Below, piece by piece: positions 1 to 64,000 of a DNA stretch of 64,000 nt. The notes under the pieces are model-generated. The model saw only the letters and a program-made list of their open reading frames with translations, made no database searches and was not told the origin of the DNA. Source of the DNA: Candidatus Izemoplasmatales bacterium (GTDB taxonomy: Bacteria; Bacillota_I; Bacilli_A; Izemoplasmatales; Hujiaoplasmataceae). Both the position numbers and the translations under genes were made by a program. Positions within the stretch are counted from its first letter, which is position 1. Every line of letters begins with the position of its first letter. The DNA lies in contig JBMNEZ010000001.1 in the NCBI GenBank assembly GCA_050949045.1, forward strand, positions 108,716-172,715, in the 5' to 3' direction.

Positions 1-3000
1 CTGTGTTTTTCTCTTTTGCTTCTAGGAGCGGGGAGCGTATATGCGACAGTATACAATCACCATTTCTATGGCGAAGACTGGACATGGAGTCCTTCTGCTA
101 AAAGTGCTGAAGAAGCCAAGGCCAATGCAATTAAGGTTGCAGAGCAAATCGCTGCTGAAGGCCAGGTACTTTTAAAGAATGAGAATAGTACCTTGCCTCT
201 TAGTGGAGATGAATGGCTGACTGTTTTTTCTACTACCAGCACAAAAGATTTAGCTTCTTACATTTCCGGTATAGAGGCTGGAGGCTTTAAGGTACACAGT
301 ACGACCTCAACCGATGTAAGCAAGTACACTCCAAGCGATATGCGCGCACATAGTTCCAGCGATGTAGCTGTAATTATTATGAGTGGAGAAGCTGAATCAA
401 AAGGCGATTTCTTTAGTCCTGGTCCTTTTGGTGGCGGTGGTGGAGAAGGCGGATCTACAGCTAGCCTTGTCGAACCGGAAGACAATAAGGATGCTTATGG
501 CAATACTTACAAGCTTCCTAGCGGAAAAGATTTCGTACACAGGTTTTCTCCGATGAAAAAGGTAGGAGAAGAGACAGTAGCATACAAACACAGTTTACAA
601 CTTCAAAACAAAGATGAAGAAATTATTAAGTATGCTAAAGACAATTTTAAAACAGTCATTGTTTTGCTTCAAAACGATATACCTACCGAAATCGGCTCGC
701 TTAAAATTGATCCTGGCATTGATGCCATTCTACTCGCGGGGCGTTTAGGAAATTACGGACATGAGCAAATAGGCTATGTTTTAAACGGCTCAGTTAACCC
801 CTCTGGGAGAACGGTAGACCTTTGGGCATGGGATCATTCAGGGCGTCCTTCTTGGTTCAACGACGGGAATACTAACAATATTTTCAGAAATGCAACTCAA
901 GAAAGCGAATCAGATGTTTCGAATATGGGAATCACATCAGCGTTCCGTGTTGGTGAAGGATCTATATATTATGAGAGATCAGAGGCGTATTCTAAAGCCG
1001 ATGATGAAACATATCCATATTATAAGAGAAGACCGCACGCTACAGGTGAAATTACTCCTCACGTATTTACTGTGCAGTATGAAGAGGATATTTACACTGG
1101 ATACCGTTACTATGAAACCGCCGCAACAGAGGTAGCTTTGGGCAATTATGCCGCAGCTGGTTACGGCATCGACGGCGAAGCTTTTTATTACGATTCGGTT
1201 ATCTATCCTTTCGGTTACGGGCTCAGTTATACCTCATTTGAATGGGAAGTAGTGAGTTCAGACCTTAGCGAATGGGCCAGAGTTTTGGCTTCTGAAAGCT
1301 CAAGCATCAATTTCCAAACCGGCGAAATAACCGTTAAGGTAAAAGTTACCAACGTTGGTTTGGTACCGGGCAAGGACGTAGTGGAAATTTACGGACACGC
1401 ACCATATTACAAGAATGGTGTTTCTAAAGCGGAACACGTACTTGTAGGCTTTGAAAAAACTGGAATAATCCAGCCTGGTAAATCGCAGGTAGTTACTGTT
1501 TCTGTAAACGTTCAAGATCTTGCTTCGTATGATTACCTTGATGCTAACGGAAACGGCAACACAGGCTATGAGCTTGATAAAGTCGCAGATGCCGACTCAA
1601 AAGGCAACCCCTTACATGATAGCACTGGTAAATACCAGCTCCGTCTCATGAAAAACAGCCATGAATATGGCAATGACGATGCGGCTGAAATGACGATTGA
1701 TCTTGCTAGCCCTTCGAGAGATTATTTCCTTAAACTCGATGACTTCACAGGAAACAGCGTCGACAATTTGTTCTCCGGAAAAGACATAAACAACACACTC
1801 GGATATGATCCAGGGACAGGTAAAACGCTGGTTGAAGAAGGCAAAATGACGATCCTAACCCGTGCAGATTTTGCAGGAACTTGGCCTCAGGCTGCGGGAA
1901 CCACCACAGGTCCTAGCGGCGAAGAAAAAGGCTGGGATCTCGTAAGAAGCGACGAATATTACACTATGATTTCTGAGTTCGCTGATTACAACGGAGAAAA
2001 TTGGCAAGAGTTTTATAAGATAGTAAATAACGTAGAAACAATTCCTGCTGAAATAACAAATGAAGATAAAGCCGGTTTTGCTTGGTCTATTGACGCAGCA
2101 GAATTTGCAACGCTTACAACGGCTAAATACACACCTGAAGGCGGCACAGAACAAACAATTAATTGGGTACAAAGAGACCCAGCTGCCAATCTTTCTGAAC
2201 TTCAAGAAAGCGATGATTGGCTGTGGTTTGCTGACATGATCAAGTATGAGTACAATGACGGTGGTATTGGCACATACATGTGGACCAAGTTTATGAACCA
2301 GCTGACCTACAACGAGATGGTAGAATGGGTTACTAACGGTGGCAGAAGGACATCGGCCATTGATTCAGTAGGTAAGAGAGCGGCGGAATATGTGGACTCC
2401 AGTATAAGAATGGGAGGCACAAACCAAATTAGTTATGGTTATAATTCTGTTTCTAGCCGCACTTGGAATAAGGAACTTGCAAAGAAGAGAGGCATATGCA
2501 TCGGCGAAACTGCTCTCTTTGATGGAAAAGAGGCATGGTATGCACCGGCATGCGACTTACACCGTAGCCCGTTTGCAGGTCGTAACGACGAGTATTGGTC
2601 AGAAGACGGTTTCTTCTCAGGCTGGATGGCAGGCAGCGTGCTTGCGGGCACTCAGTCCACAGGAGTAATTTGTACCATCAAGCACTTTGCTCTCAATGAA
2701 AGCGAGAACATGAGACAAAGCTTACATACATACCTTTCTGAACAAACTTTCCGTGAGCTGTATCTACCCGCATTCAAAATTTGTATGCAAGAATGCGGTG
2801 CACAAGGTGTAATGACTGCATATAACTGTATTGGTGATATGCACGCATCTTCAGCTTACAATTTCCTTGTTGGTATGACCGAAAAAGAATGGGGCTTCGA
2901 CGGCTTCAATATTTGTGACGCTGCCGATCCTTGGAAAGACTTCTACACTCATGACATGAGTCTCCGCTCAGGCGGGACGATGTTCCTATGCGATTGGAGA

Positions 3001-4152
3001 GCATCCAAAGAATATACTCCCGGTGATAAAGGGAACCTTGTTCAACTTTATCCTACTGGTGTATATAACGTAACTGATAACAAAGTCTATGTTAGAGAAA
3101 ACGGTCAAGTAAAAGATTCTCCTGTAACGGTAGAATCATACACCAGCTGGTATTGGCTGCGATATCAAGTAATGCGTTCACTGTTTGTGGAAGCAAACAG
3201 CAATATCGCCAATAACGGCCTTAAACTTGACAACTTCAAGGATGCTACCTTGGCTGATGGAGCACAAGCGGTGGCCTATACAGCTAATATTGGGCTTGAA
3301 GGCGCAGATGCTTCTATTAGTACTTACACAGTAACTAGCGGCGCATTACCCAAAGGCTTATCAATTTCTAACGCCGGTGCGGTTACAGGCACTCCCACCG
3401 AAGCAGGCGAGTTCACATTTAAGGTTAAATTCGTAAACGGATACTGGATTACAAAAGAAGCTACTTTCAATTTAACTGTGACCCCTTGCTTTACGATTGG
3501 TAGCGAAACTGAATTGAACGCTTTAGAAGTTGGCGCTGCTTTTGAAGGCTATATTGAATCAGAAGTAATTAAGATTGATGATACCTATACTTCCATAACA
3601 TATGAACTTGCTCAAGGAAGCGCACTGCCCGAAGGGCTTACACTTTCAAAAACCGACGGCTTGATTTCGGGTACGCCTACGGTTCCGGGAACTTATAGTG
3701 TTACGTTTAATATAACACCTAAAAAAGCATCATCCGGCGGTGGTGGCGGCGGCTTCCCATGGGGTCCACGTCCAGGCAGCAGTTCAACTGTTTACAATTA
3801 CACGGTCACTTTCGTTGTAACCGGAGATCCAATTGTTGAACCTAGCGGTCCCTTCTTCAGAATTGTTGATGGATTTGTTGAATATTCTGAAGATAACGAA
3901 ACTTGGGTACAAGTAATTGAGGTATCCGAACTGCAAGGCGACAAGGGCGACAAGGGCGACAAGGGCGATAAAGGTGACAAGGGCGACAAGGGCGATGCTG
4001 GCGCAGCTGGTCCTGCCGGTCCTGCCGGTCCTGCTGGAAAAGATGCAGAACCGGTAAGCGGATGCGGAAGCTCGCTAACCGGAACCGGAATCCTCGTTAC
4101 CGGATTGCTGTCTCTCGGAGTACTATTCTTAAAACGCAGGAAGTCTGATTAA
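1..4152 (+). CDS. Giant secreted GH3-family glycosidase A (5'-partial): permuted GH3 core, 2 He_PIG-type Ig domains, collagen-like stalk, Cys-containing C-terminal sorting signal
   Basis: Frame 1 is open from nt 1 (LCFSLLLLGAGSVYA/T looks like the end of a signal peptide), so the real start lies upstream and the track's TTG at 16 is internal. GH3 motifs occur in reversed order. First LLKNENSTLPL and NPSGRT (alpha/beta-sandwich domain). Then [12 protein letters not shown] and GKDVVEIY (Fn3-like). Then HRSPFAGRNDEYWSEDG, KHFALNESE and WGFDGFNICDA (barrel domain). Two LP.GL...G.(V/I)(T/S)GTPT units, (G-X-Y)12, and the terminus PVSGCGSS + TM + KRRKSD. Confidence 0.85.
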   Translation: MCFSLLLLGAGSVYATVYNHHFYGEDWTWSPSAKSAEEAKANAIKVAEQIAAEGQVLLKNENSTLPLSGDEWLTVFSTTSTKDLASYISGIEAGGFKVHSTTSTDVSKYTPSDMRAHSSSDVAVIIMSGEAESKGDFFSPGPFGGGGGEGGSTASLVEPEDNKDAYGNTYKLPSGKDFVHRFSPMKKVGEETVAYKHSLQLQNKDEEIIKYAKDNFKTVIVLLQNDIPTEIGSLKIDPGIDAILLAGRLGNYGHEQIGYVLNGSVNPSGRTVDLWAWDHSGRPSWFNDGNTNNIFRNATQESESDVSNMGITSAFRVGEGSIYYERSEAYSKADDETYPYYKRRPHATGEITPHVFTVQYEEDIYTGYRYYETAATEVALGNYAAAGYGIDGEAFYYDSVIYPFGYGLSYTSFEWEVVSSDLSEWARVLASESSSINFQTGEITVKVKVTNVGLVPGKDVVEIYGHAPYYKNGVSKAEHVLVGFEKTGIIQPGKSQVVTVSVNVQDLASYDYLDANGNGNTGYELDKVADADSKGNPLHDSTGKYQLRLMKNSHEYGNDDAAEMTIDLASPSRDYFLKLDDFTGNSVDNLFSGKDINNTLGYDPGTGKTLVEEGKMTILTRADFAGTWPQAAGTTTGPSGEEKGWDLVRSDEYYTMISEFADYNGENWQEFYKIVNNVETIPAEITNEDKAGFAWSIDAAEFATLTTAKYTPEGGTEQTINWVQRDPAANLSELQESDDWLWFADMIKYEYNDGGIGTYMWTKFMNQLTYNEMVEWVTNGGRRTSAIDSVGKRAAEYVDSSIRMGGTNQISYGYNSVSSRTWNKELAKKRGICIGETALFDGKEAWYAPACDLHRSPFAGRNDEYWSEDGFFSGWMAGSVLAGTQSTGVICTIKHFALNESENMRQSLHTYLSEQTFRELYLPAFKICMQECGAQGVMTAYNCIGDMHASSAYNFLVGMTEKEWGFDGFNICDAADPWKDFYTHDMSLRSGGTMFLCDWRASKEYTPGDKGNLVQLYPTGVYNVTDNKVYVRENGQVKDSPVTVESYTSWYWLRYQVMRSLFVEANSNIANNGLKLDNFKDATLADGAQAVAYTANIGLEGADASISTYTVTSGALPKGLSISNAGAVTGTPTEAGEFTFKVKFVNGYWITKEATFNLTVTPCFTIGSETELNALEVGAAFEGYIESEVIKIDDTYTSITYELAQGSALPEGLTLSKTDGLISGTPTVPGTYSVTFNITPKKASSGGGGGGFPWGPRPGSSSTVYNYTVTFVVTGDPIVEPSGPFFRIVDGFVEYSEDNETWVQVIEVSELQGDKGDKGDKGDKGDKGDKGDAGAAGPAGPAGPAGKDAEPVSGCGSSLTGTGILVTGLLSLGVLFLKRRKSD
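3937..4044 (+). repeat. Collagen-like (G-X-Y)12 tract; first six triplets are a 9-bp GGCGACAAG-type tandem repeat
   Basis: In-frame [36 protein letters not shown] read directly from the sequence. Confidence 0.9.
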
Positions 4153-4283
4153 CAAAAGAAACAAGCAATAAAGATTTTAAGACAATAGAAAGAATCAATT
4201 AAGCAGGCGGATATGTTGGGATTATTCTTTAATGCGCGGTAAAATATCGTTGTGATAAAGAATATCCCAACATTATCCGTTAT
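3967..4283. repeat. Arm A of a 317-bp near-identical inverted repeat (partner 21825-22141)
   Basis: The reverse complement of 21825-22141 aligns base for base (x+y=26108). I found 2 substitutions by eye. The repeat covers the last collagen triplets, the sorting signal, the stop codon and 131 bp of intergenic DNA including a hairpin. Confidence 0.9.
4213..4273 (+). promoter_or_regulatory. Intercistronic stem-loop (18-19 bp stem, 24-nt loop) between giant GH3 A and its lipoprotein gene; possible partial terminator or RNA-stability element
   Basis: ATGTTGGGATTATTCTTTA (4213-4231) pairs with TAAAGAATATCCCAACAT (4256-4273) with one bulged T. There is no clean T-tract after it. Confidence 0.45.
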
Positions 4284-4311
4284 TGTCAAATATTTGGAGT
4301 AAGTGTAAATA
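4283..4311 (+). promoter_or_regulatory. Candidate sigma-A promoter for lipoprotein A / GH3 A'
   Basis: TTGTCA, 17-nt spacer, TAAATA, located ~70 nt upstream of the ATG at 4380. Confidence 0.3.
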
Positions 4312-4379
4312 TTGTTTGAAAAAGCATTATTATGTTTGTATGCGACTATGTAAACGACAAAATAAATGTGAGGAAATCT

Positions 4380-5810
4380 ATGAAACAAAAAAAGATGGCA
4401 ACAACGCTCTTATCGTTTTTTCTGCTTTTTGTATTAGCATTGACCGTAGCTTGCACGAATTCTACGACGACGCAGCTTAGCATTACCTTTGATTTGAACT
4501 ATGAAAATGCTACTAGTCTGACGCAAAAAGTTTCTTACGGCGAATATCCCACAAAACCTGCTGATCCTCAAAGAGCAAAGTACGCCTTTTTAGGCTGGTA
4601 CAGTGATAAAGATTTCCAACAGGAAGCAGATTTTGGCCAAGCCATTTCTACCAATGTAACATTTTATGCAAAATGGGAACTAAGACAAGTAACAGTTATT
4701 TTTGATTATAACTATCCCGGCTCGGCTTCATCTAACCTTGATATAGACATTGGCGGTAATGCATCACGTCCGAAATCGCCCACGAGAGAAAACTACTTGT
4801 TTATCGGCTGGTTTACCGATGCCGAAGGAAATGATGAATTCGATTTTGATATTACCCTAATGGAAGACATTACTGTTTATGCAAAGTGGGAAGAGGTAAA
4901 TAATTCTGTTCACGAGCATGTCGATGCGGATAATGACAATATATGCGATGAATGCGGGGAACCGATTTCTGCTCATGAGCATATTGATGCGAATAATGAC
5001 AATATATGTGATGAATGCGGTAAAAAAATTGACGATAACATTATAACGTTAACATATTTTTGGAATTATGAAGGTGCTCCTGATAATGGAGTGTATGACA
5101 CAATTTATATGACCAAGAATAGAAAACCAAGCAAAATTAAAGCCAATCGGGATGGTTATTTTTTCTACGATTGGTTTACCGACCAAGAACTTACAAACAG
5201 GTTTGACATAAATGAAAGAGTAAATGAGGATATGACTTTGTATGCGTGCTGGTATTCAATTTACACCTTTGAAGCAGAGTATACATATCTTGAAGAAATG
5301 GAAGGTCTAGGATATTCGGGTGATGCGTCTGGACTTAATGTGATAGAGCCTGATCATTACTCAATGAATGCCAGCAACGGCTATTATGTTGGCTGGCTGT
5401 TTAATCCCGGACTTACAATAGAGTTCAACTTGACTTGCTCCGAGAGTACGGATACTGCTCATCTGGCGCTGAGGCTCAGCGCAGAGTTTCAGGATCTGAT
5501 ACTTAATTGGAAAGAGTTTACCGTTCAGGTGAATGGCACTAATTTGGTGTATGACGATATTTATTTTCTCAATGTTCCTGATGGTTCGGCAGATACAAAA
5601 CGTCCATTTACTACGCACATCGTATCTAATAGAGTAACCCTTAACGAAGGTGAAAATGTTATTAAACTGATAGTAAGCAACGAAAACAAGGGCGAGGGCG
5701 GCACAATGAGGGCTTCTGCGCCTATGGTAGACTGCATAATAATTTATTCTGACGCTCTAGTTGAATGGGGCGAAGGTTATCCCTTGACCGATAATCTCGA
5801 TGGCAGATAA
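4380..5810 (+). CDS. Surface lipoprotein A: Listeria-Bacteroides (InlB B-type) repeats plus C-terminal CBM6/35-like beta-sandwich
   Basis: I prefer the start at the second in-frame Met (GAGGAA, 5 nt, ATG). Signal peptide MKQKKMATTLLSFFLLFVLALTVAC with a lipobox Cys. Three F.GW(Y/F).D...F......(V/I)T.YA.W repeats. C-terminal YTFEAEY...VQVNG...LNEGENVIKL...VDCIIIY. Confidence 0.8.
   Translation: MKQKKMATTLLSFFLLFVLALTVACTNSTTTQLSITFDLNYENATSLTQKVSYGEYPTKPADPQRAKYAFLGWYSDKDFQQEADFGQAISTNVTFYAKWELRQVTVIFDYNYPGSASSNLDIDIGGNASRPKSPTRENYLFIGWFTDAEGNDEFDFDITLMEDITVYAKWEEVNNSVHEHVDADNDNICDECGEPISAHEHIDANNDNICDECGKKIDDNIITLTYFWNYEGAPDNGVYDTIYMTKNRKPSKIKANRDGYFFYDWFTDQELTNRFDINERVNEDMTLYACWYSIYTFEAEYTYLEEMEGLGYSGDASGLNVIEPDHYSMNASNGYYVGWLFNPGLTIEFNLTCSESTDTAHLALRLSAEFQDLILNWKEFTVQVNGTNLVYDDIYFLNVPDGSADTKRPFTTHIVSNRVTLNEGENVIKLIVSNENKGEGGTMRASAPMVDCIIIYSDALVEWGEGYPLTDNLDGR
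4911..5036 (+). repeat. 2 x 63-bp tandem repeat encoding HEH(V/I)DA.NDNICDECG
   Basis: HEHVDADNDNICDECGEPISA followed by HEHIDANNDNICDECGKKIDD, read in frame. Confidence 0.85.
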
Positions 5811-5826
5811 TTGAGGAGAAGTGCTA

Positions 5827-8769
5827 ATGATTTTTAAACGCTTATTAGAAAAAAAACCATCGCGTTTTTGGTTTATATTCACGGTTATTATCAGCGTATT
5901 AATGATTGCAATCAATGCTGTCGCCATTTATTGGAGCGGTATAATCAGCATTGCATTACGCGGTGATATAGCGCACAAGGCGGAAAATGCCGAGGATGCA
6001 GTGGTGTATTACGAAAAAAGCACCTCAAGCAAGGATGAAGCTAATGCCCAAGCGCAAAGCATTACGCAAAGGATTGCCGAAGAGGGCTTTATTTTGTTGA
6101 AAAACGACAACGCCTTGCCTTTGAAAAAATCTGCGCAAGTGTCCGTCTTTGGCAAAAACTCTGTTAATCTCGTTTATGGCGGCTCGGGCTCGGGTGGTGG
6201 CGACGCTACGCTTCCAAAAAAGACGCTTTATGAAAGTCTTACATCACAGGGGATTGTTTTTAATCCAGTACTGAAAGCGTTTTACGAGGATAACACTCTA
6301 TCGGGACCCGGTAGAGAAAGTAATTCCGGCGACTTAGACAGTGGCGATACAGTCACTATTGGAACTGGAGAAACGCCACAAAGCAGTTATACCAACACTG
6401 TCAAGAACAGTTATGCAGATTATGCGGACGCGGCCATTGTCGTTTTTTCAAGAGTTGGCGGCGAAGGCTTTGATTTGCCTATGGTAGGCGCCAACGGCGC
6501 AAGGCATTATCTTGATTTAGATACAAATGAAAGAGACTTGCTTGAAAGTGTTTGTGCATCTGACTTTGAACATGTAATTGTTGTTCTCAACACTTTAAAC
6601 ATAATGGAAACAGGCTTTTTAAATGAATATGACGGAAAAATAGATGCCTGTATTTGGATTGGAGGACCAGGTTCAACAGGGATTATGGCCTTGGGGAGAA
6701 TACTTGACGGTACTGTTACTCCTTCAGGCCATACAACCAACACATGGCCCTATGATTTTAAAAAAGATCCTACTTGGAATAATTTTTCTGAAAGAGGAAT
6801 ATCAAAAGGTGACATCTATTTTAACACCGAAACGAACAAAAACACAGCGTATAACTACGTAAATTATGAAGAAGGAATTTATGTCGGTTATCGTTATTAT
6901 GAGACGCGCGCTGCACAGGAACGTGAAAAAAACGGAAACGATAATTGGTATATAGAAAACGTTGCATTTCCATTCGGTTATGGGTTAAGTTACACCACTT
7001 TTAAATGGGAATTGACAAATAGTCAAAGCATAGATGGTGTTAAAATAAATAAGAATGGAAATTACTCAGTAACAGTCAATGTAATTAATACAGGTTCTTA
7101 TAAGGGCAAGGAAGTAGTTCAAATGTATGCAAAACTTCCTTATACAGCAAATGGTGTAGAGAAACCTTATGTGGTTTTGTGCGGTTATGCAAAAACAGAT
7201 ATGCTGTACCCTACCGCTGAAAAAGCAATTAATGCAGAAGAGGCAGCGGGAAATAAAAAGCCAAATTCCCAAAAAATCACGATCACGTTTTCGCCTTATG
7301 ATATCGCTTCTTACGATTACAGCAAAAAAAGCGGTCACGAAGGATACATAATTGAAAGTGGTGCTTATGAGCTCTTGTTGTGCAGCGATGCACACACAAG
7401 CAAGTTTTCTGTGCCGTTTAGTGTCGAAGATGACATTGTTTACGAAAACGATCCCATAACAAATACAAGAGTAGTCAACAGATACACCAATTGCGCAGAC
7501 AGTGCTTTCAATTCGGATACGATGATTGCGGACTTCCAAATGAGCAGAAATGACTTATCTATCCTACCGGATGCGTATCAGGACGCCGACAGACAAGTTA
7601 CAACTGAGTTTATCAACTTAATTGCAGACTTAACGCATAATAATCCAAACGCCGCCGGTATTACTGAAATGCCTAAACAAGGTAAGGTTGCAACAATGGA
7701 TTTGGCGGGAGTGTTACAATATGACGCGGCAACCCAGACTTACTACGCAAACTACGATGACAATGCGAGTTGGGATGTTATTCTAGATGCTGTTTCTATC
7801 AACTCCATGCTAAATATGTATAACACCGCTGCATTTAAAACTAACAAGATCGATAACATTAACAAGCCTCAGACACTCGAATCCGACGGACCTGTGGGAT
7901 GGTGTAATTTCATTTCGCTTACTGATCCAACTTGGAAAGGAAACAATGTTTATACCTCACAGGTTGTTATGTCCGCAACATGGAATGTCGATTTAATCGA
8001 GGAAATGGGCAAATGCGTAGGGGAAGAAGGCTTATGGGGCGCAGTTAACTCCGATGGTCGCCCTTACAGCGGCTGGTATGCGCCTGGAGTGAATATCCAT
8101 CGCTCGCAATTTGGCGGTAGAAACTTTGAGTATTTTTCTGAAGATAGCTATTTGACAGGCACAATGGGCGCAGCGGAAATAAAAGGCTGCCAGTCAAAGG
8201 GCGTTTATTGCTATGTGAAGCATTTTGCGGTAAACGAACAGGAAACTCATCGAATGGGGGCCTGCAACTGGCTTACCGAGCAGGCTTTGCGTGAACTGTA
8301 TCTAAAACCGTTTGAGATAGTGGTCAAGCAGGGAAAAACAAGAGCCATGATGTCCAGCTTTACACGTATAGGAACAAGATGGACAGGCGGAGATTATAGG
8401 CTTTTGACAGAGATATTACGTGACGAATGGGGATTTAGAGGCACAGTTATTTGCGATTACAATGCGACAAGCAATTTTATGAATTGTAGACAAATGGTAT
8501 ATGCAGGCGGAGATTTAAATCTTTGTTCCTCCATTAGTAAGCAATGGAATGACTTTGACAGTACATCTGCCGTAGATGTAACAATGTTGAGAAACGCAAC
8601 AAAAAATGTGCTCTATACTGTGGCCAACTCAAACGCTATGAATAGTCTAAGCTATTATTACACGCTCGCTACATGGAAGATTTGCCTTATTGTGGCAGAT
8701 GTTTTGACTGTGTTGGGTCTTGCAGTATGGGGAATTCTAGCCATTCGCAAATCACGTAAAATGCTTTAA
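5827..8769 (+). CDS. Doubly membrane-anchored (N- and C-terminal TM) permuted GH3 glycosidase A'
   Basis: I prefer the ATG at 5827 (GAGGAG 8 nt upstream) over the track's GTG at 5821. N-terminal TM FWFIFTVIISVLMIAINAVAIYW. Motif order: LLKNDNALPL, VGGEGFDL, TPSGHT, then [12 protein letters not shown] and GKEVVQMY, then SDGPVGW, HRSQFGGRNFEYFSEDS, KHFAVNEQETHR, WGFRGTVICDYN. C-terminal TWKICLIVADVLTVLGLAVWGILAIRKSRKML. Confidence 0.85.
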   Translation: MIFKRLLEKKPSRFWFIFTVIISVLMIAINAVAIYWSGIISIALRGDIAHKAENAEDAVVYYEKSTSSKDEANAQAQSITQRIAEEGFILLKNDNALPLKKSAQVSVFGKNSVNLVYGGSGSGGGDATLPKKTLYESLTSQGIVFNPVLKAFYEDNTLSGPGRESNSGDLDSGDTVTIGTGETPQSSYTNTVKNSYADYADAAIVVFSRVGGEGFDLPMVGANGARHYLDLDTNERDLLESVCASDFEHVIVVLNTLNIMETGFLNEYDGKIDACIWIGGPGSTGIMALGRILDGTVTPSGHTTNTWPYDFKKDPTWNNFSERGISKGDIYFNTETNKNTAYNYVNYEEGIYVGYRYYETRAAQEREKNGNDNWYIENVAFPFGYGLSYTTFKWELTNSQSIDGVKINKNGNYSVTVNVINTGSYKGKEVVQMYAKLPYTANGVEKPYVVLCGYAKTDMLYPTAEKAINAEEAAGNKKPNSQKITITFSPYDIASYDYSKKSGHEGYIIESGAYELLLCSDAHTSKFSVPFSVEDDIVYENDPITNTRVVNRYTNCADSAFNSDTMIADFQMSRNDLSILPDAYQDADRQVTTEFINLIADLTHNNPNAAGITEMPKQGKVATMDLAGVLQYDAATQTYYANYDDNASWDVILDAVSINSMLNMYNTAAFKTNKIDNINKPQTLESDGPVGWCNFISLTDPTWKGNNVYTSQVVMSATWNVDLIEEMGKCVGEEGLWGAVNSDGRPYSGWYAPGVNIHRSQFGGRNFEYFSEDSYLTGTMGAAEIKGCQSKGVYCYVKHFAVNEQETHRMGACNWLTEQALRELYLKPFEIVVKQGKTRAMMSSFTRIGTRWTGGDYRLLTEILRDEWGFRGTVICDYNATSNFMNCRQMVYAGGDLNLCSSISKQWNDFDSTSAVDVTMLRNATKNVLYTVANSNAMNSLSYYYTLATWKICLIVADVLTVLGLAVWGILAIRKSRKML

Positions 8770-8950
8770 TGATGACTAGTCAATAGGATAGCGACAAATC
8801 ACTTGCGAAAGCATAGGGAATACAACTGTGTCATCAATAACCCAAGATTATGAAACATTATGCAATTAGAATATATGAACTGACAATATTAAATAATTTT
8901 AATAATAGGTTATTTTCGTATTTCCATGCTTTTGATGAACTTACATGATG

Positions 8951-8981
8951 ATAAAGCCCTCCCGATTAAGGAGGGCTTTAT
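8951..8981 (+). terminator. Stem-loop downstream of GH3 A'
   Basis: ATAAAGCCCTCC, loop cgattaa, GGAGGGCTTTAT (12-bp GC-rich stem). The downstream T-tract is weak. Confidence 0.5.
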
Positions 8982-9268
8982 GATACAAAATTTACATTTT
9001 CATTGAATACTTTCGACACTACACATTATTGGATAATATACAAACAATACTACATAATCAATTCGAATACGTAAATATTAACCCTATGTTGGAATAAGTT
9101 TTACTGGATTTGTATTGATAAATTTCTTTCAAAACGTCCGCAACACATATTATTCACTCAATAATATATTTAATCATGAACAATGTTTTTTATCTTGATT
9201 TGTATATCTGTTTGCTAAATTGAGCTATTTTTTAGATGGCAATACTTGTATACTGTTTTTTAATTACG

Positions 9269-9277
9269 TGCTATAAT
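9269..9277 (+). promoter_or_regulatory. Extended -10 element (TGcTATAAT) upstream of the symporter gene
   Basis: TGCTATAAT lies 35 nt upstream of the ATG at 9312. No good -35 at 17-nt spacing. Confidence 0.35.
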
Positions 9278-9311
9278 ACAGTAAACTTTTGAAACACTAC
9301 TGGAGGTATTT

Positions 9312-10730
9312 ATGTTTCTTTCAACTTTTCAAAACAGCAACTATTTTTACTGGCAATTGGTTATCCAATTTGGGATTGTATCGTTAATGTTACTGATTGC
9401 CAATATTATCCGACGAAAAGTTAAAGTATTCAGGAATTTGTTGTTTCCTACCGCTATCATAGCGGGGTTTATCGGATTAGGCGTCAAGTATCTGATTTTT
9501 GGATTAGATGTTCAAATTGACGGACAATTGATATTGACCAATGATTTTTTAGAAGCGGTTACCTATCATACCATTGCGCTCGGATTTATTTCTATGGGAT
9601 TAAAAAGTTTCAAAGATGAAAGCACCAAAAAATATAATGGCAAACCTTTTAAAACGGGTTTGGTTATCGTAAACACATATTTACTACAAGGTATTGTTGG
9701 TGTAGCCATAACGATAATCCTGTCCTATATATTTGTCGAAATAGCTCCTTTTGCCGGATTGCTTTTACCAATGGGCTATGGACAAGGGCCGGGACAGGCA
9801 GCCAATATCGGCGGTTTATTTGAAGAAAACGGTTTTGTCGGTGGGAAGTCATTTGGATTGTCTATTGCGGCCTTCGGCATTCTTTGGGCTTGCACAGCCG
9901 GGATCTATTATATCAATAAAAGATCTAAGGAAGGGAAAATCCAACGAGCTGACGAAGAAATCGCCCAAGTAGTCTCGGCTGAAGAAATCGAATCAATAGA
10001 TGAAATTCCTGTTAGTGAAGCGATTGACAAAATGAGTATTCAAATCATTTTGATCAGTGTCACATATGCTTTGAGTTTTCTATTTATGAAAACAGTAACG
10101 ACATTAATCAACATTAAGGAAGTTACCGGATTAATTTGGGGCTTTAACTTTATTTTTGGAATGCTCTTCGCTATGTTTGTCAAGATGATTTTGAAGGGCC
10201 TAAGAAAAAGCAAACTGATGAAGCGTAAATATACAAACGAATATATGTTAAACCGGATTACCGGTGTGGTATTTGACTATATGATAGTTGCCGGTATTAT
10301 GTCAATCAATATCGAAGTGCTCGCAAATACTGGTTTATGGGTTGGATTGCTGGTAATCACGACCGTTGGGGGCATTTTAACTTACCGTTACTTGCGTTAT
10401 ACGGTCAAGAGAATATACCCGGATTACGAACATCAAGCATTTGCGGTTCTGTTTGGAAATTTAGCCGGGACCGCTTCGAATGGCATCGCTTTATTGCGAG
10501 AAATCGATCCTGATTTTAAAACGCCGGCAGCGGATGACTTAGTCACCGGTTCTTCAACAGCCGTTTTGTTTGGTGCGCCGCTATTGGCGATCACAGCATT
10601 GATATATCAGCCTAAATGGTATTACCTGTGGGGCTCTTGGGTCGTAATGATCATCTTTTTTGTACTTTTTTCTTTCTTACTGTTCAAGAAGCCCGCTAAA
10701 ACGAAAAAGGCAAAAAAACAAACTGATTAA
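9312..10730 (+). CDS. GltS/ESS-family sodium:glutamate-type symporter (putative)
   Basis: Polytopic membrane protein. The layout and local motifs resemble E. coli GltS as I recall it: an N-terminal helix then a basic loop (IIRRKVKVFRNLLFPTAIIAGFIGLG), a central GQGPGQAANIGGLFEE region and a C-terminal GNLAGTASNGIALL. GGAGG ribosome-binding site. Confidence 0.55.
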   Translation: MFLSTFQNSNYFYWQLVIQFGIVSLMLLIANIIRRKVKVFRNLLFPTAIIAGFIGLGVKYLIFGLDVQIDGQLILTNDFLEAVTYHTIALGFISMGLKSFKDESTKKYNGKPFKTGLVIVNTYLLQGIVGVAITIILSYIFVEIAPFAGLLLPMGYGQGPGQAANIGGLFEENGFVGGKSFGLSIAAFGILWACTAGIYYINKRSKEGKIQRADEEIAQVVSAEEIESIDEIPVSEAIDKMSIQIILISVTYALSFLFMKTVTTLINIKEVTGLIWGFNFIFGMLFAMFVKMILKGLRKSKLMKRKYTNEYMLNRITGVVFDYMIVAGIMSINIEVLANTGLWVGLLVITTVGGILTYRYLRYTVKRIYPDYEHQAFAVLFGNLAGTASNGIALLREIDPDFKTPAADDLVTGSSTAVLFGAPLLAITALIYQPKWYYLWGSWVVMIIFFVLFSFLLFKKPAKTKKAKKQTD

Positions 10731-10750
10731 TATACTGCAATTGATTAACA

Positions 10751-10787
10751 AAATCCGAGTGAAGTGTTTTCATTCGGATTTTTTTGA
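10751..10787 (+). terminator. Rho-independent terminator of the symporter gene
   Basis: AAATCCGAGTG, loop, CATTCGGATTT, followed by TTTTTGATTT. Confidence 0.7.
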
Positions 10788-10853
10788 TTTCAAGTGGTCG
10801 GAGTTGACGACCATTGCGAAAAGCGTGGATCACAAAGAATGGAGTCCGAAACT

Positions 10854-10889
10854 AAAAAAAGTCTGTGGAATGAACATCAACGGCCACAG
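10854..10889 (-). terminator. Terminator of the oxidoreductase gene
   Basis: On the minus strand: CTGTGG, 16-nt loop, CCACAG, then ACTTTTTTT. It begins 10 nt after the stop codon. The stem is short. Confidence 0.45.
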
Positions 10890-10898
10890 GCATTTTAT

Positions 10899-11864
10899 TT
10901 ATTCAAAAGGGTATTTAAGTTTGATCAACTTACGTATCTGGTCGAGATAAGACATTGATTCTCTCGATGCTTCATGAGTCATGATTGGATCTTCCAACAA
11001 GCCGTTTTCGATATCATCCGCAAACGCGATAATTTCATGGACAAAACCGTCGCCTTTATAAGGGATTGTGATTTTTTTGCCATCGATGGATACTACTTGA
11101 CAGCCGAAAAATCTTTTAAGTTCGATGCAGGAGTTGCTGTACTCCAGTCTGGCTTTGTTTGAGAGGAACCTTTTCATACTGGAGCGAAGTCTGATTTTTG
11201 CATCGTTTTCATCGGTAATGAGGACGTCGCATTCGGAGTCTACTCCGGTTTTGGTGAATGCGGCGCTTGCGACAATGGTTTTCACCGGCACTTTCTTCAC
11301 ATAGTTATACAGGCTGAGATTATATACTCCCAAATCGAGCAGGCTTCCTCCTGCCAGATCAGGGTTCATCAGCCTTTTTTTAGGAGAACTGAACAGGGCC
11401 AAGGGATGACCAAACTCAATGGTTGCCTTTTTGAGATCGCCAAGTTTTCCGGAATCAACCAGACTTTTCACATATTTTACAGCAGGGAGAAACCTTGTCC
11501 ACAGCGCTTCCATTATTAAGACATTGTTCGTTTTGGCTGCTTTGATTAGTTCTTCATATTGATGTAGATTGACGGTGATCGGTTTCTCGACGAGGACATG
11601 CTTTTTGTTCTTGATGAACAACAAAGCCAGCTCATAGTGGAAGGTATGAGGCGTTGCGATGTATGCCGCATCGATGACATCGCTTTTTGCCATATCCGAG
11701 TAACTGGAGAATGCATGTTCGAGACCAAGCGCTTTTTTGTATGCTTCAGCCTTATCGATTGTCCGCGAAGCAACAGCGGTTATCACGGCGTTATCGACCA
11801 ACTTGATATCTTTGCAGAATCTCTTGGCGATTCCGCCGGCACCGACGATACCGAATCTTACCAT
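10899..11864 (-). CDS. Gfo/Idh/MocA-family NAD(P)-dependent oxidoreductase
   Basis: I moved the start to MVRFGIVGAGGIAKRF (GGAGGA 6 nt upstream). Rossmann GxGxxA motif, and EKP motif (VLVEKPITV). Confidence 0.8.
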   Translation of the reverse strand: MVRFGIVGAGGIAKRFCKDIKLVDNAVITAVASRTIDKAEAYKKALGLEHAFSSYSDMAKSDVIDAAYIATPHTFHYELALLFIKNKKHVLVEKPITVNLHQYEELIKAAKTNNVLIMEALWTRFLPAVKYVKSLVDSGKLGDLKKATIEFGHPLALFSSPKKRLMNPDLAGGSLLDLGVYNLSLYNYVKKVPVKTIVASAAFTKTGVDSECDVLITDENDAKIRLRSSMKRFLSNKARLEYSNSCIELKRFFGCQVVSIDGKKITIPYKGDGFVHEIIAFADDIENGLLEDPIMTHEASRESMSYLDQIRKLIKLKYPFE

Positions 11865-12076
11865 TAGACGTCCTCCGTTTAGAATTGACTTTTTTACAGA
11901 AAAGCCAATATGCATAATCAAACGATGATTTTTTGTTTCTGTGATAGAGCATACCAAAGATGGTTTGACAGATATTATTTTATGCGAATTCATCGAAATG
12001 CACAATATCAATGAAAGGATTTCCGTAAACCGTTGACGGTAGTTTATCTGATCTTATGCCAAAGTCAATAAATGAA

Positions 12077-12085
12077 TGGTATAAT
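12077..12085 (+). promoter_or_regulatory. Extended -10 element (TGgTATAAT) upstream of the CPBP gene
   Basis: TGGTATAAT lies ~155 nt upstream of the ATG at 12243, in the divergent intergenic region. Confidence 0.35.
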
Positions 12086-12242
12086 TTACATATATGTGAA
12101 AGATTACGACTCTCTGTTATAGTGCATATTGACTAATAAAAGTTATTGGCACTGACTGATTTCTCCGTATCAGTTTCTATATACTGTAATCTCTCGTTTT
12201 TCAACTGTATATGGTTTCATCGCGTGTTTTGGAGGAAGACAG

Positions 12243-13046
12243 ATGGCAAACTTGATTAAACACAAGAAAATCTTGATAATTCTCACATCATTATTCATTT
12301 TGGTGATCCTGGCGAGCCAATTTTTGCGATTGACGTTCTTTACCGATGATCTGACAAAGAAAATGGCCAATGATATTTCTATTAGGCTGGGCATGGGATT
12401 GATATTCTTGTTTATGATGTATTACATGGGGTATTGTCTTTTCAAAAAACCCGGGAAATCGTGGATACAATTACTTTTTGTTTTGATTCCGGGTTTATTA
12501 ATATCCATAAACAACTTTCCGATAAGCGCTTATTTGTCATCGCGAACCACTTTAACCGAGCCAATCCATACTGTCTTTTTTTATGCGGTTGAGTGTTTGG
12601 CAATCGGCTTTTTTGAAGAAACGGTTTTTCGAGGAGTTATTCTGTTGGTTTTGTTACAGAGGTTGCCGCAAACCAAGCGCGGAAGTTTCATGGCGATCAT
12701 TGTTTCCTCGGCTCTTTTCGGCTTGACTCATCTTTTCAATTTGTTTGTTGGGGCGGCAGTTCCAGACACGTTGATTCAAGTGGGATATTCTTTTTTGATG
12801 GGGGCTATGTGGAGTGTGATATATATTGCGACAGAAAACTTGCTGTTCCCCATCCTGCTTCATGCATCCTACAACTTTTTCGGAGAGGTGTTGTTTCGCC
12901 TGGGAACCGTATCAAACCGGTTTGATTTTCCGACCATACTGGTCACTTCCATTTTGGCAGTTTTGGCAATCATGGCATATTCGCTTGTTTTCTGTAAAAT
13001 CAAACAAGAGGATCTTGCCAATATCGGCGCAAGCGATTCCCGGTAA
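12243..13046 (+). CDS. CPBP-family (CAAX/Rce1-like, Abi) glutamic intramembrane endopeptidase
   Basis: All three signature motifs occur in order inside TM helices: FEETVFRG (EExxxR), FGLTHL (FxxxH) and HASYNF (HxxxN). About 7-8 predicted TM segments. GGAGGAAG ribosome-binding site. Confidence 0.85.
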   Translation: MANLIKHKKILIILTSLFILVILASQFLRLTFFTDDLTKKMANDISIRLGMGLIFLFMMYYMGYCLFKKPGKSWIQLLFVLIPGLLISINNFPISAYLSSRTTLTEPIHTVFFYAVECLAIGFFEETVFRGVILLVLLQRLPQTKRGSFMAIIVSSALFGLTHLFNLFVGAAVPDTLIQVGYSFLMGAMWSVIYIATENLLFPILLHASYNFFGEVLFRLGTVSNRFDFPTILVTSILAVLAIMAYSLVFCKIKQEDLANIGASDSR

Positions 13047-13297
13047 TCGATTGTATCGCTACTGCAAATTGACTAATTTGTCTTTTGGTATGGGCAATTA
13101 TTTGTGAAACAAAATACCGCCATATGTATGAATATTCCCTTTGGGGTCGCCTAAAAATGTTATAATATTGTTAGAGAATTATTTGTAATGGCGATCATGG
13201 GAAATGAAAATAATCCGCTAACGATTCAAAAGAAGAATCATAATATTCTTTATTCTTATATGTGAACATATAGGACAGGACAAAGGAGCCGCAACAA

Positions 13298-14611
13298 ATG
13301 AATTTGACAAATAATTACAAACACTTGGCAATTGACATTGGAGCGAGCGGGGGAACTGCAGTTGTCGGATCTAGCGGTTCTGATCGGCAAAAACTGCTTG
13401 AGGTATACCGCTTTAACAACCAAATGGAAAATTCGGATGCTGGACTGGTATGGAATATCAACCATCTTTTCAAAGAAATCCTGACAAGCATCAAGATCGC
13501 TTCTGAAAAATATCCCGATCTCAAATCCGTAGGAATTGACACGTGGGGAGTCGACTACGTTTTAATGAACGGCGATGAACCGTTACTTCCGGTCTATGCT
13601 TATCGAAATGACAGGACAAAGAGCGTGATCGATGAAGTACATGGCATTATCCCCTTTGAAAAATTGTATGGCATGACGGGCTGCCAGTTCCAAAGGTTCA
13701 ATACCCTGTATCAGCTATATGCGGACAAACAGGCAAATCGCCTTGAAAAAGCAAGCGACTTTCTGATGTTGCCTGACTATTTCTATTACAGACTGACAGG
13801 TATAAAAACACATGAGTATACCAATGCAACGACGACCGGAATGGTTAACCCCTTAACCGGAGAATTTGATCAAGATCTTGTTCGGACATTGGGAATGCCG
13901 AAGCGCTTGTTTCCGAAAATCACGCAACCAGGATTATGTCAACCGGTCAGGAAAGAATATTCAAAAACAGGCTTAATTTCGGTTCTAGTCGCAACTCATG
14001 ACACCGCAAGCGCCGTTGAATCCCTTGATATTTCCGGCAACACGATTTATATTTCAAGCGGAACTTGGTCTTTGATTGGTGTCAAGAGAGACAAGCCGAT
14101 CCGCTCCGAACAAGCCATGAAAAGCAACTTCACAAATGAAGGCGGGCTTGGCTACACCCGTTTTCAAAAAAATATCATGGGGCTTTGGATAGTGCAGGAG
14201 TTGAAGAGAGAATTCAATATTGAAACCTATGAAGAGATGGTCCGACTGGCTAAGATGAGCTGTTATCAGAAGACCTTTGATGTGAATGACTCTCGTTATC
14301 TATCTCCGAAATCAATGTATCGAGAAATTGAGATGGAGTTAAGAAAGCGCTATGACAAATCACCGGAAAACAAAGGAGATATCATCAATTCCGTCTTCCA
14401 CAGCTTGGCAAAATGCTATTCGGTGGCTGTCGAGGAAATTGAAACCATCACCGGGAAGAAATACGATTCCATCATCATTTTTGGCGGAGGAGCCAAAAAC
14501 AATTATCTCAATTCCTTGGTTGAAAACTACACTAAAAAAACAGTCAATGCGTATCCGATAGAAGCGTCAGCTCTCGGCAACATAAAAATACAAAGTGAAG
14601 TGATAAAATGA
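13298..14611 (+). CDS. rhaB: Rhamnulokinase (FGGY family)
   Basis: N-terminal LAIDIGASGG and DTWGVDYV FGGY motifs. AAAGGAG ribosome-binding site. 4-nt ATGA overlap with rhaA downstream. Confidence 0.8.
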   Translation: MNLTNNYKHLAIDIGASGGTAVVGSSGSDRQKLLEVYRFNNQMENSDAGLVWNINHLFKEILTSIKIASEKYPDLKSVGIDTWGVDYVLMNGDEPLLPVYAYRNDRTKSVIDEVHGIIPFEKLYGMTGCQFQRFNTLYQLYADKQANRLEKASDFLMLPDYFYYRLTGIKTHEYTNATTTGMVNPLTGEFDQDLVRTLGMPKRLFPKITQPGLCQPVRKEYSKTGLISVLVATHDTASAVESLDISGNTIYISSGTWSLIGVKRDKPIRSEQAMKSNFTNEGGLGYTRFQKNIMGLWIVQELKREFNIETYEEMVRLAKMSCYQKTFDVNDSRYLSPKSMYREIEMELRKRYDKSPENKGDIINSVFHSLAKCYSVAVEEIETITGKKYDSIIIFGGGAKNNYLNSLVENYTKKTVNAYPIEASALGNIKIQSEVIK

Positions 14612-15852
14612 AACGATTTGAAGAAGCGAAAATCATCTACTCCCAATACGGAATCGATGTCGGCAAGGCAATCGAGACGGTCAGGAACATTCCCATTTCC
14701 ATCCATTGCTGGCAAGGCGATGATGTCTCAGGCTTCGAGCACGGCTCGGTTTTGAGCGGTGGAATCCAAACAACTGGAAATTATCCCGGGAAGGCAAGAG
14801 ATTTCGAAGAGTTGAAAATGGATTTCTTGGAAGCGATCAAGCATATTCCAGGAACCAAAAGAATCAATCTTCATGCCATGTACGCCGTTGCCGGCGGAAT
14901 GGCAGACAGAAGCAAGTTGAAACCCAAGCATTTCGAGCCGTGGCTTGATTATGCCTTGAAAAACAACTTAAAGATCGATTTCAATCCGACTTTCTTTGCC
15001 CATCCGATGGTAAAAGACAATCTGACTTTGTCGTCTCCAGACGACTCCGTCCGTTCTTATTGGATTGAACACGGCAAGGCTTGTCGGGAAATCGCGGCAT
15101 ACATCGGCGAAAAGCAAGGCTCGCCATGCCTGTGCAACATCTGGATTCCGGATGGCATGAAAGACATTCCGGCAGATCGCATCGGTCCAAGGCAGAGGCT
15201 CAAGAACTCGCTCGATCAGATTCTTGATCAAACCTATCCGGAAGAATATATCATTGATGCAATCGAAAGCAAGGTGTTCGGCATCGGGCTTGAAAGCTAT
15301 ACGGTCGGTTCGTCCGAGTTCTATATGAACTACGCAAAAGAAAAAGGAATTTGTTGTTTGCTTGACAATGGCCATTACCACCCAACTGAAAATGTCGCGG
15401 ACAAAATATCCTCGATGCTTCTATTTAACAAGCATGTGGCTTTTCACATCACCCGACCGGTACGATGGGACAGCGATCACGTCGTGCGTCTTGATGATGT
15501 CATAAAAGAAATCGCGCAAGAGATCATCGCTTCGGGAGAAACAGAGCGTTTTTTGATCGGGCTTGACTTCTTTGACGCGTCGATCAACCGCATCGTCGCT
15601 TGGGTAATTGGCTCAAGGAACTTTCAAAAAGCCTTGTTGGAAGCAGCCTTGACGCCTCATAGGGAACTAAAACAACTACAAGACAGCGGTGATTTCACCA
15701 AACTTTTGGCATTGCAGGAGGAACTGAAGACTTTGCCTTTCTACGATATCTGGAATAAATACTGCATAGAAGAACAAGTAGCTCCGGATATGAAATGGTA
15801 CGAAGAAGTGAAAGCATACGAAAAGAAAGTTCTGCTTCCGAGAGGTTCGTAA
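14608..15852 (+). CDS. rhaA: L-rhamnose isomerase
   Basis: The hallmark N-terminal block PISIHCWQGDDVSGFE matches E. coli RhaA (PVSMHCWQGDDVSGFE, from memory). Length is 414 aa. Confidence 0.9.
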   Translation: MKRFEEAKIIYSQYGIDVGKAIETVRNIPISIHCWQGDDVSGFEHGSVLSGGIQTTGNYPGKARDFEELKMDFLEAIKHIPGTKRINLHAMYAVAGGMADRSKLKPKHFEPWLDYALKNNLKIDFNPTFFAHPMVKDNLTLSSPDDSVRSYWIEHGKACREIAAYIGEKQGSPCLCNIWIPDGMKDIPADRIGPRQRLKNSLDQILDQTYPEEYIIDAIESKVFGIGLESYTVGSSEFYMNYAKEKGICCLLDNGHYHPTENVADKISSMLLFNKHVAFHITRPVRWDSDHVVRLDDVIKEIAQEIIASGETERFLIGLDFFDASINRIVAWVIGSRNFQKALLEAALTPHRELKQLQDSGDFTKLLALQEELKTLPFYDIWNKYCIEEQVAPDMKWYEEVKAYEKKVLLPRGS

Positions 15853-15875
15853 GCAACCATCCATAGTACTATATT

Positions 15876-15916
15876 GCCCCGCAGAAGGTCTCAAGAATTT
15901 TTGCAGGGCTTTTTTA
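15876..15916 (+). terminator. rhaBA terminator
   Basis: GCCCCGCA, loop, TGCAGGGC (one mismatch), followed by TTTTTTATTT. Confidence 0.6.
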
Positions 15917-15954
15917 TTTAAAAAAGCAATTACCATGTAATTTATTACCAATTG

Positions 15955-15990
15955 AACAAAAAAGGAGAGTCAACCATGTAACTCTCCCTT
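15955..15990 (-). terminator. Terminator of module B (downstream of GH3 B')
   Basis: On the minus strand: AAGGGAGAGT, loop tacatggttg, ACTCTCCTT, then TTTTGTT. Confidence 0.7.
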
Positions 15991-16015
15991 AAAAATTCGA
16001 TTGAAGCCGATGTGA

Positions 16016-19000
16016 TTATGATTTAACCTTGAAAATGTTTTTTCTCTTATCGAGATCGCTCAATACGTACATGGCGGCGCTAATTACAGTAAGAACAATG
16101 AATACAACTGTCAGCGCAGTTATTATGACTTTCCACCACACGGCAACAGGCTGTAGGCGTGTAAGGTTTGAATAACCATCCATGGAGGCACTGTAATTTG
16201 CCACAACGAAGAGCAACCGGTGCATGGATTCTCTGAGATTGATATTGAATGAGGGGCTGTTTCTCAAGTCGCTGGTGAAGCCGCTCAAAGTGCCTTTATC
16301 TAAGAAACAATCCGTTCCGTTCATGAAGCCGTCGTCATACACCATGAACAGCTTCCCGTTGGAACCGGCCATATCGGTAAGGGTGTACCCGTCGAAAGCC
16401 CACTCATCTCGAAGAATGTTCATCATAAGATTGTCGTTTGCACTTGTCCATAAACAGCCGGCACGATTAAATGATGTCATAATCGCATGAGAATTACCCA
16501 TATCTGGACGAAGCGCATATTCCCAGGGCAACAGATATATTTCCCTTGCGGCCTGCTCATTCATCCAAATGCAGATGCCATTGCGATTTGTCTCCTCGTC
16601 ATTAAAGATGAAATGCTTTGGATGGGCGACAACGCCTTGTCGCTGCATTGCCAGAATTTCGTATACGGCGGCGATGCCGCTCAAGAATGGATCTTCGGAA
16701 TAATATTCTGAAGCTCTCCCTCCGAATGCAACCCGATGCATATTCAATCCGGGAGCGTAAAGTCCGTGAAGATGTTTTTGCGATGGGTCGTGACCGCTTC
16801 GGCCATCTGCCGCAATCGCTTCGCCGACCTTATCGTAAATCTCCAAACTGAATGTTGATGCGATAATTCCTTCACAACTCATTGAAGAATATCCTTCAGC
16901 TGTGTTGCTGATGCCGTAAGGGCCGTCATCTTCATCGGTCATCGGTTTTGCCACGCTTGCAAGAGCAGGTGTAAAACCGTAACAGTTCGTCAGAGTAATA
17001 AACATGTCTTCCTGTGATATCTTATTTAAGAGCAGATCCCATTTAGGATCCGTATACGGCAATCCCGCCATCATCGCAAGGGTCAAGTTGGAACTCAAGT
17101 CATTGAAAGTAGGCATGACAGCGTTATTGTATTCAACGATGGTCTTGTGGCTTGTGATATCGTATTTTTCTTCCACCATGTTGGTCAAAGAAAGGGTCGT
17201 CACCCCCGAGGGCAGCGTGCCCAACCAATTATTGCGTGATACATAGACAACGTCACCGTTTTCGGCGGCCTCATTAGTAACACCGGAGAAGCGGTTGGGA
17301 TCCATATAATCAAGTTGATTGGTAATCTTTGTTTCAACCGCAGTATCGCTGAGCGTATTGGGGGTTGATGCCGATTTTGCCGTGGACTTGGAAAACACCT
17401 CGGAGTCAACGTTTGCTTGAGAAAGCACCAGTTTTACCAAATTGTCATCTCCGTCGGCGTCCATATTGCTGTTTGCTTTAGTATAACCTTTTGCGGCCAA
17501 AATATTATTGACGGCATCGTGCGAGTCCTTCGCTACGGTGAGATAATAATCTCCTTCATTAAGAATGTATGTTTGTGCATTCTGTGAATCATACATTCTG
17601 AACTGCTCGAAGGCTACCCTCATCCGCTCCATATTCATTTTATCGGTTACTGTTGCGCTAAGAGTCTCACTCGCTCCGGGTTGAAGCAGGCTTGTTTTTC
17701 CAAAACCGACAAGTTCAACAGAAGGGACCTCAATCCCAAACATGCGTGCATAATCGGAATATGGTTTTTGCAGGTATATTTGCACCACTTCTTTGCCGGC
17801 TTTGGCGCCGGTGTTTGTCACGGTGACGCTCACATTGAAGGCAGTGGTTTTATTGTTTTCATCCTTCTCCTCTGTGACAGTCAAGTCGCTGAATGCAAAA
17901 TCGGTATACGACAAGCCATACCCAAAGGGATAAGCAACATCTTGATAATAATCGTATTCGCCCACGCCGGCAGTCACCATGACATAGTCTTCATAGCGAG
18001 TCTCATAGTAACGGTAGCCTACATAGACGCCTTCTACATAAACGCCGTAGTACATTTGCGAACTATTTAGCTGTAACGCCTCTGAATTTGCGTATTCTGA
18101 GGAAAAACCGTCGTTTTCTCGCCAATACATCGCTGCGGGAGAAGAAAAAGTATCCATTAAATAAGTGTCCGAAAGTTTGCCAGAAGGATTTATTTCTCCA
18201 ATCAGCGCTTTTGCGACAGCATTCATACCGGTTGCTCCGGGAAGGCCTATCCATATCGCTGCGTCAATGTCATAGTTGTCGTCAAATAGAAAATCACATT
18301 GAACGGTAACCGCTGAATTAATCAAAACGATGATTTTGTCGATCTCGCCTTTACTCTTTTTTTCAGCCAGTTGCTCTAAAATGCCAAGTTCGTTAGAAGT
18401 AAGCGTTAAATAACTACCGTCAATGCCGTCACTATCTTTCCAGGAAATGTCAACACCTTCCCCGCTTTCACGGGTGATAACGGCTATGACCGTTCCGCCA
18501 TGACTGGTATATTCATCGCTTATTCCTGCCAACTTGTATGTATTCCAAGAAGGTTCATCGGTTTTGAAAACGCCACCTTTGATACCGCGTTTGGTCTGAC
18601 CTTCACCGGTTGCCAAAAAGTTAAATATTTTGTCATTTACATTAAGATTGGTTTCTTCTTTAAGAGCTGTGTAAAGGTCAATAAGTTCACCTTGACGGCG
18701 AACCCCCGGGCCGTGTGTGGCATAGAAAATCTTACCGGCGCCGCTGATGGCAAAGGAAACATTTGAAGTTGGGTCGAGAGGCAGAGCGTTATTGTCGTTC
18801 TTTAATAGGACCAATCCCTCTGCTTGCACCTCTTCGTTAACGGCACGATAATACTCTTCGATATCCTCGGCGGTTTTAAAGAGCGGCCAACTGATGAATT
18901 TTTCAACTTCTCCCGCCTTAGGCTTTTCTTTGACTTCGATATAGTCTACCGTTCCCAAAAAAGAACTTATTTCGTTGTTAAACGGGACGATTGCGGCATT

Positions 19001-19090
19001 GACAACAAGCATCACCATCACAAGTGAGGCAAATGTGACAAATAATGTTTCCCATAGTTTCTTAATCAACAATTTTTTAAATGTTTTCAT
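16016..19090 (-). CDS. Doubly membrane-anchored permuted GH3 glycosidase B'
   Basis: I moved the start to MKTFKKLLIKKLWETLFVTFASLVMVMLVV. That ATG is 1 nt after the stop of the upstream 178-aa ORF. Motif order: LLKNDNNALPL, NPSGKLS, then [12 protein letters not shown] and GKEVVQIY, then HRVAFGGRASEYYSEDP, KHFIFNDEETNRN, WAFDGYTLTDMAG. C-terminal VWWKVIITALTVVFIVLTVISAAMYVL + DKRK. Confidence 0.85.
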   Translation of the reverse strand: MKTFKKLLIKKLWETLFVTFASLVMVMLVVNAAIVPFNNEISSFLGTVDYIEVKEKPKAGEVEKFISWPLFKTAEDIEEYYRAVNEEVQAEGLVLLKNDNNALPLDPTSNVSFAISGAGKIFYATHGPGVRRQGELIDLYTALKEETNLNVNDKIFNFLATGEGQTKRGIKGGVFKTDEPSWNTYKLAGISDEYTSHGGTVIAVITRESGEGVDISWKDSDGIDGSYLTLTSNELGILEQLAEKKSKGEIDKIIVLINSAVTVQCDFLFDDNYDIDAAIWIGLPGATGMNAVAKALIGEINPSGKLSDTYLMDTFSSPAAMYWRENDGFSSEYANSEALQLNSSQMYYGVYVEGVYVGYRYYETRYEDYVMVTAGVGEYDYYQDVAYPFGYGLSYTDFAFSDLTVTEEKDENNKTTAFNVSVTVTNTGAKAGKEVVQIYLQKPYSDYARMFGIEVPSVELVGFGKTSLLQPGASETLSATVTDKMNMERMRVAFEQFRMYDSQNAQTYILNEGDYYLTVAKDSHDAVNNILAAKGYTKANSNMDADGDDNLVKLVLSQANVDSEVFSKSTAKSASTPNTLSDTAVETKITNQLDYMDPNRFSGVTNEAAENGDVVYVSRNNWLGTLPSGVTTLSLTNMVEEKYDITSHKTIVEYNNAVMPTFNDLSSNLTLAMMAGLPYTDPKWDLLLNKISQEDMFITLTNCYGFTPALASVAKPMTDEDDGPYGISNTAEGYSSMSCEGIIASTFSLEIYDKVGEAIAADGRSGHDPSQKHLHGLYAPGLNMHRVAFGGRASEYYSEDPFLSGIAAVYEILAMQRQGVVAHPKHFIFNDEETNRNGICIWMNEQAAREIYLLPWEYALRPDMGNSHAIMTSFNRAGCLWTSANDNLMMNILRDEWAFDGYTLTDMAGSNGKLFMVYDDGFMNGTDCFLDKGTLSGFTSDLRNSPSFNINLRESMHRLLFVVANYSASMDGYSNLTRLQPVAVWWKVIITALTVVFIVLTVISAAMYVLSDLDKRKNIFKVKS

Positions 19091-19091
19091 A

Positions 19092-19628
19092 TTAATCTCC
19101 CATTGCCCCGGCATCTGTTTGCTGATGGTTTTTCGCTTTATCAGTTTTGTAATAGCTGGATTTCTGAATCAAAGCAACAATCAATGTGACTATTATCGCC
19201 ACAAAGGTGCCTATCAGTTTGAAAAAATAACTGCTTGAAAGAACAGGATCCACAGGATCGCCCACAGTGCCCGATACGATTGGATAAAGAATTGTGCCTA
19301 TAAGCGAATATTCGGCGAGTATGCTCATAAAGAAACTGTATATCAGCGCGACAAAGGCGAAATACATGAGAAAACGTTTATAACTCAAGATATCTAAAAT
19401 CATGGGGTTATTAACAAGAAAACTCTCGCCAACGCTTGCGCCGATGGCAATCATAATAAATATGACTGCCAAGATGTCCGCCGCCACGACCTCGCGAGAA
19501 ACGTTTCCGCCGTTAAATTCCGAAGCGCAGTTCAGTGCATACAAGAATAGTGCAACAACCGCAAGCACCAGCGCCAGAACGGATAGATAAAAACTCGTTT
19601 GTTTATAGAACATTTTGATTTTATTCAT
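19092..19628 (-). CDS. Small 4-TM membrane protein of unknown function (module B only)
   Basis: AGGGAGAG ribosome-binding site. Four hydrophobic helices. Stop and start are almost contiguous with GH3 B'. I recognise no family. Confidence 0.55.
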   Translation of the reverse strand: MNKIKMFYKQTSFYLSVLALVLAVVALFLYALNCASEFNGGNVSREVVAADILAVIFIMIAIGASVGESFLVNNPMILDILSYKRFLMYFAFVALIYSFFMSILAEYSLIGTILYPIVSGTVGDPVDPVLSSSYFFKLIGTFVAIIVTLIVALIQKSSYYKTDKAKNHQQTDAGAMGD

Positions 19629-19684
19629 AGTTCTCTCCCTTACATAAGCTTTTTACATTAAGAGACTGTAAAGCAAATAACGGT

Positions 19685-21802
19685 TTATCCTCTCTTTACT
19701 CCGTCTTTTAGATAATATTCATAATCAAACATCGTCAACTCGACTGACGAGTAAAGATATATGCAGTCTATGATCGGCGCTTCAGAATGGAAGGTTCCGC
19801 CGTGATTTTTGTTATTGCTGACGAGTAACGTAATTAAGTTGGTGCCTTTCTTGAGCGTCAAGCCTTCAATAATAAAGATGTCTTCAAAGGGCGTTTTGTC
19901 CGTTGACAAGTCGCCAGACTCTACCAAGTTCGCCATCGGCAAGTACATTCCGCCGTATGCCAACCACGTTTTCGGCTCCGCGCCTTCCCACTCGCCGTTA
20001 ACGACTATTTTGAAATCGGTATCTGAAATAAAGTTGTAAAGAGGTCCGCCTTCTTCTTTGGACTTGGCCCCAAAGAACTGGTACGATTCGCTGGAAGCGC
20101 GGATATAAAGCACGGCATCGGTCTCTTCTTCTTCAGCTTCGATCACAAAATCAAGAGAGGCGCCGTAATAATAAAGTTCTCTGACAAAATACCCGTTGCT
20201 GACATTGCCGCCACGGACAAAGGTATGATCCATTATCAATCCCTCTTCGAAGGAGTTGGTCGATGTTCCTTGACCTAGCTTGTCATGAAAATTCACTGCT
20301 TCCGCTTCAAAAGTATACTTTTTGAGCATTTTGCCATATACATTCGTATCTGCGATTAGATTCATGCTCGTACTGAACTTCGTTGTGAAGGCTTTGTCCC
20401 TGTACCAACCTGCAAAGACATAATTAGCTATGACTGGATCTTGAGGGGAGTTGTTCCCTACTGTTCCGTTATATTCCACTTCGACTAAGGCGTGTGAGAC
20501 GTCGCCGGCGCCGATATCATAGTAGTAATTCACTTTGATATCTTCATATTGCACCGCATCTTCAATCCATTTTGCGTAGAGCGTCAGATCACTGACTACG
20601 GGTGTATCCGCTAGAGTAAACTGATTGAGGCATCCGGGCTCGGTAAACCAACCGCCGAATGAATAGCCATCCCGTGCCAGCACTGAGAAATTTTGAATAT
20701 ACTTTTTATACTTGATAGTTTGTTTCGCGGGCTGTTCGGGCGGATTTTCAAAGTTGTAATCAAATTTGATCTCATATTCGCTTAATGTCCAACCGGCATA
20801 AACAGTCAGATCATCGTTGATGCTCGAAAGGTCAGCGAGATGCTCTTGAGGAAGAGGGTCTTCCGAATTGGGATTGGTTTTGATCATGTACCAACCGGCA
20901 AAATCGTGCCCCACGTAGGTCAAGGCGTCTTCTATTGTCTCTGCCTCTGTTTCAATCGAGGTGTTTTTGGCGACCAAATAGCTCAAGTTCAAGCTATCGT
21001 CAAGAACGCCGCCGTTTAGATTGAATGACACATTGTAGGCATTGCGGCTCCAACGCGCATAAATGGTAACATTTGAATCGAGCGGCGTTTCAAAATCAAA
21101 AGGTTCACCGCCGGTCGGCTTGGTATACCAACCGACAAATTCATATTGATCCCTTGTAGGTGCATCTACACTGATTGCTTCGCCCAGTTTTACCGCTTTG
21201 ACGACGGGTGCGGGCGAACCGATATAGTTATAATCTATTGTCAAATATGCTTTTTGTTTTGACCATCCAGCATAAAGAGTAATGTCACTGGATACTGCCG
21301 AATCAAAATCATAGACCTGTGTACATTCTTTGTCTGTATACCAGTTAACAAAAGCATAAGTCTCATCTTCATCGTAAATGGGATTCTCGGGTAAGGCAAA
21401 CACTGAATCTTTTTCGATTGCATATATTTCATCCATCGTCCGGTAATTAAGGAATTTCAAAGTGACGAGGCTTACCGCGTCATTTCTTTGCCATTTCGCA
21501 TAAACGGTAATATTGTCATTCAATGGCTGCAAATGATCATATGCCACCGTTGCATCTTCTTTTTCGCTTAACATCCATCCTACAAAGTCAAAACCTGTAC
21601 GTGAAGGATTGGCGGGAAGAGTGATAGACTGTCCTGCTTCAACGGTGATTTTTGCATAAATTCCCTGATAATTGTCATGAAAAAAGACAGTATGCACTTT
21701 AAGTCTTTCATCTTCGACGGGACGACCACATGCACCGAGGGCACTTATACATAATATCAAGAGAGATATAAACGGGATAAAGAAATATAGTTTCTTATTC
21801 AT
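19685..21802 (-). CDS. Surface lipoprotein B: six Listeria-Bacteroides (InlB B-type) repeats plus C-terminal CBM6/35-like domain
   Basis: I moved the start to MNKKLYFFIPFISLLILCISALGAC (AAGGAG 7 nt upstream). Six (F/Y).F.GW(Y/F)......(V/I/L)T(V/I/L)YA.W repeats. C-terminal YTFEAEAVNF...VVNGE...LKKGTNLITL...IDCIYLY. Confidence 0.8.
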   Translation of the reverse strand: MNKKLYFFIPFISLLILCISALGACGRPVEDERLKVHTVFFHDNYQGIYAKITVEAGQSITLPANPSRTGFDFVGWMLSEKEDATVAYDHLQPLNDNITVYAKWQRNDAVSLVTLKFLNYRTMDEIYAIEKDSVFALPENPIYDEDETYAFVNWYTDKECTQVYDFDSAVSSDITLYAGWSKQKAYLTIDYNYIGSPAPVVKAVKLGEAISVDAPTRDQYEFVGWYTKPTGGEPFDFETPLDSNVTIYARWSRNAYNVSFNLNGGVLDDSLNLSYLVAKNTSIETEAETIEDALTYVGHDFAGWYMIKTNPNSEDPLPQEHLADLSSINDDLTVYAGWTLSEYEIKFDYNFENPPEQPAKQTIKYKKYIQNFSVLARDGYSFGGWFTEPGCLNQFTLADTPVVSDLTLYAKWIEDAVQYEDIKVNYYYDIGAGDVSHALVEVEYNGTVGNNSPQDPVIANYVFAGWYRDKAFTTKFSTSMNLIADTNVYGKMLKKYTFEAEAVNFHDKLGQGTSTNSFEEGLIMDHTFVRGGNVSNGYFVRELYYYGASLDFVIEAEEEETDAVLYIRASSESYQFFGAKSKEEGGPLYNFISDTDFKIVVNGEWEGAEPKTWLAYGGMYLPMANLVESGDLSTDKTPFEDIFIIEGLTLKKGTNLITLLVSNNKNHGGTFHSEAPIIDCIYLYSSVELTMFDYEYYLKDGVKRG

Positions 21803-21824
21803 TGCATACTCCTTTATTTGACAA

Positions 21825-22141
21825 TTAACGGATAATGTTGGGATATTCTTTATCACAACGATATTTTACCGCGCATTAAAGAATAATCCCAACATATCCG
21901 CCTGCTTAATTGATTCTTTCTATTGTCTTAAAATCTTTATTGCTTGTTTCTTTTGTTAATCAGACTTCCTGCGTTTTAAGAATAGTACTCCGAGAGACAG
22001 CAATCCGGTAACGAGGATTCCGGTTCCGGTTAGCGAGCTTCCGCATCCGCTTATCGGTTCTGCATCTTTTCCAGCAGGACCGGCAGGACCGGCAGGACCA
22101 GCTGCACCAGCATCGCCCTTGTCGCCCTTGTCACCTTTATC
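21825..22141. repeat. Arm B of the 317-bp inverted repeat (partner 3967-4283)
   Basis: See arm A. Confidence 0.9.
21835..21895 (-). promoter_or_regulatory. Intercistronic stem-loop, identical copy of 4213-4273
   Basis: Same sequence as the module A hairpin, lying inside the inverted repeat. Confidence 0.45.
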
Positions 22142-25100
22142 ACCTTTAGCACCAGGATCACCCTTAGCACCAGGATCTCCCTTAGCACCAGGATCACCCT
22201 TAGCACCAGGATCGCCCTTGGCACCAGGATCGCCCTTAGCACCAGGATCGCCCTTTTCGCCGGCAGGGCCAGCTGGGCCTTCAATGACACCAAGATTAAC
22301 AACAGTGCCGTCTGAGAAGGTTACGAGCAATTCGCCTTCGTCGTTAATTTCCGTGGAAGCGATGCTGCCGTGTCCTACGACGATGGTGTATTCAGCGGAG
22401 CCTTTAATCCATCTATCAAATATTCCTTGTACGGTCACGGTGAAGGTTCCGATTTCGTCTGTGCTTCCAGTGATGATGCCTGTTTTTCTGTTCAATGCCA
22501 AACCTTCAGGCAGCATTCCGGAGGTAATTTGATAATCAAATATCGTTGCTTTATCTTTGGCGCCCGCAAAGCCAACATCAAGACTGACTGTTTCTTTCGC
22601 ATCGACGATGAATTTGCCGGGAGTCCATTGAGATACGATGATACCGTTTTGAGAATGACCTGCATTTGCATATTCGCTATACATGATCATGGCGCTGTAG
22701 CGAACAATGTACCATTGGTTATTGGAATAGTAAATGTCCTGCGTAGTATCCTGAGTTAGCGCTTCAGCTTCTGCAGGAACGAATTCACCGGCTGCGTGAG
22801 CCGCAATAAACCTATAATAACTTACACTGGTTTCTCCTGTAATCTTAACAAGATCGTTGATATTATAGGCTTTGGTAACGTCGAATTCTTCAAATCTGGA
22901 TGCATCCTCACCACCAAGTGTTTTTCTTCCAATATAGACGCCGCCAAGCGAGCCGGTAAGCTCATTGACATATTCCGGATCCCAACGGCCTGAATAGGTG
23001 TTGTTTGCCGGGGTGCCCAGGTTGGTCGTGTTGTTTCCGCCAGGAGCGTGGTTGTGGCCAGTGCGAAGCATCAGGTCTTCAGAAGCGACATTGGCTTGTG
23101 GCGAGTACATATCGGGATGGAAGAAGAAGTTTGGACGGCCCCATTCCTCGCGTACAAGGATGTTGCACATATTGAAGCTCACCGGGGTAGGAACTGAACC
23201 GATACGGCCAAACGCCGACATCGCACCTTCGCTATTGCCTTCTTGAATCGCAATTTGCCATGGCTTCAAGTAGATTTCTCGCAGTGCCTGTTCTGAAACC
23301 CAAGCAAAGAGGTCACCCGAGTTACGATTGGTTTCTTGGTCGTTCAAGAGCATGTGTTTCAAGTGGCTTGTTACGCCGCGATCTTGAATGCCCTTGACAA
23401 CTGCCTGAGCCATCCAGCCGGCATGGAAACCATCTTGTGAATAGTACTCGTTGTTACGACCTGAGAAAGGAGTCCGATGGAAGTTGATAGCCGGATTGAG
23501 CCATTGTGTTCTCTTGGTGTTCGTATTCAAGTTCTTTAGCAGGCCCATGTTGGCAGTGACTGCCCCTTGTTTGTAGCCAAGCTCAAGATTCCAGGTTGCT
23601 CCGATTGTCGCATTGCAGCACCAGGTGTATGTACCGTTAAAGTTAGTCGGGGAGTCAGCAATACCGCCAGTGGGAATTCCGAGGTTGGGAACAGGGTTAC
23701 CATTGTTACCGCCACTCCAGCAAGCTGTATAGAAGTCGTTCCATGTCCACTGGTTCATGAACTTAAGCCAGACTTGTCTGCCCGTCATGCCGGCAAACTT
23801 GCCTTTGGCGATCATGCTGTCGTCATTGAAAACAATGCCGTTTAACTCACCAAACAGGATCCAATCATCGCCCGCAGCTTCTTTTGCCAAAGCTTGATAA
23901 TCGGTATTTCCTACTTTGTTGGGAATTTGACTCCATCCCTCCATCATGGCGGCAGTAACGTCATAAAGTCCCGCTTGATTGCCAAGATAGCCGTTTAGAC
24001 CTGCATCGCCTATAAATAATTTATCAGAGTATACATAATCACCGGTGTTGGTCTTCGTCTGTAACTCCGCTTCCATCACATCAGCGATATAAGAGGCATG
24101 AGTTACTTCTTCAACGTTGGCATCTTCGCCTGTTTTGATAAGTCTCATCGAAGCTGAGAAGTTTTGGCAATTTGTTCTGGTGTTGAAGGAAGCGCCCACT
24201 GCAATCGCCGCTGTGACTCTGACATTGTTGGTTGTTTCGCCGCCCCAACGAGTCGATTTGTATGTTACAAAGTCGCCTACTTCATAAGCTTGAGTGGCAA
24301 TTCCGTTTGCGATCGGGCCGTTGTCTTTAAAGACAATCGTAGCGATAGTTTTGATGACTTTGTAAATTCTATTACTGTCTACCAGATAAGAATTTAGTGG
24401 AAAATCGCCGTCCACTGAAATTGGTGGAATAGCCTCGGTGTCCTTTGTGGCTTTATAAACCGCTTTACTATCTTCCACTCCAAACTCATCATTAGTTTTA
24501 TAAGCAGTTGATGTGGAGAAGTAAGCATACTCAGGCTTCCATTGATTCAGATCATAATTGTGATAATAATCCATCAAATCCGCAAATGCCTTCGTGACGA
24601 TCAAGCCACCGTCAAAGACGCCGGACAGTGTATCGACTTCCGCTTCATTAAATGGTCCCGCAGCATGATTTGCTTTAAACTTGTAATAACTTACATTAGA
24701 TGTTCCTGTCACTCCAGGTGTTACTGTGGTTATTTTGACAACATCGCCGATCACATAGGCTTTTGTAATGTCGAATTCCGAAAAGCTGGAAACAGGAACG
24801 CCGTCAACCGTGGTGACGGGAGCTTTTGGGAATGTCTGGACCATGTCAGATCTGGAAAGCAACTCTTGTTCTTTACTGAACAACTTGTCGTCATCATCAA
24901 TTACGCCGTCGCCGTTCCAATCCACATCATTATTGCGGAGAGAATTGCTTCTGCCGTTTTCTTTCGAGAAAAGGTTCACAATTTCATTGTCGGAAAAGTC
25001 GTCAAGTGCAAGTTTCGCATCGCCGTTGATTGTCAAAGTAATTTTTGCCGTAGCATTTGTGCAATGCGAGGTGTTGGAGGCAAACAGATTGTATACTCCG

Positions 25101-26566
25101 CCTTCCAACTCAAAGCCCTTGAATCCGTTGCTATTCGCATCGGCATAATCATAAGAAGCCATATCTTGCAAATTAACATCGAGTTTCATAATCTGAAATT
25201 CGCCAGGATTGAGAAGATTTGTCTTTGCATAGGCAACCAGATTTACGGAAGCTTTTTCGATTTCTCCTCTTGTATAAGGAGCCTGTGAATAGATTTCCAC
25301 TACTTCTTTGCCTGCCTCATCACCAGTATTCGTCACTTTGACGATCAGAGAAACCGTCTTAATCTTGGCAGGCGAGAATAATGAAGAACTGATATCCGCT
25401 TCATCAAGTTCACTGTGTGTGATCGACAAGATTTCCGTATTAAAGCTGGCATAAGACAAACCATAGCCGAATGGATAGACGACATTGTCGGCATACCATG
25501 CGTCTGCCTGGGCTAAGCCGCCCGGCGAGCCGGCTTTACTCAATACGCCGTCGACATAATTCAGGTTTCCAGCCAGAATTTCCGCGTAAACGGTCTCATA
25601 ATACTTGTATCCGATATAGATATCTTCGGAATAATCCACACCATGCAGAGAAATCGGGACCGGTTGGCTGCCGTCTTCTCTTAAATATTTGTTGCTGCCA
25701 GCATCATTTTGAACGTTCGCAATGGAGTTGTACCAAGTTGGATCGAGCGAAAAGTCTTTTGGCCACACGTCAACGAGTTTGCCAGAGGGGTTCCACTCGC
25801 CGCTTAACAATTTTGGAATCGCCTTGATCCCATTTGCGCCGGGACGTCCGATATACATAATCGCATCCACTTTATTGTCATTATGAAGATTGTACATCTC
25901 CATTGGAGTGGATGTATTAAGAAGAACGACGACTTTGTCGCAGAGAGCCGCGGCCTTATCGATCATAGCAATTTCCTTTGCTGTAAGCATCAGGAAGTGT
26001 TTGAGATCGTTACCGTCTGAGTTTCTAGCCAAGCGTTTATGTTGCCAACCGCCGATGTTTTCTACTGCATCATTGGCAAGTTCGCTTGTTGCTACAGCAA
26101 GGTCTGATCCTTCACCGCCACCGCGTTTGAGAACCACAACTGCCACATCAGCGAATCCTTCAACATCTTTTGAGGCTGCCCCTGCAGCAGCATCCTCATT
26201 GATCAGAGTTGGATTCACCTCAAACCCATCGGCATCAAGCACGTCGATTACTTTATGGCTACCGCCCTGTAAAGAAGCTGCCGCAGCACCGAATACCGTT
26301 ACGCCTTTGGCTTTGCTAAAAGGCAAGGCGTTATCTTTGTTCTTGAGCAGAACAGAGCCTTCTCCGGTAAGTTGAATATTCAATTCTGCAGCTGCGGCAG
26401 TAGCTTCGTCCTGCGTCTCATAGGTGGGAATCGCAATCCCGCCGTTGGCAGCGTAGGCACGAGAGCCGCTAAACAGGTATGCTGATACCGCAGTCGCAAG
26501 CGCCAAAGTCAAAACCAGCATACATTTTCCAAGTATAAACCCGTTGTTTTTGCTTCTTCCTTTCAT
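21956..26566 (-). CDS. Giant secreted GH3-family glycosidase B (1536 aa): permuted GH3 core with large inserts, He_PIG domain, collagen-like stalk, Cys-containing C-terminal sorting signal
   Basis: AGGAGG ribosome-binding site. Signal peptide ...[11 protein letters not shown]. Motif order: [26 protein letters not shown], then [12 protein letters not shown] and GKEVVEIY, then [18 protein letters not shown] and [31 protein letters not shown], (G-X-Y)24, and the terminus PISGCGSS + TM + KRRKSD. Confidence 0.85.
22064..22279 (-). repeat. Collagen-like (G-X-Y)24 tract including 6 x 18-bp GDPGAK repeats
   Basis: GPAGPAGEK(GDPGAK)x6 [27 protein letters not shown] read in frame on the minus strand. 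Confidence 0.9.
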
Positions 26567-27086
26567 AAATCTTTCCTCCTAAAATATATTTTATATTAAT
26601 AGTAACTACGACAGTTATCTATGATTTTAATTGCTATCGGTAGTTACATCTGATTTTAAGGTTAGTCCTTGGATAGATTTCCATATATGAATACAAGATG
26701 CAAGACATATTGCAATCAGCCTTACAAGAAAGAAAAGATAATGAATGAATATAGAGCGGGCATAAAAATAGGATTGGTTTATGCATACAAACAAAAAAAG
26801 TACACAAATCCGTTATATTCTGATCAGTAACTGATAATAAGCAGTCAAAAAATCAACAGTTTACAGAATGGTATACTTGCTTGATTGAAAGATTGCTATC
26901 CACAAAAGCGCCAAAAATGAGTCAAAGCATGCAGGCACTAAAGATAAATGATATAAGAAAACGCTTTCAATCAACTTTACCACAACATAAAGAAATTTTC
27001 AATGTTATTCAAAGCAGAATGCCTATTATTGCGGTTTTGATGCGTAACCTTAGAAAATATGTGCAGTGTTAATAAGCTATACATAA

Positions 27087-29441
27087 TTAAGAAACACTGA
27101 TTTCTTGGCTGTTCGCTCCGTATTTGCTTGTTGCCATAACGATGATTTTTTTACTGTTGTTGTCGGGTCTGATAATAGCCTGTGCTTGGCCGTAATACGT
27201 GTCGGTAATATCGGTTGTATAGCCTCTAGCGTTATATGGGCAACCGTTGCCCAACCCTAGAAGTTTGCCGCCTTTGACGGATACTTTTATCTCCGCTTTT
27301 TCAAAAGGTTTCACAACTCCGTTTTTATCAGTCAAACTGATGTTCACGTAACACAGGGAGTTTCTCTTTACAGAGTTTTTTTCGGGTTTCAATGTGAGTA
27401 TTGTTTCTGGTTGTGCCGTTTTCAATGAAGTTCTGGCAATCTCATTATTATCTTTATCCAAAGCGACCGCGATGACTTCGCCGTCATAATATCTAGCAGA
27501 ATAGATGACTTTGCAGTCCTTGCGTGTCCTTTTAACGCCGATCAAGCGATTATTGATGTATAGTGCCGCCTTGTAAGCGCGAGTGTATACCTCAATTTTT
27601 GTTTTTTTACCGTTGTAGCCGTTCCATGCCCAGCTTTGCAGGGCATTGGTCATTTTCCAGGCCGAGGGAGAATGCCGCTTACTTGTAATGCTGACTGGTC
27701 TGACGGCAATATTGATCTTGTCTAACTCGAAAGCCACGCGCGTGTAGGCGAGTTCCGCGGTTTTGTTGCCGGTGATATCTATTCTTCCCGATCCTGCTGT
27801 CAGCCATCCGACGCCTTGATTAAACTCGGGGGCATATTCTTTGTATTCCCATGCGCCTACGCCCACTTCGCCGAGATAGTCAATGCCTGCCCAGACGAAA
27901 TCGCCAATCAATGAAGGATGTTTTTTGGCTAATTCATAAAATTTGTAGGCGTCTTTACAAAAGGTTTCTGTTCCCAGAATAACGCGATTCGGATATTTTT
28001 TGATATCTTTTTTGTAACGCAGAATGCCATAATTGTATCCTGCGACATCCAACTTCGCGAAGGCAGCTCTTGTCTTGAGGTCGCAGCCGCGCAGAGTGGC
28101 ACCCAGTTTCATGAATTTATCACCGAACAACCCGGCGAAGTAATTGAAGAAAGCACTGCCCACAGGTTTGTTTTTTTGCGCTTTTTTGTCACTGTATACG
28201 CCAAAGCCGAGAGAATACAAATAATTGAAGAAGATGTTAATGCCGCATGTTACCGGTCTTGTGCTATCGAGTTCATGGCAATAATCGGTCATTTTTCCGC
28301 AAAGCTCGATGCCTCTTTTTTCCGATGTTTCCGCCACTTCATTGCCGATTGAATACATGATCACGCTGGGATGATTGTAATCCTTATCTATCATTGCTTT
28401 TAAGTCTTGTTCGTAATTGCTTTCCACATTCGTGGCATAATCATATTTAGTTTTATGAATATACCACATGTCGACATATTCATCTACCACCAGCATGCCG
28501 AGGCGATCACAGGCAGTGAGCAAGGCTTTGGAACAGGGGTTATGCGCCGAGCGGATAGCATTATACCCGCTTTCCTTAAGAATCCTTATCTTTCTTTCTT
28601 CAGCGAAATCATAGGCGCACGCTCCAAGCAAGCCGTTATCATGGTGGATGCAAGCTCCGCGAAGGATAATTCTCTCGCCATTGATACAAAAACCCTTACT
28701 GCTATTGCATTCGATCTCTCTGATGCCAAAGGTTTCTTCGAGGGAATCGTTCTTGAAATCGACGCGACAGCGATAAAGATTGGGCGCATTAGGACTCCAT
28801 AATAGGGCGTTTTTAATTTCGGCTTTGACTTTTAAAGCGCCTTCACTATAACCAGAAAACGAATAAACTGATCGGCCTTTATCATCGTACAAAGACAAAG
28901 AAACATCGCCCTTAGCAGTGGTATTAATCGAGATTTCTACTGTTGCCGGAAAATATGAAAGTGTTTTGATCTTAACGCCATTTATTTCAATATGTTCTTT
29001 TTCCGCCAAGTACATGAATACCGGGCGATAGATGCCGGCACCCGAATACCAACGGCTGTTCGGCTGGTCAGAATTTTTAACCAACACCTTGATATTGTTT
29101 TCTCTATCAAAATGAACGTAAGCGCTTATTTCAAAGTGAAAACCGGTATATCCATAATCGTGAGAAAACACTTTTTTGTCGTTTATCAATATTTCAGCAT
29201 TCCGGTATATTCCTTCGAATTCAAGAAAAATTTTCTTATTTGAATATTCTTGGGGGACAAAAAAATCTTTTTCATAAACATAATCATAGGCTTCAAACCA
29301 ACTTATGTTGACCCCGCCGGCGCTGTCACGGCTCCTATTTTCATGAATCATCGCATCATGAGGAAGGGTAATATCAATTTTATTACCCTCCTTATTCGCC
29401 CTGTGGTATTTCCAATTGTCGTTGAACGGTATTTTATTCAT
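27087..29441 (-). CDS. GH2-family glycosidase (beta-galactosidase/beta-glucuronidase-like)
   Basis: FNDNWKY start, NAIRSAHNP...LGMLVVDE, and NHPSVIMYSIGNE (acid/base Glu motif). No signal peptide. Confidence 0.8.
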   Translation of the reverse strand: MNKIPFNDNWKYHRANKEGNKIDITLPHDAMIHENRSRDSAGGVNISWFEAYDYVYEKDFFVPQEYSNKKIFLEFEGIYRNAEILINDKKVFSHDYGYTGFHFEISAYVHFDRENNIKVLVKNSDQPNSRWYSGAGIYRPVFMYLAEKEHIEINGVKIKTLSYFPATVEISINTTAKGDVSLSLYDDKGRSVYSFSGYSEGALKVKAEIKNALLWSPNAPNLYRCRVDFKNDSLEETFGIREIECNSSKGFCINGERIILRGACIHHDNGLLGACAYDFAEERKIRILKESGYNAIRSAHNPCSKALLTACDRLGMLVVDEYVDMWYIHKTKYDYATNVESNYEQDLKAMIDKDYNHPSVIMYSIGNEVAETSEKRGIELCGKMTDYCHELDSTRPVTCGINIFFNYLYSLGFGVYSDKKAQKNKPVGSAFFNYFAGLFGDKFMKLGATLRGCDLKTRAAFAKLDVAGYNYGILRYKKDIKKYPNRVILGTETFCKDAYKFYELAKKHPSLIGDFVWAGIDYLGEVGVGAWEYKEYAPEFNQGVGWLTAGSGRIDITGNKTAELAYTRVAFELDKINIAVRPVSITSKRHSPSAWKMTNALQSWAWNGYNGKKTKIEVYTRAYKAALYINNRLIGVKRTRKDCKVIYSARYYDGEVIAVALDKDNNEIARTSLKTAQPETILTLKPEKNSVKRNSLCYVNISLTDKNGVVKPFEKAEIKVSVKGGKLLGLGNGCPYNARGYTTDITDTYYGQAQAIIRPDNNSKKIIVMATSKYGANSQEISVS

Positions 29442-29457
29442 CTTAATATTTCAGTTC

Positions 29458-31074
29458 TTATTTGTCTTTAGAAGCTTGAGCTCTTTTCTCTTTTTTCTCT
29501 TGCTCTTCTCTTTCCGCTTCTTCTTGTTCTAAGCGCAAGCGCTCTGCCGGATCCAACCAGACGCCGCCTGCGGCAAGGACTTCGGCTTTTTGATAGGCAA
29601 GGATCTTCTCCTGGTCTTCTTTCAAGTTCTTTTCAACATTAAGGAAAATCATCAATACGGCAATGATTGCATAACAAATAAGTTCCACAAGCAGAAACGA
29701 GATTACAAAAATATTTTCAACATCCGGGCCAACACCGACAGAAGGATCATAATCACTGTTTAACAACATGAAATTGATAAAGGCCATGGATACTCCTAGC
29801 AAGCCAACCATGATCGATCCATAAACCGCCATTGTAAAACCGTCGCTTCGGAAATGGTTTTTCGCTTCAAGATGGTCAAGCACGTCAGAAAGCAAAGCCA
29901 AAGACACGTACATTGCCGGGATTGAACCGATTCCTTTCAAAACGATACCGGCGCATACCCAATAGAAGTTGTTAACATCAATGAAACTCAATGCCCCGCC
30001 CAATACCGAGATGATCATTCCGATCAAAATCGATTTCTGCTTGGTCAGTTTGTTTGCGATAGGCCACGCAACGACCATTCCGATTGCGGTCGGTATTCCG
30101 CCAACTATGCCAAGCAAGCCCATTGCCTGGCCGCCCGTTATCGTTCCTTTCAGAACGTAATCGCAAAAATAGGTCATCGAACCGTTTTTTACAAGGCCGC
30201 CCAGTTGAAACAATAGAAAATAGACAATAATCAACCACCAGTATTTGTTGGAAACAACAGCCTTTATCTGTTGAAGCATGGGGATTGTTTTTTTCTCAAT
30301 GTCTAATTTCACGCCTTCTTCGGTAATTCTTTCGCGAGTATTGTAGTATTCGATCAGTACGCCGACAAAAGTAATCACCGAGAGCACGATGACAAATATC
30401 TTCCAATTATTCAAGCTGGCGGCGGCGTTTATTACCTCTACACCGCCGGGTCCCTCTTCCAACACAAACAACAAATGCTGGAAAAAGATCGGTACGACCG
30501 CACTCGCCACAATCCCGACAGCCGCAACCGCCGAAGCATTGGAAAAAGTTGACAACAGCCCCCGTTTCTTGGGGTTTCTTGTTGAAAGAGCGACCATCGA
30601 ACTGTGGCTGGCGTAAAATATCGGATAGAAAAACGCATAGTAGAGATTATAGGAAATGCAAATCCAAATCATTTGCACTGTTACGTTTGTACTCGGAACC
30701 ATAATGACAGCCAACAAACCAACAGGCAACAACAAGGAAGAAAGCAACATATAAGGCCTAGCCTTGCCTTGTGAAGTTCTGGTTTTATCTATCAATCTGC
30801 CGCTCAGTAAATTTCCAATAATAACTAGTATTACGGAAAGCAAGGGCAACAAAACTGAGATGTACCCGAAAGTGGCTTTGTTTGTCCAGCCAATGACATC
30901 CGAATAATAGCGGTTTAAGTAAGAACCGAATACCGCATTAGAAATCAAAGCAAGAAAAGGACCGATAAAATACCCCAAGATCATTTCCTTGGGTTTTACT
31001 TCTGCGGACTTAATGGTTGTCCTCAGGAGCGGGTTATCCATAAACCCCTTTTTGACTGTTTGTTCTGTTGCCAT
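29458..31074 (-). CDS. GPH-family (glycoside-pentoside-hexuronide):cation symporter, MFS superfamily
   Basis: 12-TM layout. GRLIDKTRTSQGKARPY loop typical of GPH carriers. GGAGG ribosome-binding site. Unusually long charged C-terminal tail (EQEEAEREEQEKKEKR). Confidence 0.75.
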   Translation of the reverse strand: MATEQTVKKGFMDNPLLRTTIKSAEVKPKEMILGYFIGPFLALISNAVFGSYLNRYYSDVIGWTNKATFGYISVLLPLLSVILVIIGNLLSGRLIDKTRTSQGKARPYMLLSSLLLPVGLLAVIMVPSTNVTVQMIWICISYNLYYAFFYPIFYASHSSMVALSTRNPKKRGLLSTFSNASAVAAVGIVASAVVPIFFQHLLFVLEEGPGGVEVINAAASLNNWKIFVIVLSVITFVGVLIEYYNTRERITEEGVKLDIEKKTIPMLQQIKAVVSNKYWWLIIVYFLLFQLGGLVKNGSMTYFCDYVLKGTITGGQAMGLLGIVGGIPTAIGMVVAWPIANKLTKQKSILIGMIISVLGGALSFIDVNNFYWVCAGIVLKGIGSIPAMYVSLALLSDVLDHLEAKNHFRSDGFTMAVYGSIMVGLLGVSMAFINFMLLNSDYDPSVGVGPDVENIFVISFLLVELICYAIIAVLMIFLNVEKNLKEDQEKILAYQKAEVLAAGGVWLDPAERLRLEQEEAEREEQEKKEKRAQASKDK

Positions 31075-31086
31075 GTTAACCTCCGT

Positions 31087-33642
31087 TTATTTTATTTTTT
31101 GATCAAAAGAAAACTCACCGCTATGCAAAAGTTTTTCCTCACCGTTAGGCATGATTAAATGGCACTTAGTCCCAACGGGAATTTCCACATCAATATTGAA
31201 TCTGTCATCTTCTATCCGCCAACTGCTCTTTATCATTCCATAGGGGGCTTCAAAAGATGCCGAGGCGAATGTTAGTCCGCCGCCTAAAACGGGTTTTATT
31301 CTGAATTCGGCATAGCCTCCCTTGATGGGTTCGATACCCGCGATTCTCTTGTAAAAGAAGTTGCCTACAGCACCATTGGCATAATGGTTGAAAGAAACCA
31401 TTCCCTTGGTGCCGTCATCGGCTCCGGTATTAGATCCACCGTCAGGTTTTAGAGCATCCCAACGCTCCCAAAGCGTGGTTGCCCCGGCTTTAACTTGATA
31501 AAGCCATGAAGGGCAGCTTTCCGTAAGCAGCATCTTATAAGCGTCTTCCACATGGCCATTATCACAAAGGGCAAAAAGAATATACGGCGTTCCGGGGAAA
31601 CCGGTAGCTATGTTGTAATTGTTTTCTCTGACGAGCCTCGCCAGGTTCGCCGCTGCTTTTGCTTTGGTTTCCCCCTTGAAGACTTCGTAGACGATAGGCA
31701 ACACGTAAGCGGTTTGGAACTCGTTTTTCAACTTGCCGTTGCCGTCGGTAAACACTTTTATGTATGCATCGGAAATTTCTTGATATAAATTATTGTAATA
31801 TTGTGCATCCTCGCCGTATCCCAATTCATTGGCGATCTTGACCATCAGCCTACAAGAGTTGGCGAAGCATGCCGTAGCTGTCCATTTCCCCCTTCTCATC
31901 CAGGCCCATAGGCCGAGATTGGGCGCACACCAGTCTCCGTAATGATGGCCCAAACTCCAGATGCGTCTCCTTGTGCCGAAAGAGAAGAGCTGCGCCCAAA
32001 ACTTGCACGCCTTGAGATACCTTTTCATTGAATTGTAATTTGATTTCAAAACTTTGATATTGCCCCTTGCTTGGTATTCCGCCCAAGGGACCAGTATGCA
32101 ACTATCTCCCCAATGGTCGATAGCCATTACGAAAATGGATTCATAGTTTGTAGGAAAGACCACATGGGGTATGGTAACCGGGATCCCACCAGTCCTTTTT
32201 TGATCGGTACGCAGATCCCTTAGCCATTTGTTATAAAAACGCGAGGTGTCGAAATTGAAAGATGCAGTGGCGGAGAACAGCGCAATGTCTCCCGTCCAAC
32301 CCATTCTTTCATCACGCTGGGGGCAGTCCATCGGAATATCGACAAAGTTGGATTTGGTGCTCCATACAATATTGCTTTGCAGTTGATTGAGCAATTCGTT
32401 AGAGCAGTTGAATGTCCCCGTTCTTTTGATATCTGAATATAATGCCAGGGCGGATAATTTCAAATCTTTTTGCTTTATTCCTTCGACGCTTACATAACGA
32501 AAACCCATAAATGTAAATGAGGGGGAATATTCCTGCTTTTTATTGCCATTGCAGATATAGGTAAGTTCTGCTTTGGCACTTCTTAAAGGCTTTGTAAAGA
32601 GTTTGCCATCCATTAGAATTTCGGCATGCCTGAATATGATTTTCTGGTCTTTTTTGCAATTAGAAAAGCTCGCTTTGATTACTCCTGCGAAATTCTGTCC
32701 GAAATCATATATTAAAGTGCCATCATCCAAAGTAGTTATTTCGATTGGTTTAAACTCTTCATGGGCACGGACGAGATCGCCGTATGTTACGCGTAAAACG
32801 GGATTGAATTTGACCTTTTCAATACCAGCGTCAATCCAAGAAGATTCGTTTAAGTCAACTCTGGCATCATAAACTTCGCCGTCATAAAAATCGGCTTCCC
32901 TTACAGATCCCTCTCTTGTGACAAGCCAGGTGTTGTCTGTGCCGATAACAGCGGTTGTGCCATCTGTATACTCAACTCTTATTTCGCAAAGGAATGCCTG
33001 CTTTTTCGCAAAGATCCTATTTCTGAGGCTGTGGGTGAATTTTCCTACCGCCCAACCACCGCAGACCGTTGCGGTGAGGATGTCTTTTCCGCTTAGATTA
33101 TCGGTGATGTCGTAAATCTGATACTGCATTTGGTTATGATACGATGTAAAGCCGGGGGTAAAATAGTCTTTGCCAATCTTCTTTCCATTGATGTTGATCT
33201 CGTATATCCCCAAGGCCGTGCTACAAACCCGCACTCGCTTAATTGGCTTTTCAAAGACTAGTTCTTTTTTGAATACCATCGGCTCGGGAGACACTTTTTT
33301 CCGTGTGAATTTATATGTGGGATCGCTTATCCACGCACCCTGCCACGGAAGGCCCATCCTTCCTGTTTCAAAGGTGGTTTGTGCCTCCGCTTTTTGGGAA
33401 TGGTTATCCTCGGCCACCACATTGACGAGATAGGTGGTAAATGGTTTGAGTTTTTCGCCGCCATAGGAAATACCGATCTGGCTATCCGTTGTTGTATTCC
33501 AGCCGTTGACGCTGATTTTTGCTTTGTTTAACCTAGTATCGGGAATATCGCTTTCAAGCGCAAAAGAAAACTGCGGTCGCTCCTTATCGGTGATACAGTT
33601 TTCTTTTAGATTCTCGGTCTTGATGTATGATATTTTCAACAT
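31087..33642 (-). CDS. GH78 alpha-L-rhamnosidase
   Basis: Hallmark MDCPQRDERMGWTGD block. N-terminal rhamnosidase-type beta-sandwich start (LKISYIKTENL...). 851 aa. GGGAGG ribosome-binding site. No signal peptide. Confidence 0.9.
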   Translation of the reverse strand: MLKISYIKTENLKENCITDKERPQFSFALESDIPDTRLNKAKISVNGWNTTTDSQIGISYGGEKLKPFTTYLVNVVAEDNHSQKAEAQTTFETGRMGLPWQGAWISDPTYKFTRKKVSPEPMVFKKELVFEKPIKRVRVCSTALGIYEININGKKIGKDYFTPGFTSYHNQMQYQIYDITDNLSGKDILTATVCGGWAVGKFTHSLRNRIFAKKQAFLCEIRVEYTDGTTAVIGTDNTWLVTREGSVREADFYDGEVYDARVDLNESSWIDAGIEKVKFNPVLRVTYGDLVRAHEEFKPIEITTLDDGTLIYDFGQNFAGVIKASFSNCKKDQKIIFRHAEILMDGKLFTKPLRSAKAELTYICNGNKKQEYSPSFTFMGFRYVSVEGIKQKDLKLSALALYSDIKRTGTFNCSNELLNQLQSNIVWSTKSNFVDIPMDCPQRDERMGWTGDIALFSATASFNFDTSRFYNKWLRDLRTDQKRTGGIPVTIPHVVFPTNYESIFVMAIDHWGDSCILVPWAEYQARGNIKVLKSNYNSMKRYLKACKFWAQLFSFGTRRRIWSLGHHYGDWCAPNLGLWAWMRRGKWTATACFANSCRLMVKIANELGYGEDAQYYNNLYQEISDAYIKVFTDGNGKLKNEFQTAYVLPIVYEVFKGETKAKAAANLARLVRENNYNIATGFPGTPYILFALCDNGHVEDAYKMLLTESCPSWLYQVKAGATTLWERWDALKPDGGSNTGADDGTKGMVSFNHYANGAVGNFFYKRIAGIEPIKGGYAEFRIKPVLGGGLTFASASFEAPYGMIKSSWRIEDDRFNIDVEIPVGTKCHLIMPNGEEKLLHSGEFSFDQKIK

Positions 33643-33797
33643 AACAGAATACCTCCCATTTACAAATCAAAAGGTGTTATTGCGGAATGCCTGCCATAAC
33701 ATCATTATTAATTGCCGTTTGCGATAACTGTTATCATCAAATCACCTATCACAAATAACCGTAATATGTAATTTTCATTTATTGATTTTATATCATC

Positions 33798-33826
33798 ATT
33801 ATCTAAAATCATTACATTTTTTTCAA
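33798..33826 (-). promoter_or_regulatory. Candidate sigma-A promoter of the GH78-GPH-GH2 operon
   Basis: Minus strand: TTGAAA, 17-nt spacer, GATAAT. This leaves a ~150-nt leader. Confidence 0.45.
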
Positions 33827-33873
33827 TGCCTATTTCCTAAATTATTGGTTTTTAAACGTAATCTTAGCGTAAC

Positions 33874-33905
33874 GAAAAAAGGATAGTAAATTATCCTTTT
33901 GTTTT
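33874..33905 (-). terminator. Terminator after LytTR TCS 1 (AU-rich, potentially bidirectional)
   Basis: AAAAGGATA, loop, TATCCTTTT, flanked by A and T tracts on both sides. Confidence 0.5.
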
Positions 33906-33963
33906 TGCTTTCATTATTCTTATGTAGCATGATTATTTGACTACATAACGGCAGATAGAAAGC

Positions 33964-35241
33964 TTAATCGGTTGTCGGTATCAGGATATTCAACTGAAAC
34001 AGATTGTTTTTTGTATCAATGGAGAGGATCCCTCCATATTTTTCTACGATCATCTTGATGCTTTTCATCCCAAATCCGTGATAATTTTTATCGGCTTTTG
34101 TTGTTTGAGGCAAATCATCAAACATGTTGATATTGCCTTGATACTGGTTTTCTAGGTGTATCGATACCATGTTCATATTTTTTTTGATATGAATGCTGAT
34201 AGTCTTGTTGTCGCTGTCGATGTTTTGCACCGCTTCGATCGAATTATCAAGCGCGTTGCCAAAAAGAGAGTAGATATCAGACGAGCGCATGAAGGAAAGA
34301 ATATTGCCGTCAGCTATGCAATTGATTTTTATATTGTATTTTGCGCACGCATATGCCTTTTCAAATAGGATGATATCCAAGGCTTCGTTACCGGTTCTTA
34401 AGTTTATGTCGAACATTGATATTATTTCGTTTAACTCTCCGATTTCTTCAGAGCTGATTCGGCCTTCAAGTTGAGACAATTGATGTTTCATATCATGGAA
34501 TTTGACATTGAATAGTTCAAAAGTGTGCTTGGAGGATCGCAACTGTTTTTTTTGTAGAACAAGCATCTGCTCCAAGGTTGCCAATTCTTTACCTTTGAAA
34601 GTGATTTCTAGCAAGCTGTATTGATAGCTTAGAGTTAATAAACAACATAAAATATCATAAATGGCAAGCATAGAATATACTGAATAGTCTTCCCTGTAAC
34701 TGTATTGACCCAACACAATGGACACTAATGTCAGGGAAATGGTCAGCAGTATGATTTGATTGTTTTTGAACGCCGTAATATCGTATCTTTCCAAACGTTT
34801 AGCAAACAGAAAATAGAAAAGCACGTATACAATCGGCAAAGCCGCAAAATAAAAGATCGAAGTGTCAGCCAGCCCGAATTTAATTTCACCGATGCTTTGA
34901 AATATTTCTCCGAGTTTATAGGCGCTGTGCTGAGTGGCGAAGGCGCTGATTTCACAAAAAATAGCGGTTCTTAAAGGTATTTTGAAACAAAACATCAATA
35001 GCATGGTTGTGATAATCACAATTGATGTGAATTTCAATATATCCCAAGGAGTATAACGCGTTTCAAAAAAATTCCAAATAAATAGTATTAAGATCAGTAT
35101 CGAAAAGCACAAAAGCACGCGAAGAAGAAAATGGTTCCGTCTTTTTAGAGTATAGACAAACATGATGTTTGTAATCAGCATTTCGAGGCCAAAGCCATAT
35201 TTCTCAAACAATTCTTTTATAAACTCAAAAAATGGGCTCAT
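33964..35241 (-). CDS. Sensor histidine kinase, AgrC/HPK10-like (polytopic sensor plus GHKL ATPase), TCS 1
   Basis: About 6 N-terminal TM helices. H-box FHDMKHQL, N-box FGNALDNSIEA, G-box YHGFGMKSI. ATGA overlap with the upstream response-regulator gene. Confidence 0.8.
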   Translation of the reverse strand: MSPFFEFIKELFEKYGFGLEMLITNIMFVYTLKRRNHFLLRVLLCFSILILILFIWNFFETRYTPWDILKFTSIVIITTMLLMFCFKIPLRTAIFCEISAFATQHSAYKLGEIFQSIGEIKFGLADTSIFYFAALPIVYVLFYFLFAKRLERYDITAFKNNQIILLTISLTLVSIVLGQYSYREDYSVYSMLAIYDILCCLLTLSYQYSLLEITFKGKELATLEQMLVLQKKQLRSSKHTFELFNVKFHDMKHQLSQLEGRISSEEIGELNEIISMFDINLRTGNEALDIILFEKAYACAKYNIKINCIADGNILSFMRSSDIYSLFGNALDNSIEAVQNIDSDNKTISIHIKKNMNMVSIHLENQYQGNINMFDDLPQTTKADKNYHGFGMKSIKMIVEKYGGILSIDTKNNLFQLNILIPTTD

Positions 35242-35954
35242 ACAAAATTACCTTGCCCCAACCAGTCCGCAAGTTCCATCAGAAATTTCTTCTTTTTTGG
35301 ATGACTGATTAGAAGCGTATCATCATTTTTCATCAATATCGTCATTCCGCTTATCGACTTGATATATCTTGGGTTGACCAAATAACAGTTGTTGCAGCGC
35401 ATAAAATTGTTGGGTTTCAAACGCTTTTCATATTCGGTTAACGATCCGGTAGCCACTACTGTCTCTTCATTGGTGTGAAAATGAATTTTATGCCCGGTCA
35501 CTTCTAAATACAACAATTCGCTGATTGGCAATCTAATAAAACCACGGGCTTTTGAGATCACAATCTCAGCATCTTGATTGGCTCTCACGATTTTCAGCGC
35601 TTTATCCATTTTTTGAGCTATGGTAGCGTAATTTACAGGCTTTACAACAAAATCTAAGGCATCGACCTCGTACCCCTTAACGGCATATTGAGCCATGTTA
35701 GTAACAAAAATTATAATTACCTGTTTATCGGCCCGCCTTATTTTTCTAGCGGCTTCAAGTCCGTTGATATCAGGTATTTCGATATCCATGAAGATAATAT
35801 TGTAAATCTTTTTGTATTCCGATAAAAAACTGACCGCTTCATCAAATTTTTTAATATTCAATTTTACATTGTTTAATTCAGAGTATTTTTTTAGATAATT
35901 TTCTATTAAGTTCGAATCAGATGCGTTGTCTTCTACAACGGCTACATTTATCAT
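35238..35954 (-). CDS. LytTR-family response regulator, TCS 1
   Basis: Receiver domain (VAVVEDN...IIFMDIEIPDINGLE). C-terminal LytTR-type block (...FMRCNNCYLVNPRYI). Confidence 0.85.
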   Translation of the reverse strand: MINVAVVEDNASDSNLIENYLKKYSELNNVKLNIKKFDEAVSFLSEYKKIYNIIFMDIEIPDINGLEAARKIRRADKQVIIIFVTNMAQYAVKGYEVDALDFVVKPVNYATIAQKMDKALKIVRANQDAEIVISKARGFIRLPISELLYLEVTGHKIHFHTNEETVVATGSLTEYEKRLKPNNFMRCNNCYLVNPRYIKSISGMTILMKNDDTLLISHPKKKKFLMELADWLGQGNFV

Positions 35955-36041
35955 TTTCTAGACCCCCTTACTGCTTACTGAGATGATGGGCATGATGAGG
36001 CAATGAATTAATAGAACGTTTTCATCGCATCGGTGTTGTCT

Positions 36042-37331
36042 CTATTTTAGATTAAAGGCAATATCGATCTCATCGATCCGATCTTGGGTGATGGGATTGA
36101 TCGATCCGATTTTTGTCGCATCGATGATAGTCTTCGCAGTGAATTCAGCGACTTCCAATCTGTCGAACGCATTGATGATGGTGGAGCCAACGGTTAATAC
36201 AAAATCATTTTCCGCCAGAATGACGGGGGTGGATCGGTTGATTTTGTCGACCAAAGCTTGTGGATTCAAGATAGACAATCCATAGGGAATGCGAACCAAA
36301 TCACGGATCATAATGTAAGACTCCGGAATCGTGCGGGGGTCAATCGGTGCTTTTGTAATGCCAAAAGCCATCATATGCGTTGGTTGGGCGATGACGATTG
36401 CATTGACTTCGGGATGACGATCATAAATCAATTTATGCAAATCAACTGAACGTGAAGGCTGTTTTCCGTATTCACGTAAACCATTTTGAATGAGAACAAT
36501 CTCTTCGGGCTCTAAGTATTTTCGGTCAATCCCATAAGGAGTGATCAGGAAGTTATTTTCATCCAGTCGCTGTGAGAAGGTTCCCATCGTGCTGGTGAAC
36601 AAGTCTTGGTCATATGCCCGATGGATGAGAGCACACATCTCCTTGCGTGCTTTCTTTTCTTGTGAGGTAATTTCAACGGGCTGGAACTCGTCAGGGAGTT
36701 TTTGGCCTTTTTTCAGATTGAGTTTGATTTCCTCGTCGGTTAAGGCGGTGGCTTCACCCAACTGTTTTGCGATAATGTTCAATTTGGCGCAGTGTTCCAA
36801 GGTTTCAAAAATCTTGAATGCGTTAAACATATTATCGGCACAAGCTACAACGCCATGATTTTCCATGATGACGACGTTATGCCCCTTAGCGAACTGGGCG
36901 GATATTTTTCGTCCCAGTTTTTCACTCCCGGGCAAATCATAATCCGCAAAACCGATTTCACCGCAAACCAAATGAGGCAAAGGGATGATTTTTGTATTCG
37001 GGACTTTGCCGACCAAACTGAAACTAACCAATGAATGTGGATGGGCGTGAAGGACAGCTTTCACATCGGGCCTAACTTTATAGACGTGTTTATGAAAGGG
37101 GGTTTCCACAGAAGGACGGTGCTTTCCGATTACCCTTCCATCCGGCTTTATTTGGCAAATGTCCGCGGTGGTCAAGGCGCCTTTGTCAATTCCAGAAGGC
37201 GTGATCCAAATATCGCCTTTATCGTCAAGGATGGACAGATTTCCTCCCGATGTGGTTGTCATTTGTTTCTTATAAATCCGATTGATCAACAAGACAATTT
37301 GTTCTGCAGGATGCATATGCACAAAATTCAT
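36042..37331 (-). CDS. Tandem (two-domain) class II aldolase/adducin-family protein; candidate rhamnulose-1-phosphate aldolase
   Basis: First half: TSGGNLS...ITPSG...ETPFHKHVY...AVLHAHPH. Second half repeats the fold (MGTFSQRL...ITPYG...SVDLHKLIY...AIVIAQPTH) but lacks the HxH pair. AAGGAAGG ribosome-binding site. Confidence 0.7.
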   Translation of the reverse strand: MNFVHMHPAEQIVLLINRIYKKQMTTTSGGNLSILDDKGDIWITPSGIDKGALTTADICQIKPDGRVIGKHRPSVETPFHKHVYKVRPDVKAVLHAHPHSLVSFSLVGKVPNTKIIPLPHLVCGEIGFADYDLPGSEKLGRKISAQFAKGHNVVIMENHGVVACADNMFNAFKIFETLEHCAKLNIIAKQLGEATALTDEEIKLNLKKGQKLPDEFQPVEITSQEKKARKEMCALIHRAYDQDLFTSTMGTFSQRLDENNFLITPYGIDRKYLEPEEIVLIQNGLREYGKQPSRSVDLHKLIYDRHPEVNAIVIAQPTHMMAFGITKAPIDPRTIPESYIMIRDLVRIPYGLSILNPQALVDKINRSTPVILAENDFVLTVGSTIINAFDRLEVAEFTAKTIIDATKIGSINPITQDRIDEIDIAFNLK

Positions 37332-37406
37332 TTGTACCTTCCTTTCCCTTGAAAATGCTAGAAACCTTGATATTCTCCCTTGACTTTGATTGAGTAGAGG
37401 ATGTTC

Positions 37407-37589
37407 TCAAATTCCCTTGCTTAATGAAGCCATGTCATGAAACCTCCTCAAGAAATTGGCTTTACTGAAATTTTTGAGTTTACACGCCACTGATTTATCA
37501 TAAATGTTGCCGGGGATATCCTTGAACGTTATTTTTCTTTTTCCTAAAATTTTTTTGGAGTGATAAACTGTGATTTTGGCATTTGACAC
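37407..37589 (-). CDS. Small basic hypothetical protein (60 aa); uncertain gene
   Basis: AAGGGTG lies 4 nt before the ATG, 5 nt after the lpd stop. I recognise no family. Confidence 0.3.
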   Translation of the reverse strand: MSNAKITVYHSKKILGKRKITFKDIPGNIYDKSVACKLKNFSKANFLRRFHDMASLSKGI

Positions 37590-37594
37590 CCTTT

Positions 37595-38968
37595 TTAGAT
37601 GCGAAAAAGCGCATCTTTGACAAGCTCGCCTACGGTAGGATGCGGATAGATGAGGCGCTTGATTTCTTTGATATCGATTTCCAGATTCAGCATCGCGCCC
37701 AAGAATACGGCGATCTCGCTAGCGTATAATGATAACATATGCGCACCGATCAACGTATTTTTCTTTTGGTCGATGATCAGTTTGAGAAAGCCTCCGCGGT
37801 CATTGCTTTCAGCCATGTGGCGCCCTGAATAGGCGATCGGCAAGGTTACGGTTTTGAAGTCGTATCCCGCTTTGTTGGCATCAGCCTCCGTATAACCAAC
37901 CGAGCACGCTTCTAATGAAGTGTAGATGACCGAGGGGATGACATTATAATTGATTTGATCTTTTTTGCCGGTCAGATTGTTGAAACAGACTTCGGCTTCC
38001 CGGTATGCCGTATGGGCAAGCATGACTTTGCCGTTGACATCGCCGATGGCGTAGACATTGGCGACATTGGTATTCATCTGTTCATCTGTAACGATGGAAC
38101 CGTCTTTTCTTAATTCAACATTTATTGATTCCAAACCGAGGCCTGCCGTGTTGGCTTTTCTGCCGGCGGACAATAAGGCACAGTCATGAGTAATAGTGTG
38201 GTATTGTTGGTTGTTGTCTAGATATGTGATTTTCTGTGGTTCGATTTTCGTAACTTTAGCATTTAAGATTAAGGCAACGCCTTTTGCTTTGAGAAGTCTT
38301 TTCAATCCCTTGGAAAGGTCGGCGTCGATTCCGCCGCCGATATCAGGCAACATCTCGATGATGGTTACTTCGCTTCCCACTTGAGAGAAATACATCGCCA
38401 TTTCAAGTCCGATCACGCCGCCGCCGATTATACTGAGTTTCTGGGGTATTTCTTGAAGATCGAGAATCTCTCTGCTTGTCAACATTGTACCATTTTTGAT
38501 TGCATCGGTCAAACCTTCGATAGGCGGAATAAATGGTATAGAACCGGTGGCGGAGATCAACTTTCTGCCGGTATATTCGACATCACCAACAATAATGGTG
38601 AAACCGGAAGCGGTCTTTCCTGTGATTTTTGCAGACCCACTGACTACATCGACATTTGCTGACTTCAACATGTAGTCTACTCCAGCGACCAAAGTTTTGA
38701 CAACTTGATTTTTGCGTTTGACAACTGCACGCTGGTCATATGAAACATCTTTGACATGGATGCCGTAATCGGCTCCATGTTTTGCATGACTGTAAAGCTT
38801 GGCGCTGTGCAGAAACGCTTTGCTGGGGATGCAACCCTCATTCAGACAGACTCCACCCAGTTTGTTTTTTTCCACTATCAAAGTGCTCAGACCGGCTTTT
38901 CCAGCTAGAAAAGCCGCATGATAGCCTCCCGGCCCGCCGCCAATGACGATTAAATCATAAACATTCAT
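37595..38968 (-). CDS. lpd: Dihydrolipoyl dehydrogenase
   Basis: I moved the start to MNVYDLIVIGGGPGGY (GAGGAGG ribosome-binding site). Redox disulfide GGVCLNEGCIPSK. Second dinucleotide fold IIGGGVIGLE. Confidence 0.85.
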   Translation of the reverse strand: MNVYDLIVIGGGPGGYHAAFLAGKAGLSTLIVEKNKLGGVCLNEGCIPSKAFLHSAKLYSHAKHGADYGIHVKDVSYDQRAVVKRKNQVVKTLVAGVDYMLKSANVDVVSGSAKITGKTASGFTIIVGDVEYTGRKLISATGSIPFIPPIEGLTDAIKNGTMLTSREILDLQEIPQKLSIIGGGVIGLEMAMYFSQVGSEVTIIEMLPDIGGGIDADLSKGLKRLLKAKGVALILNAKVTKIEPQKITYLDNNQQYHTITHDCALLSAGRKANTAGLGLESINVELRKDGSIVTDEQMNTNVANVYAIGDVNGKVMLAHTAYREAEVCFNNLTGKKDQINYNVIPSVIYTSLEACSVGYTEADANKAGYDFKTVTLPIAYSGRHMAESNDRGGFLKLIIDQKKNTLIGAHMLSLYASEIAVFLGAMLNLEIDIKEIKRLIYPHPTVGELVKDALFRI

Positions 38969-39331
38969 CTTCTGCCTCCTCTTTTGGGCCTTTTCAATAA
39001 AACGGATATCTACAAAAAGCATATCACAGTATCAAACTTTTACATAGTCGATTTTGTGAAATATGGAGTGTCGTTGCCTTGGTTCGAGTATTTTTTCATC
39101 ACTTTTAACCTGTTAATTTAACTAATTCATGTAATCAATCAATGCTTGTCATATCAATTATAACAGAAAACTACAAACTATTCTCAAAACTCATTTATGA
39201 GTTTGCTGGACTTATTTATGGTCGTGTTATCCAAATTATTTTGTATTTTGTATCGCCATATTGGTTGTTAATACAAATCATGTATGAATATTGACAGATT
39301 ATGCCCTGTTAATTTTATTGCGGAATCATTG

Positions 39332-39340
39332 TGATATAAT
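39332..39340 (+). promoter_or_regulatory. Extended -10 element (TGaTATAAT) upstream of giant GH3 C
   Basis: TGATATAAT lies ~235 nt upstream of the ATG at 39577. Confidence 0.35.
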
Positions 39341-39576
39341 GAATTTAACGAAATAAAGAAAGCGTTTTACTAACACAAAGCTATCATTTTTATAAATTTT
39401 TTCTCTTTTCAATAACTTTAGAATAACGTTTGGAGAAGCGCGTTGTTGTTGACGGCTTTCTTCATATGAACTTAATATCTCTAACGGTTTTATGAAACAA
39501 AATGGATCAAGGCAGATTTTCCATGCGTATATTAGGATGAAAATCCATAATATAAAAAATATATAAGGAGGAAAAC

Positions 39577-42500
39577 ATGAAAAGATCGACGTTTTCAAAA
39601 ATCGAAATGAGTACAAGACGGATTGCTCTTGTCGCAGTTATGCTTTTCACTGCGCTTTGTTTTGTATTCGTTTTGATGTCATCATCTGCAGCGCAAGCCG
39701 AAGGCTTGGGTGGTACAGGCTATACAACAGCTTATTCCAGCCAAGAAGAAGTGTATGACGCTGCCAATCTGTTCAATGAACGGATGGTTGAGGAAGGAAT
39801 TGTTCTTCTAAAGAATGTTGACAATGCCCTTCCACTTGCTAAGGGCTCGATGATCAACGTGCTTGGCAAAAACTCTGCCAACATTGCGATCGGAGGAACC
39901 GGTTCAAGTACCGGATCAGGATCCGTAGAAGCCAGAAAGGCAATCAGCTTGTACCAAAGTTTGGCAAATGCGGAATTTGTACTCAACCCTGCACTCGTAG
40001 CATTCTACGAGAACAACACATTATCCGGAACCGGAAGACGAGCTCCGAATATGGGTGCAAATCTTACGGGCTTGAGCACCGGAGAAACTCCTCCGGAAAT
40101 GTATTCTGCGGAATTAAAAGCTACCTATGCTGATTATGATGATGCATCAATCGTCGTAATTACTCGTATTGGTGGTGAAGGTTATGATCTCCCAACAACG
40201 ATGCTAGCTAGTGGGCTACCAATGGCTGGATCTTTAGAAGGGGATCATTACTTAGAGCTTGACTTATATGAAAAAGCGATATTTGCTTCTTTGGAAGAGG
40301 ATCCAAGCGTTAGCAAAGTTATCGTAATCGTCAATGCCAGCCAGCAAATGGAACTTGGTTTCTTGAATGATTCCGTTAATTACTCCAAAGTCAAAGCAGC
40401 GATTTGGGTCGGTGGACCTGGACAATCAGGCGTTGCCTCTATCGGAAGAATATTGAATGGCGACGTTAATCCGTCCGGACGTCTCGTTGATACTTTTGCC
40501 GCAGACTTCTCCAAAGACCCTGTGTGGTACAACTTTGGCAATTCTGGTGGCAGGCATACGAATGGCACTCTCGACGAAGAAGGCAATTTCACCACTCCTA
40601 ATGGATATCCCCGTTTCGTAAACTATGAAGAGGGAATCTACCTAGGCTATCGTTATTGGGAAACTGCCGGCTACGATAAAAACGATAACTGGGCTTGGTA
40701 TGACCAAAATGTTGTATTCCCGCTTGGCTATGGTTTGAGCTATACCTCGTTTAGTTGGGAACTCGTTGGCGAGCCAACCATTCCTACCACTTTCACTGCG
40801 ACCGCTGAAGTTGAAGTAACCGTAAAAGTTACCAATACAGGCTCTGTTGCAGGAAAAGATGTTGTTCAACTGTATTACACAGCTCCTTACTACAATGGTG
40901 GCATTGAAAAATCGTATGTTAGATTGGCCGACTTTGCCAAAACGCCACTGCTTGAACCAGACGCCTCTGCTAATGTTACAATGAAAGTTTCACTTAAGGA
41001 CCTTGCATCATATGACTATAACGATGCCAACGGCAACGACTATAAGGGCTATGAACTTGAAGCTGGGAATTACGTTTTTAGAGTATTGAAAAACGCCAAT
41101 GCCCGTTCGGTTAACGGCGTTGCCGACTTCACGATGACTGTTCCTGAAGATAATGAAAAACCGGCAACTGCAGGCAAAACCGGAGTAATGTTTACACACG
41201 ATGAAAAGACCGGCGCCTTAATCAAAAACCTGTTCGATGATGTATCGCAAAAAGCCATTAACGGTACACTTGAAGACAAAGCGACCGAGGCTGTTAGAGA
41301 CAGTGGCGGCTTCATGAATGTCATGACACGCGCCACAGAGAGTGGCGGTCTTGCCGGTACTATCCCAACAGACTATCCGAGCAACGAAAAACGAACTGTT
41401 TCGGCGGCGTTCAGAAATTCTTATGCGACACCGTCCAATACAGCAACTCGTGACGCTGCCGACTTGGTCAGTCCATGGTACAAGGAAGAGTTTCCAACAC
41501 AAGCCGCCAACGATCAGGGCGAAGTGACAGTCTTCTTAAAAGATTTGATTGGAAAAGATTTCGATGATCCTCTTTGGGACGCTTTCCTCAATCAGATGAC
41601 ATATTACGAAATGGCATATCTTATCGGTCACGGAGCTTTCCATACATACCCAATCGAAAGATTAGGAAAACCATGGTCTGTCGAAATTGACGGACCGGTT
41701 GGATTGGTTCCAAGACAGGTAAACGGACCATTGATGGATATCAATAATCATGTATCATGCGTATATGCGACACAACCCGTAGTCGCAGCAACCTGGAACA
41801 AGGAATTGGTCAAAGAATATGGCCAAATGACTGGAGAAGAATCAATTTGGGGAAATACCAACTATGCATATTCAGGTATTTATGGCCCCGGATTGAACAT
41901 TCACCGTTCACCGTTCTCAGGACGTAACTTCGAGTATTACAGTGAAGATGGTGTTTTATCAGGAAAAATGGCCGGAGCTTACTGCTTAGGAGCGTACGAG
42001 AAAGGCTTGTACACAATGATGAAACACTATGTGCTCAATGACCAAGAAACGAACCGAAACGGTATCCAAACTTGGGCAGATGAGCAGACAATGCGTGAAA
42101 TCTACTTCTTGCCTTTTGAAAAAGCTATTAAAGATGGAAATTCAAGAGGAGCGATGGCTGCTTATAATAGTATTGGCAAGACCTGGACCGGTGCAAGCTA
42201 TGCCTTGATGACCGACTTGACTCGTAATGAGTGGGGATTCGAGGGAATGATTATCACTGACTGGGGTTCATATTCAGCTACGACAAACAACTGGATGATT
42301 CGTGCCGGAACCGATTTGTTGCTTGGCGGAAGTAGGGAAGGCACTCTGATTTTTGAAGGAGCCGATCTCACGCCCACACATGCTTGGGCGCTCAGAAGAG
42401 CAACCAAAGCCATAATGTTCACCGTTGCCAACAGCAACGCAATGATACCGAGACTACAGTATGCTGCCGGAGCAGCTCCCAGTCCTTTCCGAACCGGGAT

Positions 42501-44775
42501 TGAGTATTCGATGGATGCTTCCGGAGTCTCCGGAAACTATGATTTCGGCGAATTTGAAGTAACGTATTCAGCAGATGAGCGTTTGCCTGAAGGATTGGAA
42601 ATCGATCCTGAGACTGGCCTCATAACTGGTATCATTGCGGCAAGCGGAGCCTCACAGTCCTACACGTTTACTGTCACCGGCAGTGTTCCTGCGGGTACAG
42701 CGCTTACCGATGCCGTTTCTCGAGAATTCACCATTAATCAGGCAAGCATCACAGAAATCCCCGCCTTGGCTAATGGCAGGGTCGGGGTACCATATTTCTC
42801 CGATGCAATTCAAATATCATTAAACTTGGAGATTGACCCAAGTGAAATCACATATCAGTTGGATCCGGGTCTAAGGCAAGGTTGGACATGGATAAGACGT
42901 GGTTCAGCAGCGCTTCCTCAAGGACTAGTGATCAATAATGACGGAACGATTACCGGTACACCGACTCAGGCAATTACTAGAACGGTTACTTTCCTAGTTT
43001 CTGCGCCCGGTTTCGTAGACACATTGATTACTCGCACTATAACTATCTTGCCAGCAATTCCGGTGATCACATTTGGCGATGCAATATTACCGGCGGGAGA
43101 AGTGGGCTCTCAATACGAAGCACAACTCGTTGCCAGTGGCGCGGAGGGCATCACCTTTGCTTCAGAAAATCTCCCTGCAGGATTAACGCTTGCCGCTAAC
43201 GGCTTGATCTCTGGAACTCCAACAGTCGTAGGAACTTATCTCTTTGAAGTAACCGCTTCAGCGGAAGGCGCAACATCAACTGTTGCTTCAATCGCTCTTA
43301 ACGTAGCCGAGGAAGCTGAAATAATCCTTCCTGCCATCGTATTCAACGACAGGAAGCTTGATGCTGGAAAAGTCGGTGTTGCATACAGCGCGACTCTTAC
43401 TGCTAGCGGAGCCGATGGCATCACCTTTGCTTCAGAAAATCTCCCTGCAGGGTTAACGCTTGCCGCTAACGGCTCGATCTCTGGCACTCCAACTGAAGCC
43501 GGAACTTATCTCTTTAAAGTAATTGCTTCAGCGGAAGGAGCAACATCAACTGTTGCTTCAATCGTTCTTAGCGTAGCCGAGGAAGATGAAGTAATCCTTC
43601 CTGTCATCGTATTCAGCGACAGGAAGCTCGACTCTGGAAAAGTCGGTGTTGCATACAGCGCGACTCTCACTGCTAGCGGAGCCACAGGCATCACCTTTGC
43701 TTCAGAAAATCTCCCTGCAGGGTTAACGCTCGCCGCTAACGGAAAACTTTCTGGTACTCCGACTCAAGCTGGAACATACCTTATTACAGTGACTGCTTCT
43801 GCAACTGGTGCGCAATCGGCAACTGCTTCAATCGTTCTTAGCGTAGCCGAGGAAGATGAAGTAATCCTTCCTATCATCGTATTCAGCGACAGGAAGCTCG
43901 ACGCTGGAAAAGTCGGTGTTGCATACAGCGCGACTCTCACTGCTAGCGGAGCCACAGGCATCACCTTTGCTTCAGAAAATCTACCTGCAGGATTAACGCT
44001 CGCCGCTAACGGAAAACTTTCTGGTACTCCGACTCAAGCTGGAATATACCTTATTACAGTGACTGCTTCTGCAACGGGCGCGCAATCGACAACTGCTTCA
44101 ATCGTTCTTAGCGTAGCCGAGGAAGATGAAGTAATCCTTCCTGTCATCGTATTCAACGACAGGAAGCTCGATGCTGGAAAAGTCGGTGTTGCATACAACG
44201 CGACTCTCACTGCTAGTGGAGCCACAGGCATCACCTTTGCTTCAGAAAATCTCCCTGCAGGATTAACGCTCGCCGCTAACGGAAAACTTTCTGGTACTCC
44301 GACTCAAGCTGGAACATACCTTATTACAGTGACTGCTTCTGCAACGGGCGCGCAATCGACAACTGCTTCAATCGTGCTTAGTGTTTCCCCCGCTGCTGCA
44401 ACCGAGGCACCGGCAATTTCATTCAATAGTGCATTGTTGGCTTCTGGAACTGTAGGAACAGCATACAGCGCGACTCTCACTGCTAGCGGAGCCGAAGGCA
44501 TCACCTTTGCCTCAAGCGACCTACCTGCCGGCTTGACTCTCAACGAAGACGGATCTATCTCTGGCACTCCGACTCAAGCTGGAACATACTTGTTCACAGT
44601 TACGGCCTCTGCTACTGGAGCACAATCGGCTACAGCATCAATTGCGATTCACATTGCATCAGTAGCCGCTCCGATAACTGGTTGCGCATCAGCTTTGACC
44701 GTCTCGACGATCATCATGACATTGTTGACGTCAATGGTAGCTGGAGTCTTCATCTTTATCAGGAAACGTCAATAA
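39577..44775 (+). CDS. Giant secreted GH3-family glycosidase C (1732 aa): permuted GH3 core, ~8 He_PIG-type Ig domains, Cys-containing C-terminal sorting signal
   Basis: AAGGAGG ribosome-binding site. Signal peptide ...SSSAAQA/EG. Motif order: LLKNVDNALPL, IGGEGYDLP, NPSGRLV, then FPLGYGLSYTSF and GKDVVQLY, then [48 protein letters not shown]. Ig array, then the terminus PITGCASA + TM + RKRQ. Confidence 0.9.
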   Translation: MKRSTFSKIEMSTRRIALVAVMLFTALCFVFVLMSSSAAQAEGLGGTGYTTAYSSQEEVYDAANLFNERMVEEGIVLLKNVDNALPLAKGSMINVLGKNSANIAIGGTGSSTGSGSVEARKAISLYQSLANAEFVLNPALVAFYENNTLSGTGRRAPNMGANLTGLSTGETPPEMYSAELKATYADYDDASIVVITRIGGEGYDLPTTMLASGLPMAGSLEGDHYLELDLYEKAIFASLEEDPSVSKVIVIVNASQQMELGFLNDSVNYSKVKAAIWVGGPGQSGVASIGRILNGDVNPSGRLVDTFAADFSKDPVWYNFGNSGGRHTNGTLDEEGNFTTPNGYPRFVNYEEGIYLGYRYWETAGYDKNDNWAWYDQNVVFPLGYGLSYTSFSWELVGEPTIPTTFTATAEVEVTVKVTNTGSVAGKDVVQLYYTAPYYNGGIEKSYVRLADFAKTPLLEPDASANVTMKVSLKDLASYDYNDANGNDYKGYELEAGNYVFRVLKNANARSVNGVADFTMTVPEDNEKPATAGKTGVMFTHDEKTGALIKNLFDDVSQKAINGTLEDKATEAVRDSGGFMNVMTRATESGGLAGTIPTDYPSNEKRTVSAAFRNSYATPSNTATRDAADLVSPWYKEEFPTQAANDQGEVTVFLKDLIGKDFDDPLWDAFLNQMTYYEMAYLIGHGAFHTYPIERLGKPWSVEIDGPVGLVPRQVNGPLMDINNHVSCVYATQPVVAATWNKELVKEYGQMTGEESIWGNTNYAYSGIYGPGLNIHRSPFSGRNFEYYSEDGVLSGKMAGAYCLGAYEKGLYTMMKHYVLNDQETNRNGIQTWADEQTMREIYFLPFEKAIKDGNSRGAMAAYNSIGKTWTGASYALMTDLTRNEWGFEGMIITDWGSYSATTNNWMIRAGTDLLLGGSREGTLIFEGADLTPTHAWALRRATKAIMFTVANSNAMIPRLQYAAGAAPSPFRTGIEYSMDASGVSGNYDFGEFEVTYSADERLPEGLEIDPETGLITGIIAASGASQSYTFTVTGSVPAGTALTDAVSREFTINQASITEIPALANGRVGVPYFSDAIQISLNLEIDPSEITYQLDPGLRQGWTWIRRGSAALPQGLVINNDGTITGTPTQAITRTVTFLVSAPGFVDTLITRTITILPAIPVITFGDAILPAGEVGSQYEAQLVASGAEGITFASENLPAGLTLAANGLISGTPTVVGTYLFEVTASAEGATSTVASIALNVAEEAEIILPAIVFNDRKLDAGKVGVAYSATLTASGADGITFASENLPAGLTLAANGSISGTPTEAGTYLFKVIASAEGATSTVASIVLSVAEEDEVILPVIVFSDRKLDSGKVGVAYSATLTASGATGITFASENLPAGLTLAANGKLSGTPTQAGTYLITVTASATGAQSATASIVLSVAEEDEVILPIIVFSDRKLDAGKVGVAYSATLTASGATGITFASENLPAGLTLAANGKLSGTPTQAGIYLITVTASATGAQSTTASIVLSVAEEDEVILPVIVFNDRKLDAGKVGVAYNATLTASGATGITFASENLPAGLTLAANGKLSGTPTQAGTYLITVTASATGAQSTTASIVLSVSPAAATEAPAISFNSALLASGTVGTAYSATLTASGAEGITFASSDLPAGLTLNEDGSISGTPTQAGTYLFTVTASATGAQSATASIAIHIASVAAPITGCASALTVSTIIMTLLTSMVAGVFIFIRKRQ
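43051..44670 (+). repeat. 6 x 270-bp in-frame tandem repeat (90-aa He_PIG/putative-Ig units)
   Basis: CATCACCTTTGCTTCAGAAAATCTCCCTGCAGG recurs at 43149, 43419, 43689, 43959 and 44229, with a diverged copy at 44499. Units 3-5 are almost identical at the DNA level. Confidence 0.9.
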
Positions 44776-44824
44776 TTGCATCAAACTCATTTACACAGAT
44801 AGATTAACTTGATATAATTCGTTT

Positions 44825-44861
44825 GGAACGCTATAGGCAGATTACTGTCTATAGCGTTTCC
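44825..44861 (+). terminator. Intercistronic stem-loop between giant GH3 C and lipoprotein C (possible partial terminator)
   Basis: GGAACGCTATAG, 12-nt loop, CTATAGCGTTTCC. Followed by GACGATTATTTTT. Confidence 0.55.
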
Positions 44862-44915
44862 GACGATTATTTTTACTATCTATCTTAGCTGTAATCACAA
44901 TTTTGGAGGAAATCC

Positions 44916-46082
44916 ATGTTAAAAAAACTACTTATTCTACTGACTATCTTCGTATCAACAACAATACTAATAGCGTGTGTTGATACAACGACAACTGTGG
45001 GTATGGTTAAAACAACAACGACTGTTTCTGGTTCCACAAGTACTTCTGTTACCAATACTCCCAAAACAACTACTTCCGCGATCTCCCCTTCCACAACAAC
45101 CACTTCCATCAGCACCGCCCCTCCCGGGACAACCACTTCCATCAGCACCGCCCCTCCCGGGACAACCATTCCCATTAGTACCACTCTTCCCGTAACAACC
45201 ACTGACGGCACGACTTCGATCAATACCGGACCGGCGACATTGAATTATCAAGGCGCCGCATTGGCCAATGGTACAGTTGGGATACAATACTCTGCTAACA
45301 TCAATACCGCAACCGGCGCTAGTGGAATCACATACTCTTTGAAGTCGGGAAGTTTGCTTCCAGACGGATTGTCGCTTGCAGGAGGTATTATCACAGGGAT
45401 TCCGACTGTCGCAGGGACAAAGCAATTTGTAATTGTTGCCGACGCGAGCAACGCGGTTGCCCCAGTAGAAGCGACTTTCACGATTGTAATCGAAGAAGAA
45501 GAGCCTACTGGTCCAAAAACATACATTTTTGAAGCCGAATATGTTGATTTCACCGATGTTTGGGGTTCAGGGTGGTCAAATACCCAAACCGAATGGGGGA
45601 TGGTTGCCGGCGATGGGGTCACAACACCGGTAAGCAATGGGATGTATGTCGCCTACTTTGTTCCCCCGGCGGGATCTTTAAAATTCCCCTTCACTTCTGA
45701 TGCAGCGGGGACAGGTAAACTAACCTTCTCTATGGTCTCGGAGTATGTTAAAAACTGGTTTGGCGAATTTGATGCGATTCATCTGAATCCCGAGATCATG
45801 AAACTCAAGATTAATGGCACCGAGATAAGCTACGAGGTATTTGTATTGGGTGTTAACGGACCTACAGAAGCCTTCAAAGAATACGTCTTTTTGGAAGAAT
45901 TTGCCATTCGTCAAGGTGAAAACATGATTGAGATTATCATGGAATCATCCAACGATTATTTCCCCGGAAGAGTTGGGGGAGGCCCAAACGTTGACTACAT
46001 GAAGATCGAATCTGAATTGAACTTGGTTATGAAAAAAACTTGTTCGACAGTCGATGAAGTCATCTTACGACGAGGTTATTAA
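44916..46082 (+). CDS. Surface lipoprotein C: Thr-rich linker, He_PIG-type Ig domain, C-terminal CBM6/35-like domain
   Basis: GGAGGA ribosome-binding site. MLKKLLILLTIFVSTTILIAC lipobox. T/S/P-rich linker. LPDGLSLAGGIITGIPT. C-terminal YIFEAEYVDF...KINGTE...IRQGENMIEI...VDYMKI. Confidence 0.8.
   Translation: MLKKLLILLTIFVSTTILIACVDTTTTVGMVKTTTTVSGSTSTSVTNTPKTTTSAISPSTTTTSISTAPPGTTTSISTAPPGTTIPISTTLPVTTTDGTTSINTGPATLNYQGAALANGTVGIQYSANINTATGASGITYSLKSGSLLPDGLSLAGGIITGIPTVAGTKQFVIVADASNAVAPVEATFTIVIEEEEPTGPKTYIFEAEYVDFTDVWGSGWSNTQTEWGMVAGDGVTTPVSNGMYVAYFVPPAGSLKFPFTSDAAGTGKLTFSMVSEYVKNWFGEFDAIHLNPEIMKLKINGTEISYEVFVLGVNGPTEAFKEYVFLEEFAIRQGENMIEIIMESSNDYFPGRVGGGPNVDYMKIESELNLVMKKTCSTVDEVILRRGY
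45096..45161 (+). repeat. 2 x 33-bp perfect direct repeat in the Thr-rich linker
   Basis: ACAACCACTTCCATCAGCACCGCCCCTCCCGGG occurs twice in tandem (TTTSISTAPPG x2). Confidence 0.9.
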
Positions 46083-46094
46083 TAATTATCCAAA

Positions 46095-46129
46095 ATACTA
46101 CACAACGCATTTTTTGTTGTGTAGTATTG
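46095..46129 (+). terminator. Rho-independent terminator after lipoprotein C
   Basis: AATACTACACAAC, loop gcatttttt, GTTGTGTAGTATT, then GATTTTGG. Confidence 0.7.
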
Positions 46130-46388
46130 ATTTTGGCATTGAAAAGGGCAAAAAATAGCATTTGTTTTGTAATGTCTTTACATAATTAATAACTTGATTG
46201 AAAGTACTTGTTTTCTAATAGTCTATCTTTCAAACCAATCAGCATTTTGCCTGATAGGTTTCAACACATCATATAAACTAGCAATCGATAATTAATTAAA
46301 TAATTATCTTGTTGCCGTTATTTTGTGAGGATTTCTAAGCGTATCCAATTCATATGCTTGGGTGAGATGGCAAATATTGTACTGTAAT

Positions 46389-46417
46389 TTGACAAGAGCC
46401 TTTGATTGCACGAATAT
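46389..46417 (+). promoter_or_regulatory. Candidate sigma-A promoter for GH3 C'
   Basis: TTGACA, 17-nt spacer, GAATAT. It would give a ~340-nt leader. Confidence 0.35.
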
Positions 46418-46640
46418 TTTTCTATTCAGAATTGCTTTGCGACTTAAAAATACTTGGAATCAATGGTTTTCTTTATGCAATTTAGTTGTTTTTGATCCGA
46501 ACTTGTTTTTAAGGCTGAGCATCATAGTATAAATCTGTCAGCCATTCAGCGGCTATGTCTTGTGCTCGGCCTGGATAACCGTAATTGAAGTTTCATATTC
46601 AAAATCATGTAGGTATTAATCAGCATAATAACTTTTATGA

Positions 46641-46658
46641 TTTGAATTATAATTCAAA
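46641..46658. promoter_or_regulatory. 18-bp perfect palindrome TTTGAATTATAATTCAAA (candidate operator)
   Basis: The sequence is self-complementary, verified base by base. It lies 100 nt upstream of the GH3 C' start codon. Confidence 0.35.
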
Positions 46659-46758
46659 CTAGGACAGTCGATTTTTCTTTATTCAGTATTAAATTTAGGT
46701 TAAATATATAATATAAATTTGACAATATTTTCCAATGATTTACAGAGGGGGAAAAAAG

Positions 46759-49716
46759 ATGAAGATAATATGGAAAAACTTAAGCACAAGAATATGGCTA
46801 ATCATATCAGCAATACTTTCTTTCTTAATGCTCATAACCATAATAGCTGTGCAAATACCGTTTTTGAGTCAAACGATGAATACATTGTTTGGCGGAGAAA
46901 GAAGAATCATTACCAGCCCTTCCGGCGAGAGTTATATGTATTATGAATCTGATTACTTTTCGAAAGCGTTGACCTTGCAAGAGGCCAATAAACTTAACGA
47001 ACAAATCGTCGGAGAAGGCGTAGTGCTTCTAAAAAATGATAATAACGCGCTTCCAATTACCGGCTCTAAAGATATTAGTGTTTTTGGCAAGAATTCAGTC
47101 AATCTAGTTTATGGCGGATCGGGATCCGGTGAAAAAAGCGATATGCTCGATACGGATTTATATAGCAGTTTAGAAGACGCGGGATTTACGACAAATCCTA
47201 TTTTAAAAGCGTTTTATAAAGATAACTCCAAGTCTGGTAACGGGCGACCAGCCAATCCTTCAATCGGCGCTCAGTTAACCGGATTTCCAACTGGAGAAAC
47301 ACCAATTTCAAGTTATACACAGGATGTCAGGAACAGTTATAACCAATATGATGACGCCGCGATTGTCGTTTTTTCGAGAATCGGCGGTGAGGGCTATGAT
47401 CTTCCGAGAACGATGCAAGTAAGCTTTACTGATCCTTCTGCAGTAGAAGGGGCTTCCAGCGCCCAGGATCACTATCTTCAGCTAGACGCCAATGAAAAGG
47501 CGCTTCTTGAAGAAGTAAAAGCAAACTTCAGCAAAGTAATCGTTTTGATCAACAGCGCTACGACGATGGAACTGGGCGATCTTCAAGACGATGATGAAAT
47601 CGACAGTATTCTTTGGATTGCCACAACCGGAGGAACGGGAATCAATGCAGTAGGTGATGTGTTGAGCGGCAAGATCAACCCTTCCGGTCGTACTGTCGCG
47701 ACATATGCAAGAAACTTTAGAAACGATCCGACTTGGCATAACTTCGCATATAACGGTGTTAAAAACGGCAACCGTTACGTGGTTGGCGAAATTAATAGAC
47801 CGTTCTATTTCGTTGATTATGAGGAAGGCATCTATGTCGGGTACCGTTATTATGAAACCAGAGGATTTGAAGAGATAAAGGCCAATCCAGCTAGCACGTG
47901 GTACGAAGACAATGTCGTTTATCCTTTTGGTTTCGGATTGAGTTATACATCGTTTAAATGGGAAATAAGCTCCACATCATACCCTGATGAGTCCGTCTTG
48001 ACTAAAAACGGAGTTATTGAAGTGACAGTGAAAGTTAAAAACACAGGCACTGTAAAAGGCAAAGAAGTTGTCCAATTATATTACACGGCGCCATATACGA
48101 ATGGCGGCATCGAAAAAGCCCATGTCGTGTTGGGGGCATTTGCCAAGACCAATGTGCTAAATCCTAACCAAAGCCAAGAACTAAAATTGAGCCTAAAAGT
48201 CATGGATATGGCATCTTATGATTATAATGATGCCAATAACAACGGATTTAAAGGTTATGAACTTGAAGGCGGGAACTATGAGATCAAAATTATGAAAAAC
48301 GCTCATGAACTGGTTGATTCTCTGACATACTCGGTTCCTGCAGGTGGGTTCAAAGTCGACTCTGATACCGAGTATGGAGTTCAGCCTGAAAATCGTTTTG
48401 ATGATGTCAGTTCCAAGATTAATAGTGTTAATGTCGAGCAAACCGGCGGAACGATGACACTTATGTCAAGGGCGAATTTCGCTGGCACGATGCCTTCGAC
48501 ACCGACTCTCGCCGATCGTACAGTTAGTTCCGGATTCATTGACAGTCTAGCCTATCCCCAACAACCATGGACTGTGGATCAGGGCAAGCCGTATTACACA
48601 GCTAATGCTCCGATTCAGGCAAGTTCGGAACTATCGGAAAACGAAGTCAATTTAATGCTTTACGACATGATCGGCGTCGCTTACGATGATCCTTCATGGG
48701 ACACTTTCCTCAACCAATTGACGGTCGGGCAGATGGCTACTCTGATTGGCAGCGGCAACTTCCACACCGAGCCGCTTGTCAACCTCGGAAAACCGCGGAC
48801 AACGGATCCCGACGGACCTGTCGGGTTCACCAATTTCATGGAAATCGGCGAAGCCACCGTCTATGACACCTGTTTTTATGCCAGTCCCTCGATTGTCGCG
48901 GCCACTTGGAACGTCGAACTCGCTTTTGAACAAGGCAAGATGGTCGGCAACGAAGGCATTTGGGGGAATGACCGGGGCGATCAGGCTCCTTATTCGGGCT
49001 GGTACGCTCCCGCTGTCAATATCCACCGGACTCCCTTCTCGGGTAGGAACTGGGAATATTACAGTGAAGATGGATTCTTGTCGGGTAAAATGGCAGCCAA
49101 TGTGATTTTGGGAGCGAAGGAAAAAGGGGTCTACACCTTTATCAAACACTTTGCCGTCAACGATCAGGAGACGAACCGCGATTCGAACGGCTTGTTGACA
49201 TGGCTTGACGAGCAGACGATGCGCGAGATCTATTTGAAACCGTTCGAGATGGCTGTCAAGGAAGGCAAGACGACCGCGATTATGTCATCATTTAACAGAC
49301 TCGGCAAGGTTTGGGCAGGCGGAAGCTACGAATTGCTGACGGAAGTGTTGCGGAACGAATGGGGATTTAAAGGCACGGTTATCACCGACTACAACGTTTA
49401 TGCCCATATGCCCGCAGACCAGATGATTCGTGCCGGTGGCGATTTGAACCTGATCCAAGACAAGCGTCCGACGACATCAAACGAAGCTTTGACCAGCACT
49501 CAGATATCATTGATGCGCCAAGCTTCAAAGAACATCCTGTTCACCGTAGTCAACAGCAACGCGATGAACGGCTTGGGGGCCAACGCCACCATCAGATACA
49601 TTTTGCCGCGTTGGAAAGTTGCGATGATCATCATCGAAAGTTCAATTGCCGGGTTGATTATAATCTCCGGGGCCATCTTGATTACTAGTGTTTACAAAAA
49701 GAAACCGATTGTTTAA
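46759..49716 (+). CDS. Doubly membrane-anchored permuted GH3 glycosidase C'
   Basis: I moved the start to MKIIWKNLSTRIWLIISAILSFLMLITIIAV (GAGGGGG ribosome-binding site). Motif order: LLKNDNNALPI, IGGEGYDLP, NPSGRTV, then YPFGFGLSYTSF and GKEVVQLY, then [49 protein letters not shown]-terminal PRWKVAMIIIESSIAGLIIISGAILITSVYKKK. Confidence 0.85.
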   Translation: MKIIWKNLSTRIWLIISAILSFLMLITIIAVQIPFLSQTMNTLFGGERRIITSPSGESYMYYESDYFSKALTLQEANKLNEQIVGEGVVLLKNDNNALPITGSKDISVFGKNSVNLVYGGSGSGEKSDMLDTDLYSSLEDAGFTTNPILKAFYKDNSKSGNGRPANPSIGAQLTGFPTGETPISSYTQDVRNSYNQYDDAAIVVFSRIGGEGYDLPRTMQVSFTDPSAVEGASSAQDHYLQLDANEKALLEEVKANFSKVIVLINSATTMELGDLQDDDEIDSILWIATTGGTGINAVGDVLSGKINPSGRTVATYARNFRNDPTWHNFAYNGVKNGNRYVVGEINRPFYFVDYEEGIYVGYRYYETRGFEEIKANPASTWYEDNVVYPFGFGLSYTSFKWEISSTSYPDESVLTKNGVIEVTVKVKNTGTVKGKEVVQLYYTAPYTNGGIEKAHVVLGAFAKTNVLNPNQSQELKLSLKVMDMASYDYNDANNNGFKGYELEGGNYEIKIMKNAHELVDSLTYSVPAGGFKVDSDTEYGVQPENRFDDVSSKINSVNVEQTGGTMTLMSRANFAGTMPSTPTLADRTVSSGFIDSLAYPQQPWTVDQGKPYYTANAPIQASSELSENEVNLMLYDMIGVAYDDPSWDTFLNQLTVGQMATLIGSGNFHTEPLVNLGKPRTTDPDGPVGFTNFMEIGEATVYDTCFYASPSIVAATWNVELAFEQGKMVGNEGIWGNDRGDQAPYSGWYAPAVNIHRTPFSGRNWEYYSEDGFLSGKMAANVILGAKEKGVYTFIKHFAVNDQETNRDSNGLLTWLDEQTMREIYLKPFEMAVKEGKTTAIMSSFNRLGKVWAGGSYELLTEVLRNEWGFKGTVITDYNVYAHMPADQMIRAGGDLNLIQDKRPTTSNEALTSTQISLMRQASKNILFTVVNSNAMNGLGANATIRYILPRWKVAMIIIESSIAGLIIISGAILITSVYKKKPIV

Positions 49717-49773
49717 TACTGATTTTTCAGCATCAAATCTGAAATAACGTCAAAACCTGTTAATCTTTACTAA

Positions 49774-49812
49774 AAATAGGTATCGTTTCCAACAAATGAT
49801 ACCTATTTTCTT
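49774..49812 (+). terminator. Terminator of module C
   Basis: AAATAGGTATC, 13-nt loop, GATACCTATTT, then TCTTT. Confidence 0.7.
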
Positions 49813-50023
49813 TAAGGTGAGGAGAAGAGAGTCTTTTTTCATTGTAACATCGCCATAATTCTTTGGTTTATCAGGGCCTACTTTCAAGGACTTGCTTTAC
49901 TAATGATATTCTTTTTCTCCTATACTAACATAAGGGTTGACCGCCTCCGCCTAGACGAAGTGTTTTTTCTCTAATTATTGAAGTTGAACTCAATTGTATC
50001 AATATGCAATAAGCTCAAATACA

Positions 50024-50056
50024 TAGAACAGCCGGCTTGACAAGCCGGCTGTTCTA
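50024..50056. terminator. Perfect 16+16-bp palindrome; bidirectional terminator between convergent operons
   Basis: TAGAACAGCCGGCTTG, a, CAAGCCGGCTGTTCTA. A decayed copy lies at ~55803-55833, at the same distance from the GT2 stop codon. Confidence 0.6.
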
Positions 50057-50113
50057 CATGTTATTAGAAGATGTTATGAAAGAAACTTATAGGCATCAAA
50101 TTTGATTAACGGA

Positions 50114-50156
50114 TTAGCTCAGTTTCATGCGAAATGTCAGAAATTTGTAGATGGGA
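50114..50156 (-). pseudogene. Possible vestige of the 3' end of a GT2 gene (homologous to 55885-55927)
   Basis: About two-thirds of the positions match by eye, including the stop codon (GGATTAGCTCAGTTTCAT vs GGATTAACCCAGTTTGAT). The spacing to the downstream palindrome is the same (~55-58 nt). Confidence 0.35.
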
Positions 50157-50882
50157 TTAACTTTCCTTTTTTTCCAGTTCTTCTTTTTTCTCTTTACTTT
50201 GTGGGAATATGACTTTGAAGATTGGGAAGAATACCCAGAAGGAGATCGCGGAGTAGATGATCATGGTAATGAAGTCGGCGATCGTTTCACCGGTTGCGCC
50301 CCAACCCCAAATATTCATAAGCAAATTGTAGATCGGTACCGTGTACAACCCTCTGGCGGCCGAGGCAAAGATGGTTATCGCCACATAGGCGACAGCGTAC
50401 CAAAAAGCGGCCTTCCAGGGATTGCCATCGGATTTGAATGTGATGTTTCTTTGGGCAAAGAAGTTGATGACCTGGGCAATTAACAAAGTGATTTGAACAG
50501 CGAGGAAAAAGGCGAGACCGCCACCACCGCCGCTTGCCAGAGTCCCGGCTTTAAAATCAAAGATAAAGTAGTCCGACCCATCAATGTTCTTCCCTAGTTG
50601 CCAGATTTGGAAATTAATGTTGATAAGATTGGTCTTCGCAAAAATGGCTTTCAGGATCGGCATCAAGATCATCTGTAAAACGGTAACGCCGTTACTTAAC
50701 ATGAAAAACACAAGAAATTGAGCTACGTTCGGGAATCTCTTTTTGAACTTTTTCCAGAGATTGACCCACCATTGGACAAAACGGGATTGACCTAACTTTC
50801 TAAAAAATTCTTTGACTTTACTTGGTTTTTCTTCTTGTGTGACCGGAGCTTCAACTTCGGCCATTTCTTTTTCTTCACTCAT
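50157..50882 (-). CDS. GtrA-like polytopic membrane protein with an acidic N-terminal extension
   Basis: 4-5 TM helices. GtrA-type block LLIAQVINFFAQRNITFKS. The start overlaps the GH3 stop (ATGA). Confidence 0.55.
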   Translation of the reverse strand: MSEEKEMAEVEAPVTQEEKPSKVKEFFRKLGQSRFVQWWVNLWKKFKKRFPNVAQFLVFFMLSNGVTVLQMILMPILKAIFAKTNLININFQIWQLGKNIDGSDYFIFDFKAGTLASGGGGGLAFFLAVQITLLIAQVINFFAQRNITFKSDGNPWKAAFWYAVAYVAITIFASAARGLYTVPIYNLLMNIWGWGATGETIADFITMIIYSAISFWVFFPIFKVIFPQSKEKKEELEKKES

Positions 50883-53329
50883 GCCTCTTTCACCTTTCTA
50901 TTTTTTGTTTTATTTTTCTTTGAACGTTTTTTTCCTTCCGCAAAGAATTTGCCCAAGCCTTTGAAGAAGCGGCCGTTGAACATCATGATCAGGCCATCAA
51001 GCTGTCCCATGGTGATCATCCCGCCGGACATATGGGCGAGCCCTCGCATTGGCAAATGGAGAACTCCCATTGCCAGAGTATTGGACAATGATCTCATTCC
51101 AAAGAAACGAAGGAACTTGATCGCAAAGCGGACGCCACCGGAAAAAGCTCTTCCGACCCACCGCTTGGAGTACCTCAACTGTTCAACGGTCGTGTTGTAT
51201 CCAACAACGAGGCGGTTCTTTTTATAAAAATCATATGTTGCCTTCGGCACGGGACGGCCGAGGATGTTTTCGAATTCTTCGCTTGAGACGTCTTGGATCT
51301 TACCTGTCGTATAAAGAGGAATCTTCGATAATGATACCGGCGACTTCAGTTCCGTTCCTGTGACAGAGACCACTTTGCTCAATTTGATATCTTGGGAGGA
51401 GGAGCCTACCATAATATCATAATCCGCAGTCTCGACTTCCCATTGATTGGTGAGCGGATTATAGGTTTCAAAGGCTTCCTTGTCGAGCTTGATCTTGACT
51501 GTCTTGCTTTCTCCTGGGCGGAGTTCGACTTTTGAGAATCCTTTTAGTTCTTTTTGTGGGCGGTAAACTTTTGAGTTCTTCGCGCGAATATAAACTTGGA
51601 CAACCTCTTTGCCGGGCATTTTTCCGGTGTTCTTGAGTTTGAAACTCACTTCTTCAAAAGAGGCCGAGAGATCGGAATAAGCAAAAGAGGTATAGGACAG
51701 ACCATAGCCGAATGGATATCTGGGTTTGACGCCGGCAGTATCGAAGTAGCGGTAACCGACATATAGGCCTTCGCGGTATTCGGCAGTCATCTGTTTGCCG
51801 GGATAATTTTGGGAAGTGGGCGTATCCTCATATTTGAAGGGAATCGTTTCGGAGAGTTTCCCCGAGGGATTCACCTTTCCGACAAGGATATTCAGTGCAG
51901 CTCTTGCGCCGGCTTGCCCTGCAAGCGAAGTATGGAGGATAGCGTCTGAACGATCCGCAAAATCCATTTCAACGGCACTGCCGCAAGCTAGGACAACGAC
52001 AAGTTTCTTGCCGAGGCTGGCGAGTTTGTCGAACAACTCCATCTGATTAAGCGGCAGTTTGAGATTGCTGCGGTCGATTCCTTCGACTTCGCTAAATTCG
52101 TCAAGACCGATATACAACAAGATTGTGTCTGCTTTCTTGGCAAGTTTGACTGCTTTTCTGATTCGACAGCTGCTTTTTCTGCCATAGCGACTATAACCCT
52201 GCTCGTAACCAACGTATTGAAGATCATACTCACCAATGGCGTCAACGGCATTGTCCAGCTTTGTCGGATTTACTATCGAAGAGCCGGCTCCCTGATAACG
52301 AGGTTTCTTGGCGAAGTCACCGATGATGGCGACTTTCTCCTGTGACTTAAGCGGGAGAGCGCCCTTGTCATTTTTTAAAAGGACGATTGACTCTTCCGCG
52401 ATCTTCTGCGCTAACAGGTGATTGGCTTCGTTATCAATAACGACCTTGCTTTCCTTGACAGCTTTGCTTGTGTCAAAGATCAAAGTCAATAGTCTATCAA
52501 GGTTCTCGTCAAGCAGCGATTCGGGGATGGTTCCGTTTTTGACAGCCGCGACGATTTCGTCATTTGTCTCTCCGCCTGTGGTTGGCATTTCCAATTCATT
52601 TCCGGCTATCAATCCCTTAACCCGGTCGTTCGATCCGCCCCAGTCGCTGACGACAACTCCCGGGTACTTCCATTCTCCACGAAGGATGTCTCGCATAAGG
52701 GGGATATTCTCATTGGTATATTCGCCGTTGACTTTGTTGTAAGAGGACATGATGACTTTCGGCTTTCCTTCTTTGATGCCGATTTCAAACGGTCTGAGGT
52801 AGATTTCTCTCAAGGTGCGTTCATCGATGATTGAATCAACGGCCATCCTTCGGAATTCCTGATTGTTGGCGGCGAAGTGTTTCAAACAGCCGGAAACACC
52901 GGCTGACTGGATTCCTCTGATGTAAGCGGCGGCCATCTTTCCGGCAAGCAGGGGATCTTCGCTGAAATACTCGAAGTTACGTCCGCAGAGCGGGTTTCTT
53001 TTGATGTTGATTCCCGGGCCAAGGACAACGTTGACTTTCTGGCTGACTGCCTCTTTGCCGAGAGAAGTACCCAGCTCCTCACCGAGTTTTTCATCCCAGC
53101 TGTTGGCGACAGTGGCGGAAGTTGGATAGCACGTTGCCGGAATACTGGCATTTAGCCCTAACTGGTCGGCAGCGGCCGCTTGTTTCCTTAGACCGTGGGG
53201 CCCATCCGAAAGAAAAATACTGGGAATTCCGAGTTTCTCCAGATTCATTGTGGTCCAGAAGTCTTTACCCGACATAAAAGAGGCTTTTTCTTCCAAAGTC
53301 ATTTTCTGGATGATTGCTTGATTTTTCAT
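50879..53329 (-). CDS. Cytoplasmic GH3 beta-glucosidase-like enzyme, canonical domain order, copy 1 (816 aa)
   Basis: I moved the start to MKNQAIIQKMTLEEKA, as in copy 2. SDGPHGLRK, KHFAANNQEFRR, VVVSDWGG (nucleophile motif), then [30 protein letters not shown] and GKEVVQVY. No signal peptide. Confidence 0.9.
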   Translation of the reverse strand: MKNQAIIQKMTLEEKASFMSGKDFWTTMNLEKLGIPSIFLSDGPHGLRKQAAAADQLGLNASIPATCYPTSATVANSWDEKLGEELGTSLGKEAVSQKVNVVLGPGINIKRNPLCGRNFEYFSEDPLLAGKMAAAYIRGIQSAGVSGCLKHFAANNQEFRRMAVDSIIDERTLREIYLRPFEIGIKEGKPKVIMSSYNKVNGEYTNENIPLMRDILRGEWKYPGVVVSDWGGSNDRVKGLIAGNELEMPTTGGETNDEIVAAVKNGTIPESLLDENLDRLLTLIFDTSKAVKESKVVIDNEANHLLAQKIAEESIVLLKNDKGALPLKSQEKVAIIGDFAKKPRYQGAGSSIVNPTKLDNAVDAIGEYDLQYVGYEQGYSRYGRKSSCRIRKAVKLAKKADTILLYIGLDEFSEVEGIDRSNLKLPLNQMELFDKLASLGKKLVVVLACGSAVEMDFADRSDAILHTSLAGQAGARAALNILVGKVNPSGKLSETIPFKYEDTPTSQNYPGKQMTAEYREGLYVGYRYFDTAGVKPRYPFGYGLSYTSFAYSDLSASFEEVSFKLKNTGKMPGKEVVQVYIRAKNSKVYRPQKELKGFSKVELRPGESKTVKIKLDKEAFETYNPLTNQWEVETADYDIMVGSSSQDIKLSKVVSVTGTELKSPVSLSKIPLYTTGKIQDVSSEEFENILGRPVPKATYDFYKKNRLVVGYNTTVEQLRYSKRWVGRAFSGGVRFAIKFLRFFGMRSLSNTLAMGVLHLPMRGLAHMSGGMITMGQLDGLIMMFNGRFFKGLGKFFAEGKKRSKKNKTKNRKVKEA

Positions 53330-53345
53330 AATTAAGGATCGTCCA
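50905..53345. repeat. Segmental duplication copy 1 (partner 56984-59424, offset 6079 bp, direct)
   Basis: Collinear near-identity over ~2.44 kb, with roughly a dozen substitutions spotted by eye. The flanks are homologous but much more diverged. Confidence 0.9.
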
Positions 53346-53414
53346 ATCTGTATGAAATTTTGAAAAACTAGCGACAATGTCTTTATTGACTTAAGCGCTA
53401 ACAACTATATTAAC

Positions 53415-53423
53415 ATTCTATCA
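53415..53423 (-). promoter_or_regulatory. Extended -10 (TGaTAGAAT) upstream of GH3 copy 1; conserved at 59498-59506
   Basis: ATGATAGAAT is conserved upstream of both copies despite flank divergence. Confidence 0.4.
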
Positions 53424-53482
53424 TATAAATAAGATAGCGCCACGACATTGAGCATATTTTGTTGATATCTAGGCATACATTG

Positions 53483-54838
53483 TCAAGTTTCCGCACGAGG
53501 AATGGGAATCAAAATGATCAAGCGAAACCAGTTGTTGCTAGTTGTGATTGAGACGTTTCCTCCGTACTTTTCGACGGTGCTTTTGATACTTTTGAGCCTG
53601 TATCCATGGAAGCGAGTGTCTTTCTTGGTAGTAACGAAATTTCCATGAGAGATTTGAAGCGGATTCAAGTAAAAGTTCTCGAACCGAATCAACAACAATT
53701 CATTTTCTGCATAGGTTGCAATTTTGATCAATCGCTTCTCTTTGTCATCGATTTTGAGGACGCTTTCGATCGCATTGTCAATCGCATTTCCGAAGATCGA
53801 ACAAAGATCCATCGCCGAAATGAAATTTAACAGTTTTCCATCTGCGATACAAGTAACGATGATATTATTATCGAGACAAGTGATCAGTTTTGATGTCAAG
53901 ATCGTGTCAAGAACCTCATTCCCAGTCTTATACTGGGCCTCGTAATACTTGATGCTGTTCTCCAAATCTTCTAGATATTTTTTACGGATGTCAGCGTCTT
54001 TTTCAGTACGGATGGCGATGATTTGGTTCTTCAAATCATGATATTTCTGATTGATGATATTGATACTGTCTTGTGATATGCGATATTGCTCGTATTGTTT
54101 ATACAAGAGGGTTTCCATTGCATTAAGATCCATTTTTGACTTAACATTTAATTTGTGCTCTCTTTGGGAGTAAAGAATCAAGATTCCGGCGAAATCGACA
54201 AGCATGCGGATAATTAAAATTTCAGTAGGGTATCTGCCGGAAAGAGGTGTATTGGAACTAATAAAACTGATATTGCTGATGAGAAAGATCATGATGCCGA
54301 TGCTGGCAAAAGATAAAAAATCGTTTCGATTAACCTCAATGGTTATTCCTTTTTTCAAATAGCGAGATTCGATCATCAAGAAAACCAGAAAGACAAGTCC
54401 ATAAATCAAGACTAAAAACAACTCATCAAAAAAAACAAAAGAAATATTGAAAGTCCGAATAGTATAACGATACATATGCCAGTAAAGAGAGGTAGCGAAC
54501 TCAGAAATCACGAAAGCAAGAACCGTGATGTATCCCGCGTTGTTAATACTTTGCTTAGTTGTAGTATAGATGAAAAGAAACATTAACAGAAAAGCAAAGA
54601 TCGTTCTCAGAATCCATAGTTTCAGTGGGAAAGTACTTGTCAGCAATTGAAAACCGATCATTGTGATAGCAAAACCGACAATTGTTAAATACAAAATGAC
54701 TTTCTTAAGGCGTTTTTTGGCAAGTATGATAAAAATTAAACAAAACAGCCATTCTGCAATTCCGGCATATAATCTGATTCTGGTATATAATTCGATTCTG
54801 GCAAATAATCCGGGAATAATAAGTAACAATTCGGTCAT
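53483..54838 (-). CDS. Sensor histidine kinase, AgrC/HPK10-like, TCS 2
   Basis: Polytopic N-terminus. H-box YHDLKNQI, N-box FGNAIDNAIES, G-box region FHGYRLKSI (second Gly replaced). ATGA overlap with the response-regulator gene. Confidence 0.8.
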   Translation of the reverse strand: MTELLLIIPGLFARIELYTRIRLYAGIAEWLFCLIFIILAKKRLKKVILYLTIVGFAITMIGFQLLTSTFPLKLWILRTIFAFLLMFLFIYTTTKQSINNAGYITVLAFVISEFATSLYWHMYRYTIRTFNISFVFFDELFLVLIYGLVFLVFLMIESRYLKKGITIEVNRNDFLSFASIGIMIFLISNISFISSNTPLSGRYPTEILIIRMLVDFAGILILYSQREHKLNVKSKMDLNAMETLLYKQYEQYRISQDSINIINQKYHDLKNQIIAIRTEKDADIRKKYLEDLENSIKYYEAQYKTGNEVLDTILTSKLITCLDNNIIVTCIADGKLLNFISAMDLCSIFGNAIDNAIESVLKIDDKEKRLIKIATYAENELLLIRFENFYLNPLQISHGNFVTTKKDTRFHGYRLKSIKSTVEKYGGNVSITTSNNWFRLIILIPIPRAET

Positions 54839-55545
54839 GCTTTGCCTCCAAAATGATTAGCTAAGGCTTCGAGAAATTCCTTTTTTCTAGGTCTGCTAAT
54901 CTTGAGTTCGGCATTGTTGACGATCACGAAATCACCTTTGACACCCTTGACTTTATCAAGGTTGACAAGGAAACAGTTGTTACACCTGAAAAACTGGCCT
55001 TCATTCAACTCCCCTTCAATCTTCTTCAAGGGCATTCTTAATGTGTGATCTCCGTTTTTTTCGTGAACGATTAGATAATGTTTCATCGTTTCAACATAAA
55101 ATATTTCGTTGATGTTGACACGCACAACGCCGTCTTTGGTTGTTAGGAGAAGTGATTTGTCTTTTCGCGATTTAATTTTGGTGATTGAGTAACTGATCTC
55201 TTGTGAAAAAGCGAAGTAGGGGACCGGTTTCAGCAAGAAACTGTGTGCCTTGACTTCATATCCTTTTATTGCATACTGAGGCATATTGGTGATGAAGATG
55301 ATGATGACTTCTTTGTCAAACTCACGGATTTTCTTAGCGGCCGACATTCCATCAAGGCGTTTCATCTCAATGTCTAAAAGGATGATATCGTAATTCGGCT
55401 TATAGTAAGTTGCGATCTCATCACCATCTTGAAACTTTGTGATGTCTATGATGACATCATTTTCTTTTTCATACCTTTTGAGCAATTTTTCAAGGACATC
55501 CATGCATTCGGGATTGTCTTCGACGATTGCGACCTTGATTCTCAT
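54835..55545 (-). CDS. LytTR-family response regulator, TCS 2
   Basis: Receiver domain (KVAIVEDN...IILLDIEMKRLDGMS). C-terminal LytTR block (FFRCNNCFLVNLDKV). Paralogue of 35238-35954. Confidence 0.85.
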   Translation of the reverse strand: MRIKVAIVEDNPECMDVLEKLLKRYEKENDVIIDITKFQDGDEIATYYKPNYDIILLDIEMKRLDGMSAAKKIREFDKEVIIIFITNMPQYAIKGYEVKAHSFLLKPVPYFAFSQEISYSITKIKSRKDKSLLLTTKDGVVRVNINEIFYVETMKHYLIVHEKNGDHTLRMPLKKIEGELNEGQFFRCNNCFLVNLDKVKGVKGDFVIVNNAELKISRPRKKEFLEALANHFGGKA

Positions 55546-55780
55546 TGTTCACCTCTAGACATAAGGAGATCAGTTACTTTTTTCAATCGTTATAACAAAA
55601 TGATGCTAACTATTGAAAAACAAACTCAGATACTGTAAAGGCATTGGTAAGACGCTGTACTCGGTGGGGAAAGACCATGCCGGTAATAGAGAGCCCCATT
55701 TAGCAGACTTTAATAAAAAAGGGGTAATAAGCAACACCAATAGTTTATTGAATTGCTTTCTAATCAGGTAGACCCTATTT
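55542..55780 (-). pseudogene. lgt: Decayed remnant of lgt (patchwork of ~235 nt of an ~820-nt gene)
   Basis: Four collinear patches match the intact lgt: 55542-55570 to 59640-59668 (including the stop), 55622-55660 to 59731-59770, 55664-55685 to 59988-60010, and 55726-55775 to 60291-60340. Deletions of ~215 and ~240 nt separate them. Confidence 0.65.
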
Positions 55781-55884
55781 TTTGACCCTTATGGCTATAC
55801 ATAACAACCGGCTTGTCAAACCGACTATTTTAATATCATATAAATGTAACGAAGCAACTATAGATAACGAATTCGAATAATGGA

Positions 55885-56922
55885 TTAACCCAGTTTGATA
55901 CGGCGAGTCAATATTTTATATCCGGCGGTCATTATGATGCCCCTGAGACGCCAGGGCAGCCAATTGACTATCACAGGCATTCCCCTCCATCTAAGGAAAC
56001 GGTAGAGATCACGGTCACGATCCTTGACATATTTCCATAATTTAGACAAGGCTTGGCGCCGTTCTTTTCCGTCTTTTGCGACCGTGAAGAAGATCGTGAT
56101 CATCATGATGGCCGACAGACAGTGAAGCATATATCTTCTAAGACCTTTCTCCATCTTCATGATTTGGGCATAACTATGTGCGTTGATCATTTCCTTCATC
56201 ACTCTGATTTGCTGGTCATATCGGTTGGTGAAAACACGGATATTGACGGATTGATCCACACGTCCGATGAAGTAGTGATAAAGGTTGATGTCAAGATAGT
56301 AGAGATTCTGCATTTCTGGAAGCGGGGCATAGGAATAGATATTGTCGACATAAAACGTATGGTGAGGCAACTTAAGCCCGCTTTTGCGCAATTTTTCTGT
56401 TTTGTAGGTCAGCGAATGCATCATGATGACCTGGGCGGCATAAAATTTTCCAACTTGTGACCATCTTAAAAAGCAGTTGCTTTTGAAATGGCGTGAGAAG
56501 CGCCTGACAAAAAATTTGCCCTCATTAACTTTGTCATAGACAAAGTTCGTAATGTAGAGGTCTGGCAGTTTCTTTTCCAAAAGGTGCTCTTTGATTGTCG
56601 ATAGCAATGTATGAAGTGACGACGTGTCAAGCCAGTCGTCGGAATCGACAACTTTGAAATAGAGTCCGGTCGCATTTTCCAAGCCGGCATTTACACCAGA
56701 TCCGTGGCCACCATTGGCTTGGGAGATCACCTTGACGATATTTGGGTATTTTTTTTCATATTGACGGGCAATCTTTTCAGTGCCATCGGTCGACCCATCA
56801 TTAATGATGATGATCTCGACCTCGTCGCCGCCGGGGATCAACGAATCCAAGCAATGTGACAAATAAGCTTCGGAATTATACGCGGGCACAGCGAATGTAA
56901 GAAACTTTTCTTTAGGCGCCAT
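55885..56922 (-). CDS. Family 2 glycosyltransferase
   Basis: FAVPAYNSEAYL...IIINDGSTDGT...VVDSDDWLD (GT-A fold, DxD). AAGGAAG ribosome-binding site. Confidence 0.85.
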   Translation of the reverse strand: MAPKEKFLTFAVPAYNSEAYLSHCLDSLIPGGDEVEIIIINDGSTDGTEKIARQYEKKYPNIVKVISQANGGHGSGVNAGLENATGLYFKVVDSDDWLDTSSLHTLLSTIKEHLLEKKLPDLYITNFVYDKVNEGKFFVRRFSRHFKSNCFLRWSQVGKFYAAQVIMMHSLTYKTEKLRKSGLKLPHHTFYVDNIYSYAPLPEMQNLYYLDINLYHYFIGRVDQSVNIRVFTNRYDQQIRVMKEMINAHSYAQIMKMEKGLRRYMLHCLSAIMMITIFFTVAKDGKERRQALSKLWKYVKDRDRDLYRFLRWRGMPVIVNWLPWRLRGIIMTAGYKILTRRIKLG

Positions 56923-56925
56923 TGA

Positions 56926-56961
56926 CTAATCTTCCTTTTCGGTCATTTTTTCTTTACTCAT
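56926..56961 (-). pseudogene. 11-codon vestige of gtrA 5' end between GH3 copy 2 and GT2
   Basis: ATGAGTAAAGAAAAAATGACCGAAAAGGAAGATTAG (MSKEKMTEKED*) aligns with the gtrA start ATGAGTGAAGAAAAAGAAATGGCCGAAGTTGAA (MSEEKEMAEVE). It has the same ATGA overlap with the GH3 stop. Confidence 0.7.
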
Positions 56962-59408
56962 ACACTTGTCGCTTGAGTTTTCTTTGCTTTATTTTTCTTT
57001 GAACGTTTTCTTCCTTCCGCAAAGAATTTGCCCAAGCCTTTGAAGAAGCGGCCGTTGAACATCATGATCAGGCCATCAAGCTGTCCCATGGTGATCATCC
57101 CGCCGGACATATGGGCAAGCCCTCGCATTGGCAGATGGAGAACTCCCATTGCCAGAGTGTTGGATAATGATCTCATTCCAAAGAAACGAAGGAACTTGAT
57201 CGCGAAGCGGACGCCACCGGAAAAAGCTCTTCCGACCCACCGCTTGGAGTACCTCAACTGTTCAACGGTCGTGTTGTATCCAACAACGAGGCGGTTCTTT
57301 TTATAAAAATCATATGTTGCCTTCGGCACGGGACGGCCGAGGATGTTTTCGAATTCTTCGCTTGAGACGTCTTGGATCTTACCTGTCGTATAAAGAGGAA
57401 TCTTCGATAATGATACCGGCGACTTCAGTTCCGTTCCTGTGACAGAGACCACTTTGCTCAATTTGATATCTTGGGAGGAGGAGCCTACCATAATATCATA
57501 ATCCGCAGTCTCGACTTCCCATTGATTGGTGAGCGGATTATAGGTTTCAAAGGCTTCCTTGTCGAGCTTGATCTTGACTGTCTTGCTTTCTCCTGGGCGG
57601 AGTTCGACTTTTGAGAATCCTTTTAGTTCTTTTTGTGGGCGGTAAACTTTTGAGTTCTTCGCGCGAATATAAACTTGGACAACCTCTTTGCCGGGCATTT
57701 TTCCGGTGTTCTTGAGTTTGAAACTCACTTCTTCAAAAGAGGCCGAGAGATCGGAATAAGCAAAAGAGGTATAGGACAGACCATAGCCGAATGGATATCT
57801 GGGTTTGACGCCGGCAGTATCGAAGTAGCGGTAACCGACATATAGGCCTTCGCGGTATTCGGCAGTCATCTGTTTGCCGGGATAATTTTGGGAAGTGGGC
57901 GTATCCTCATATTTGAAGGGAATCGTTTCGGAGAGTTTCCCCGAGGGATTCACCTTTCCGACAAGGATATTCAGTGCAGCTCTTGCGCCGGCTTGCCCTG
58001 CAAGCGAAGTATGGAGGATAGCGTCTGAACGATCCGCAAAATCCATTTCAACGGCACTGCCGCAAGCTAGGACAACGACAAGTTTCTTGCCGAGGCTGGC
58101 GAGTTTGTCGAACAACTCCATCTGATTAAGCGGCAGTTTGAGATTGCTGCGGTCGATTCCTTCGACTTCGTTAAATTCGTCAAGACCGATATACAACAAG
58201 ATTGTGTCTGCTTTCTTGGCAAGTTTGACTGCTTTTCTGATTCGACAGCTGCTTTTTCTGCCATAGCGACTATAACCCTGCTCGTAACCAACGTATTGAA
58301 GATCATACTCACCAATGGCGTCAACGGCATTGTCCAGCTTTGTCGGATTTACTATTGAAGATCCGGCTCCCTGATAACGAGGTTTCTTGGCGAAGTCACC
58401 GATGATGGCGACTTTCTCCTGTGACTTAAGCGGGAGAGCGCCCTTGTCATTTTTTAAAAGGACGATTGACTCTTCCGCGATCTTCTGCGCTAACAGGTGA
58501 TTGGCTTCGTTATCAATAACGACCTTGCTTTCCTTGACAGCTTTGCTTGTGTCAAAGATCAAAGTCAATAGTCTATCAAGGTTCTCGTCAAGCAGCGATT
58601 CGGGGATGGTTCCGTTTTTGACAGCCGCGACGATTTCGTCATTTGTCTCTCCGCCTGTGGTTGGCATTTCCAATTCATTTCCGGCTATCAATCCCTTAAC
58701 CCGGTCGTTCGATCCGCCCCAGTCGCTGACGACAACTCCCGGGTACTTCCATTCTCCACGAAGGATGTCTCGCATAAGGGGGATATTCTCATTGGTATAT
58801 TCGCCGTTGACTTTGTTGTAAGAGGACATGATGACTTTCGGCTTTCCTTCTTTGATGCCGATTTCAAACGGTCTGAGGTAGATTTCTCTCAAGGTGCGTT
58901 CATCGATGATTGAATCAACGGCCATCCTTCGGAATTCCTGATTGTTGGCGGCGAAGTGTTTCAAACAGCCGGAAACACCGGCTGACTGGATTCCTCTGAT
59001 GTAAGCGGCGGCCATCTTTCCGGCAAGCAGGGGATCTTCGCTGAAATACTCGAAGTTACGTCCGCAGAGCGGGTTTCTTTTGATGTTGATTCCCGGGCCA
59101 AGGACAACGTTGACTTTCTGGCTGACTGCCTCTTTGCCGAGAGAAGTACCCAGCTCCTCACCGAGTTTTTCATCCCAGCTATTGGCGACAGTGGCGGAAG
59201 TTGGATAGCACGTTGCCGGAATACTGGCATTTAGCCCTAACTGGTCGGCAGCGGCCGCTTGTTTCCTTAGACCGTGGGGCCCATCCGAAAGAAAAATACT
59301 GGGAATTCCGAGTTTCTCCAGATTCATTGTGGTCCAGAAGTCTTTACCTGACATAAAAGAGGCTTTTTCTTCCAAAGTCATTTTCTGGATGATTGCTTGA
59401 TTTTTCAT
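56958..59408 (-). CDS. Cytoplasmic GH3 beta-glucosidase-like enzyme, canonical domain order, copy 2 (816 aa)
   Basis: Same motifs as copy 1. GGAGGA ribosome-binding site. It differs from copy 1 by S->N in GLDEF(S/N)EVEG and in the last ~20 residues. Confidence 0.9.
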   Translation of the reverse strand: MKNQAIIQKMTLEEKASFMSGKDFWTTMNLEKLGIPSIFLSDGPHGLRKQAAAADQLGLNASIPATCYPTSATVANSWDEKLGEELGTSLGKEAVSQKVNVVLGPGINIKRNPLCGRNFEYFSEDPLLAGKMAAAYIRGIQSAGVSGCLKHFAANNQEFRRMAVDSIIDERTLREIYLRPFEIGIKEGKPKVIMSSYNKVNGEYTNENIPLMRDILRGEWKYPGVVVSDWGGSNDRVKGLIAGNELEMPTTGGETNDEIVAAVKNGTIPESLLDENLDRLLTLIFDTSKAVKESKVVIDNEANHLLAQKIAEESIVLLKNDKGALPLKSQEKVAIIGDFAKKPRYQGAGSSIVNPTKLDNAVDAIGEYDLQYVGYEQGYSRYGRKSSCRIRKAVKLAKKADTILLYIGLDEFNEVEGIDRSNLKLPLNQMELFDKLASLGKKLVVVLACGSAVEMDFADRSDAILHTSLAGQAGARAALNILVGKVNPSGKLSETIPFKYEDTPTSQNYPGKQMTAEYREGLYVGYRYFDTAGVKPRYPFGYGLSYTSFAYSDLSASFEEVSFKLKNTGKMPGKEVVQVYIRAKNSKVYRPQKELKGFSKVELRPGESKTVKIKLDKEAFETYNPLTNQWEVETADYDIMVGSSSQDIKLSKVVSVTGTELKSPVSLSKIPLYTTGKIQDVSSEEFENILGRPVPKATYDFYKKNRLVVGYNTTVEQLRYSKRWVGRAFSGGVRFAIKFLRFFGMRSLSNTLAMGVLHLPMRGLAHMSGGMITMGQLDGLIMMFNGRFFKGLGKFFAEGRKRSKKNKAKKTQATSV

Positions 59409-59424
59409 AATTAAGGATCCTCCA
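56984..59424. repeat. Segmental duplication copy 2 (partner 50905-53345)
   Basis: See copy 1. Confidence 0.9.
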
Positions 59425-59497
59425 ATTTGTATTAAATTTTAAATAATACCAGCAACTATGTCTTTTAAAGGATTTAGCGCTGACATCTATTACTGAT

Positions 59498-59506
59498 ATT
59501 CTATCA
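59498..59506 (-). promoter_or_regulatory. Extended -10 (TGaTAGAAT) upstream of GH3 copy 2
   Basis: Conserved with 53415-53423. Confidence 0.4.
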
Positions 59507-59598
59507 TAAATACAAGAATGCATGCCATAATAATAATGAAATTTACTATTGTTAAAATTTTAGCGTATTGATAATAAAGATTAAAAATGACTTTCTTG

Positions 59599-59643
59599 TC
59601 AATTTCGTGGAATTTCTTCGATGAACACGAAAATGATTCTCAT
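59599..59643 (-). pseudogene. 14-codon vestige of a LytTR response-regulator 5' end immediately after lgt
   Basis: ATGAGAATCATTTTCGTGTTCATCGAAGAAATTCC... (MRIIFVFIEEIPRN*) aligns with the RR2 start ATGAGAATCAAGGTCGCAATCGTCGAAGACAATCC (MRIKVAIVEDNP). It has the same ATGA overlap with the lgt stop as seen at 55542-55545. Confidence 0.6.
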
Positions 59644-60455
59644 TGTTCACTTTTAGAAATAGGCAAGTCAGTTGCCTTCTTGTTTGTTTTTGCTTTGCAT
59701 AGCAAAATGATGCCAGTTATCATGAGTAAGAAACTCAAATACTGTGAAGGGGTTGGAAAAACATTGTGTTCAGTGGTGATGAAGCCAAAGATACTGCCGC
59801 GGTCGTCTCCGCGGATCAGTTCCAACAATATCCTCCAGCCGCCGTAGGCGATAAGATATGTTTCCAGTTGATAACCCCTCAAGCATTTGAGATTGGCAAG
59901 CACGAAAAACAAAACGAACAGAAATAACGCTTCGAACAACTGAACCGGAAAGAGAGGAATTCCAGGAAAGGCATCATGAGCATGGCCGTGGGGAAAGACC
60001 ACACCGAGAAAGGAATCAGTCGGAATTCCGTAACAACAGCCGGCTAGGAAACAACCGATCCGACCAAAGGCATGCGCAAGGACAACACCGATGATCACAG
60101 TGTCCATAATGCTTTTTATGCCTCTGTTATCAGCTTTATAGACGAACTTCAAGAGAACAAGCAAACAGGCGACGCCGCCGATAAGGCCACCGAGGAAAGA
60201 GATCGTTCCGAAAGACCACTTGCCCTCTTTGATGGAATGGAATATCCCATCGAACAAGAATGAGGAGAACAAAGCGAATAACAAAGAGACAATAAGCAAC
60301 ACCAATAGTTTATTGGATTGCTTTCTATTCAGCCCGTCATGATTCTCGAGTCTTCTGGCAACGAAAACGAGCATTAACAATACTCCCACACAAATCATCA
60401 AGTCATATAGAGGAATAGTATAGCCGAACACTTCCGGCAACAAGAATGGATACAT
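59640..60455 (-). CDS. lgt: Prolipoprotein diacylglyceryl transferase
   Basis: I moved the start to MYPFLLPEVFGY (AAGGAGGGG 4 nt upstream). Lgt-type blocks GRIGCFLAGCCYG, FPVQLFEA and YGGWRILLELIRGD. Confidence 0.8.
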   Translation of the reverse strand: MYPFLLPEVFGYTIPLYDLMICVGVLLMLVFVARRLENHDGLNRKQSNKLLVLLIVSLLFALFSSFLFDGIFHSIKEGKWSFGTISFLGGLIGGVACLLVLLKFVYKADNRGIKSIMDTVIIGVVLAHAFGRIGCFLAGCCYGIPTDSFLGVVFPHGHAHDAFPGIPLFPVQLFEALFLFVLFFVLANLKCLRGYQLETYLIAYGGWRILLELIRGDDRGSIFGFITTEHNVFPTPSQYLSFLLMITGIILLCKAKTNKKATDLPISKSEQ

Positions 60456-60597
60456 GGGACCCCTCCTTATCAAATATTGTATCATTTGTTGGCATATTCA
60501 CGCACTCTCTTTAATGAATTAGGTATGAAAATATTGTTTGAGAAGGATTTTCATCATCTCATCGACAGAATCAATATAGATGTATGATAAAATATAA

Positions 60598-61752
60598 TTG
60601 AATGATACGATAGAAAACAAAAATAAAAAAGGCAGGTGCATCATTATAAAAAAATATGATTATTTGATTGTTGGTTGTGGTTTGTTCGGAGCAACTTTCG
60701 CCGAAAAGATGCATAGTTTTGGAAAACGTTGTCTCATTATCGACAAGAGAGACCACATAGCGGGAAACGCCTATACAGAAAGAAAAAACGGCATTTTGGT
60801 TCATGTTTACGGAGCCCACATCTTTCATACCAATGACGAGGAAGTTTGGAACTATGTTAACCGTTTTTCCCGTTTTTCCCGTTTTATCAACTCGCCACTT
60901 GCGTATTACAAAGGCGAAATCTACAATCTTCCCTTCAACATGAACACCTTTTCAAAAATGTGGAAAATCACCACTCCCAAAGAAGCAAAAGAAATCATCG
61001 AAAAACAAAGAAAAGAGTACGGAGTTCCAAATCCGGTCAATCTGGAAGAACAAGCGATCAATTTGGTTGGGAAAGACATCTACGAGAAACTCATTAGAGG
61101 TTATACAATGAAACAATGGGGTGTCGATCCCAAAAAATTACCTCCTTCCATCATCAAACGGCTGCCGGTCAGATATACGTACGACAATAATTATTTTAAC
61201 GACTATTACCAAGGTATTCCCGAAAAAGGTTATACTGCTCTGGTCGAGAACATGATAAAGGGAATTGACCTGACCTTGAACGCCGATTACTTTGACAACA
61301 AATCCGTGTATGATGAATTAGCAGAAAAAATCGTTTATACGGGACCGATAGACCGTTTCTTTGACTATCGGTTTGGCCGACTTGGGTATCGTTCGCTTCG
61401 TTTCGAACACGAGCTGTTACCAATTGCTAATTTCCAAGGTAATGCCGTGGTTAACTACACGGATTTTGCGATACCCTATACAAGAATCATCGAACATAAA
61501 TTCTTTGAGAAAAATGATCAAGAAGAAACCATCGTCACCAGAGAGTATCCAGCCGATTTTACAAAGACAAAAGAACCCTATTATCCGATCAACGATGAGC
61601 ACAACACAAGAATTTATGAACAATATCGCGACCAAAGTAAAGATTATCCAAACATCATTTTTGGCGGCAGGTTGGCCGAGTATCGCTACTATGATATGCA
61701 TCATGTTATCAAGAGTGCACTCAATATGGCAAATATGCTTATGCATAAGTAA
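60598..61752 (+). CDS. glf: UDP-galactopyranose mutase
   Basis: YDYLIVGCGLFGATFA FAD fold, GAHIFHTND, and C-terminal FGGRLAEYRYYDMH. The start codon is uncertain: there is no good ribosome-binding site at 60598, so the true start may be a non-ATG codon a few codons before YDYLIVG. Confidence 0.85.
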   Translation: MNDTIENKNKKGRCIIIKKYDYLIVGCGLFGATFAEKMHSFGKRCLIIDKRDHIAGNAYTERKNGILVHVYGAHIFHTNDEEVWNYVNRFSRFSRFINSPLAYYKGEIYNLPFNMNTFSKMWKITTPKEAKEIIEKQRKEYGVPNPVNLEEQAINLVGKDIYEKLIRGYTMKQWGVDPKKLPPSIIKRLPVRYTYDNNYFNDYYQGIPEKGYTALVENMIKGIDLTLNADYFDNKSVYDELAEKIVYTGPIDRFFDYRFGRLGYRSLRFEHELLPIANFQGNAVVNYTDFAIPYTRIIEHKFFEKNDQEETIVTREYPADFTKTKEPYYPINDEHNTRIYEQYRDQSKDYPNIIFGGRLAEYRYYDMHHVIKSALNMANMLMHK

Positions 61753-61794
61753 GTAGATCTCTCAATTTTAAATACTTGGTCAAAAACAACAAAA

Positions 61795-61830
61795 AACTGT
61801 CAATTAAGTCCGATTGACAGTTTTATTTCT
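61795..61830 (+). terminator. glf terminator
   Basis: AACTGTCAAT, loop taagtccg, ATTGACAGTT, then TTATTTCTT. Confidence 0.75.
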
Positions 61831-62045
61831 TAGACGAATATTATGCTTACTTGCAAATGGCATTAGACGCTCATCCCACTCGCTGGGAGCGTTGCCTTTG
61901 CGGTTAATAATGAGCACATCACCGCCAAAACCAACAGTATTGATTAAAAAGGTAAAAATATCGGAAAGGTGGATTGAATTATTGTATAATCGGTTATATA
62001 ATTTATAATATAAAAACTTAATGATATTTTTAGAGGAGATTCATA

Positions 62046-64000
62046 ATGAAAAAACTAATTATGTTAGGTTTCGCATCTCTTTTTTTTATTGCTCTCGTAG
62101 CTTGTGACGAACTTACTAGCATATCGGGCTTGCCGACTAATCCCTTTACGACAATAAGCGATGTCGTGACAACCACTACCACTGACACCGAGACCACTTC
62201 AGTTGGTCAAAAAACAACAACCATTACTACCGTACCGGTTACGACCACTGCACCAACAACCAAAGTTACTACTGCACCGGTTACGACAGCGGTACCAACA
62301 ACTACTGTTACTACTGTACCGGTTACTACAACGATGCCAACAACCACTGTTACTACTGCACCGGTGACAACAACAGAGGAACCAATCGAAGAAGATCCTT
62401 TTGTTCCGGGAGCTGGAGGTGTTCTTGCCGAAAGGGCACCGTCAGAAAACGCAGAAGGAAAATTCGGAGGTCTCATGCTCGCCAAGGTCAATTGCTGGCG
62501 AAGCATTGTAGGTACCGATTACTTTGTCGAGATAGATTTCCCCTCTCCTAGCCAGTTTGATGGAACATCATATACCTTACAGTATTATGACACAGTCAGT
62601 TCGACATGGAAAGACTATGTATATTATGATAGGACTGTGACATTTACAGATGAAAATAACGGTTATTACGGTTTAACTGTGTCTGAGTCTCGAACTTTGA
62701 GGTTACTTTTGAATGGCGGTCCCATGGCGGGATACACATCCAATGAAGAAAGTTATACTTTGCCAACAATCAAATGCCGTTTCGACAGCTACACTGTCGA
62801 TATGAGTATCAATGAGGAAGGCATCATGTACCCTTACGTCGGTTTCACAACAAGAGCTTCCTTTGAAGCCACCAACTTCGAGGGTGAAACCGATATCGAT
62901 GTGACAAATACGCTGATTTACAAGTGGTATCGTGTTGATCCGGTTACTTATAAGCAAACCTTGATCGCTTCTGCGACCGGGCAGACCGAATACGATGCGA
63001 CAATGGATGATGCCGGCTACTATATCATGGTGAGGGCAGAAGGAGACCAAAACAGCTCCTCGGGTTTTTGGCAGGTATTGGTCGGGCCTGTCGTTGTCGC
63101 TAACCCTTGCTTTGTCAGAAACGAGAGCGCTACCGGATTCACTGTCAATCTTTACTATGAAGTTTCAGGGCTCGATCCGGCTTTGTTTGAGATTTTCGAT
63201 CAGGACTGGAATGAAGTTGATATTCTTTCCATTGTCAAGGGAGAAAATGATGCAACCTATATCATCACTATCGATGATGCGACCATCACCAACTTTTACT
63301 CGATCGCCTATAATAGCGGGTTTTGGACAATGCAGTTCAATATGTCCATGGGCGGTGGAGAATTCCATCATTTCACCGAGATATTGTTTGTCGAAGTTAT
63401 ACCGACAGAAGGAGAAGGAGAGCAAGAAGATCCCTTTATTCCGGGAGTTGGGGGTGTTCTTGCTGAAAGAACGCCGTCAGAAAACGCAGAAGGGAAATTT
63501 GGAGGTCTTATAATCACCGAGGCCGATTGCTGGCCAGGTTTTTCGGAGTCTCCTGAATACCGGGTTATCATTAATTACCTTTCCCCTGGCCTATTTGGTG
63601 GAACATCGTATACCTTACAGTATTATGATACAGCCAGTTCGACATGGAAAAACTATATGCATAATGATGAGGTTTTGACATTAACGACAGAAGTTGATGA
63701 TTATTACGGTCTTGCCACTTTAACTGTATCCGAGGCTCGTACTTTGAGGTTGCTTTTAAATGGCGGTCCCATGGCGGGATACACATCCAATGAAGATAGT
63801 TATATTCTGCCAACGATTAAATGCCGTTTCGACGGCTATGCTATCGATATGACCATCAACGAGGAAGGCATTATATACCCTTACGCCGGTTTCACATTGA
63901 GAGCTTCCTTTTCCGCCATCAATTTTGCGGGGGAAACCGATGTCGATGTGTCAGATACGCTGATTTACAAGTGGTATCGCGTTGATCCGGTCACCTATGA
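62046..64000 (+). CDS. Large surface lipoprotein with T/P/V-rich linker and ~345-aa tandem repeats of unknown fold (3'-partial; NOT in the supplied ORF track)
   Basis: GAGGAG sits 6 nt before the ATG. MKKLIMLGFASLFFIALVAC is a perfect lipobox. I translated the frame by hand to nt 64000 and found no stop. The track omits it, presumably because no stop lies inside the window. Confidence 0.8.
   Translation, partial: MKKLIMLGFASLFFIALVACDELTSISGLPTNPFTTISDVVTTTTTDTETTSVGQKTTTITTVPVTTTAPTTKVTTAPVTTAVPTTTVTTVPVTTTMPTTTVTTAPVTTTEEPIEEDPFVPGAGGVLAERAPSENAEGKFGGLMLAKVNCWRSIVGTDYFVEIDFPSPSQFDGTSYTLQYYDTVSSTWKDYVYYDRTVTFTDENNGYYGLTVSESRTLRLLLNGGPMAGYTSNEESYTLPTIKCRFDSYTVDMSINEEGIMYPYVGFTTRASFEATNFEGETDIDVTNTLIYKWYRVDPVTYKQTLIASATGQTEYDATMDDAGYYIMVRAEGDQNSSSGFWQVLVGPVVVANPCFVRNESATGFTVNLYYEVSGLDPALFEIFDQDWNEVDILSIVKGENDATYIITIDDATITNFYSIAYNSGFWTMQFNMSMGGGEFHHFTEILFVEVIPTEGEGEQEDPFIPGVGGVLAERTPSENAEGKFGGLIITEADCWPGFSESPEYRVIINYLSPGLFGGTSYTLQYYDTASSTWKNYMHNDEVLTLTTEVDDYYGLATLTVSEARTLRLLLNGGPMAGYTSNEDSYILPTIKCRFDGYAIDMTINEEGIIYPYAGFTLRASFSAINFAGETDVDVSDTLIYKWYRVDPVTY
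62394..64000 (+). repeat. At least 1.5 copies of a ~1.04-kb in-frame tandem repeat
   Basis: DPF(V/I)PG.GGVLAER.PSENAEGKFGG occurs at 62394 and 63429. LIYKWYRVDPVTY occurs at 62913 and 63960. Confidence 0.85.

Follow-up and report, generated by a model that had tools for sequence, protein, structure and literature searches.

A predicted CPBP (Rce1-like) protease gene lies among three giant GH3 genes whose products end in a cysteine-containing signal. The question raised by this locus is whether the protease sorts those products. The window, as used here, is the whole 64,000-nucleotide stretch of a Candidatus Izemoplasmatales genome that was analysed (contig JBMNEZ010000001.1, positions 108,716 to 172,715). 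A sequence-only reading of the window had named the protease as the candidate cognate sorting enzyme, with the caveat that proximity alone is weak evidence. The caveat was right. Conserved synteny in Izemoplasmatales and in 17 Clostridia species now takes the place of proximity and, together with the kept catalytic residues, supports the candidacy. The protease is probably the sorting enzyme for a so far uncatalogued C-terminal signal found in Bacillota and in wall-less Mycoplasmatota, composed of x-G-C-[G/K]-S, a helix of about 20 residues, and a K/R cluster, and it would act in a lipidate-then-cut pathway.

The CPBP Gene and Its Product

The CPBP gene (12243..13046, + strand) encodes a predicted CPBP/Rce1-like glutamic intramembrane endopeptidase (Pfam PF02517) of 267 amino acids with an ATG start. 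A GGAGG sequence lies 8 nucleotides 5' of the ATG, and the start residue is the same in homologues. The PF02517 match spans residues 109-213 and scores 66.4 bits (cut-off 22.4) with an E value of 2.8e-18. The three catalytic motifs named in the sequence-only reading were all located: EETVFR at residues 125-130 (nt 12615-12632), FGLTH at residues 159-163 (nt 12717-12731), and HASYN at residues 207-211 (nt 12861-12875). These contain the EExxxR, FxxxH, and HxxxN/D patterns that define membership of the family. Among 30 homologues, with identity down to 27%, there is no variation at E125, E126, R130, F159, H163, or H207, and residue 211 is N or D. From its intact motifs the product is predicted to be an active CPBP protease. 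Two subfamily signatures are also present, INNFPI (residues 89-94, nt 12507-12524) and QVGYSFLMG (residues 179-187, nt 12777-12803), and relatives of the subfamily occur in at least 435 species. The HR1 homologue is named "CAAX amino terminal protease self-immunity" in one source.

The AlphaFold (AF2) model is confident (pLDDT 93.5) and has approximately eight long transmembrane (TM) helices. A Foldseek search of the PDB with this model returned nothing at E < 0.08, and MmRce1 was recovered neither by that search nor by a subfamily profile run against PDB sequences. Both results were taken as neutral. The protein scores below the cut-offs of the myxosortase-type models Mrt_core (NF040914, 23 bits against 100), MrtZ (22.6 against 325), MrtP (14.6 against 250), MrtJ (NF033192, 28 against 75), and MrtS (NF040589, 23.6 against 130).

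The gene begins 3474 nucleotides after the end of GH3 module A (8769) and lies 2970 nucleotides before module B (16016), in agreement with the roughly 3.5 and 3 kb given earlier. It follows a 231-nucleotide divergent intergenic region. The upstream neighbour is divergent, so the CPBP gene must have its own promoter. The promoter-like element claimed for it can be found at 12056..12085 on the + strand (TG-extended ATGCCA-18-TATAAT). The site itself is not significant, because the region contains 9 such sites and shuffled sequences give 5.2 +/- 2.0, which is within chance. No sortase, rhomboid, or exosortase family member was found among the window ORFs of at least 150 amino acids.

The C-Terminal Tail Signal

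As had been claimed, three giant GH3 proteins encoded in the window have a C-terminus made up of P[VI][ST]GC[GA]S, a TM helix, and a basic tail. This ending is referred to below as the GC tail, and its three carriers are proposed substrates. The module A protein (16..4152, + strand) has its N-terminus cut by the window edge and contains He_PIG domains and collagen-like repeats; its tail (AEPVSGCGSS..KRRKSD) is at 4045..4152 on the + strand. The module B protein (21956..26566, - strand) is 1536 amino acids in length with an SPI-type signal peptide, and its tail, at 21956..22063 on the - strand, also ends in KRRKSD. The module C protein (39577..44775, + strand) is 1732 amino acids in length with an SPI-type signal peptide and eight He_PIG domains. 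Its tail, AAPITGCASALTVSTIIMTLLTSMVAGVFIFIRKRQ (AAPITGCASA..IRKRQ), is at 44665..44775 on the + strand, and the orthologues at loci L081 and L083 retain a GC tail. The module A and B tails are not independent of each other because their DNA is 99% identical (3967-4292 versus 22141-21815). The third gene of module A (5821..8769, + strand) encodes a GH3 protein of approximately 1000 amino acids with N- and C-terminal TM helices (TM-GH3). An N-terminal lipoprotein is also encoded in each GH3 module.

A set of 30 tails was collected from 21 loci, with the window counted as one locus. All share glycine at position -1 and the cysteine. Position +1 is G or K in 26 of the 30 and position +2 is S in 25, neither of which, unlike the Gly-Cys, was imposed by the tail filter. 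The cysteine is followed by 24-34 residues in each tail. The carriers have SPI-type N-termini and GH3/He_PIG, Big_3, F5/8-C, or GLUG domains. The same layout characterises the class described by Haft 2023, in which proteins that have an N-terminal signal peptide carry a tripartite tail of a motif with an invariant cysteine, a TM helix, and a basic cluster. The Cys-proximal half of the lipobox consensus (PMC12462473) is similar to the invariant Gly-Cys with G/K-S after it. Where a lipobox has a hydrophobic residue at position -3, the Clostridia tails have K or E; the [VI][ST]GC of the window tails is a complete lipobox.

Thirteen tails were scored against curated CTERM models. None reaches MYXO-CTERM (TIGR03382, 8.5-13.2 bits against a cut-off of 15.85) or Synerg-CTERM (best 13.3 against 22.5), and no other curated model, JDVT-CTERM and CGP-CTERM included, is reached by any of them except the LPXTG anchor model TIGR01167. 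A single tail scores 16.9 against its cut-off of 15.9. That tail has no LPXTG motif before the helix, and the match arises without one because only model positions 12-32, the helix and basic part, are aligned. A tail-profile search of a 5.8-billion-protein database, which picks its candidates by shared words, for that reason returned only 12 short fragments, and these give no phyletic distribution.

Gene Linkage in Izemoplasmatales and Clostridia

Six genomes of the closest Izemoplasmatales clade, counting that of the window, have the CPBP gene just downstream of a GH3 module or its remnant. This order occurs in the other five as an intact or degraded module (L081/L082, L083, L001, L002, and L092). 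In L081-L083, L001, and L002 the TM-GH3 orthologue is directly upstream of CPBP, and L092 retains remnants of it; the window differs by an insertion of two genes (9312..10730 and 10899..12011) that separates the TM-GH3 gene from CPBP. At L081 and L083, the two other loci where the C-terminus of the giant GH3 can be read, it is a GC tail. The genes downstream of CPBP vary among these genomes, which fits the earlier view that the protease has no functional link to its neighbours.

Related loci were chosen by CPBP motifs only and surveyed with at most 10 kb of flanking sequence. The most constant neighbour of the subfamily is an Lgt-family gene, which adjoins CPBP in 64 of 77 informative loci. 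It is upstream of CPBP on the same strand in 62 of the 77, with a median gap of 1 nucleotide. Among 2420 ORFs in 1.13 Mb of sequence chosen by those motifs alone, 24 genuine GC tails were identified in 18 loci. In 17 of these loci, from 17 Clostridia species, at least one Sec-exported xGC[GK]S-TM-KKK protein is encoded directly upstream of lgt-CPBP, on the same strand, and ends 547-1145 base pairs before CPBP. The three-way linkage of tail protein, lgt, and CPBP is conserved in these loci. A dedicated CPBP subfamily linked to the signal, the other mark of the class in Haft 2023, is found in these 17 loci and in the five other Izemoplasmatales genomes. The locus counts are not independent events because the species are related.

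A tail protein adjoins lgt-CPBP in only 17 of approximately 69 Clostridia loci, and ftsK is upstream instead in 15. The lgt-CPBP pair is also present in all eight Izemoplasmatales/Acholeplasmataceae loci with enough sequence, where the flanks otherwise differ and no GC tail was found within 10 kb. The pair also occurs in L094, and in L092 its members are separated by 4 kb. A reverse test was made from tail proteins at L088-L091, and no Lgt or CPBP gene was found within 10 kb. Adjacency of the tail to Lgt or CPBP is thus not universal, and most substrates, if real, are therefore dispersed.

The Lgt-Family Partner

The Lgt-family gene is a third partner that the sequence-only reading did not include. 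The window contains the orthologue of the lgt gene paired with CPBP in related loci. This predicted diacylglyceryl transferase gene is at 59640..60485 on the - strand, 47 kb from the window CPBP, and its probable true start is M11 at 60455, which gives 271 amino acids. It matches PF01790 with 115 bits against a gathering score of 24.9, and the partner aligns with E. coli Lgt (5AZB) over residues 23-282 with an E value of 6e-6. TIGR00544 gives 61-83 bits, below the equivalog cut-off of 118.9.

The sequence GRIGCFLAGCCYG replaces the signature GRxGNFxNxExxG. Relative to E. coli Lgt, C replaces N146 and E151, and L replaces H103. Conservation of this variant across 65 operon Lgts is at least 95%, and these Lgts retain equivalents of Y26, R143, G154, Y235, R239, E243, and R246. 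The E. coli residues lost from the partner (H103, N146, and E151) were reportedly found to be required, by Pailler in 2012 and Mao in 2016. A second Lgt gene survives as an internally deleted remnant at 55624..55790 on the - strand, where LIRKQFNKLLVLLI corresponds to Lgt residues 47-69 and TEYSVLPMPLQYLSLFF to residues 223-251. Neither lgt nor CPBP appears in the supplementary files of two Izemoplasma culture papers.

Proposed Pathway and Alternatives

In the proposed pathway, the substrate would be exported via Sec with a type-I signal peptide and retained in the membrane by its C-terminal helix. The Lgt-family operon partner would transfer diacylglycerol to the thiol of the tail cysteine at the outer leaflet. 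CPBP would then cut just distal to the lipidated cysteine, in the manner of Rce1 at CAAX, and remove the helix and basic tail, so that the enzyme remains surface-bound through its C-terminal lipid. The pairing of lgt with CPBP fits the "lipidate Cys, then cut" logic that had been drawn from Rce1. The chances are roughly even that the two genes form a dedicated two-enzyme "C-terminal lipoprotein" pathway in Bacillota and wall-less Mycoplasmatota, with a divergent GCFxxGCCxG-type Lgt that S-diacylglycerylates the cysteine in inverted topology before CPBP removes the helix. The placement of the window CPBP, with the closest substrate gene 3.5 kb away and lgt 47 kb away, was counted against the proposal. 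The lgt-CPBP loci with no nearby tail, the tail loci with no nearby Lgt or CPBP, the lost residues and low TIGR00544 score of the Lgt partner, and the K or E at position -3 of the Clostridia tails weigh the same way.

The lgt-CPBP pair could instead serve ordinary N-terminal lipoprotein maturation, with CPBP as an LnsB-like tailoring factor or a signal-peptide-clearing protease, and with the GC-tail proteins as Lgt clients at most, or mere neighbours. This appears unlikely. Lgt is the classical enzyme of N-terminal lipoproteins, the GH3 modules each encode such a lipoprotein, and the position behind ftsK in 15 Clostridia loci is a housekeeping context. The CPBP-like LnsB of S. aureus is needed for lipoprotein N-acylation, but its catalytic motifs are degenerate and its partner is the NlpC/P60 protein LnsA (PMC7387801). 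The present subfamily has all of the motifs, and the Pfam scan of the window found no NlpC/P60 gene; an LnsB-like function was rejected on these grounds. Maturation of N-terminal lipoproteins also leaves unexplained why, in five Izemoplasmatales genomes, CPBP follows the GC-tail GH3 module without lgt, and why SPI-type GC-tail proteins come before lgt-CPBP in 17 loci. Rce1-type enzymes cut C-terminal to the modified cysteine, but an N-terminal lipoprotein has to be cut on its other side. About as improbable is that CPBP cleaves the GC tail without prior lipidation, either as a sheddase or with the cysteine in a disulfide, a thioether, or another lipid, and that the Lgt linkage is incidental. 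The missing equivalents of H103, N146, and E151 and the incomplete lipobox of the Clostridia tails would agree with this, and the mBio paper on MrtX cannot exclude cleavage without modification (PMC11980579). The 1-nucleotide median gap in 62 loci, however, suggests coupled function, and the tails do resemble the Cys-proximal half of the lipobox consensus (PMC12462473), with the complete lipobox in the window.

It is very unlikely that CPBP in the Izemoplasmatales clade acts on the upstream TM-GH3, for example by releasing it, and not on the GC-tail proteins. The TM-GH3 and not the giant GH3 is the direct neighbour of CPBP in L081-L083, L001, and L002, but its C-terminal helices have no common motif or cysteine, and the Clostridia loci have GC tails with no such GH3. 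The least probable explanation, and a disfavoured one, is that a CPBP of housekeeping or immunity type (Abi/bacteriocin self-immunity), with no relation to the GH3 genes, lies near them by chance. CPBP genes are numerous in Bacillota, and the name given to the HR1 homologue points the same way, but no bacteriocin genes are present and the synteny is seen repeatedly in two classes whose flanks differ. Bacteriocin immunity was rejected for these reasons.

Comparison with Known Systems

The proposal that Cys-containing C-terminal signals are processed by CPBP proteases was made in 2023 (Haft 2023), as the sequence-only reading accurately stated, and was confirmed for MrtX in 2025 (PMC11980579). 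MrtX cleaves MYXO-CTERM in a Cys-dependent manner, and Lgt is the leading candidate for its unknown lipid transferase, a guess made from processing in E. coli (PMC11980579). The best reading of the present system is as a Bacillota/Mycoplasmatota counterpart of the myxosortase/MYXO-CTERM systems. MrtX (also MrtC and MrtP) and MYXO-CTERM (TIGR03382, "GC_trans_RRR") share with it the glycine before an invariant cysteine, the TM helix, the basic cluster, a CPBP-family glutamic intramembrane protease, and proposed lipidation followed by distal cleavage. MrtX cleavage has been demonstrated experimentally. MrtX belongs to diderm Myxococcota and requires a T2SS for surface delivery, and the present organisms are monoderm or wall-less. 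No lgt linkage is reported for the myxosortases. The MrtJ/JDVT-CTERM two-gene cassettes, MrtS/Synerg-CTERM, and MrtA/CGP-CTERM (Haft 2023) likewise have a small CPBP enzyme beside a Cys-tail target and were found by comparative genomics, but in Proteobacteria, Synergistota, and Thermococcales, with other signature motifs and no Lgt partner.

Eukaryotic and archaeal Rce1 share the Pfam family, the catalytic motifs, and, as proposed here, cleavage after a lipid-modified cysteine, the lipid here being presumed diacylglycerol. The CAAX substrate is cytosolic and prenylated, with 3 residues after the cysteine, whereas the proposed GC-tail substrates lie outside the cytoplasm and have a helical tail of 24-34 residues. 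The proposed pathway also mirrors the N-terminal route of Lgt and LspA, which suggests a C-terminal form of lipoprotein anchoring. In the known route and, as proposed, in this one, an Lgt-family enzyme acts at a Gly/Ala/Ser-Cys junction beside a membrane helix that has a basic end, and the helix is taken off once the cysteine is lipidated. The order is basic-helix-Cys at the N-terminus in one and Cys-helix-basic at the C-terminus in the other. The peptidase of the known route is the aspartyl enzyme LspA and not a CPBP, and the Lgt partner here is variant at N146, E151, and H103.

Sortase/LPXTG anchors have the same tripartite C-terminal layout, but the LPXTG motif is absent here and the host has no cell wall for attachment. 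Izemoplasma is described as wall-less (PMC8397711). A sortase/LPXTG system was rejected for lack of both motif and wall.

Significance

No description of an lgt-CPBP-tail system was found in the literature searched, which is mostly that beyond subscription journals, and earlier publication is possible. The occurrence of CPBP directly after an Lgt-family gene in dozens of species, with substrates adjoining in many, turns the Lgt guess into a specific and testable three-gene cassette. If the proposal is true, the lgt-CPBP operon would identify, for the first time from genomes, the "unknown" lipid transferase for all Cys-containing C-terminal signals, MYXO-CTERM included. The pathway would also replace sortase for the surface display of large enzymes in wall-less organisms, and it offers a possible account of how GH3 enzymes of 1500-1700 amino acids are displayed on such cells. 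The class of system now takes in monoderm Clostridia from the guts of animals as well as wall-less Izemoplasmatales.

The CPBP subfamily, the GC tail, and the variant Lgt type are captured by no NCBIfam model. Current annotation models miss them or possibly mislabel them as LPXTG anchors. The similarity of the helix and basic part to TIGR01167 is a likely source of such misannotation.

CPBP Gene and Protein

Gene linkage in Clostridia and Izemoplasmatales supports the claim of the sequence-only reading that CPBP, an Rce1-like intramembrane protease, is the candidate sorting enzyme for the GC tail (C-terminal Gly-Cys, a transmembrane helix, and basic residues). The proposed system has three components: the GC-tail signal, a transferase of the lipoprotein diacylglyceryl transferase (Lgt) family, and the CPBP protease.

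The CPBP reading frame (12243..13046, + strand) is clean, starts with ATG, has a GGAGG sequence 8 nucleotides 5’ of the start, and encodes 267 residues. The protein scores 66.4 bits against Pfam PF02517 (Rce1-like; gathering score 22.4). The three motifs reported earlier are all confirmed: EETVFR (residues 125-130), FGLTH (159-163), and HASYN (207-211). Across 30 aligned homologues, the most distant at 27% identity, E125, E126, R130, H163, and H207 never vary, and position 211 is occupied by either N or D. The same alignment contains two extra subfamily signatures, INNFPI (N90, N91, and P93 invariant) and QVGYSFLMG (Q179, Y182, S183, and G187 invariant). The AlphaFold2 model is confident (pLDDT 93.5, pTM 0.91) and has approximately 8 long helices. 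A structural comparison with Rce1 recovered no match and was treated as uninformative, not as negative evidence. A CPBP with 100% identity is present in a Candidatus Izemoplasmatales MAG, and the locus is also present in several metagenome assemblies (L084-L087).

The earlier distances from CPBP to GH3 modules A and B (~3.5 kb and ~3 kb) are right. The gene had also been assigned its own promoter-like element. The upstream gene is divergent, so CPBP does need its own promoter; the promoter-like hexamers at 12056-12085 are no commoner than in shuffled sequence. Between module A and CPBP lies a gene (9312-10730, + strand) for a 472-residue multi-pass membrane protein that matches no Pfam family. 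The gene has this position in L084 and L085 too and is absent from the relatives L081 and L083.

Linkage of Tails to CPBP

Related loci were picked by the three CPBP motifs alone, with one genome scanned per species. CPBP relatives are present in at least 435 species. The best 80 loci belong to Izemoplasmatales/Acholeplasmataceae (L001-L011) and to many Clostridia (Oscillospiraceae, Christensenellaceae, Lachnospiraceae, and ‘Eubacteriales’). Every complete ORF of at least 120 residues in 1.13 Mb of these loci, with flanks up to ±10 kb, was screened for a C-terminal tail in which a Cys precedes an uncharged segment with a hydrophobic helix and a final basic cluster. This filter passed 32 of 2420 ORFs. 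Eight of these, seven without and one with Gly-Cys, were spurious and out of frame, and were discarded. This left 24 clean xGC[GKAN][SAG]-helix-K/R tails, distributed over 18 loci.

Seventeen of the 24 tails lie on the CPBP strand and end 547-1145 bp upstream of that gene. Random placement over ±10 kb and both strands would put approximately 2% of tails in this interval, a figure that is not a formal probability because the species are related. The carrier proteins of the Clostridia tails differ (Big_3, F5/8 type C, GLUG, or no Pfam domain), as do the outer flanks of the tail-lgt-CPBP loci. The pooled consensus is [K/E]-[G/S/K]-G-C-[G/K]-S-[A/V/F]-[L/V/I], and the Cys is followed by 24-34 residues; the preferences at +1 and +2 were not imposed by the filter. 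No tail was found within the ±10-kb flanks of eight Mollicutes-type lgt-CPBP loci, and no lgt-CPBP pair within the ±10-kb flanks of independently found tail proteins.

Two tiny Clostridia proteins, P0237 and P0239 (68 and 72 residues), contain both an N-terminal lipobox (LTGC and LVAC) and a C-terminal GC tail, and would be lipidated at both ends if the proposed model is true. Short ORFs encoding the tail alone are present in L089 (9917-10120 and 11885-12055) and likewise in L090 and L091. Each overlaps, in a different frame, the 3’ end of a complete gene upstream of it. A rhamnosidase-like gene precedes one of them, and a gene already bearing its own tail precedes another. The first tail-only ORF (P0242) occurs on 12 contigs. 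These ORFs could be remnants of inter-tail recombination or could reflect frameshift-dependent tail attachment.

The lgt-CPBP Gene Pair

The ~850-bp gene between the tail protein and CPBP encodes an Lgt homologue. Among the 77 loci where 1 kb or more of sequence precedes CPBP, 64 have an adjoining Lgt-family ORF. It lies on the same strand in 62 of them, with a median of 1 nucleotide from the lgt stop to the estimated CPBP start. Each of the eight Izemoplasmatales/Acholeplasmataceae loci that are long enough to tell has the pair, amid neighbours that otherwise vary by genome, as does the additional locus L094.

A second recurrent context of the pair, found in 15 Clostridia species, has ftsK/spoIIIE in place of the tail gene directly before lgt-CPBP (L013, L014, L015, L022, L025, L030, L036, L045, L047, L050, L058, L060, L062, L070, and L080). 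FtsK is confirmed for two of these. This context bears on whether the Lgt is a housekeeping enzyme.

The Lgt partner is a full-length family member (PF01790, 115 bits) and aligns to residues 23-282 of E. coli Lgt (5AZB). It retains equivalents of Y26, R143, G154, Y235, R239, E243, and R246. H103 is changed to L, and GRLGNFINGELWG is replaced by GRIGCFLAGCCYG (N146→C, N149→A, E151→C). The GRIGCFLAGCCYG-type variant is at least 95% conserved across all 65 operon Lgts, and all of them fall under the TIGR00544 equivalog cut-off (61-83 bits against 118.9). N146 and E151 are reportedly important residues of the E. coli enzyme. For the partner gene, the ftsK context points to a housekeeping role, and the sequence divergence to a specialised one.

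The window has an Lgt orthologue at 59640..60485 (- strand), which shares 55-61% identity with the operon Lgts of L004-L011. Its start is probably M11, since homologues begin MYP. A decayed second copy with an internal deletion (55624-55790, - strand) lies between a LytTR regulator and a GT2 gene. Its translated pieces (..LIRKQFNKLLVLLI.. / ..TEYSVLPMPLQYLSLFF..) correspond to Lgt residues 47-69 and 223-251, and the copy fits a duplication of the GH3...Lgt block.

Closest Relatives

In the nearest CPBP clade (48-60% identity to the window CPBP) the lgt-CPBP pair is split, and CPBP follows the GH3 module. L081/L082 and L083 have the order giant GH3, lipoprotein, TM-GH3 (a GH3 with a transmembrane helix at each end), and CPBP, with gaps of 265-275 bp. 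Their giant GH3s end in …AETGCGSALSV…FLRRRH and …ETTGCGSAINI…LRKRH. The TM-GH3 is directly upstream of CPBP in L001 and L002. L092 has TM-GH3 remnants, CPBP, GT2, GH3, a kinase remnant, Lgt, and Glf, which is the order at the right-hand end of the window (GT2 55885.., GH3 56958.., Lgt 59640.., Glf 60598..). The genes downstream of CPBP are different in every genome of the clade. L093 is an exception with an unrelated CPBP context. In the window, two genes have become inserted between module A and CPBP, encoding the 472-residue membrane protein and a GFO/IDH/MocA oxidoreductase. Approximately 37 kb, including modules B and C, lies between CPBP and the GT2-GH3-Lgt-Glf block.

Proposed Pathway and Alternatives

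From the observed gene linkages and sequence features we infer the chemistry of a pathway. The substrate would be exported via Sec and retained by its C-terminal helix. Lgt would then move diacylglycerol onto the tail Cys, CPBP would cut distal to that Cys, and the enzyme would be displayed on the surface by its C-terminal lipid. The same model of lipidation followed by cleavage already exists for MYXO-CTERM (PMC11980579; Haft 2023); the one addition here is Lgt as operon partner of the protease. For MYXO-CTERM the transferase is called ‘unknown’ and Lgt ‘a leading candidate’, the latter only because MrtX works in E. coli, and the authors see two difficulties, an inverted topology and no defined lipobox (PMC11980579). 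The window tails contain [VI][ST]GC, the full lipobox consensus as quoted in a passage of PMC12462473. The likeness is partial, since the tails of relatives keep G-C alone (ETGC, TTGC, KSGC). The lgt-CPBP-tail system makes the question of the lipidating enzyme directly testable.

A chance location of CPBP near the GH3 genes is no longer tenable. Service of the lgt-CPBP pair to N-terminal lipoproteins, for which LnsB is a precedent, is weakened by the intact catalytic motifs of CPBP and by the clade in which CPBP stands alone behind the GH3 module. Cleavage of the tail by CPBP with no lipidation step is less probable than the proposed pathway. Action of CPBP on the adjacent TM-GH3 is less probable still; no motif is conserved there, and this reading is not transferable to Clostridia.

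Comparison with Curated Families

CPBP falls within PF02517 and in no curated subfamily, being far under the cut-offs of MrtJ, MrtS, Mrt_core, MrtP, MrtZ, and MroQ. Thirteen tails scored against NCBIfam 20.0 reach none of its curated C-terminal sorting-domain models except TIGR01167 (LPXTG_anchor). That match, from the tail at 4045-4152 (35 residues; 16.9 bits, cut-off 15.9), covers only the helix and basic residues. The best scores otherwise are 13.2 against 15.85 for MYXO-CTERM and 13.3 against 22.5 for Synerg-CTERM. The TIGR01167 match is likely a route to misannotation, and automated pipelines may label GC-tail proteins of an organism with no cell wall as LPXTG-anchored. PMC8397711 describes Izemoplasma as wall-less, so sortase-type wall anchoring is unavailable to it. 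Full-text literature searches, with subscription journals incompletely covered, turned up neither an lgt-CPBP-tail system nor such a signal. The system is a new variant within the Cys-CTERM/CPBP sorting class.

GC-Tail Proteins and GH3 Modules

Three proteins in the window, all giant GH3 enzymes, end in a Cys-containing tripartite tail. Giant GH3 A (16..4152) has the tail AEPVSGCGSS…KRRKSD, the tail of B (21956..26566, - strand) ends in KRRKSD, and C (39577..44775) has AAPITGCASA…IRKRQ. The tails of A and B share 99% identical DNA over 327 nucleotides and therefore count as one observation. He_PIG domains are present in all three proteins, collagen-like repeats in two, and a type-I signal peptide in both with a complete N-terminus. 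Each of the three modules is composed of a giant GH3, an N-terminal lipoprotein, and a TM-GH3 of ~1000 residues.

Positions 3967-4292 and 22141-21815 form a 99%-identical inverted repeat containing the tail-encoding ends of A and B and ~140 nucleotides downstream. The remainder of the two genes has no duplication at the 99% level. This suggests that the sorting-signal segment underwent gene conversion or recombination. Tandem units of ~270 nucleotides (43131-44642, 72-87% identity) encode the He_PIG Ig-like repeats that immediately precede the tail of C; A and B have collagen-like GDK/GPA repeats ahead of the tail instead.

All six module GH3s (16-4152, 5821-8769, 16016-19114, 21956-26566, 39577-44775, and 46735-49716) look circularly permuted, with the Pfam GH3 C-terminal domain preceding the N-terminal domain. 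The domain order is the usual one in two conventional GH3s, at 50879 and 56958. A 2.5-kb direct duplication (50901-53425 and 56979-59508, 98.7% identity) accounts for these two near-identical genes, of 841 and 816 residues. Two LytTR-type two-component systems (GHKL kinase and LytTR regulator; 33964-35954 and 53483-55545, - strand) flank glycoside-hydrolase genes, and one of them is conserved beside the GH3/GT2 block in L081.

Follow-up and report, generated by a model that had tools for sequence, protein, structure and literature searches.

A cysteine-containing C-terminal tail on giant exported glycosidases, best read as a Bacillota variant of the tripartite sorting signals

Background

Which proteins are displayed on the surface of a bacterium depends on C-terminal sorting signals, and every signal newly described has brought a new sorting enzyme to light, namely sortase, exosortase, archaeosortase, rhombosortase and myxosortase. 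A signature that abuts the transmembrane helix without a spacer is regarded by Haft as a trait of signals that are cut by membrane-embedded enzymes, and four cysteine-containing tripartite signals have been linked to CPBP proteases. One of these, MYXO-CTERM (TIGR03901 / TIGR03382 'GC_trans_RRR'; Haft 2023), occurs in Myxococcota with its cognate myxosortase, MrtX, and consists of a G-C signature (generically GCGC), a charge-free helix and a basic cluster. Its cleavage by MrtX requires the cysteine, and an Lgt-like acyltransferase has been proposed as the first step, although the enzyme that modifies the cysteine is an open question for the Cys-containing signals (Guo, Haft & Wall 2025). The other three are Synerg-CTERM, JDVT-CTERM and CGP-CTERM, with the enzymes MrtS, MrtJ and MrtA. 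A comparable order of events is seen in eukaryotic and archaeal CAAX processing, in which a lipid is placed on a cysteine in the C-terminal region and Rce1, of the CPBP family, then cleaves distal to it.

Here we describe a C-terminal tail, designated the GC tail, at the end of three giant proteins (A, B and C) encoded within a 64,000-nucleotide stretch of a Candidatus Izemoplasmatales genome (the window). The original prediction had taken the tail of giant C to be a divergent second version of the tails of giants A and B, and hence a recognition motif rather than a copied end.

Methods

A profile built from 22 tails was searched exhaustively with hmmsearch against 1.84e9 representative proteins, using a cut-off of E<=1e-3. 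A profile HMM of 98 tails was used to score the window's open reading frames, and a logo of the same 98 tails was anchored on the cysteine. Known C-terminal signal models were run on 23 tails. The Lgt-like protein of the window was aligned to E. coli Lgt (5AZB, PMC4728403), the chain numbering of 5AZB being +1 relative to the Lgt residue numbers given here.

Results

Giant C (39577..44775, + strand; 1,732 aa) is an exported GH3 enzyme in which a signal peptide (..SSSAAQA/EG) precedes a permuted GH3 module (GH3_C, Fn3-like, GH3_N), eight He_PIG stalk repeats and the GC tail. The tail comprises the last 35 residues (44668..44772, + strand) and is translated as APITGCASALTVSTIIMTLLTSMVAGVFIFIRKRQ. 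It is made up of the signature T-G-C-A-S (44677-44691, + strand; Cys codon 44683-44685), the uncharged helix ALTVSTIIMTLLTSMVAGVFIFI (44692-44760, + strand) and the basic end RKRQ (44761-44772, + strand), after which the stop codon follows at 44773-44775. Against the 98-tail HMM it scores 36.4 bits (E 1.2e-9). Its alanine at +1 from the cysteine is a rare variant found in 3/98 tails. Orthologues at 56-72% identity retain [T]GC[G/S]S, the helix and RKRH, and of 120 full-length homologues of giant C, about 28-30 have G-C-G-S/G, a helix and a basic end at their C-terminus. The rest of cassette C (44916..49716, + strand) displays other anchoring modes within the same operon, since it encodes an N-terminal lipoprotein with the lipobox LIAC (44916-46082, + strand) and a 993-aa GH3 enzyme with N- and C-terminal TM anchors and without the Cys motif (46735-49716, + strand). 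This gene order is kept in four further loci (L063, L071, L073 and L074).

Giant A (16..4152, + strand) has GH3 and He_PIG domains and a collagen-like stalk; its stop-to-stop reading frame runs from base 1 of the window, whose edge truncates the N-terminus, the actual start being located further upstream. Its GC tail (4051..4149, + strand; Cys codon 4063-4065) is placed after the collagen-like Gly-X-Y repeats and scores 32.9 bits. Giant B (21956..26566, - strand) has a signal peptide (..SRAYA/AN), GH3, He_PIG and collagen-like repeats, and a GC tail (21959..22057, - strand; Cys codon 22045-22043) that scores 31.1 bits. Both proteins end in nearly alike tails of the KDAEP[V/I] type, and their DNA is identical over the last ~190-210 nt except for one base, which falls in the tail. 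Between giants C and A, ungapped comparison of the DNA yielded 6-16 matches per block of 30 nt. Because this is the background level, the original claim that the tail of giant C has no DNA similarity to the A/B tail holds, the motif codons excepted, and the pattern P-[IV]-[ST]-G-C-[GA]-S-x-L-T is indeed common to all three.

When all six frames of the window were scanned for P.[STA]G followed by a hydrophobic stretch and a stop, only the tails of giants A, B and C were found, each at a true gene end, and the 98-tail HMM matched these three proteins alone among the window's reading frames (E 1e-9 to 6e-8). Such agreement lies far beyond chance. Three GH3 paralogues of ~1,000 aa in the window carry plain C-terminal anchors without the Cys motif, and true N-terminal lipoboxes are found at 44916-46082, 19685-21856 and probably 4332-5810.

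The exhaustive profile search returned 79 matches at E<=1e-3, 77 of which were new. All but one of these (76/77) carry G-C-[G/N]-[S/G] and then ~24 uncharged residues, and end in a cluster of Lys/Arg, with the signature lying within the last 26-38 residues (median 30), as it does in the window tails. In the logo, G(-1) and C are each found in 98/98 tails, an invariance that is partly circular because the profile rewards G-C, so that the independent evidence is the C-terminal position and the diversity of the passengers. G(+1) occurs in 89/98, S/G(+2) in 96/98 and, after a small residue at +3, I/L/V at +4 in 94/98. Upstream of the cysteine, Pro at -4 is found in 9/98 tails and T/S at -2 in 34/98, whereas -3 is mostly K/E rather than I/V (K/E/D in 62/98). 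Thus the motif as originally written does not generalize, its Pro, [IV], [ST] and L-T positions not being conserved among the 98 tails. What recurs, in dozens of unrelated exported proteins and only at their extreme C-terminus, is the Cys signature with one helix and a basic end, which supports a modular signal kept by selection rather than a merely copied tail. The check suggested with the original prediction, an HMM search of public proteomes with inspection of the matches for the cysteine, had a positive outcome.

The complete order is an acidic, Pro/Thr-rich linker, then [K/E]-x-G-C-G-[S/G]-x-[I/L], 21-28 uncharged residues, 3-5 Lys/Arg and the protein end. The signature, which is sometimes doubled (GCxGCGS), abuts the helix with no spacer between. 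From the cysteine to the first K/R there are 21-28 residues (median 24), all uncharged, rich in small side chains and long enough for one membrane span. No D/E occurs within 8 residues after the cysteine in 82/96 tails, and K/R dominate positions +24 to +28, Lys being commoner than Arg. Compared with plain C-terminal anchors of the same GH3 family, GC-tail helices have a higher G/A/S/T fraction (0.45 vs 0.31, p=6e-8) and shorter cytoplasmic ends (7 vs 15.5 aa, p=8e-10).

A signal-peptide-like N-terminal segment is present in 36/38 full-length members. The passengers include GH3, GH42, rhamnosidase, GDSL lipase, DJ-1, CBM9, Flg_new, Big_2/3/9, He_PIG and collagen-like repeats, and a single 24-kb locus encodes four different GC-tail proteins. 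The suggestion that such tails would be enriched on very large surface enzymes is borne out in part: passengers range from ~350 to 1,700 aa, and some are non-enzymatic Ig-like repeat proteins. No model in Pfam or NCBIfam release 20 covers the tail, and its carriers are consequently labelled only 'Ig domain-containing' or 'GH3' in GenBank. The tail alignments contain no conserved stretch of 7-10 columns, and a tblastn search of the consensus tail against plasmids gave no match. Tail-only word-indexed protein searches gave no candidate in one case and 2 matches in another, which says nothing on rarity because the exhaustive HMMER search succeeded.

Like MYXO-CTERM, the GC tail is tripartite, has a G-C signature abutting a charge-free helix and then a basic cluster, and is borne by diverse Sec-exported surface passengers, with many substrates per genome. 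It differs in that its signature is GCGS, its basic end is Lys-rich where that of the known families is Arg-rich, and it occurs in Bacillota, including a wall-less order, where there is neither an outer membrane nor a T2SS step for it to serve. When the MYXO-CTERM models were run on the 23 tails, TIGR03382 reached 12.7 bits (cut-off 15.85) on one tail and TIGR03901 was never reported. Synerg-, JDVT- and CGP-CTERM share with it an invariant single cysteine at the helix boundary and the lack of a spacer. CGP-CTERM furthermore has a Thr/Ser-rich upstream linker, as the GC tail does, and shows that the class exists in cells without an outer membrane. The GC tail lacks the DP motif of JDVT, the invariant intramembrane Pro of Synerg and the C-G-P of CGP, the taxa differ, and the three models gave no match on the 23 tails at E<=10. 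CAAX processing resembles the logic proposed below, except that only three residues follow the cysteine of these cytosolic proteins, whereas in the GC tail the cysteine is extracytoplasmic and is followed by ~30 residues that include a membrane span.

With LPXTG anchors the GC tail has in common exported surface proteins, a stalk or linker, a helix and a basic end, and the collagen-like stalks of some GC-tail proteins recall those of streptococcal Scl proteins. It has no conserved LPXTG-type motif and no spacer, however, and has an invariant cysteine in a wall-less lineage. The tails scored 7.5-16.6 bits against TIGR01167 (cut-off 15.9) and at most 16.7 against Pfam Gram_pos_anchor (cut-off 20). 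As in the N-terminal lipoprotein pathway (lipobox, Lgt, Lsp), an invariant cysteine with a small residue before it marks the outer end of a single helix that is a candidate for removal; the window tails read [IV]-[ST]-G-C, which is lipobox-like, and the window contains ordinary lipoproteins and an Lgt-family gene. The topology is the mirror image, the GC-tail cysteine preceding a C-terminal helix; a lipobox, [LVI][ASTVI][GAS]C, closes an N-terminal signal peptide and has L/V/I at -3. A lipobox reading was rejected because -3 is charged (K/E/D) in most members of the family.

A CPBP / Rce1-like glutamic intramembrane protease of 267 aa with ~6 TM segments is encoded at 12243..13046 (+ strand) and is the sole membrane protease in the window. 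It scores 66.4 bits against PF02517 (cut-off 22.4) and carries EETVFR, FGLTH and HASYN, which match the motifs EExxxR, FxxxH and HxxxN. Its NCBIfam matches are generic only (MrtJ, 28 bits vs a cut-off of 75; Mrt_core, NF040914, 23 vs 100; MroQ, 25.6 vs 270); it lies well below every myxosortase cut-off and has no sequence relative in the PDB. In two related genomes (L071 and L073) the giant-C cassette is followed immediately by the orthologue of this gene, in the same orientation. The orthologue adjoins a GT2 gene in all of L067-L071 and L073, and beyond GT2 lie Lgt-like and GLF genes in L068, L069 and L071, so that the Lgt-like gene is syntenic with CPBP. No CPBP or Lgt homologue was found within 10 kb of the GC-tail genes in L063/L075, L065, L072 or L074. 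As none lies near these four other loci, the synteny does not extend beyond a single shallow clade and a single genomic island; the association of CPBP with the giant-C cassette is weak and limited to this lineage.

The divergent Lgt-family protein (59640..60485, - strand; 281 aa) scores 115 bits against PF01790 and falls below the NCBIfam equivalog cut-offs (118/334 and 71/118.9). It keeps R143, Y235, R239, E243 and R246. Unlike Lgt, it lacks the histidine of HGGL and the N146/N149/E151 network: LGGL replaces HGGL and GRIGCFLAGCCYG replaces GRLGNFINGELWG, with the changes H103 to L, N146 to C, N149 to A and E151 to C. The altered motif (a GRIGCFxAGCCYG variant) is conserved in orthologues.

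Discussion

The GC tail is very likely a conserved module for Cys-dependent sorting or anchoring, and it seems likely that the 105 bases at the end of giant C encode one copy of such a modular C-terminal domain of exported Bacillota surface proteins. The tail probably marks secreted proteins for membrane anchoring through its cysteine. Among known signals it fits best with the tripartite, Cys-containing sorting signals of the MYXO-CTERM class, as a new variant from Bacillota, and we infer that it is processed.

The strongest alternative, which we consider unlikely, is a permanent single-pass anchor that is never cut, in which the helix and basic end retain the enzyme and the juxtamembrane cysteine serves another purpose. 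The residue could be reversibly acylated, could be joined covalently to a glycolipid or polymer of the surface, or could lock collagen-like trimers through an inter-chain disulfide. Paralogous GH3 enzymes of the same window and family do have plain helix-plus-basic tails, and in some homologues (P0037, P0045 and P0087) the cysteine is lost and the helix kept, which indicates that the helix alone can anchor these enzymes. Outside one clade, moreover, no protease is linked to the tail. GC tails nevertheless differ from plain anchors in their G-C-G-S-x-I signature, their fixed length, the small residues of the helix and the very short cytoplasmic end, and these features match known cleaved sorting signals. 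As to disulfides, the cysteine lies a few residues after Gly-X-Y repeats in giants A and B, and in the matches P0112, P0154 and P0140, but most GC-tail proteins have no collagen-like part and extracellular disulfides are unusual in strict anaerobes.

It is very unlikely that the tail is a processed sorting signal served by an enzyme class other than CPBP, be it a rhomboid (rhombosortase-like), an exosortase/archaeosortase-like enzyme or an undescribed one. The Gly/Ser-rich start of the GC-tail helix recalls the helix-destabilising sites that rhomboids use, as well as the GlyGly-CTERM signal, and the link of CPBP to GC tails is weak. Against this, the window's reading frames of >=150 aa showed no domain of the rhomboid, sortase or exosortase type, and the GlyGly-CTERM models of NCBIfam gave no match on the 23 tails. 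Each of the four known Cys-containing signals has a CPBP enzyme as its partner, and the window's only membrane protease is a CPBP that follows the cassette in two related genomes. Reading A-P-I-T-G and E-P-[VI]-S-G as a variant sortase signal, xPx[TS]G, at which a sortase would cut and attach the protein to the cell wall, is extremely improbable: although P-x-[TS]-G is present in the three window tails and some tails reach 14.4-16.6 bits with LPXTG_anchor TIGR01167 (cut-off 15.9), this reading was rejected because the motif is unconserved (P in 9/98, T/S in 34/98) and the spacer between motif and helix is absent, and furthermore on A and B the match is limited to model positions 12-32, which fall on the helix and basic part, no sortase gene was found in window reading frames of >=150 aa, and the lineage is named within an order described as wall-less.

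For a processed, Cys-containing signal, we propose lipidation followed by CPBP cleavage as the specific route, tentatively and by analogy. After Sec export, the tail would hold the protein in the membrane, so oriented that the cysteine lies at the outer face and the basic end within the cell. [quoted passage not shown] An intramembrane protease could then remove the helix and basic end distal to the cysteine, and the giant stalked glycosidase would stay tethered via its C-terminal lipid.

The CPBP protein at 12243-13046 is a candidate for the tail-cleaving enzyme. CPBP genes are common, with a mean of >3.2 per genome having any, and this one could instead, like MroQ, work with the AgrC/AgrA-like two-component systems next to it, or be an immunity protein. 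A role of the Lgt-like protein at 59640-60485 as modifier of the tail cysteine is speculative. That the GC tail, CPBP and the Lgt-like protein form a complete 'C-terminal lipoprotein' pathway of wall-less Bacillota is quite unlikely; the altered Lgt paralogue would add a lipid or glycolipid to the cysteine of a substrate of inverted topology, and CPBP would remove the helix. If this were true, the locus would name the acyltransferase missing from the MYXO-CTERM/myxosortase model, and a GPI-like lipid anchor at the C-terminus would hold giant stalked enzymes in bacteria that have neither wall nor outer membrane. With CPBP and an atypical Lgt-family gene beside the substrates in small 1.5-Mb genomes, these bacteria offer a compact test system for the question of cysteine modification.

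A passage of PMC8397711 describes the Izemoplasmatales as wall-less, which makes cell-wall sorting unlikely in this lineage; in such an order, neither the sortase nor the outer-membrane routes would be expected to apply. In uncultured Bacillota, this order included, glycan-degrading enzymes and adhesin-like proteins commonly carry the tail, and a model for it would improve surface-proteome prediction in metagenomes and allow phylogenetic profiling for the partner enzyme. It is widespread on secreted proteins of gut-type Bacillota and occurs across several lineages, including the Candidatus Izemoplasmatales relatives of the window. The window genome is not among the GTDB representatives, where the best identity is 41%. 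Close homologues bear the name Candidatus Izemoplasmatales, homologues under the name Clostridiales also occur, and other tail carriers have 52-57% GC, the high-GC type of tail being 'KKGCGSVIG'. Two JGI metagenome contigs encode a protein identical to giant C.

The C-terminal tail of giant C

Giant C (39577-44775, + strand) is a 1,732-aa ORF with an apparently cleavable signal peptide, GH3 catalytic domains arranged in a permuted order and eight He_PIG repeats, and it ends in a tail at 44668-44772 (+) whose translation, APITGCASALTVSTIIMTLLTSMVAGVFIFIRKRQ, is followed by a stop. We term this element, composed of a Gly-Cys signature, one membrane helix and a basic end, a GC tail. It also ends the GH3 proteins giant A (16-4152, +; truncated at its N-terminus by the window edge) and giant B (21956-26566, -), in which a KDAEP[V/I]... 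C-terminus is placed after collagen-like Gly-X-Y repeats. The original observation that the giant C tail has no similarity to the A/B tail at the DNA level was borne out, as the two match no better than background apart from the motif codons. In a six-frame scan of the window, the pattern 'P.[STA]G, hydrophobic stretch, stop' was found at the three gene ends of A, B and C only, and the giant C tail is a real, non-chance feature.

In giants A (3900-4050, +) and B (22060-22330, -), the collagen-like repeats (GDK, GAK/GDP, GPA) form a stalk that is immediately followed by the GC tail, and such stalks likewise precede the GC tails of four other proteins (P0112, P0140, P0154 and P0159). The DNA of the A and B ends differs at one base over ~200 nt and diverges beyond; this near-identity suggests gene conversion of the stalk end and tail.

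The window is absent from the GTDB representative set, where the closest match was 41% identical. Giant C has exact matches on two JGI metagenome contigs, and the 993-aa GH3 encoded in the window shares 79-81% identity with NCBI proteins named 'Candidatus Izemoplasmatales bacterium'. The 90% cluster with the tail closest to that of giant C includes three GenBank entries under this name, whose annotations describe them simply as Ig-domain or GH3 proteins. Syntenic relatives are located on 1.56- and 1.63-Mb contigs. PMC8397711 characterizes Izemoplasma as a free-living organism that lacks a wall, a description of Izemoplasma and not of the window's genome.

Distribution and signature of the GC tail

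Among the 120 best giant C homologues, most of the long stalked proteins terminate in x-G-C-G-S/G followed by a single helix and the basic end (for example, AVTGCGSALNASTFVMSLMTVMAAGVFLFLRKRH in P0001 and KSGCGSVIEAGFGITLGFAAVAALAVVAVTKKSRNK in P0026); the motif is doubled in P0036 (GCGSCGS) and follows collagen-like repeats in P0112. The ~1,000-aa paralogues among these homologues have plain, Trp-flanked C-terminal helices without the motif. A profile of 22 tails was then used in a HMMER search of 1.84 billion representative proteins (E<=1e-3), matching 79 proteins with a top E-value of 1.5e-10. As originally predicted, further public proteins with the Cys were recovered: 76 of the 77 new matches terminate in G-C-[G/N]-[S/G] followed by a helix and a cluster of K/R residues. 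The invariance of G-C among the matches is partly circular because the profile rewards G-C. The remaining match was false, arising from low complexity.

Independent evidence that the tail is a signal rather than a mere anchor comes from the location of the match, which lies at the very C-terminus in 76/77 proteins, and from the unrelated passengers, which include GH3, GH42 with F5/8-C, rhamnosidase, GDSL lipase and DJ-1/PfpI. CBM9, Flg_new, Big_2/3/9, He_PIG and collagen-like repeats also count among these passengers. Four distinct GC-tail proteins are encoded by a single 24-kb locus (L065). A signal-peptide-like N-terminal segment was present in 36 of 38 full-length members, and the 30 residues before the tail form E/T/A/P/D-rich linkers. 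GC-tail loci range from 34% to 57% in GC content, and several lineages are therefore involved.

Ninety-eight tails were anchored on the Cys (position 0) to generate a sequence logo. Gly at -1 and Cys at 0 were invariant (98/98 each), followed by Gly at +1 (89/98), Ser (74) or Gly (22) at +2, S/V/A/T at +3, Ile (68), Leu (18) or Val (8) at +4 and G/D/A/N at +5; K/E occurred at -3 and K/G/T/S at -2. The tail signature is G-C-G-S-x-I, and the Ala at +1 in giant C is a rare variant. The original proposal of a recognition motif, P-[IV]-[ST]-G-C-[GA]-S-x-L-T, was upheld in kind, although the residues had to be revised, since the logo identifies the Pro, [IV], [ST] and L-T positions as lineage noise. 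The uncharged stretch before the first K/R spans 21-28 residues (median 24), and 26-38 residues separate the Cys from the protein end. A further independent sign of a signal lies within the GH3 family, where GC tails have a larger share of small residues in the helix than plain C-terminal anchors (0.45 versus 0.31, p=6e-8) and a shorter cytoplasmic end (7 versus 15.5 aa).

Relation to known sorting signals and proposed processing

No Pfam or NCBIfam model covered the signature when 23 tails and ten full-length proteins were scanned; LPXTG_anchor, Rumino_NPXTG and Gram_pos_anchor gave only sub-threshold matches, and on giants A and B the LPXTG_anchor alignment was restricted to the helix and basic part. 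Signatures directly adjoining the helix are associated with enzymes embedded deep in the membrane, whereas LPXTG has a spacer (Haft). A reading of the tail as a sortase signal does not hold, given the motif conservation, the lack of a spacer, the gene content of the window and the lineage. The MYXO-CTERM model TIGR03382 gave one match, at 12.7 bits against a cut-off of 15.85. Four Cys-containing tripartite signals have been described (MYXO-, JDVT-, Synerg- and CGP-CTERM), none of them in Bacillota in the literature searched. The GC tail resembles this class in its invariant Cys, absent spacer and basic end; it is set apart from every catalogued family and would work like a MYXO-CTERM-type signal. 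The GC tail is a Bacillota variant of Cys-containing C-terminal sorting signals that is absent from the libraries and papers searched.

The analysis establishes how the tail is built and where it occurs; its processing and the enzymes responsible are hypothesized as follows. After Sec export, the tail would retain the protein with the Cys at the outer face, a membrane enzyme would recognize G-C-G-S, and the Cys would be modified before the chain is cut distal to it. These are the steps of the two-step model put forward for MYXO-CTERM, where MrtX cleavage depends on the Cys and the postulated Lgt-like acyltransferase still awaits identification. It is also plausible that the tail is a permanent anchor with a functional Cys, and the Cys is missing in some homologues.

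Candidate processing enzymes

The one CPBP protease gene in the window (12243-13046; PF02517, 66 bits; generic NCBIfam matches only) is our candidate for the cutting step. In two related loci (L071 and L073), its orthologue lies immediately downstream of, and on the same strand as, the cassette of giant C with GC tail, lipoprotein and GH3. In L067-L071 and L073 it adjoins a convergent GT2 gene, beyond which, wherever the locus reaches, lie GtrA-like, cytoplasmic GH3, Lgt-like and GLF genes; the same gene block occupies 50157-61752 in the window. The metagenome orthologues of the CPBP protein, including that of L073, are 41-55% identical to one another, and the genes flanking them show 63-87% identity to those of the window.

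The candidate Lgt-family transferase (59640-60485, -) retains Y26, R143, G154, E202, Y235, R239, E243 and R246, including the catalytic R143/R239 pair. It has LGGL where Lgt has HGGL, which is essential and the proposed lipobox-peptide site (PMC4728403), and GRIGCFLAGCCYG replaces the Lgt signature GRLGNFINGELWG, so that N146, N149 and the PG-head-group ligand E151 are lost. The variant motif is strictly conserved in the Lgt-like orthologues (L068, L071). A CPBP protease and an atypical Lgt beside the substrates fit the two-step model.

The link of CPBP and Lgt to GC tails is confined to one shallow clade; at L063/L075, L065, L072 and L074, the 10 kb around the GC-tail genes contain neither a CPBP nor an Lgt gene. 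CPBP genes are common in genomes (Haft), and cleavage by a protease of another class is possible. The CPBP protein may instead serve the neighboring AgrCA-like systems. Two pairs of AgrC-like (HATPase_c_5) and AgrA-like (LytTR) genes lie among glycosidase genes at 33964-35954 (-) and 53483-55545 (-), with no AgrB or AgrD recognized, and the CPBP protein could be their MroQ-like peptide-processing partner. Such pairs also adjoin the GH3 cassettes of L063, L071 and L074.

Gene organization of the window

Three paralogous three-gene cassettes occur at 16-8769 (+), 26566-16016 (-) and 39577-49716 (+). The first gene encodes a signal peptide, giant GH3, stalk and GC tail; the second, an N-terminal lipoprotein that combines Flg_new or He_PIG-like repeats with a shared beta domain at its C-terminus; and the third, a ~1,000-aa GH3 with TM anchors at both N- and C-terminus. 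The order recurs in L030, L063, L064, L071, L073 and L074, across 34-57% GC, and the cassette looks like a conserved surface glycan-degrading module with three different membrane-attachment modes. Upstream of CPBP in the three related metagenome contigs L068-L070 (e.g., L068 4199-5408), the ~1,000-aa GH3 of the cassette is split into four ORFs of 150, 55, 66 and 128 aa and looks like a decaying pseudogene; the CPBP gene downstream is intact.

The Lgt-like gene belongs to a conserved block with GtrA-like, GT2 (GtrB/CsbB-like) and UDP-galactopyranose mutase genes (50157-50882, 55885-56922 and 60598-61752), which suggests that this lineage makes a galactofuranose-containing membrane glycolipid or surface glycan. 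A ~2.5-kb direct duplication (50904-53425 and 56983-59508; 98.8% identical) carries a GH3 of 816/841 aa that has no signal peptide and is presumably cytoplasmic; the copies are separated by a GT2 gene and an AgrC/AgrA-like pair of kinase and regulator. L068, L071 and L073 have one copy of this stretch within the sequence covered, and the duplication is either recent or an assembly artefact. Two membrane proteins had no Pfam or NCBIfam match: one of 472 aa with 11 TM segments (9312-10730, +), and one of 178 aa with 4 TM segments (19092-19628, -) whose gene overlaps the start of the GH3 gene at 16016-19114 in cassette B.

Follow-up and report, generated by a model that had tools for sequence, protein, structure and literature searches.

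The 64,000-nt stretch of Candidatus Izemoplasmatales DNA analysed here (the window) ends within a gene whose product we read, with a probability of roughly 0.55, as a surface lipoprotein of a wall-less Mollicute whose stalk ends in an adhesin-like binding tip. As surface proteins go, the product is fairly ordinary, one more in the repertoire of an uncultured Mollicute that lacks a wall and degrades glycans. Of greater use is the conserved three-domain module that makes up its C-terminal part, which has no curated family model and occurs in ~900 protein clusters from several phyla.

The lipoprotein gene and its full-length product

The coding sequence lies on the forward strand (62046..64000) and is cut by the window edge, so that codons 1–651 of 806 are seen. 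Translation from the ATG at 62046 to the window end gives 651 codons without a stop, in agreement with an earlier note made from the letters of the window. In the source sequence, the frame runs on to a TAA stop 466 nt past the window end; the window thus holds the 5′ 81% of the gene, and the full product has 806 residues with exactly two modules. Extending the gene past the window, as the earlier note had advised, led to GenBank entry MGI6392111.1 (P0155), which is 100% identical to the window product over 651/651 residues, excludes an overlooked stop or frameshift, and supplies the missing C-terminus. The identical protein was called on four contigs, and the assemblies L038 and L037 are 100% and 99.975% identical in DNA to the window, respectively. 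The C-terminus was first rebuilt by three-frame reading from L036, an indel-ridden contig of low coverage, which was replaced as the source by the clean P0155, L037 and L038. Logan contigs reached via the neighbouring glf gene all end 232 residues into the reading frame, a break attributed to a stretch of 38 nt that is identical in the two modules. The frame had been missing from the track of open reading frames, supposedly for want of an in-window stop, which is consistent with a lister that omits frames running off the end; the five antisense frames reported instead are all found in the mechanical list.

The ribosome-binding site GAGGAG that had been noted upstream of the ATG was located at 62033..62038 (+), 7 nt 5′ of the start codon, as read from the sequence. 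The promoter-like site TTGAAT-17-TATAAT (61974..62002, +), 44 nt upstream of the ATG, matches the consensus at 10/12 positions and is a candidate promoter by consensus match alone. The upstream gene glf (60598-61752), encoding a UDP-galactopyranose mutase (PF03275), is followed by a terminator-like hairpin (61793..61824, +) with a 13-bp stem and a T-run, which makes the lipoprotein gene its own transcription unit; its stop codon is also followed by a terminator, and the gene is monocistronic. An Lgt gene (PF01790; 59640-60485, −) lies two genes upstream of the lipoprotein gene. Moreover, the dN/dS between module 1 and module 2 is 0.36, pointing to purifying selection on both copies. Altogether, the ribosome-binding site, the promoter-like site, the flanking terminators, the identical protein on four contigs and this dN/dS argue for a real gene.

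The N-terminus, MKKLIMLGFASLFFIALVAC, opens with a basic n-region and continues through a hydrophobic core to a canonical lipobox L-V-A-C. The signal peptide MKKLIMLGFASLFFIALVA, together with the lipobox cysteine, spans 62046..62105 (+) and reads MKK, LIMLGFASLFFIA and L-V-A-C20, with the Cys20 codon at 62103-62105. Compared by eye, L-V-A-C fits the consensus [LVI][ASTVI][GAS]C, in line with the lipobox claimed earlier; lipoboxes with a Cys also occur in relatives from Bacillota and Spirochaetes. The following linker or stalk (residues 21-115; 62106..62390, +), assigned by composition and tandem repeat, contains 42 Thr, 13 Val and 10 Pro among its 95 residues. The linker, whose repetitive, T/P/V-rich character was also recognized earlier, includes a 42-nt (14-aa) unit in 3.9 tandem copies at 62213-62374.

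At the other end, the 806-residue protein terminates in YYYSEMWFVELEPIEE (...WFVELEPIEE). The earlier note had suspected a terminus of the P.[ST]GC[GA]S type; neither this signal, nor a Cys motif, nor a hydrophobic tail is found in the full protein. A sorting signal consisting of P.[ST]GC[GA]S, a transmembrane segment and a basic tail is carried by three GH3 proteins of the window.

Two tandem modules and their predicted fold

The large repeat, previously put at ~345 residues, has a period of exactly 345 residues. Copy 1 comprises residues 116-460 (62391-63425), and copy 2 begins at residue 461 (nt 63426); of the latter, the first 191 of 346 residues, namely D1 and the start of D2, lie in the window (63426..64000, +) before its end cuts the module. 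The repeat itself is therefore real, whereas the earlier count of at least 1.5 copies becomes exactly 2.0 in the full protein. The two modules share ~70-71% of their residues (BLASTP E 5e-98) and 80% of their nucleotides, a sequence likeness far beyond chance, and their longest exact DNA match is 38 nt.

The AlphaFold2 model of the module (pLDDT 94.2, pTM 0.88) is all-β, its 24 strands falling into three blocks. We predict with high confidence that the module forms three consecutive Ig/FN3-like β-sandwiches of ~100-125 residues each in a fixed arrangement, and the earlier description as an unknown fold is not supported. In module 1, the first domain D1 (module residues 1-126; 62391..62768, +) is a predicted divergent FN3/Ig-like β-sandwich with the family-specific motifs F-x-P-G-x-G-G and GGPxxGYTSNE. 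The second domain D2 (127-233; 62769..63089, +) is a putative A9/SCAB-type Ig-like domain with the motif YKWYRVDPVTY...GATG..Y..T..D.GY.I.V.A.GD., and the third, D3 (234-345; 63090..63425, +), is a further β-sandwich in the model. The boundaries of D1, drawn from the secondary structure of the model, are approximate; when D1 was folded alone, residues 129-165 went with D2 rather than D1.

Structural similarity search using Foldseek returned triple Ig/FN3 arrays as the best matches of the module, with E-values of 2e-5 to 1e-3 and a probability of 0.99 at best, and in BFVD the matches were confined to generic FN3 arrays of phage tail proteins. D1, folded alone in search of a CBM or another specific fold, has no close structural relative in the PDB by Foldseek, giving only weak, generic Ig/FN3 matches with a best E-value of 0.019. 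An adhesin domain with an intramolecular isopeptide or ester bond was dismissed, as inspection of the conserved columns revealed no invariant Lys or Thr/Gln pair.

Distribution and possible function of the module

No significant family was found for the module in Pfam, NCBIfam or the PDB sequences, in either single-sequence or profile searches. The earlier statement that the repeat blocks resemble no recognized domain thus holds for these curated sequence families. For CBMs in particular, Pfam gave no match at E<=10, and the profile search against PDB sequences yielded nothing relevant. The homologue search proposed earlier was run as a profile search and matched 903 cluster representatives at E<=1e-3, 127 of them at E<=1e-30, mostly over the whole module and once per protein; by this measure, the module is neither rare nor orphan. 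A word-index search with the whole protein had found only 4 matches, as the Thr-rich linker crowded out other candidates, and the large family was revealed by module-only and profile searches. In GTDB genomes other than that of the window, 26 module loci were found in Paludibacter, Bacillota, Luteolibacter, Brevundimonas, Spirochaetes and Deltaproteobacteria. We defined the ~340-residue module family by a full-length profile match together with the motifs F-x-PGxGG, R-L-x(3)-GG-x(3)-G-x-x-S-N and W-Y-R-V-x-P. The window protein belongs to it, with hmmsearch domain E-values of 9e-173 for module 1 and 3e-95 for the partial module 2. Module residues R104, N118 and R181 are invariant across phyla; further conserved columns are F4, P6, G7, G10, L105, G109-G110, S117, P148, W179 and P184.

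All examined members are secreted or surface-anchored, bearing a lipobox, SLH, CWB2 or a T9SS tail. The partner domains place the module family at the surface: they are SLH (in 13 of 35), Flg_new, Big_2, CWB2 and the T9SS tail, and practically never enzymes. Full modules stand at a protein terminus in 67 of 86 cases (78%); 36 of them are C-terminal, and 29 follow immediately upon the signal peptide. In members with a located anchor, the module is usually at the end opposite to it: P0002, P0003, P0005, P0010 and P0015 combine an N-terminal lipobox or SLH/CWB2 with a C-terminal module, P0004, P0153 and P0154 combine a T9SS tail with an N-terminal module, and P0033 has its module near the N-terminus (residues 144-481) and SLH at 2005-2042. 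Against a binding tip count the remaining 19 of 86 modules, which are internal, and the gene neighbourhoods: across 10 loci compared, no conserved partner genes surround the module genes, so that context provides no functional clue.

We propose that the window protein is processed by Lgt and Lsp and would then be tethered by its diacylglyceryl-Cys to the single membrane, on its outer face; its lipidation and surface exposure are what we infer from the sequence features. The low-complexity Thr/Pro/Val linker would serve as an extended stalk, from which the two rigid modules may project outwards as an adhesin-like binding head. The D1-D2 junction and conserved D1 loops would form the binding site, whose ligand would most plausibly be a glycan or a particle or cell surface, and the duplication of the module might double reach or valency. 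Alternatively, the strongly conserved loops rich in Gly and Pro might have a purely structural role, holding the domains together instead of binding a ligand. It is possible, rather than probable, that the ~340-residue D1-D2-D3 cassette constitutes an undescribed, phylum-spanning ligand-binding head, held at the tip distal to the anchor of the respective lineage (lipid, SLH, CWB2 or T9SS), with D1 as a new class of glycan- or surface-binding domain deserving a Pfam or CBM entry and the Izemoplasmatales protein as a rare bivalent version.

Ig-like modules may instead build a passive structural coat, a protective spacer layer on the wall-less cell without a specific ligand. Generic Ig/FN3 arrays often act as spacers, many relatives belong to the S-layer-associated type of SLH or CWB2 protein, and the best Foldseek matches are stalk-type arrays. 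However, spacers usually comprise many internal repeats, whereas this module usually occurs once and at a terminus, in the members checked at the one remote from the anchor, and its three invariant residues are non-structural yet kept across phyla; we therefore regard a coat as unlikely. A carbohydrate-capture accessory, that is, a new CBM-like unit binding plant or microbial glycans to feed the surface GH3, GH2 and rhamnosidase enzymes encoded nearby, would suit a window crowded with extracellular glycosidases. It is also in line with the CHB_HEX_C_1/Fn3_assoc or Glucodextran_B domains of a few relatives, and with weak Foldseek matches of D1 to Ig-like domains of GH2 and GH76 enzymes. Nevertheless, no CBM family matches by sequence or structure, a Pfam scan of 46 relatives found none that combines the module with a glycoside hydrolase catalytic domain, and the neighbours vary by genome, those in common with P0002 being nitroreductase and histidine-utilisation genes. 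This function is thus an unlikely one.

The remaining two accounts are weaker. As a Mollicute lipoprotein that has both short (42 nt) and long (1035 nt) tandem repeats and a T8 run in its signal-peptide codons (62080-62087), the window protein recalls the size- or phase-variable surface antigens of the mycoplasma Vlp/Vsa type, in which a varying repeat number or 5′ homopolymer would evade recognition by phage or host. Antigens of this type have near-identical repeats in variable number. By contrast, the modules here are only 80% identical in DNA, which together with their short exact match makes a poor substrate for slippage, and exactly two are present in three of three independent spanning assemblies (L036, at 98.9% nucleotide identity, L037 and L038). 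Moreover, the 97%-identical P0001 shows the same layout up to its contig end, and both copies appear to be under purifying selection, all of which renders antigenic variation very improbable. The unusually strong cross-phyla conservation of polar residues in the D1 loops might also hint at a cryptic enzyme, with invariant R104, S117-N118-E119 and R181 as a catalytic site on a β-sandwich scaffold. As neither sequence nor fold resembles an enzyme family and the architecture is typical of adhesin domains, we give this idea hardly any credence. If the module binds a specific ligand, it would found a new domain family of adhesin or CBM-like kind and offer a way into how these organisms attach to substrates; if not, it is another Ig-like building block. 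Current understanding is challenged by neither the window protein nor the module family.

Comparison with known proteins

The three-sandwich chain predicted for the module is shared with the BIg domains of the giant adhesin SiiE (PDB 2yn5/2yn3) and with the FN3 triplets of Tie2, contactins and the phage tip-attachment protein J (phage lambda gpJ), all of which were among the Foldseek matches. With TM-scores of only ~0.2 and identities of 10-12%, this likeness reflects the general fold class rather than homology. SiiE is secreted by a T1SS, has 53 repeats and binds Ca2+.

D2 shares the pattern Y-x-W-Y-R ... G-A-T ... Y ... D-x-G-Y with the A9 domain of AIR9 (IG_AIR9, PF23197) and the SCAB Ig domain (SCAB-Ig, PF16709), two families defined on plant cytoskeleton-associated proteins; the match spans only ~40-60 of the 345 module residues. 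The window protein reaches 15.3 bits (E 0.018, residues 291-329), below the Pfam gathering thresholds of 27.5/27.6 bits, and P0002 scores 19.5 bits. The two-module relative P0006 attains 32.3 bits for both PF23197 and PF16709 as a whole protein, with no single stretch passing. D2 is thus probably a distant relative of these families, of which the window protein is not a member. Searching the literature for bacterial A9 domains and for lipoproteins of Izemoplasma yielded nothing useful.

The same three-domain module, at ~33-36% identity, is found in Paludibacter proteins annotated as T9SS type A sorting domain-containing protein (MDD5183753.1, P0008; and P0004), which keep the F-x-PGxGG, GGPxxGYTSNE and WYRVxPxT motifs. 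They differ in having a C-terminal anchor, Por_Secre_tail (PF18962), with the module right after the signal peptide, and lack the linker and the module duplication of the window protein.

Closest to the window protein are MGI6392111.1, annotated as hypothetical protein ACOX16_00655 of Candidatus Izemoplasmatales bacterium without a domain assignment, and the partial NLZ61853.1 from an Acholeplasmataceae bacterium, 97% identical to it. P0002 (698 residues) and P0005 (455 residues), from Bacillota/Mollicute-like MAGs, resemble the window protein in combining a Thr-rich linker with a C-terminal module. P0005 also has the canonical LVAC at its signal-peptide cysteine, whereas that of P0002 is non-canonical. 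Both P0002 and P0003 have an extra domain of ~220 residues without a Pfam match between linker and module. The P0002 gene and the window gene precede the same nitroreductase-hut block, P0002 being separated from it by a Flg_new/LRR_5 gene. P0002 and P0005 contain one module, compared to two in the window protein; either of its modules is 51-53% identical to theirs, against 71% between the two, from which we infer a duplication specific to the lineage of the Izemoplasmatales protein.

Gene and precursor of the predicted surface lipoprotein

The frame starting from ATG 62046 (+) remains open to the window end at 64000, comprising 651 codons with zero stops upon translation. It is preceded by a GAGGAG ribosome-binding site (62033-62038, 7 nt 5' of the ATG) and a promoter-like TTGAAT-17-TATAAT (61974-62002), in addition to the terminator hairpin of the upstream glf gene (61793-61824), and an Lgt gene is located two genes upstream. 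The product begins with MKKLIMLGFASLFFIALVAC, which has a basic n-region, a hydrophobic core and a canonical lipobox L-V-A-C ending in Cys20. Residues 21-115 form a linker containing 42 Thr, 13 Val and 10 Pro among 95 residues, encoded in part by a 42-nt tandem repeat of 3.9 copies (62213-62374). The motif EDPF occurs at residues 116 and 461, with a spacing of exactly 345 residues, and copy 1 shares 70% identity with the 191 visible residues of copy 2 (BLASTP E 5e-98), compared to 80% at the DNA level. The earlier note, which had read from this DNA a long open frame with its ribosome-binding site, a perfect lipobox, a T/P/V-rich linker and a ~345-aa tandem repeat, is confirmed in each detail. 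The antisense ORFs it named over the gene are all present in a mechanical ORF list and are without support of their own. A T8 homopolymer lies within the signal-peptide codons (62080-62087, LFFI), with no length variation among the assemblies compared.

The gene is incomplete in the window because the window edge cuts it. Logan short-read contigs carrying the neighbouring glf all end 232 residues into the ORF, due to a 38-nt exact match between the repeat copies (residues 223 and 572). The low-coverage ENA contig L036 (ERZ2647912 NODE_4833, coverage 1.04), public and from the same species, matches the window at 98.9% identity and extends beyond its end; three-frame reading completed repeat 2, followed immediately by a stop (...WFVELEPIEE*). 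This contig is indel-ridden (33 gaps over 3.9 kb against the window) with fragmentary gene calls, one of which, P0031, joins reading frames of the lipoprotein into a frameshifted chimera. Cluster look-up revealed a clean full-length version, P0155 (GenBank MGI6392111.1, 806 aa, on a 1.36-Mb contig), whose residues 1-651 are identical to the window product, and the JGI loci L038 and L037 match the window DNA with identities of 100% and 99.975%, respectively. The whole protein thus consists of a 19-aa signal peptide, Cys20, a 95-aa linker and two modules of 345 and 346 aa, followed by the stop. It has no C-terminal sorting signal: the suspected P.[ST]GC[GA]S ending is absent, as the protein ends with ...WFVELEPIEE. 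Downstream are a hairpin terminator, 25 nt past the TAA stop (L037 8446-8477), a nitroreductase gene and a histidine-utilisation operon.

Fold, distribution and duplication of the module

A Pfam search of the target protein gave only IG_AIR9 at 15.3 bits (cut-off 27.5; residues 291-329), and the module has no match in NCBIfam or, with single-sequence and profile queries, among PDB sequences; no curated family covers it. The AlphaFold2 model of module 1, predicted from a 38-sequence alignment, is all beta, with a pLDDT of 94.2 and a pTM of 0.88. Structural similarity search against the PDB using Foldseek revealed chains of three Ig/FN3-like domains, including the BIg domains of SiiE (E 2e-5) and the FN3 triplets of Tie2, contactin, neogenin and fibronectin, with TM-scores of only ~0.2 and identities of 10-12%, and the BFVD match was to the FN3 arrays of phage tip-attachment protein J. 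On the basis of this model and these alignments, the module is predicted to consist of three β-sandwiches, D1 (~1-126), D2 (~127-233) and D3 (~234-340), rather than the unknown fold initially supposed, and the high pTM suggests that their mutual arrangement is fixed.

D2, with the pattern YKWYRVDPVTY...GATG..Y..T..D.GY, is probably related, distantly, to the AIR9-A9/SCAB Ig group. Its scores are sub-threshold in the target protein and in the relatives P0002-P0004, whereas the two-module relative P0006 reaches 32.3 bits for both families as a whole protein, above the cut-offs, despite no single stretch of it doing so alone. D1 folded alone with a pLDDT of 89, and structure search found no close neighbour, only generic FN3/Ig domains (best E 0.019, TM ≤0.43). 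Among 38 diverse members, F4, P6, G7, G10, R104, L105, G109, S117, N118, P148, W179, R181 and P184 are invariant or nearly so, and the motifs picked out in the earlier note correspond to these conserved columns.

A word-index search picked up just 4 relatives, its candidate list having been taken over by the Thr-rich linker. By contrast, a profile built from five copies of the module matched 903 of 1.84 billion cluster representatives at E≤1e-3 (127 of them at E≤1e-30), mostly over the whole module in one copy. The GTDB species-genome scan gave 26 loci, all in MAGs, from Paludibacter and other Bacteroidales, Bacillota, Luteolibacter, Brevundimonas, Spirochaetes and one deltaproteobacterium; comparison of gene neighbourhoods showed no conservation. 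Pfam was run on 46 relatives, including a joint scan of 35 long members, 13 of which carry SLH. Further partners include Flg_new, Flg_new_2 and Big_2 (9 each), CarboxypepD_reg (6) and CWB2 (2), in addition to Cu_amine_oxidN1, FIVAR and cohesin/dockerin; catalytic partners of the module are nearly nil (one FGE-sulfatase in 35). The Paludibacter proteins carry a T9SS Por_Secre_tail, and the short spirochaete and Bacillota relatives are lipoproteins. Among the members examined, the family is restricted to secreted or surface proteins.

Among 86 full modules in 85 proteins, 36 are at the extreme C-terminus, 29 directly follow the signal peptide and 19 are internal, and two proteins are module-only; the cassette is terminal in 78% of members. 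Where an anchor could be located, it is mostly opposite the module: P0002, P0003, P0005, P0010 and P0015 combine a C-terminal module with a lipobox or N-terminal SLH/CWB2, P0004, P0153 and P0154 combine an N-terminal module with a C-terminal T9SS tail, and P0033 has the module near its N-terminus and SLH at 2005-2042. Four SLH proteins (P0019, P0020, P0023 and P0024) have an internal module. P0002 (~175-357) and P0003 (~210-392), from loci L006-L010, possess an extra domain of ~180-220 aa, without a Pfam match at E≤1, that separates the Thr-rich linker from the module.

Besides the target, two modules are found only in P0001 (the same protein), P0006/P0156 and P0118. The two modules of the full target protein share 71% identity, compared to only 51-53% with the single modules of P0002 and P0005, and P0002 precedes the same nitroreductase-hut block, separated from it by a Flg_new/LRR_5 gene. 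The duplication thus arose within the target's lineage. The dN/dS between the copies is 0.36 (dS 0.43), indicating that both have been kept by selection.

Other genes in the window

Three giant surface GH3 proteins, 16-4152 (+), 21956-26566 (-) and 39577-44775 (+), end with P[VI][ST]GC[GA]S, a hydrophobic helix and a basic tail, preceded in two of them by collagen-like GDK/GPA repeats. NCBIfam gave only near-threshold matches to this ending, namely LPXTG_anchor (14.9 bits, cut-off 15.9) and the C-terminus of myxosortase-dependent phytase (E 0.029); it makes up a putative C-terminal sorting signal with a Cys, in a Mollicute that has no wall. Six large paralogues, 16-4152, 5821-8769, 16016-19114 (-), 21956-26566 (-), 39577-44775 and 46735-49716, adopt a permuted order, with Glyco_hydro_3_C and an Fn3-like domain placed several hundred residues ahead of the Glyco_hydro_3 N-domain; several also have He_PIG Ig domains. 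Two conventional GH3 genes, 50901-53425 (-) and 56979-59508 (-), encode 841 and 816 aa and share 98.7% identity over 2,530 nt, a very recent duplication ~6 kb apart; between them lie a GT2 gene and a LytTR two-component system.

The stretch just before the lipoprotein gene holds a weak match to GtrA-like membrane proteins (50157-50882, -), a GT2 glycosyltransferase (55885-56922, -) and UDP-galactopyranose mutase Glf (60598-61752, +), which possibly constitute a galactofuranose glycoconjugate pathway. A second lipoprotein-like ORF (44916-46082, +; 388 aa, ...TTILIAC) has a Thr-rich linker and no Pfam match. Over its last ~60 residues it is similar to the C-terminal ends of two Flg_new proteins, 4332-5810 and 19685-21856 (GEN.I..I.S...), which may reflect an unmodelled domain common to all three.

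Proposed role of the lipoprotein

The gene structure, lipoprotein-type precursor, linker and two modules, each predicted as three sandwiches, are established here, and we are highly confident of this architecture taken alone. Candidatus Izemoplasmatales belongs to the Mollicutes, which have no cell wall. Lgt, with Lsp, would attach the protein via Cys20 to the outside of the sole membrane, the Thr/Pro/Val linker would serve as an extended stalk, and the two rigid modules would project outwards as an adhesin-like binding head. Given the surface GH3, GH2 and rhamnosidase genes around it, a glycan is the most natural guess for the ligand; however, the module has no link to any CBM family. To this whole reading, a lipid-anchored, stalked, adhesin-like binding head, we assign a probability of about 0.55.

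A passive coat or spacer protein is the leading alternative, albeit an unlikely one: with the cassette terminal in 78% of members and its polar residues conserved, a binding tip is more plausible than a simple spacer. An accessory for glycan capture, taken as a specific sub-case, is somewhat less probable still. The binding head is also much preferred to a variable antigen, which we consider improbable; two module copies are present in all three independent assemblies spanning the gene. A cryptic enzyme seems the most improbable of all.

The protein is already in GenBank, as 'hypothetical protein ACOX16_00655 [Candidatus Izemoplasmatales bacterium]'. As far as the libraries searched show, the conserved three-domain cassette as a unit, especially D1, has not been described, and the protein that carries it is of a familiar kind, a lipid-anchored surface protein with Ig-like domains on a low-complexity stalk.
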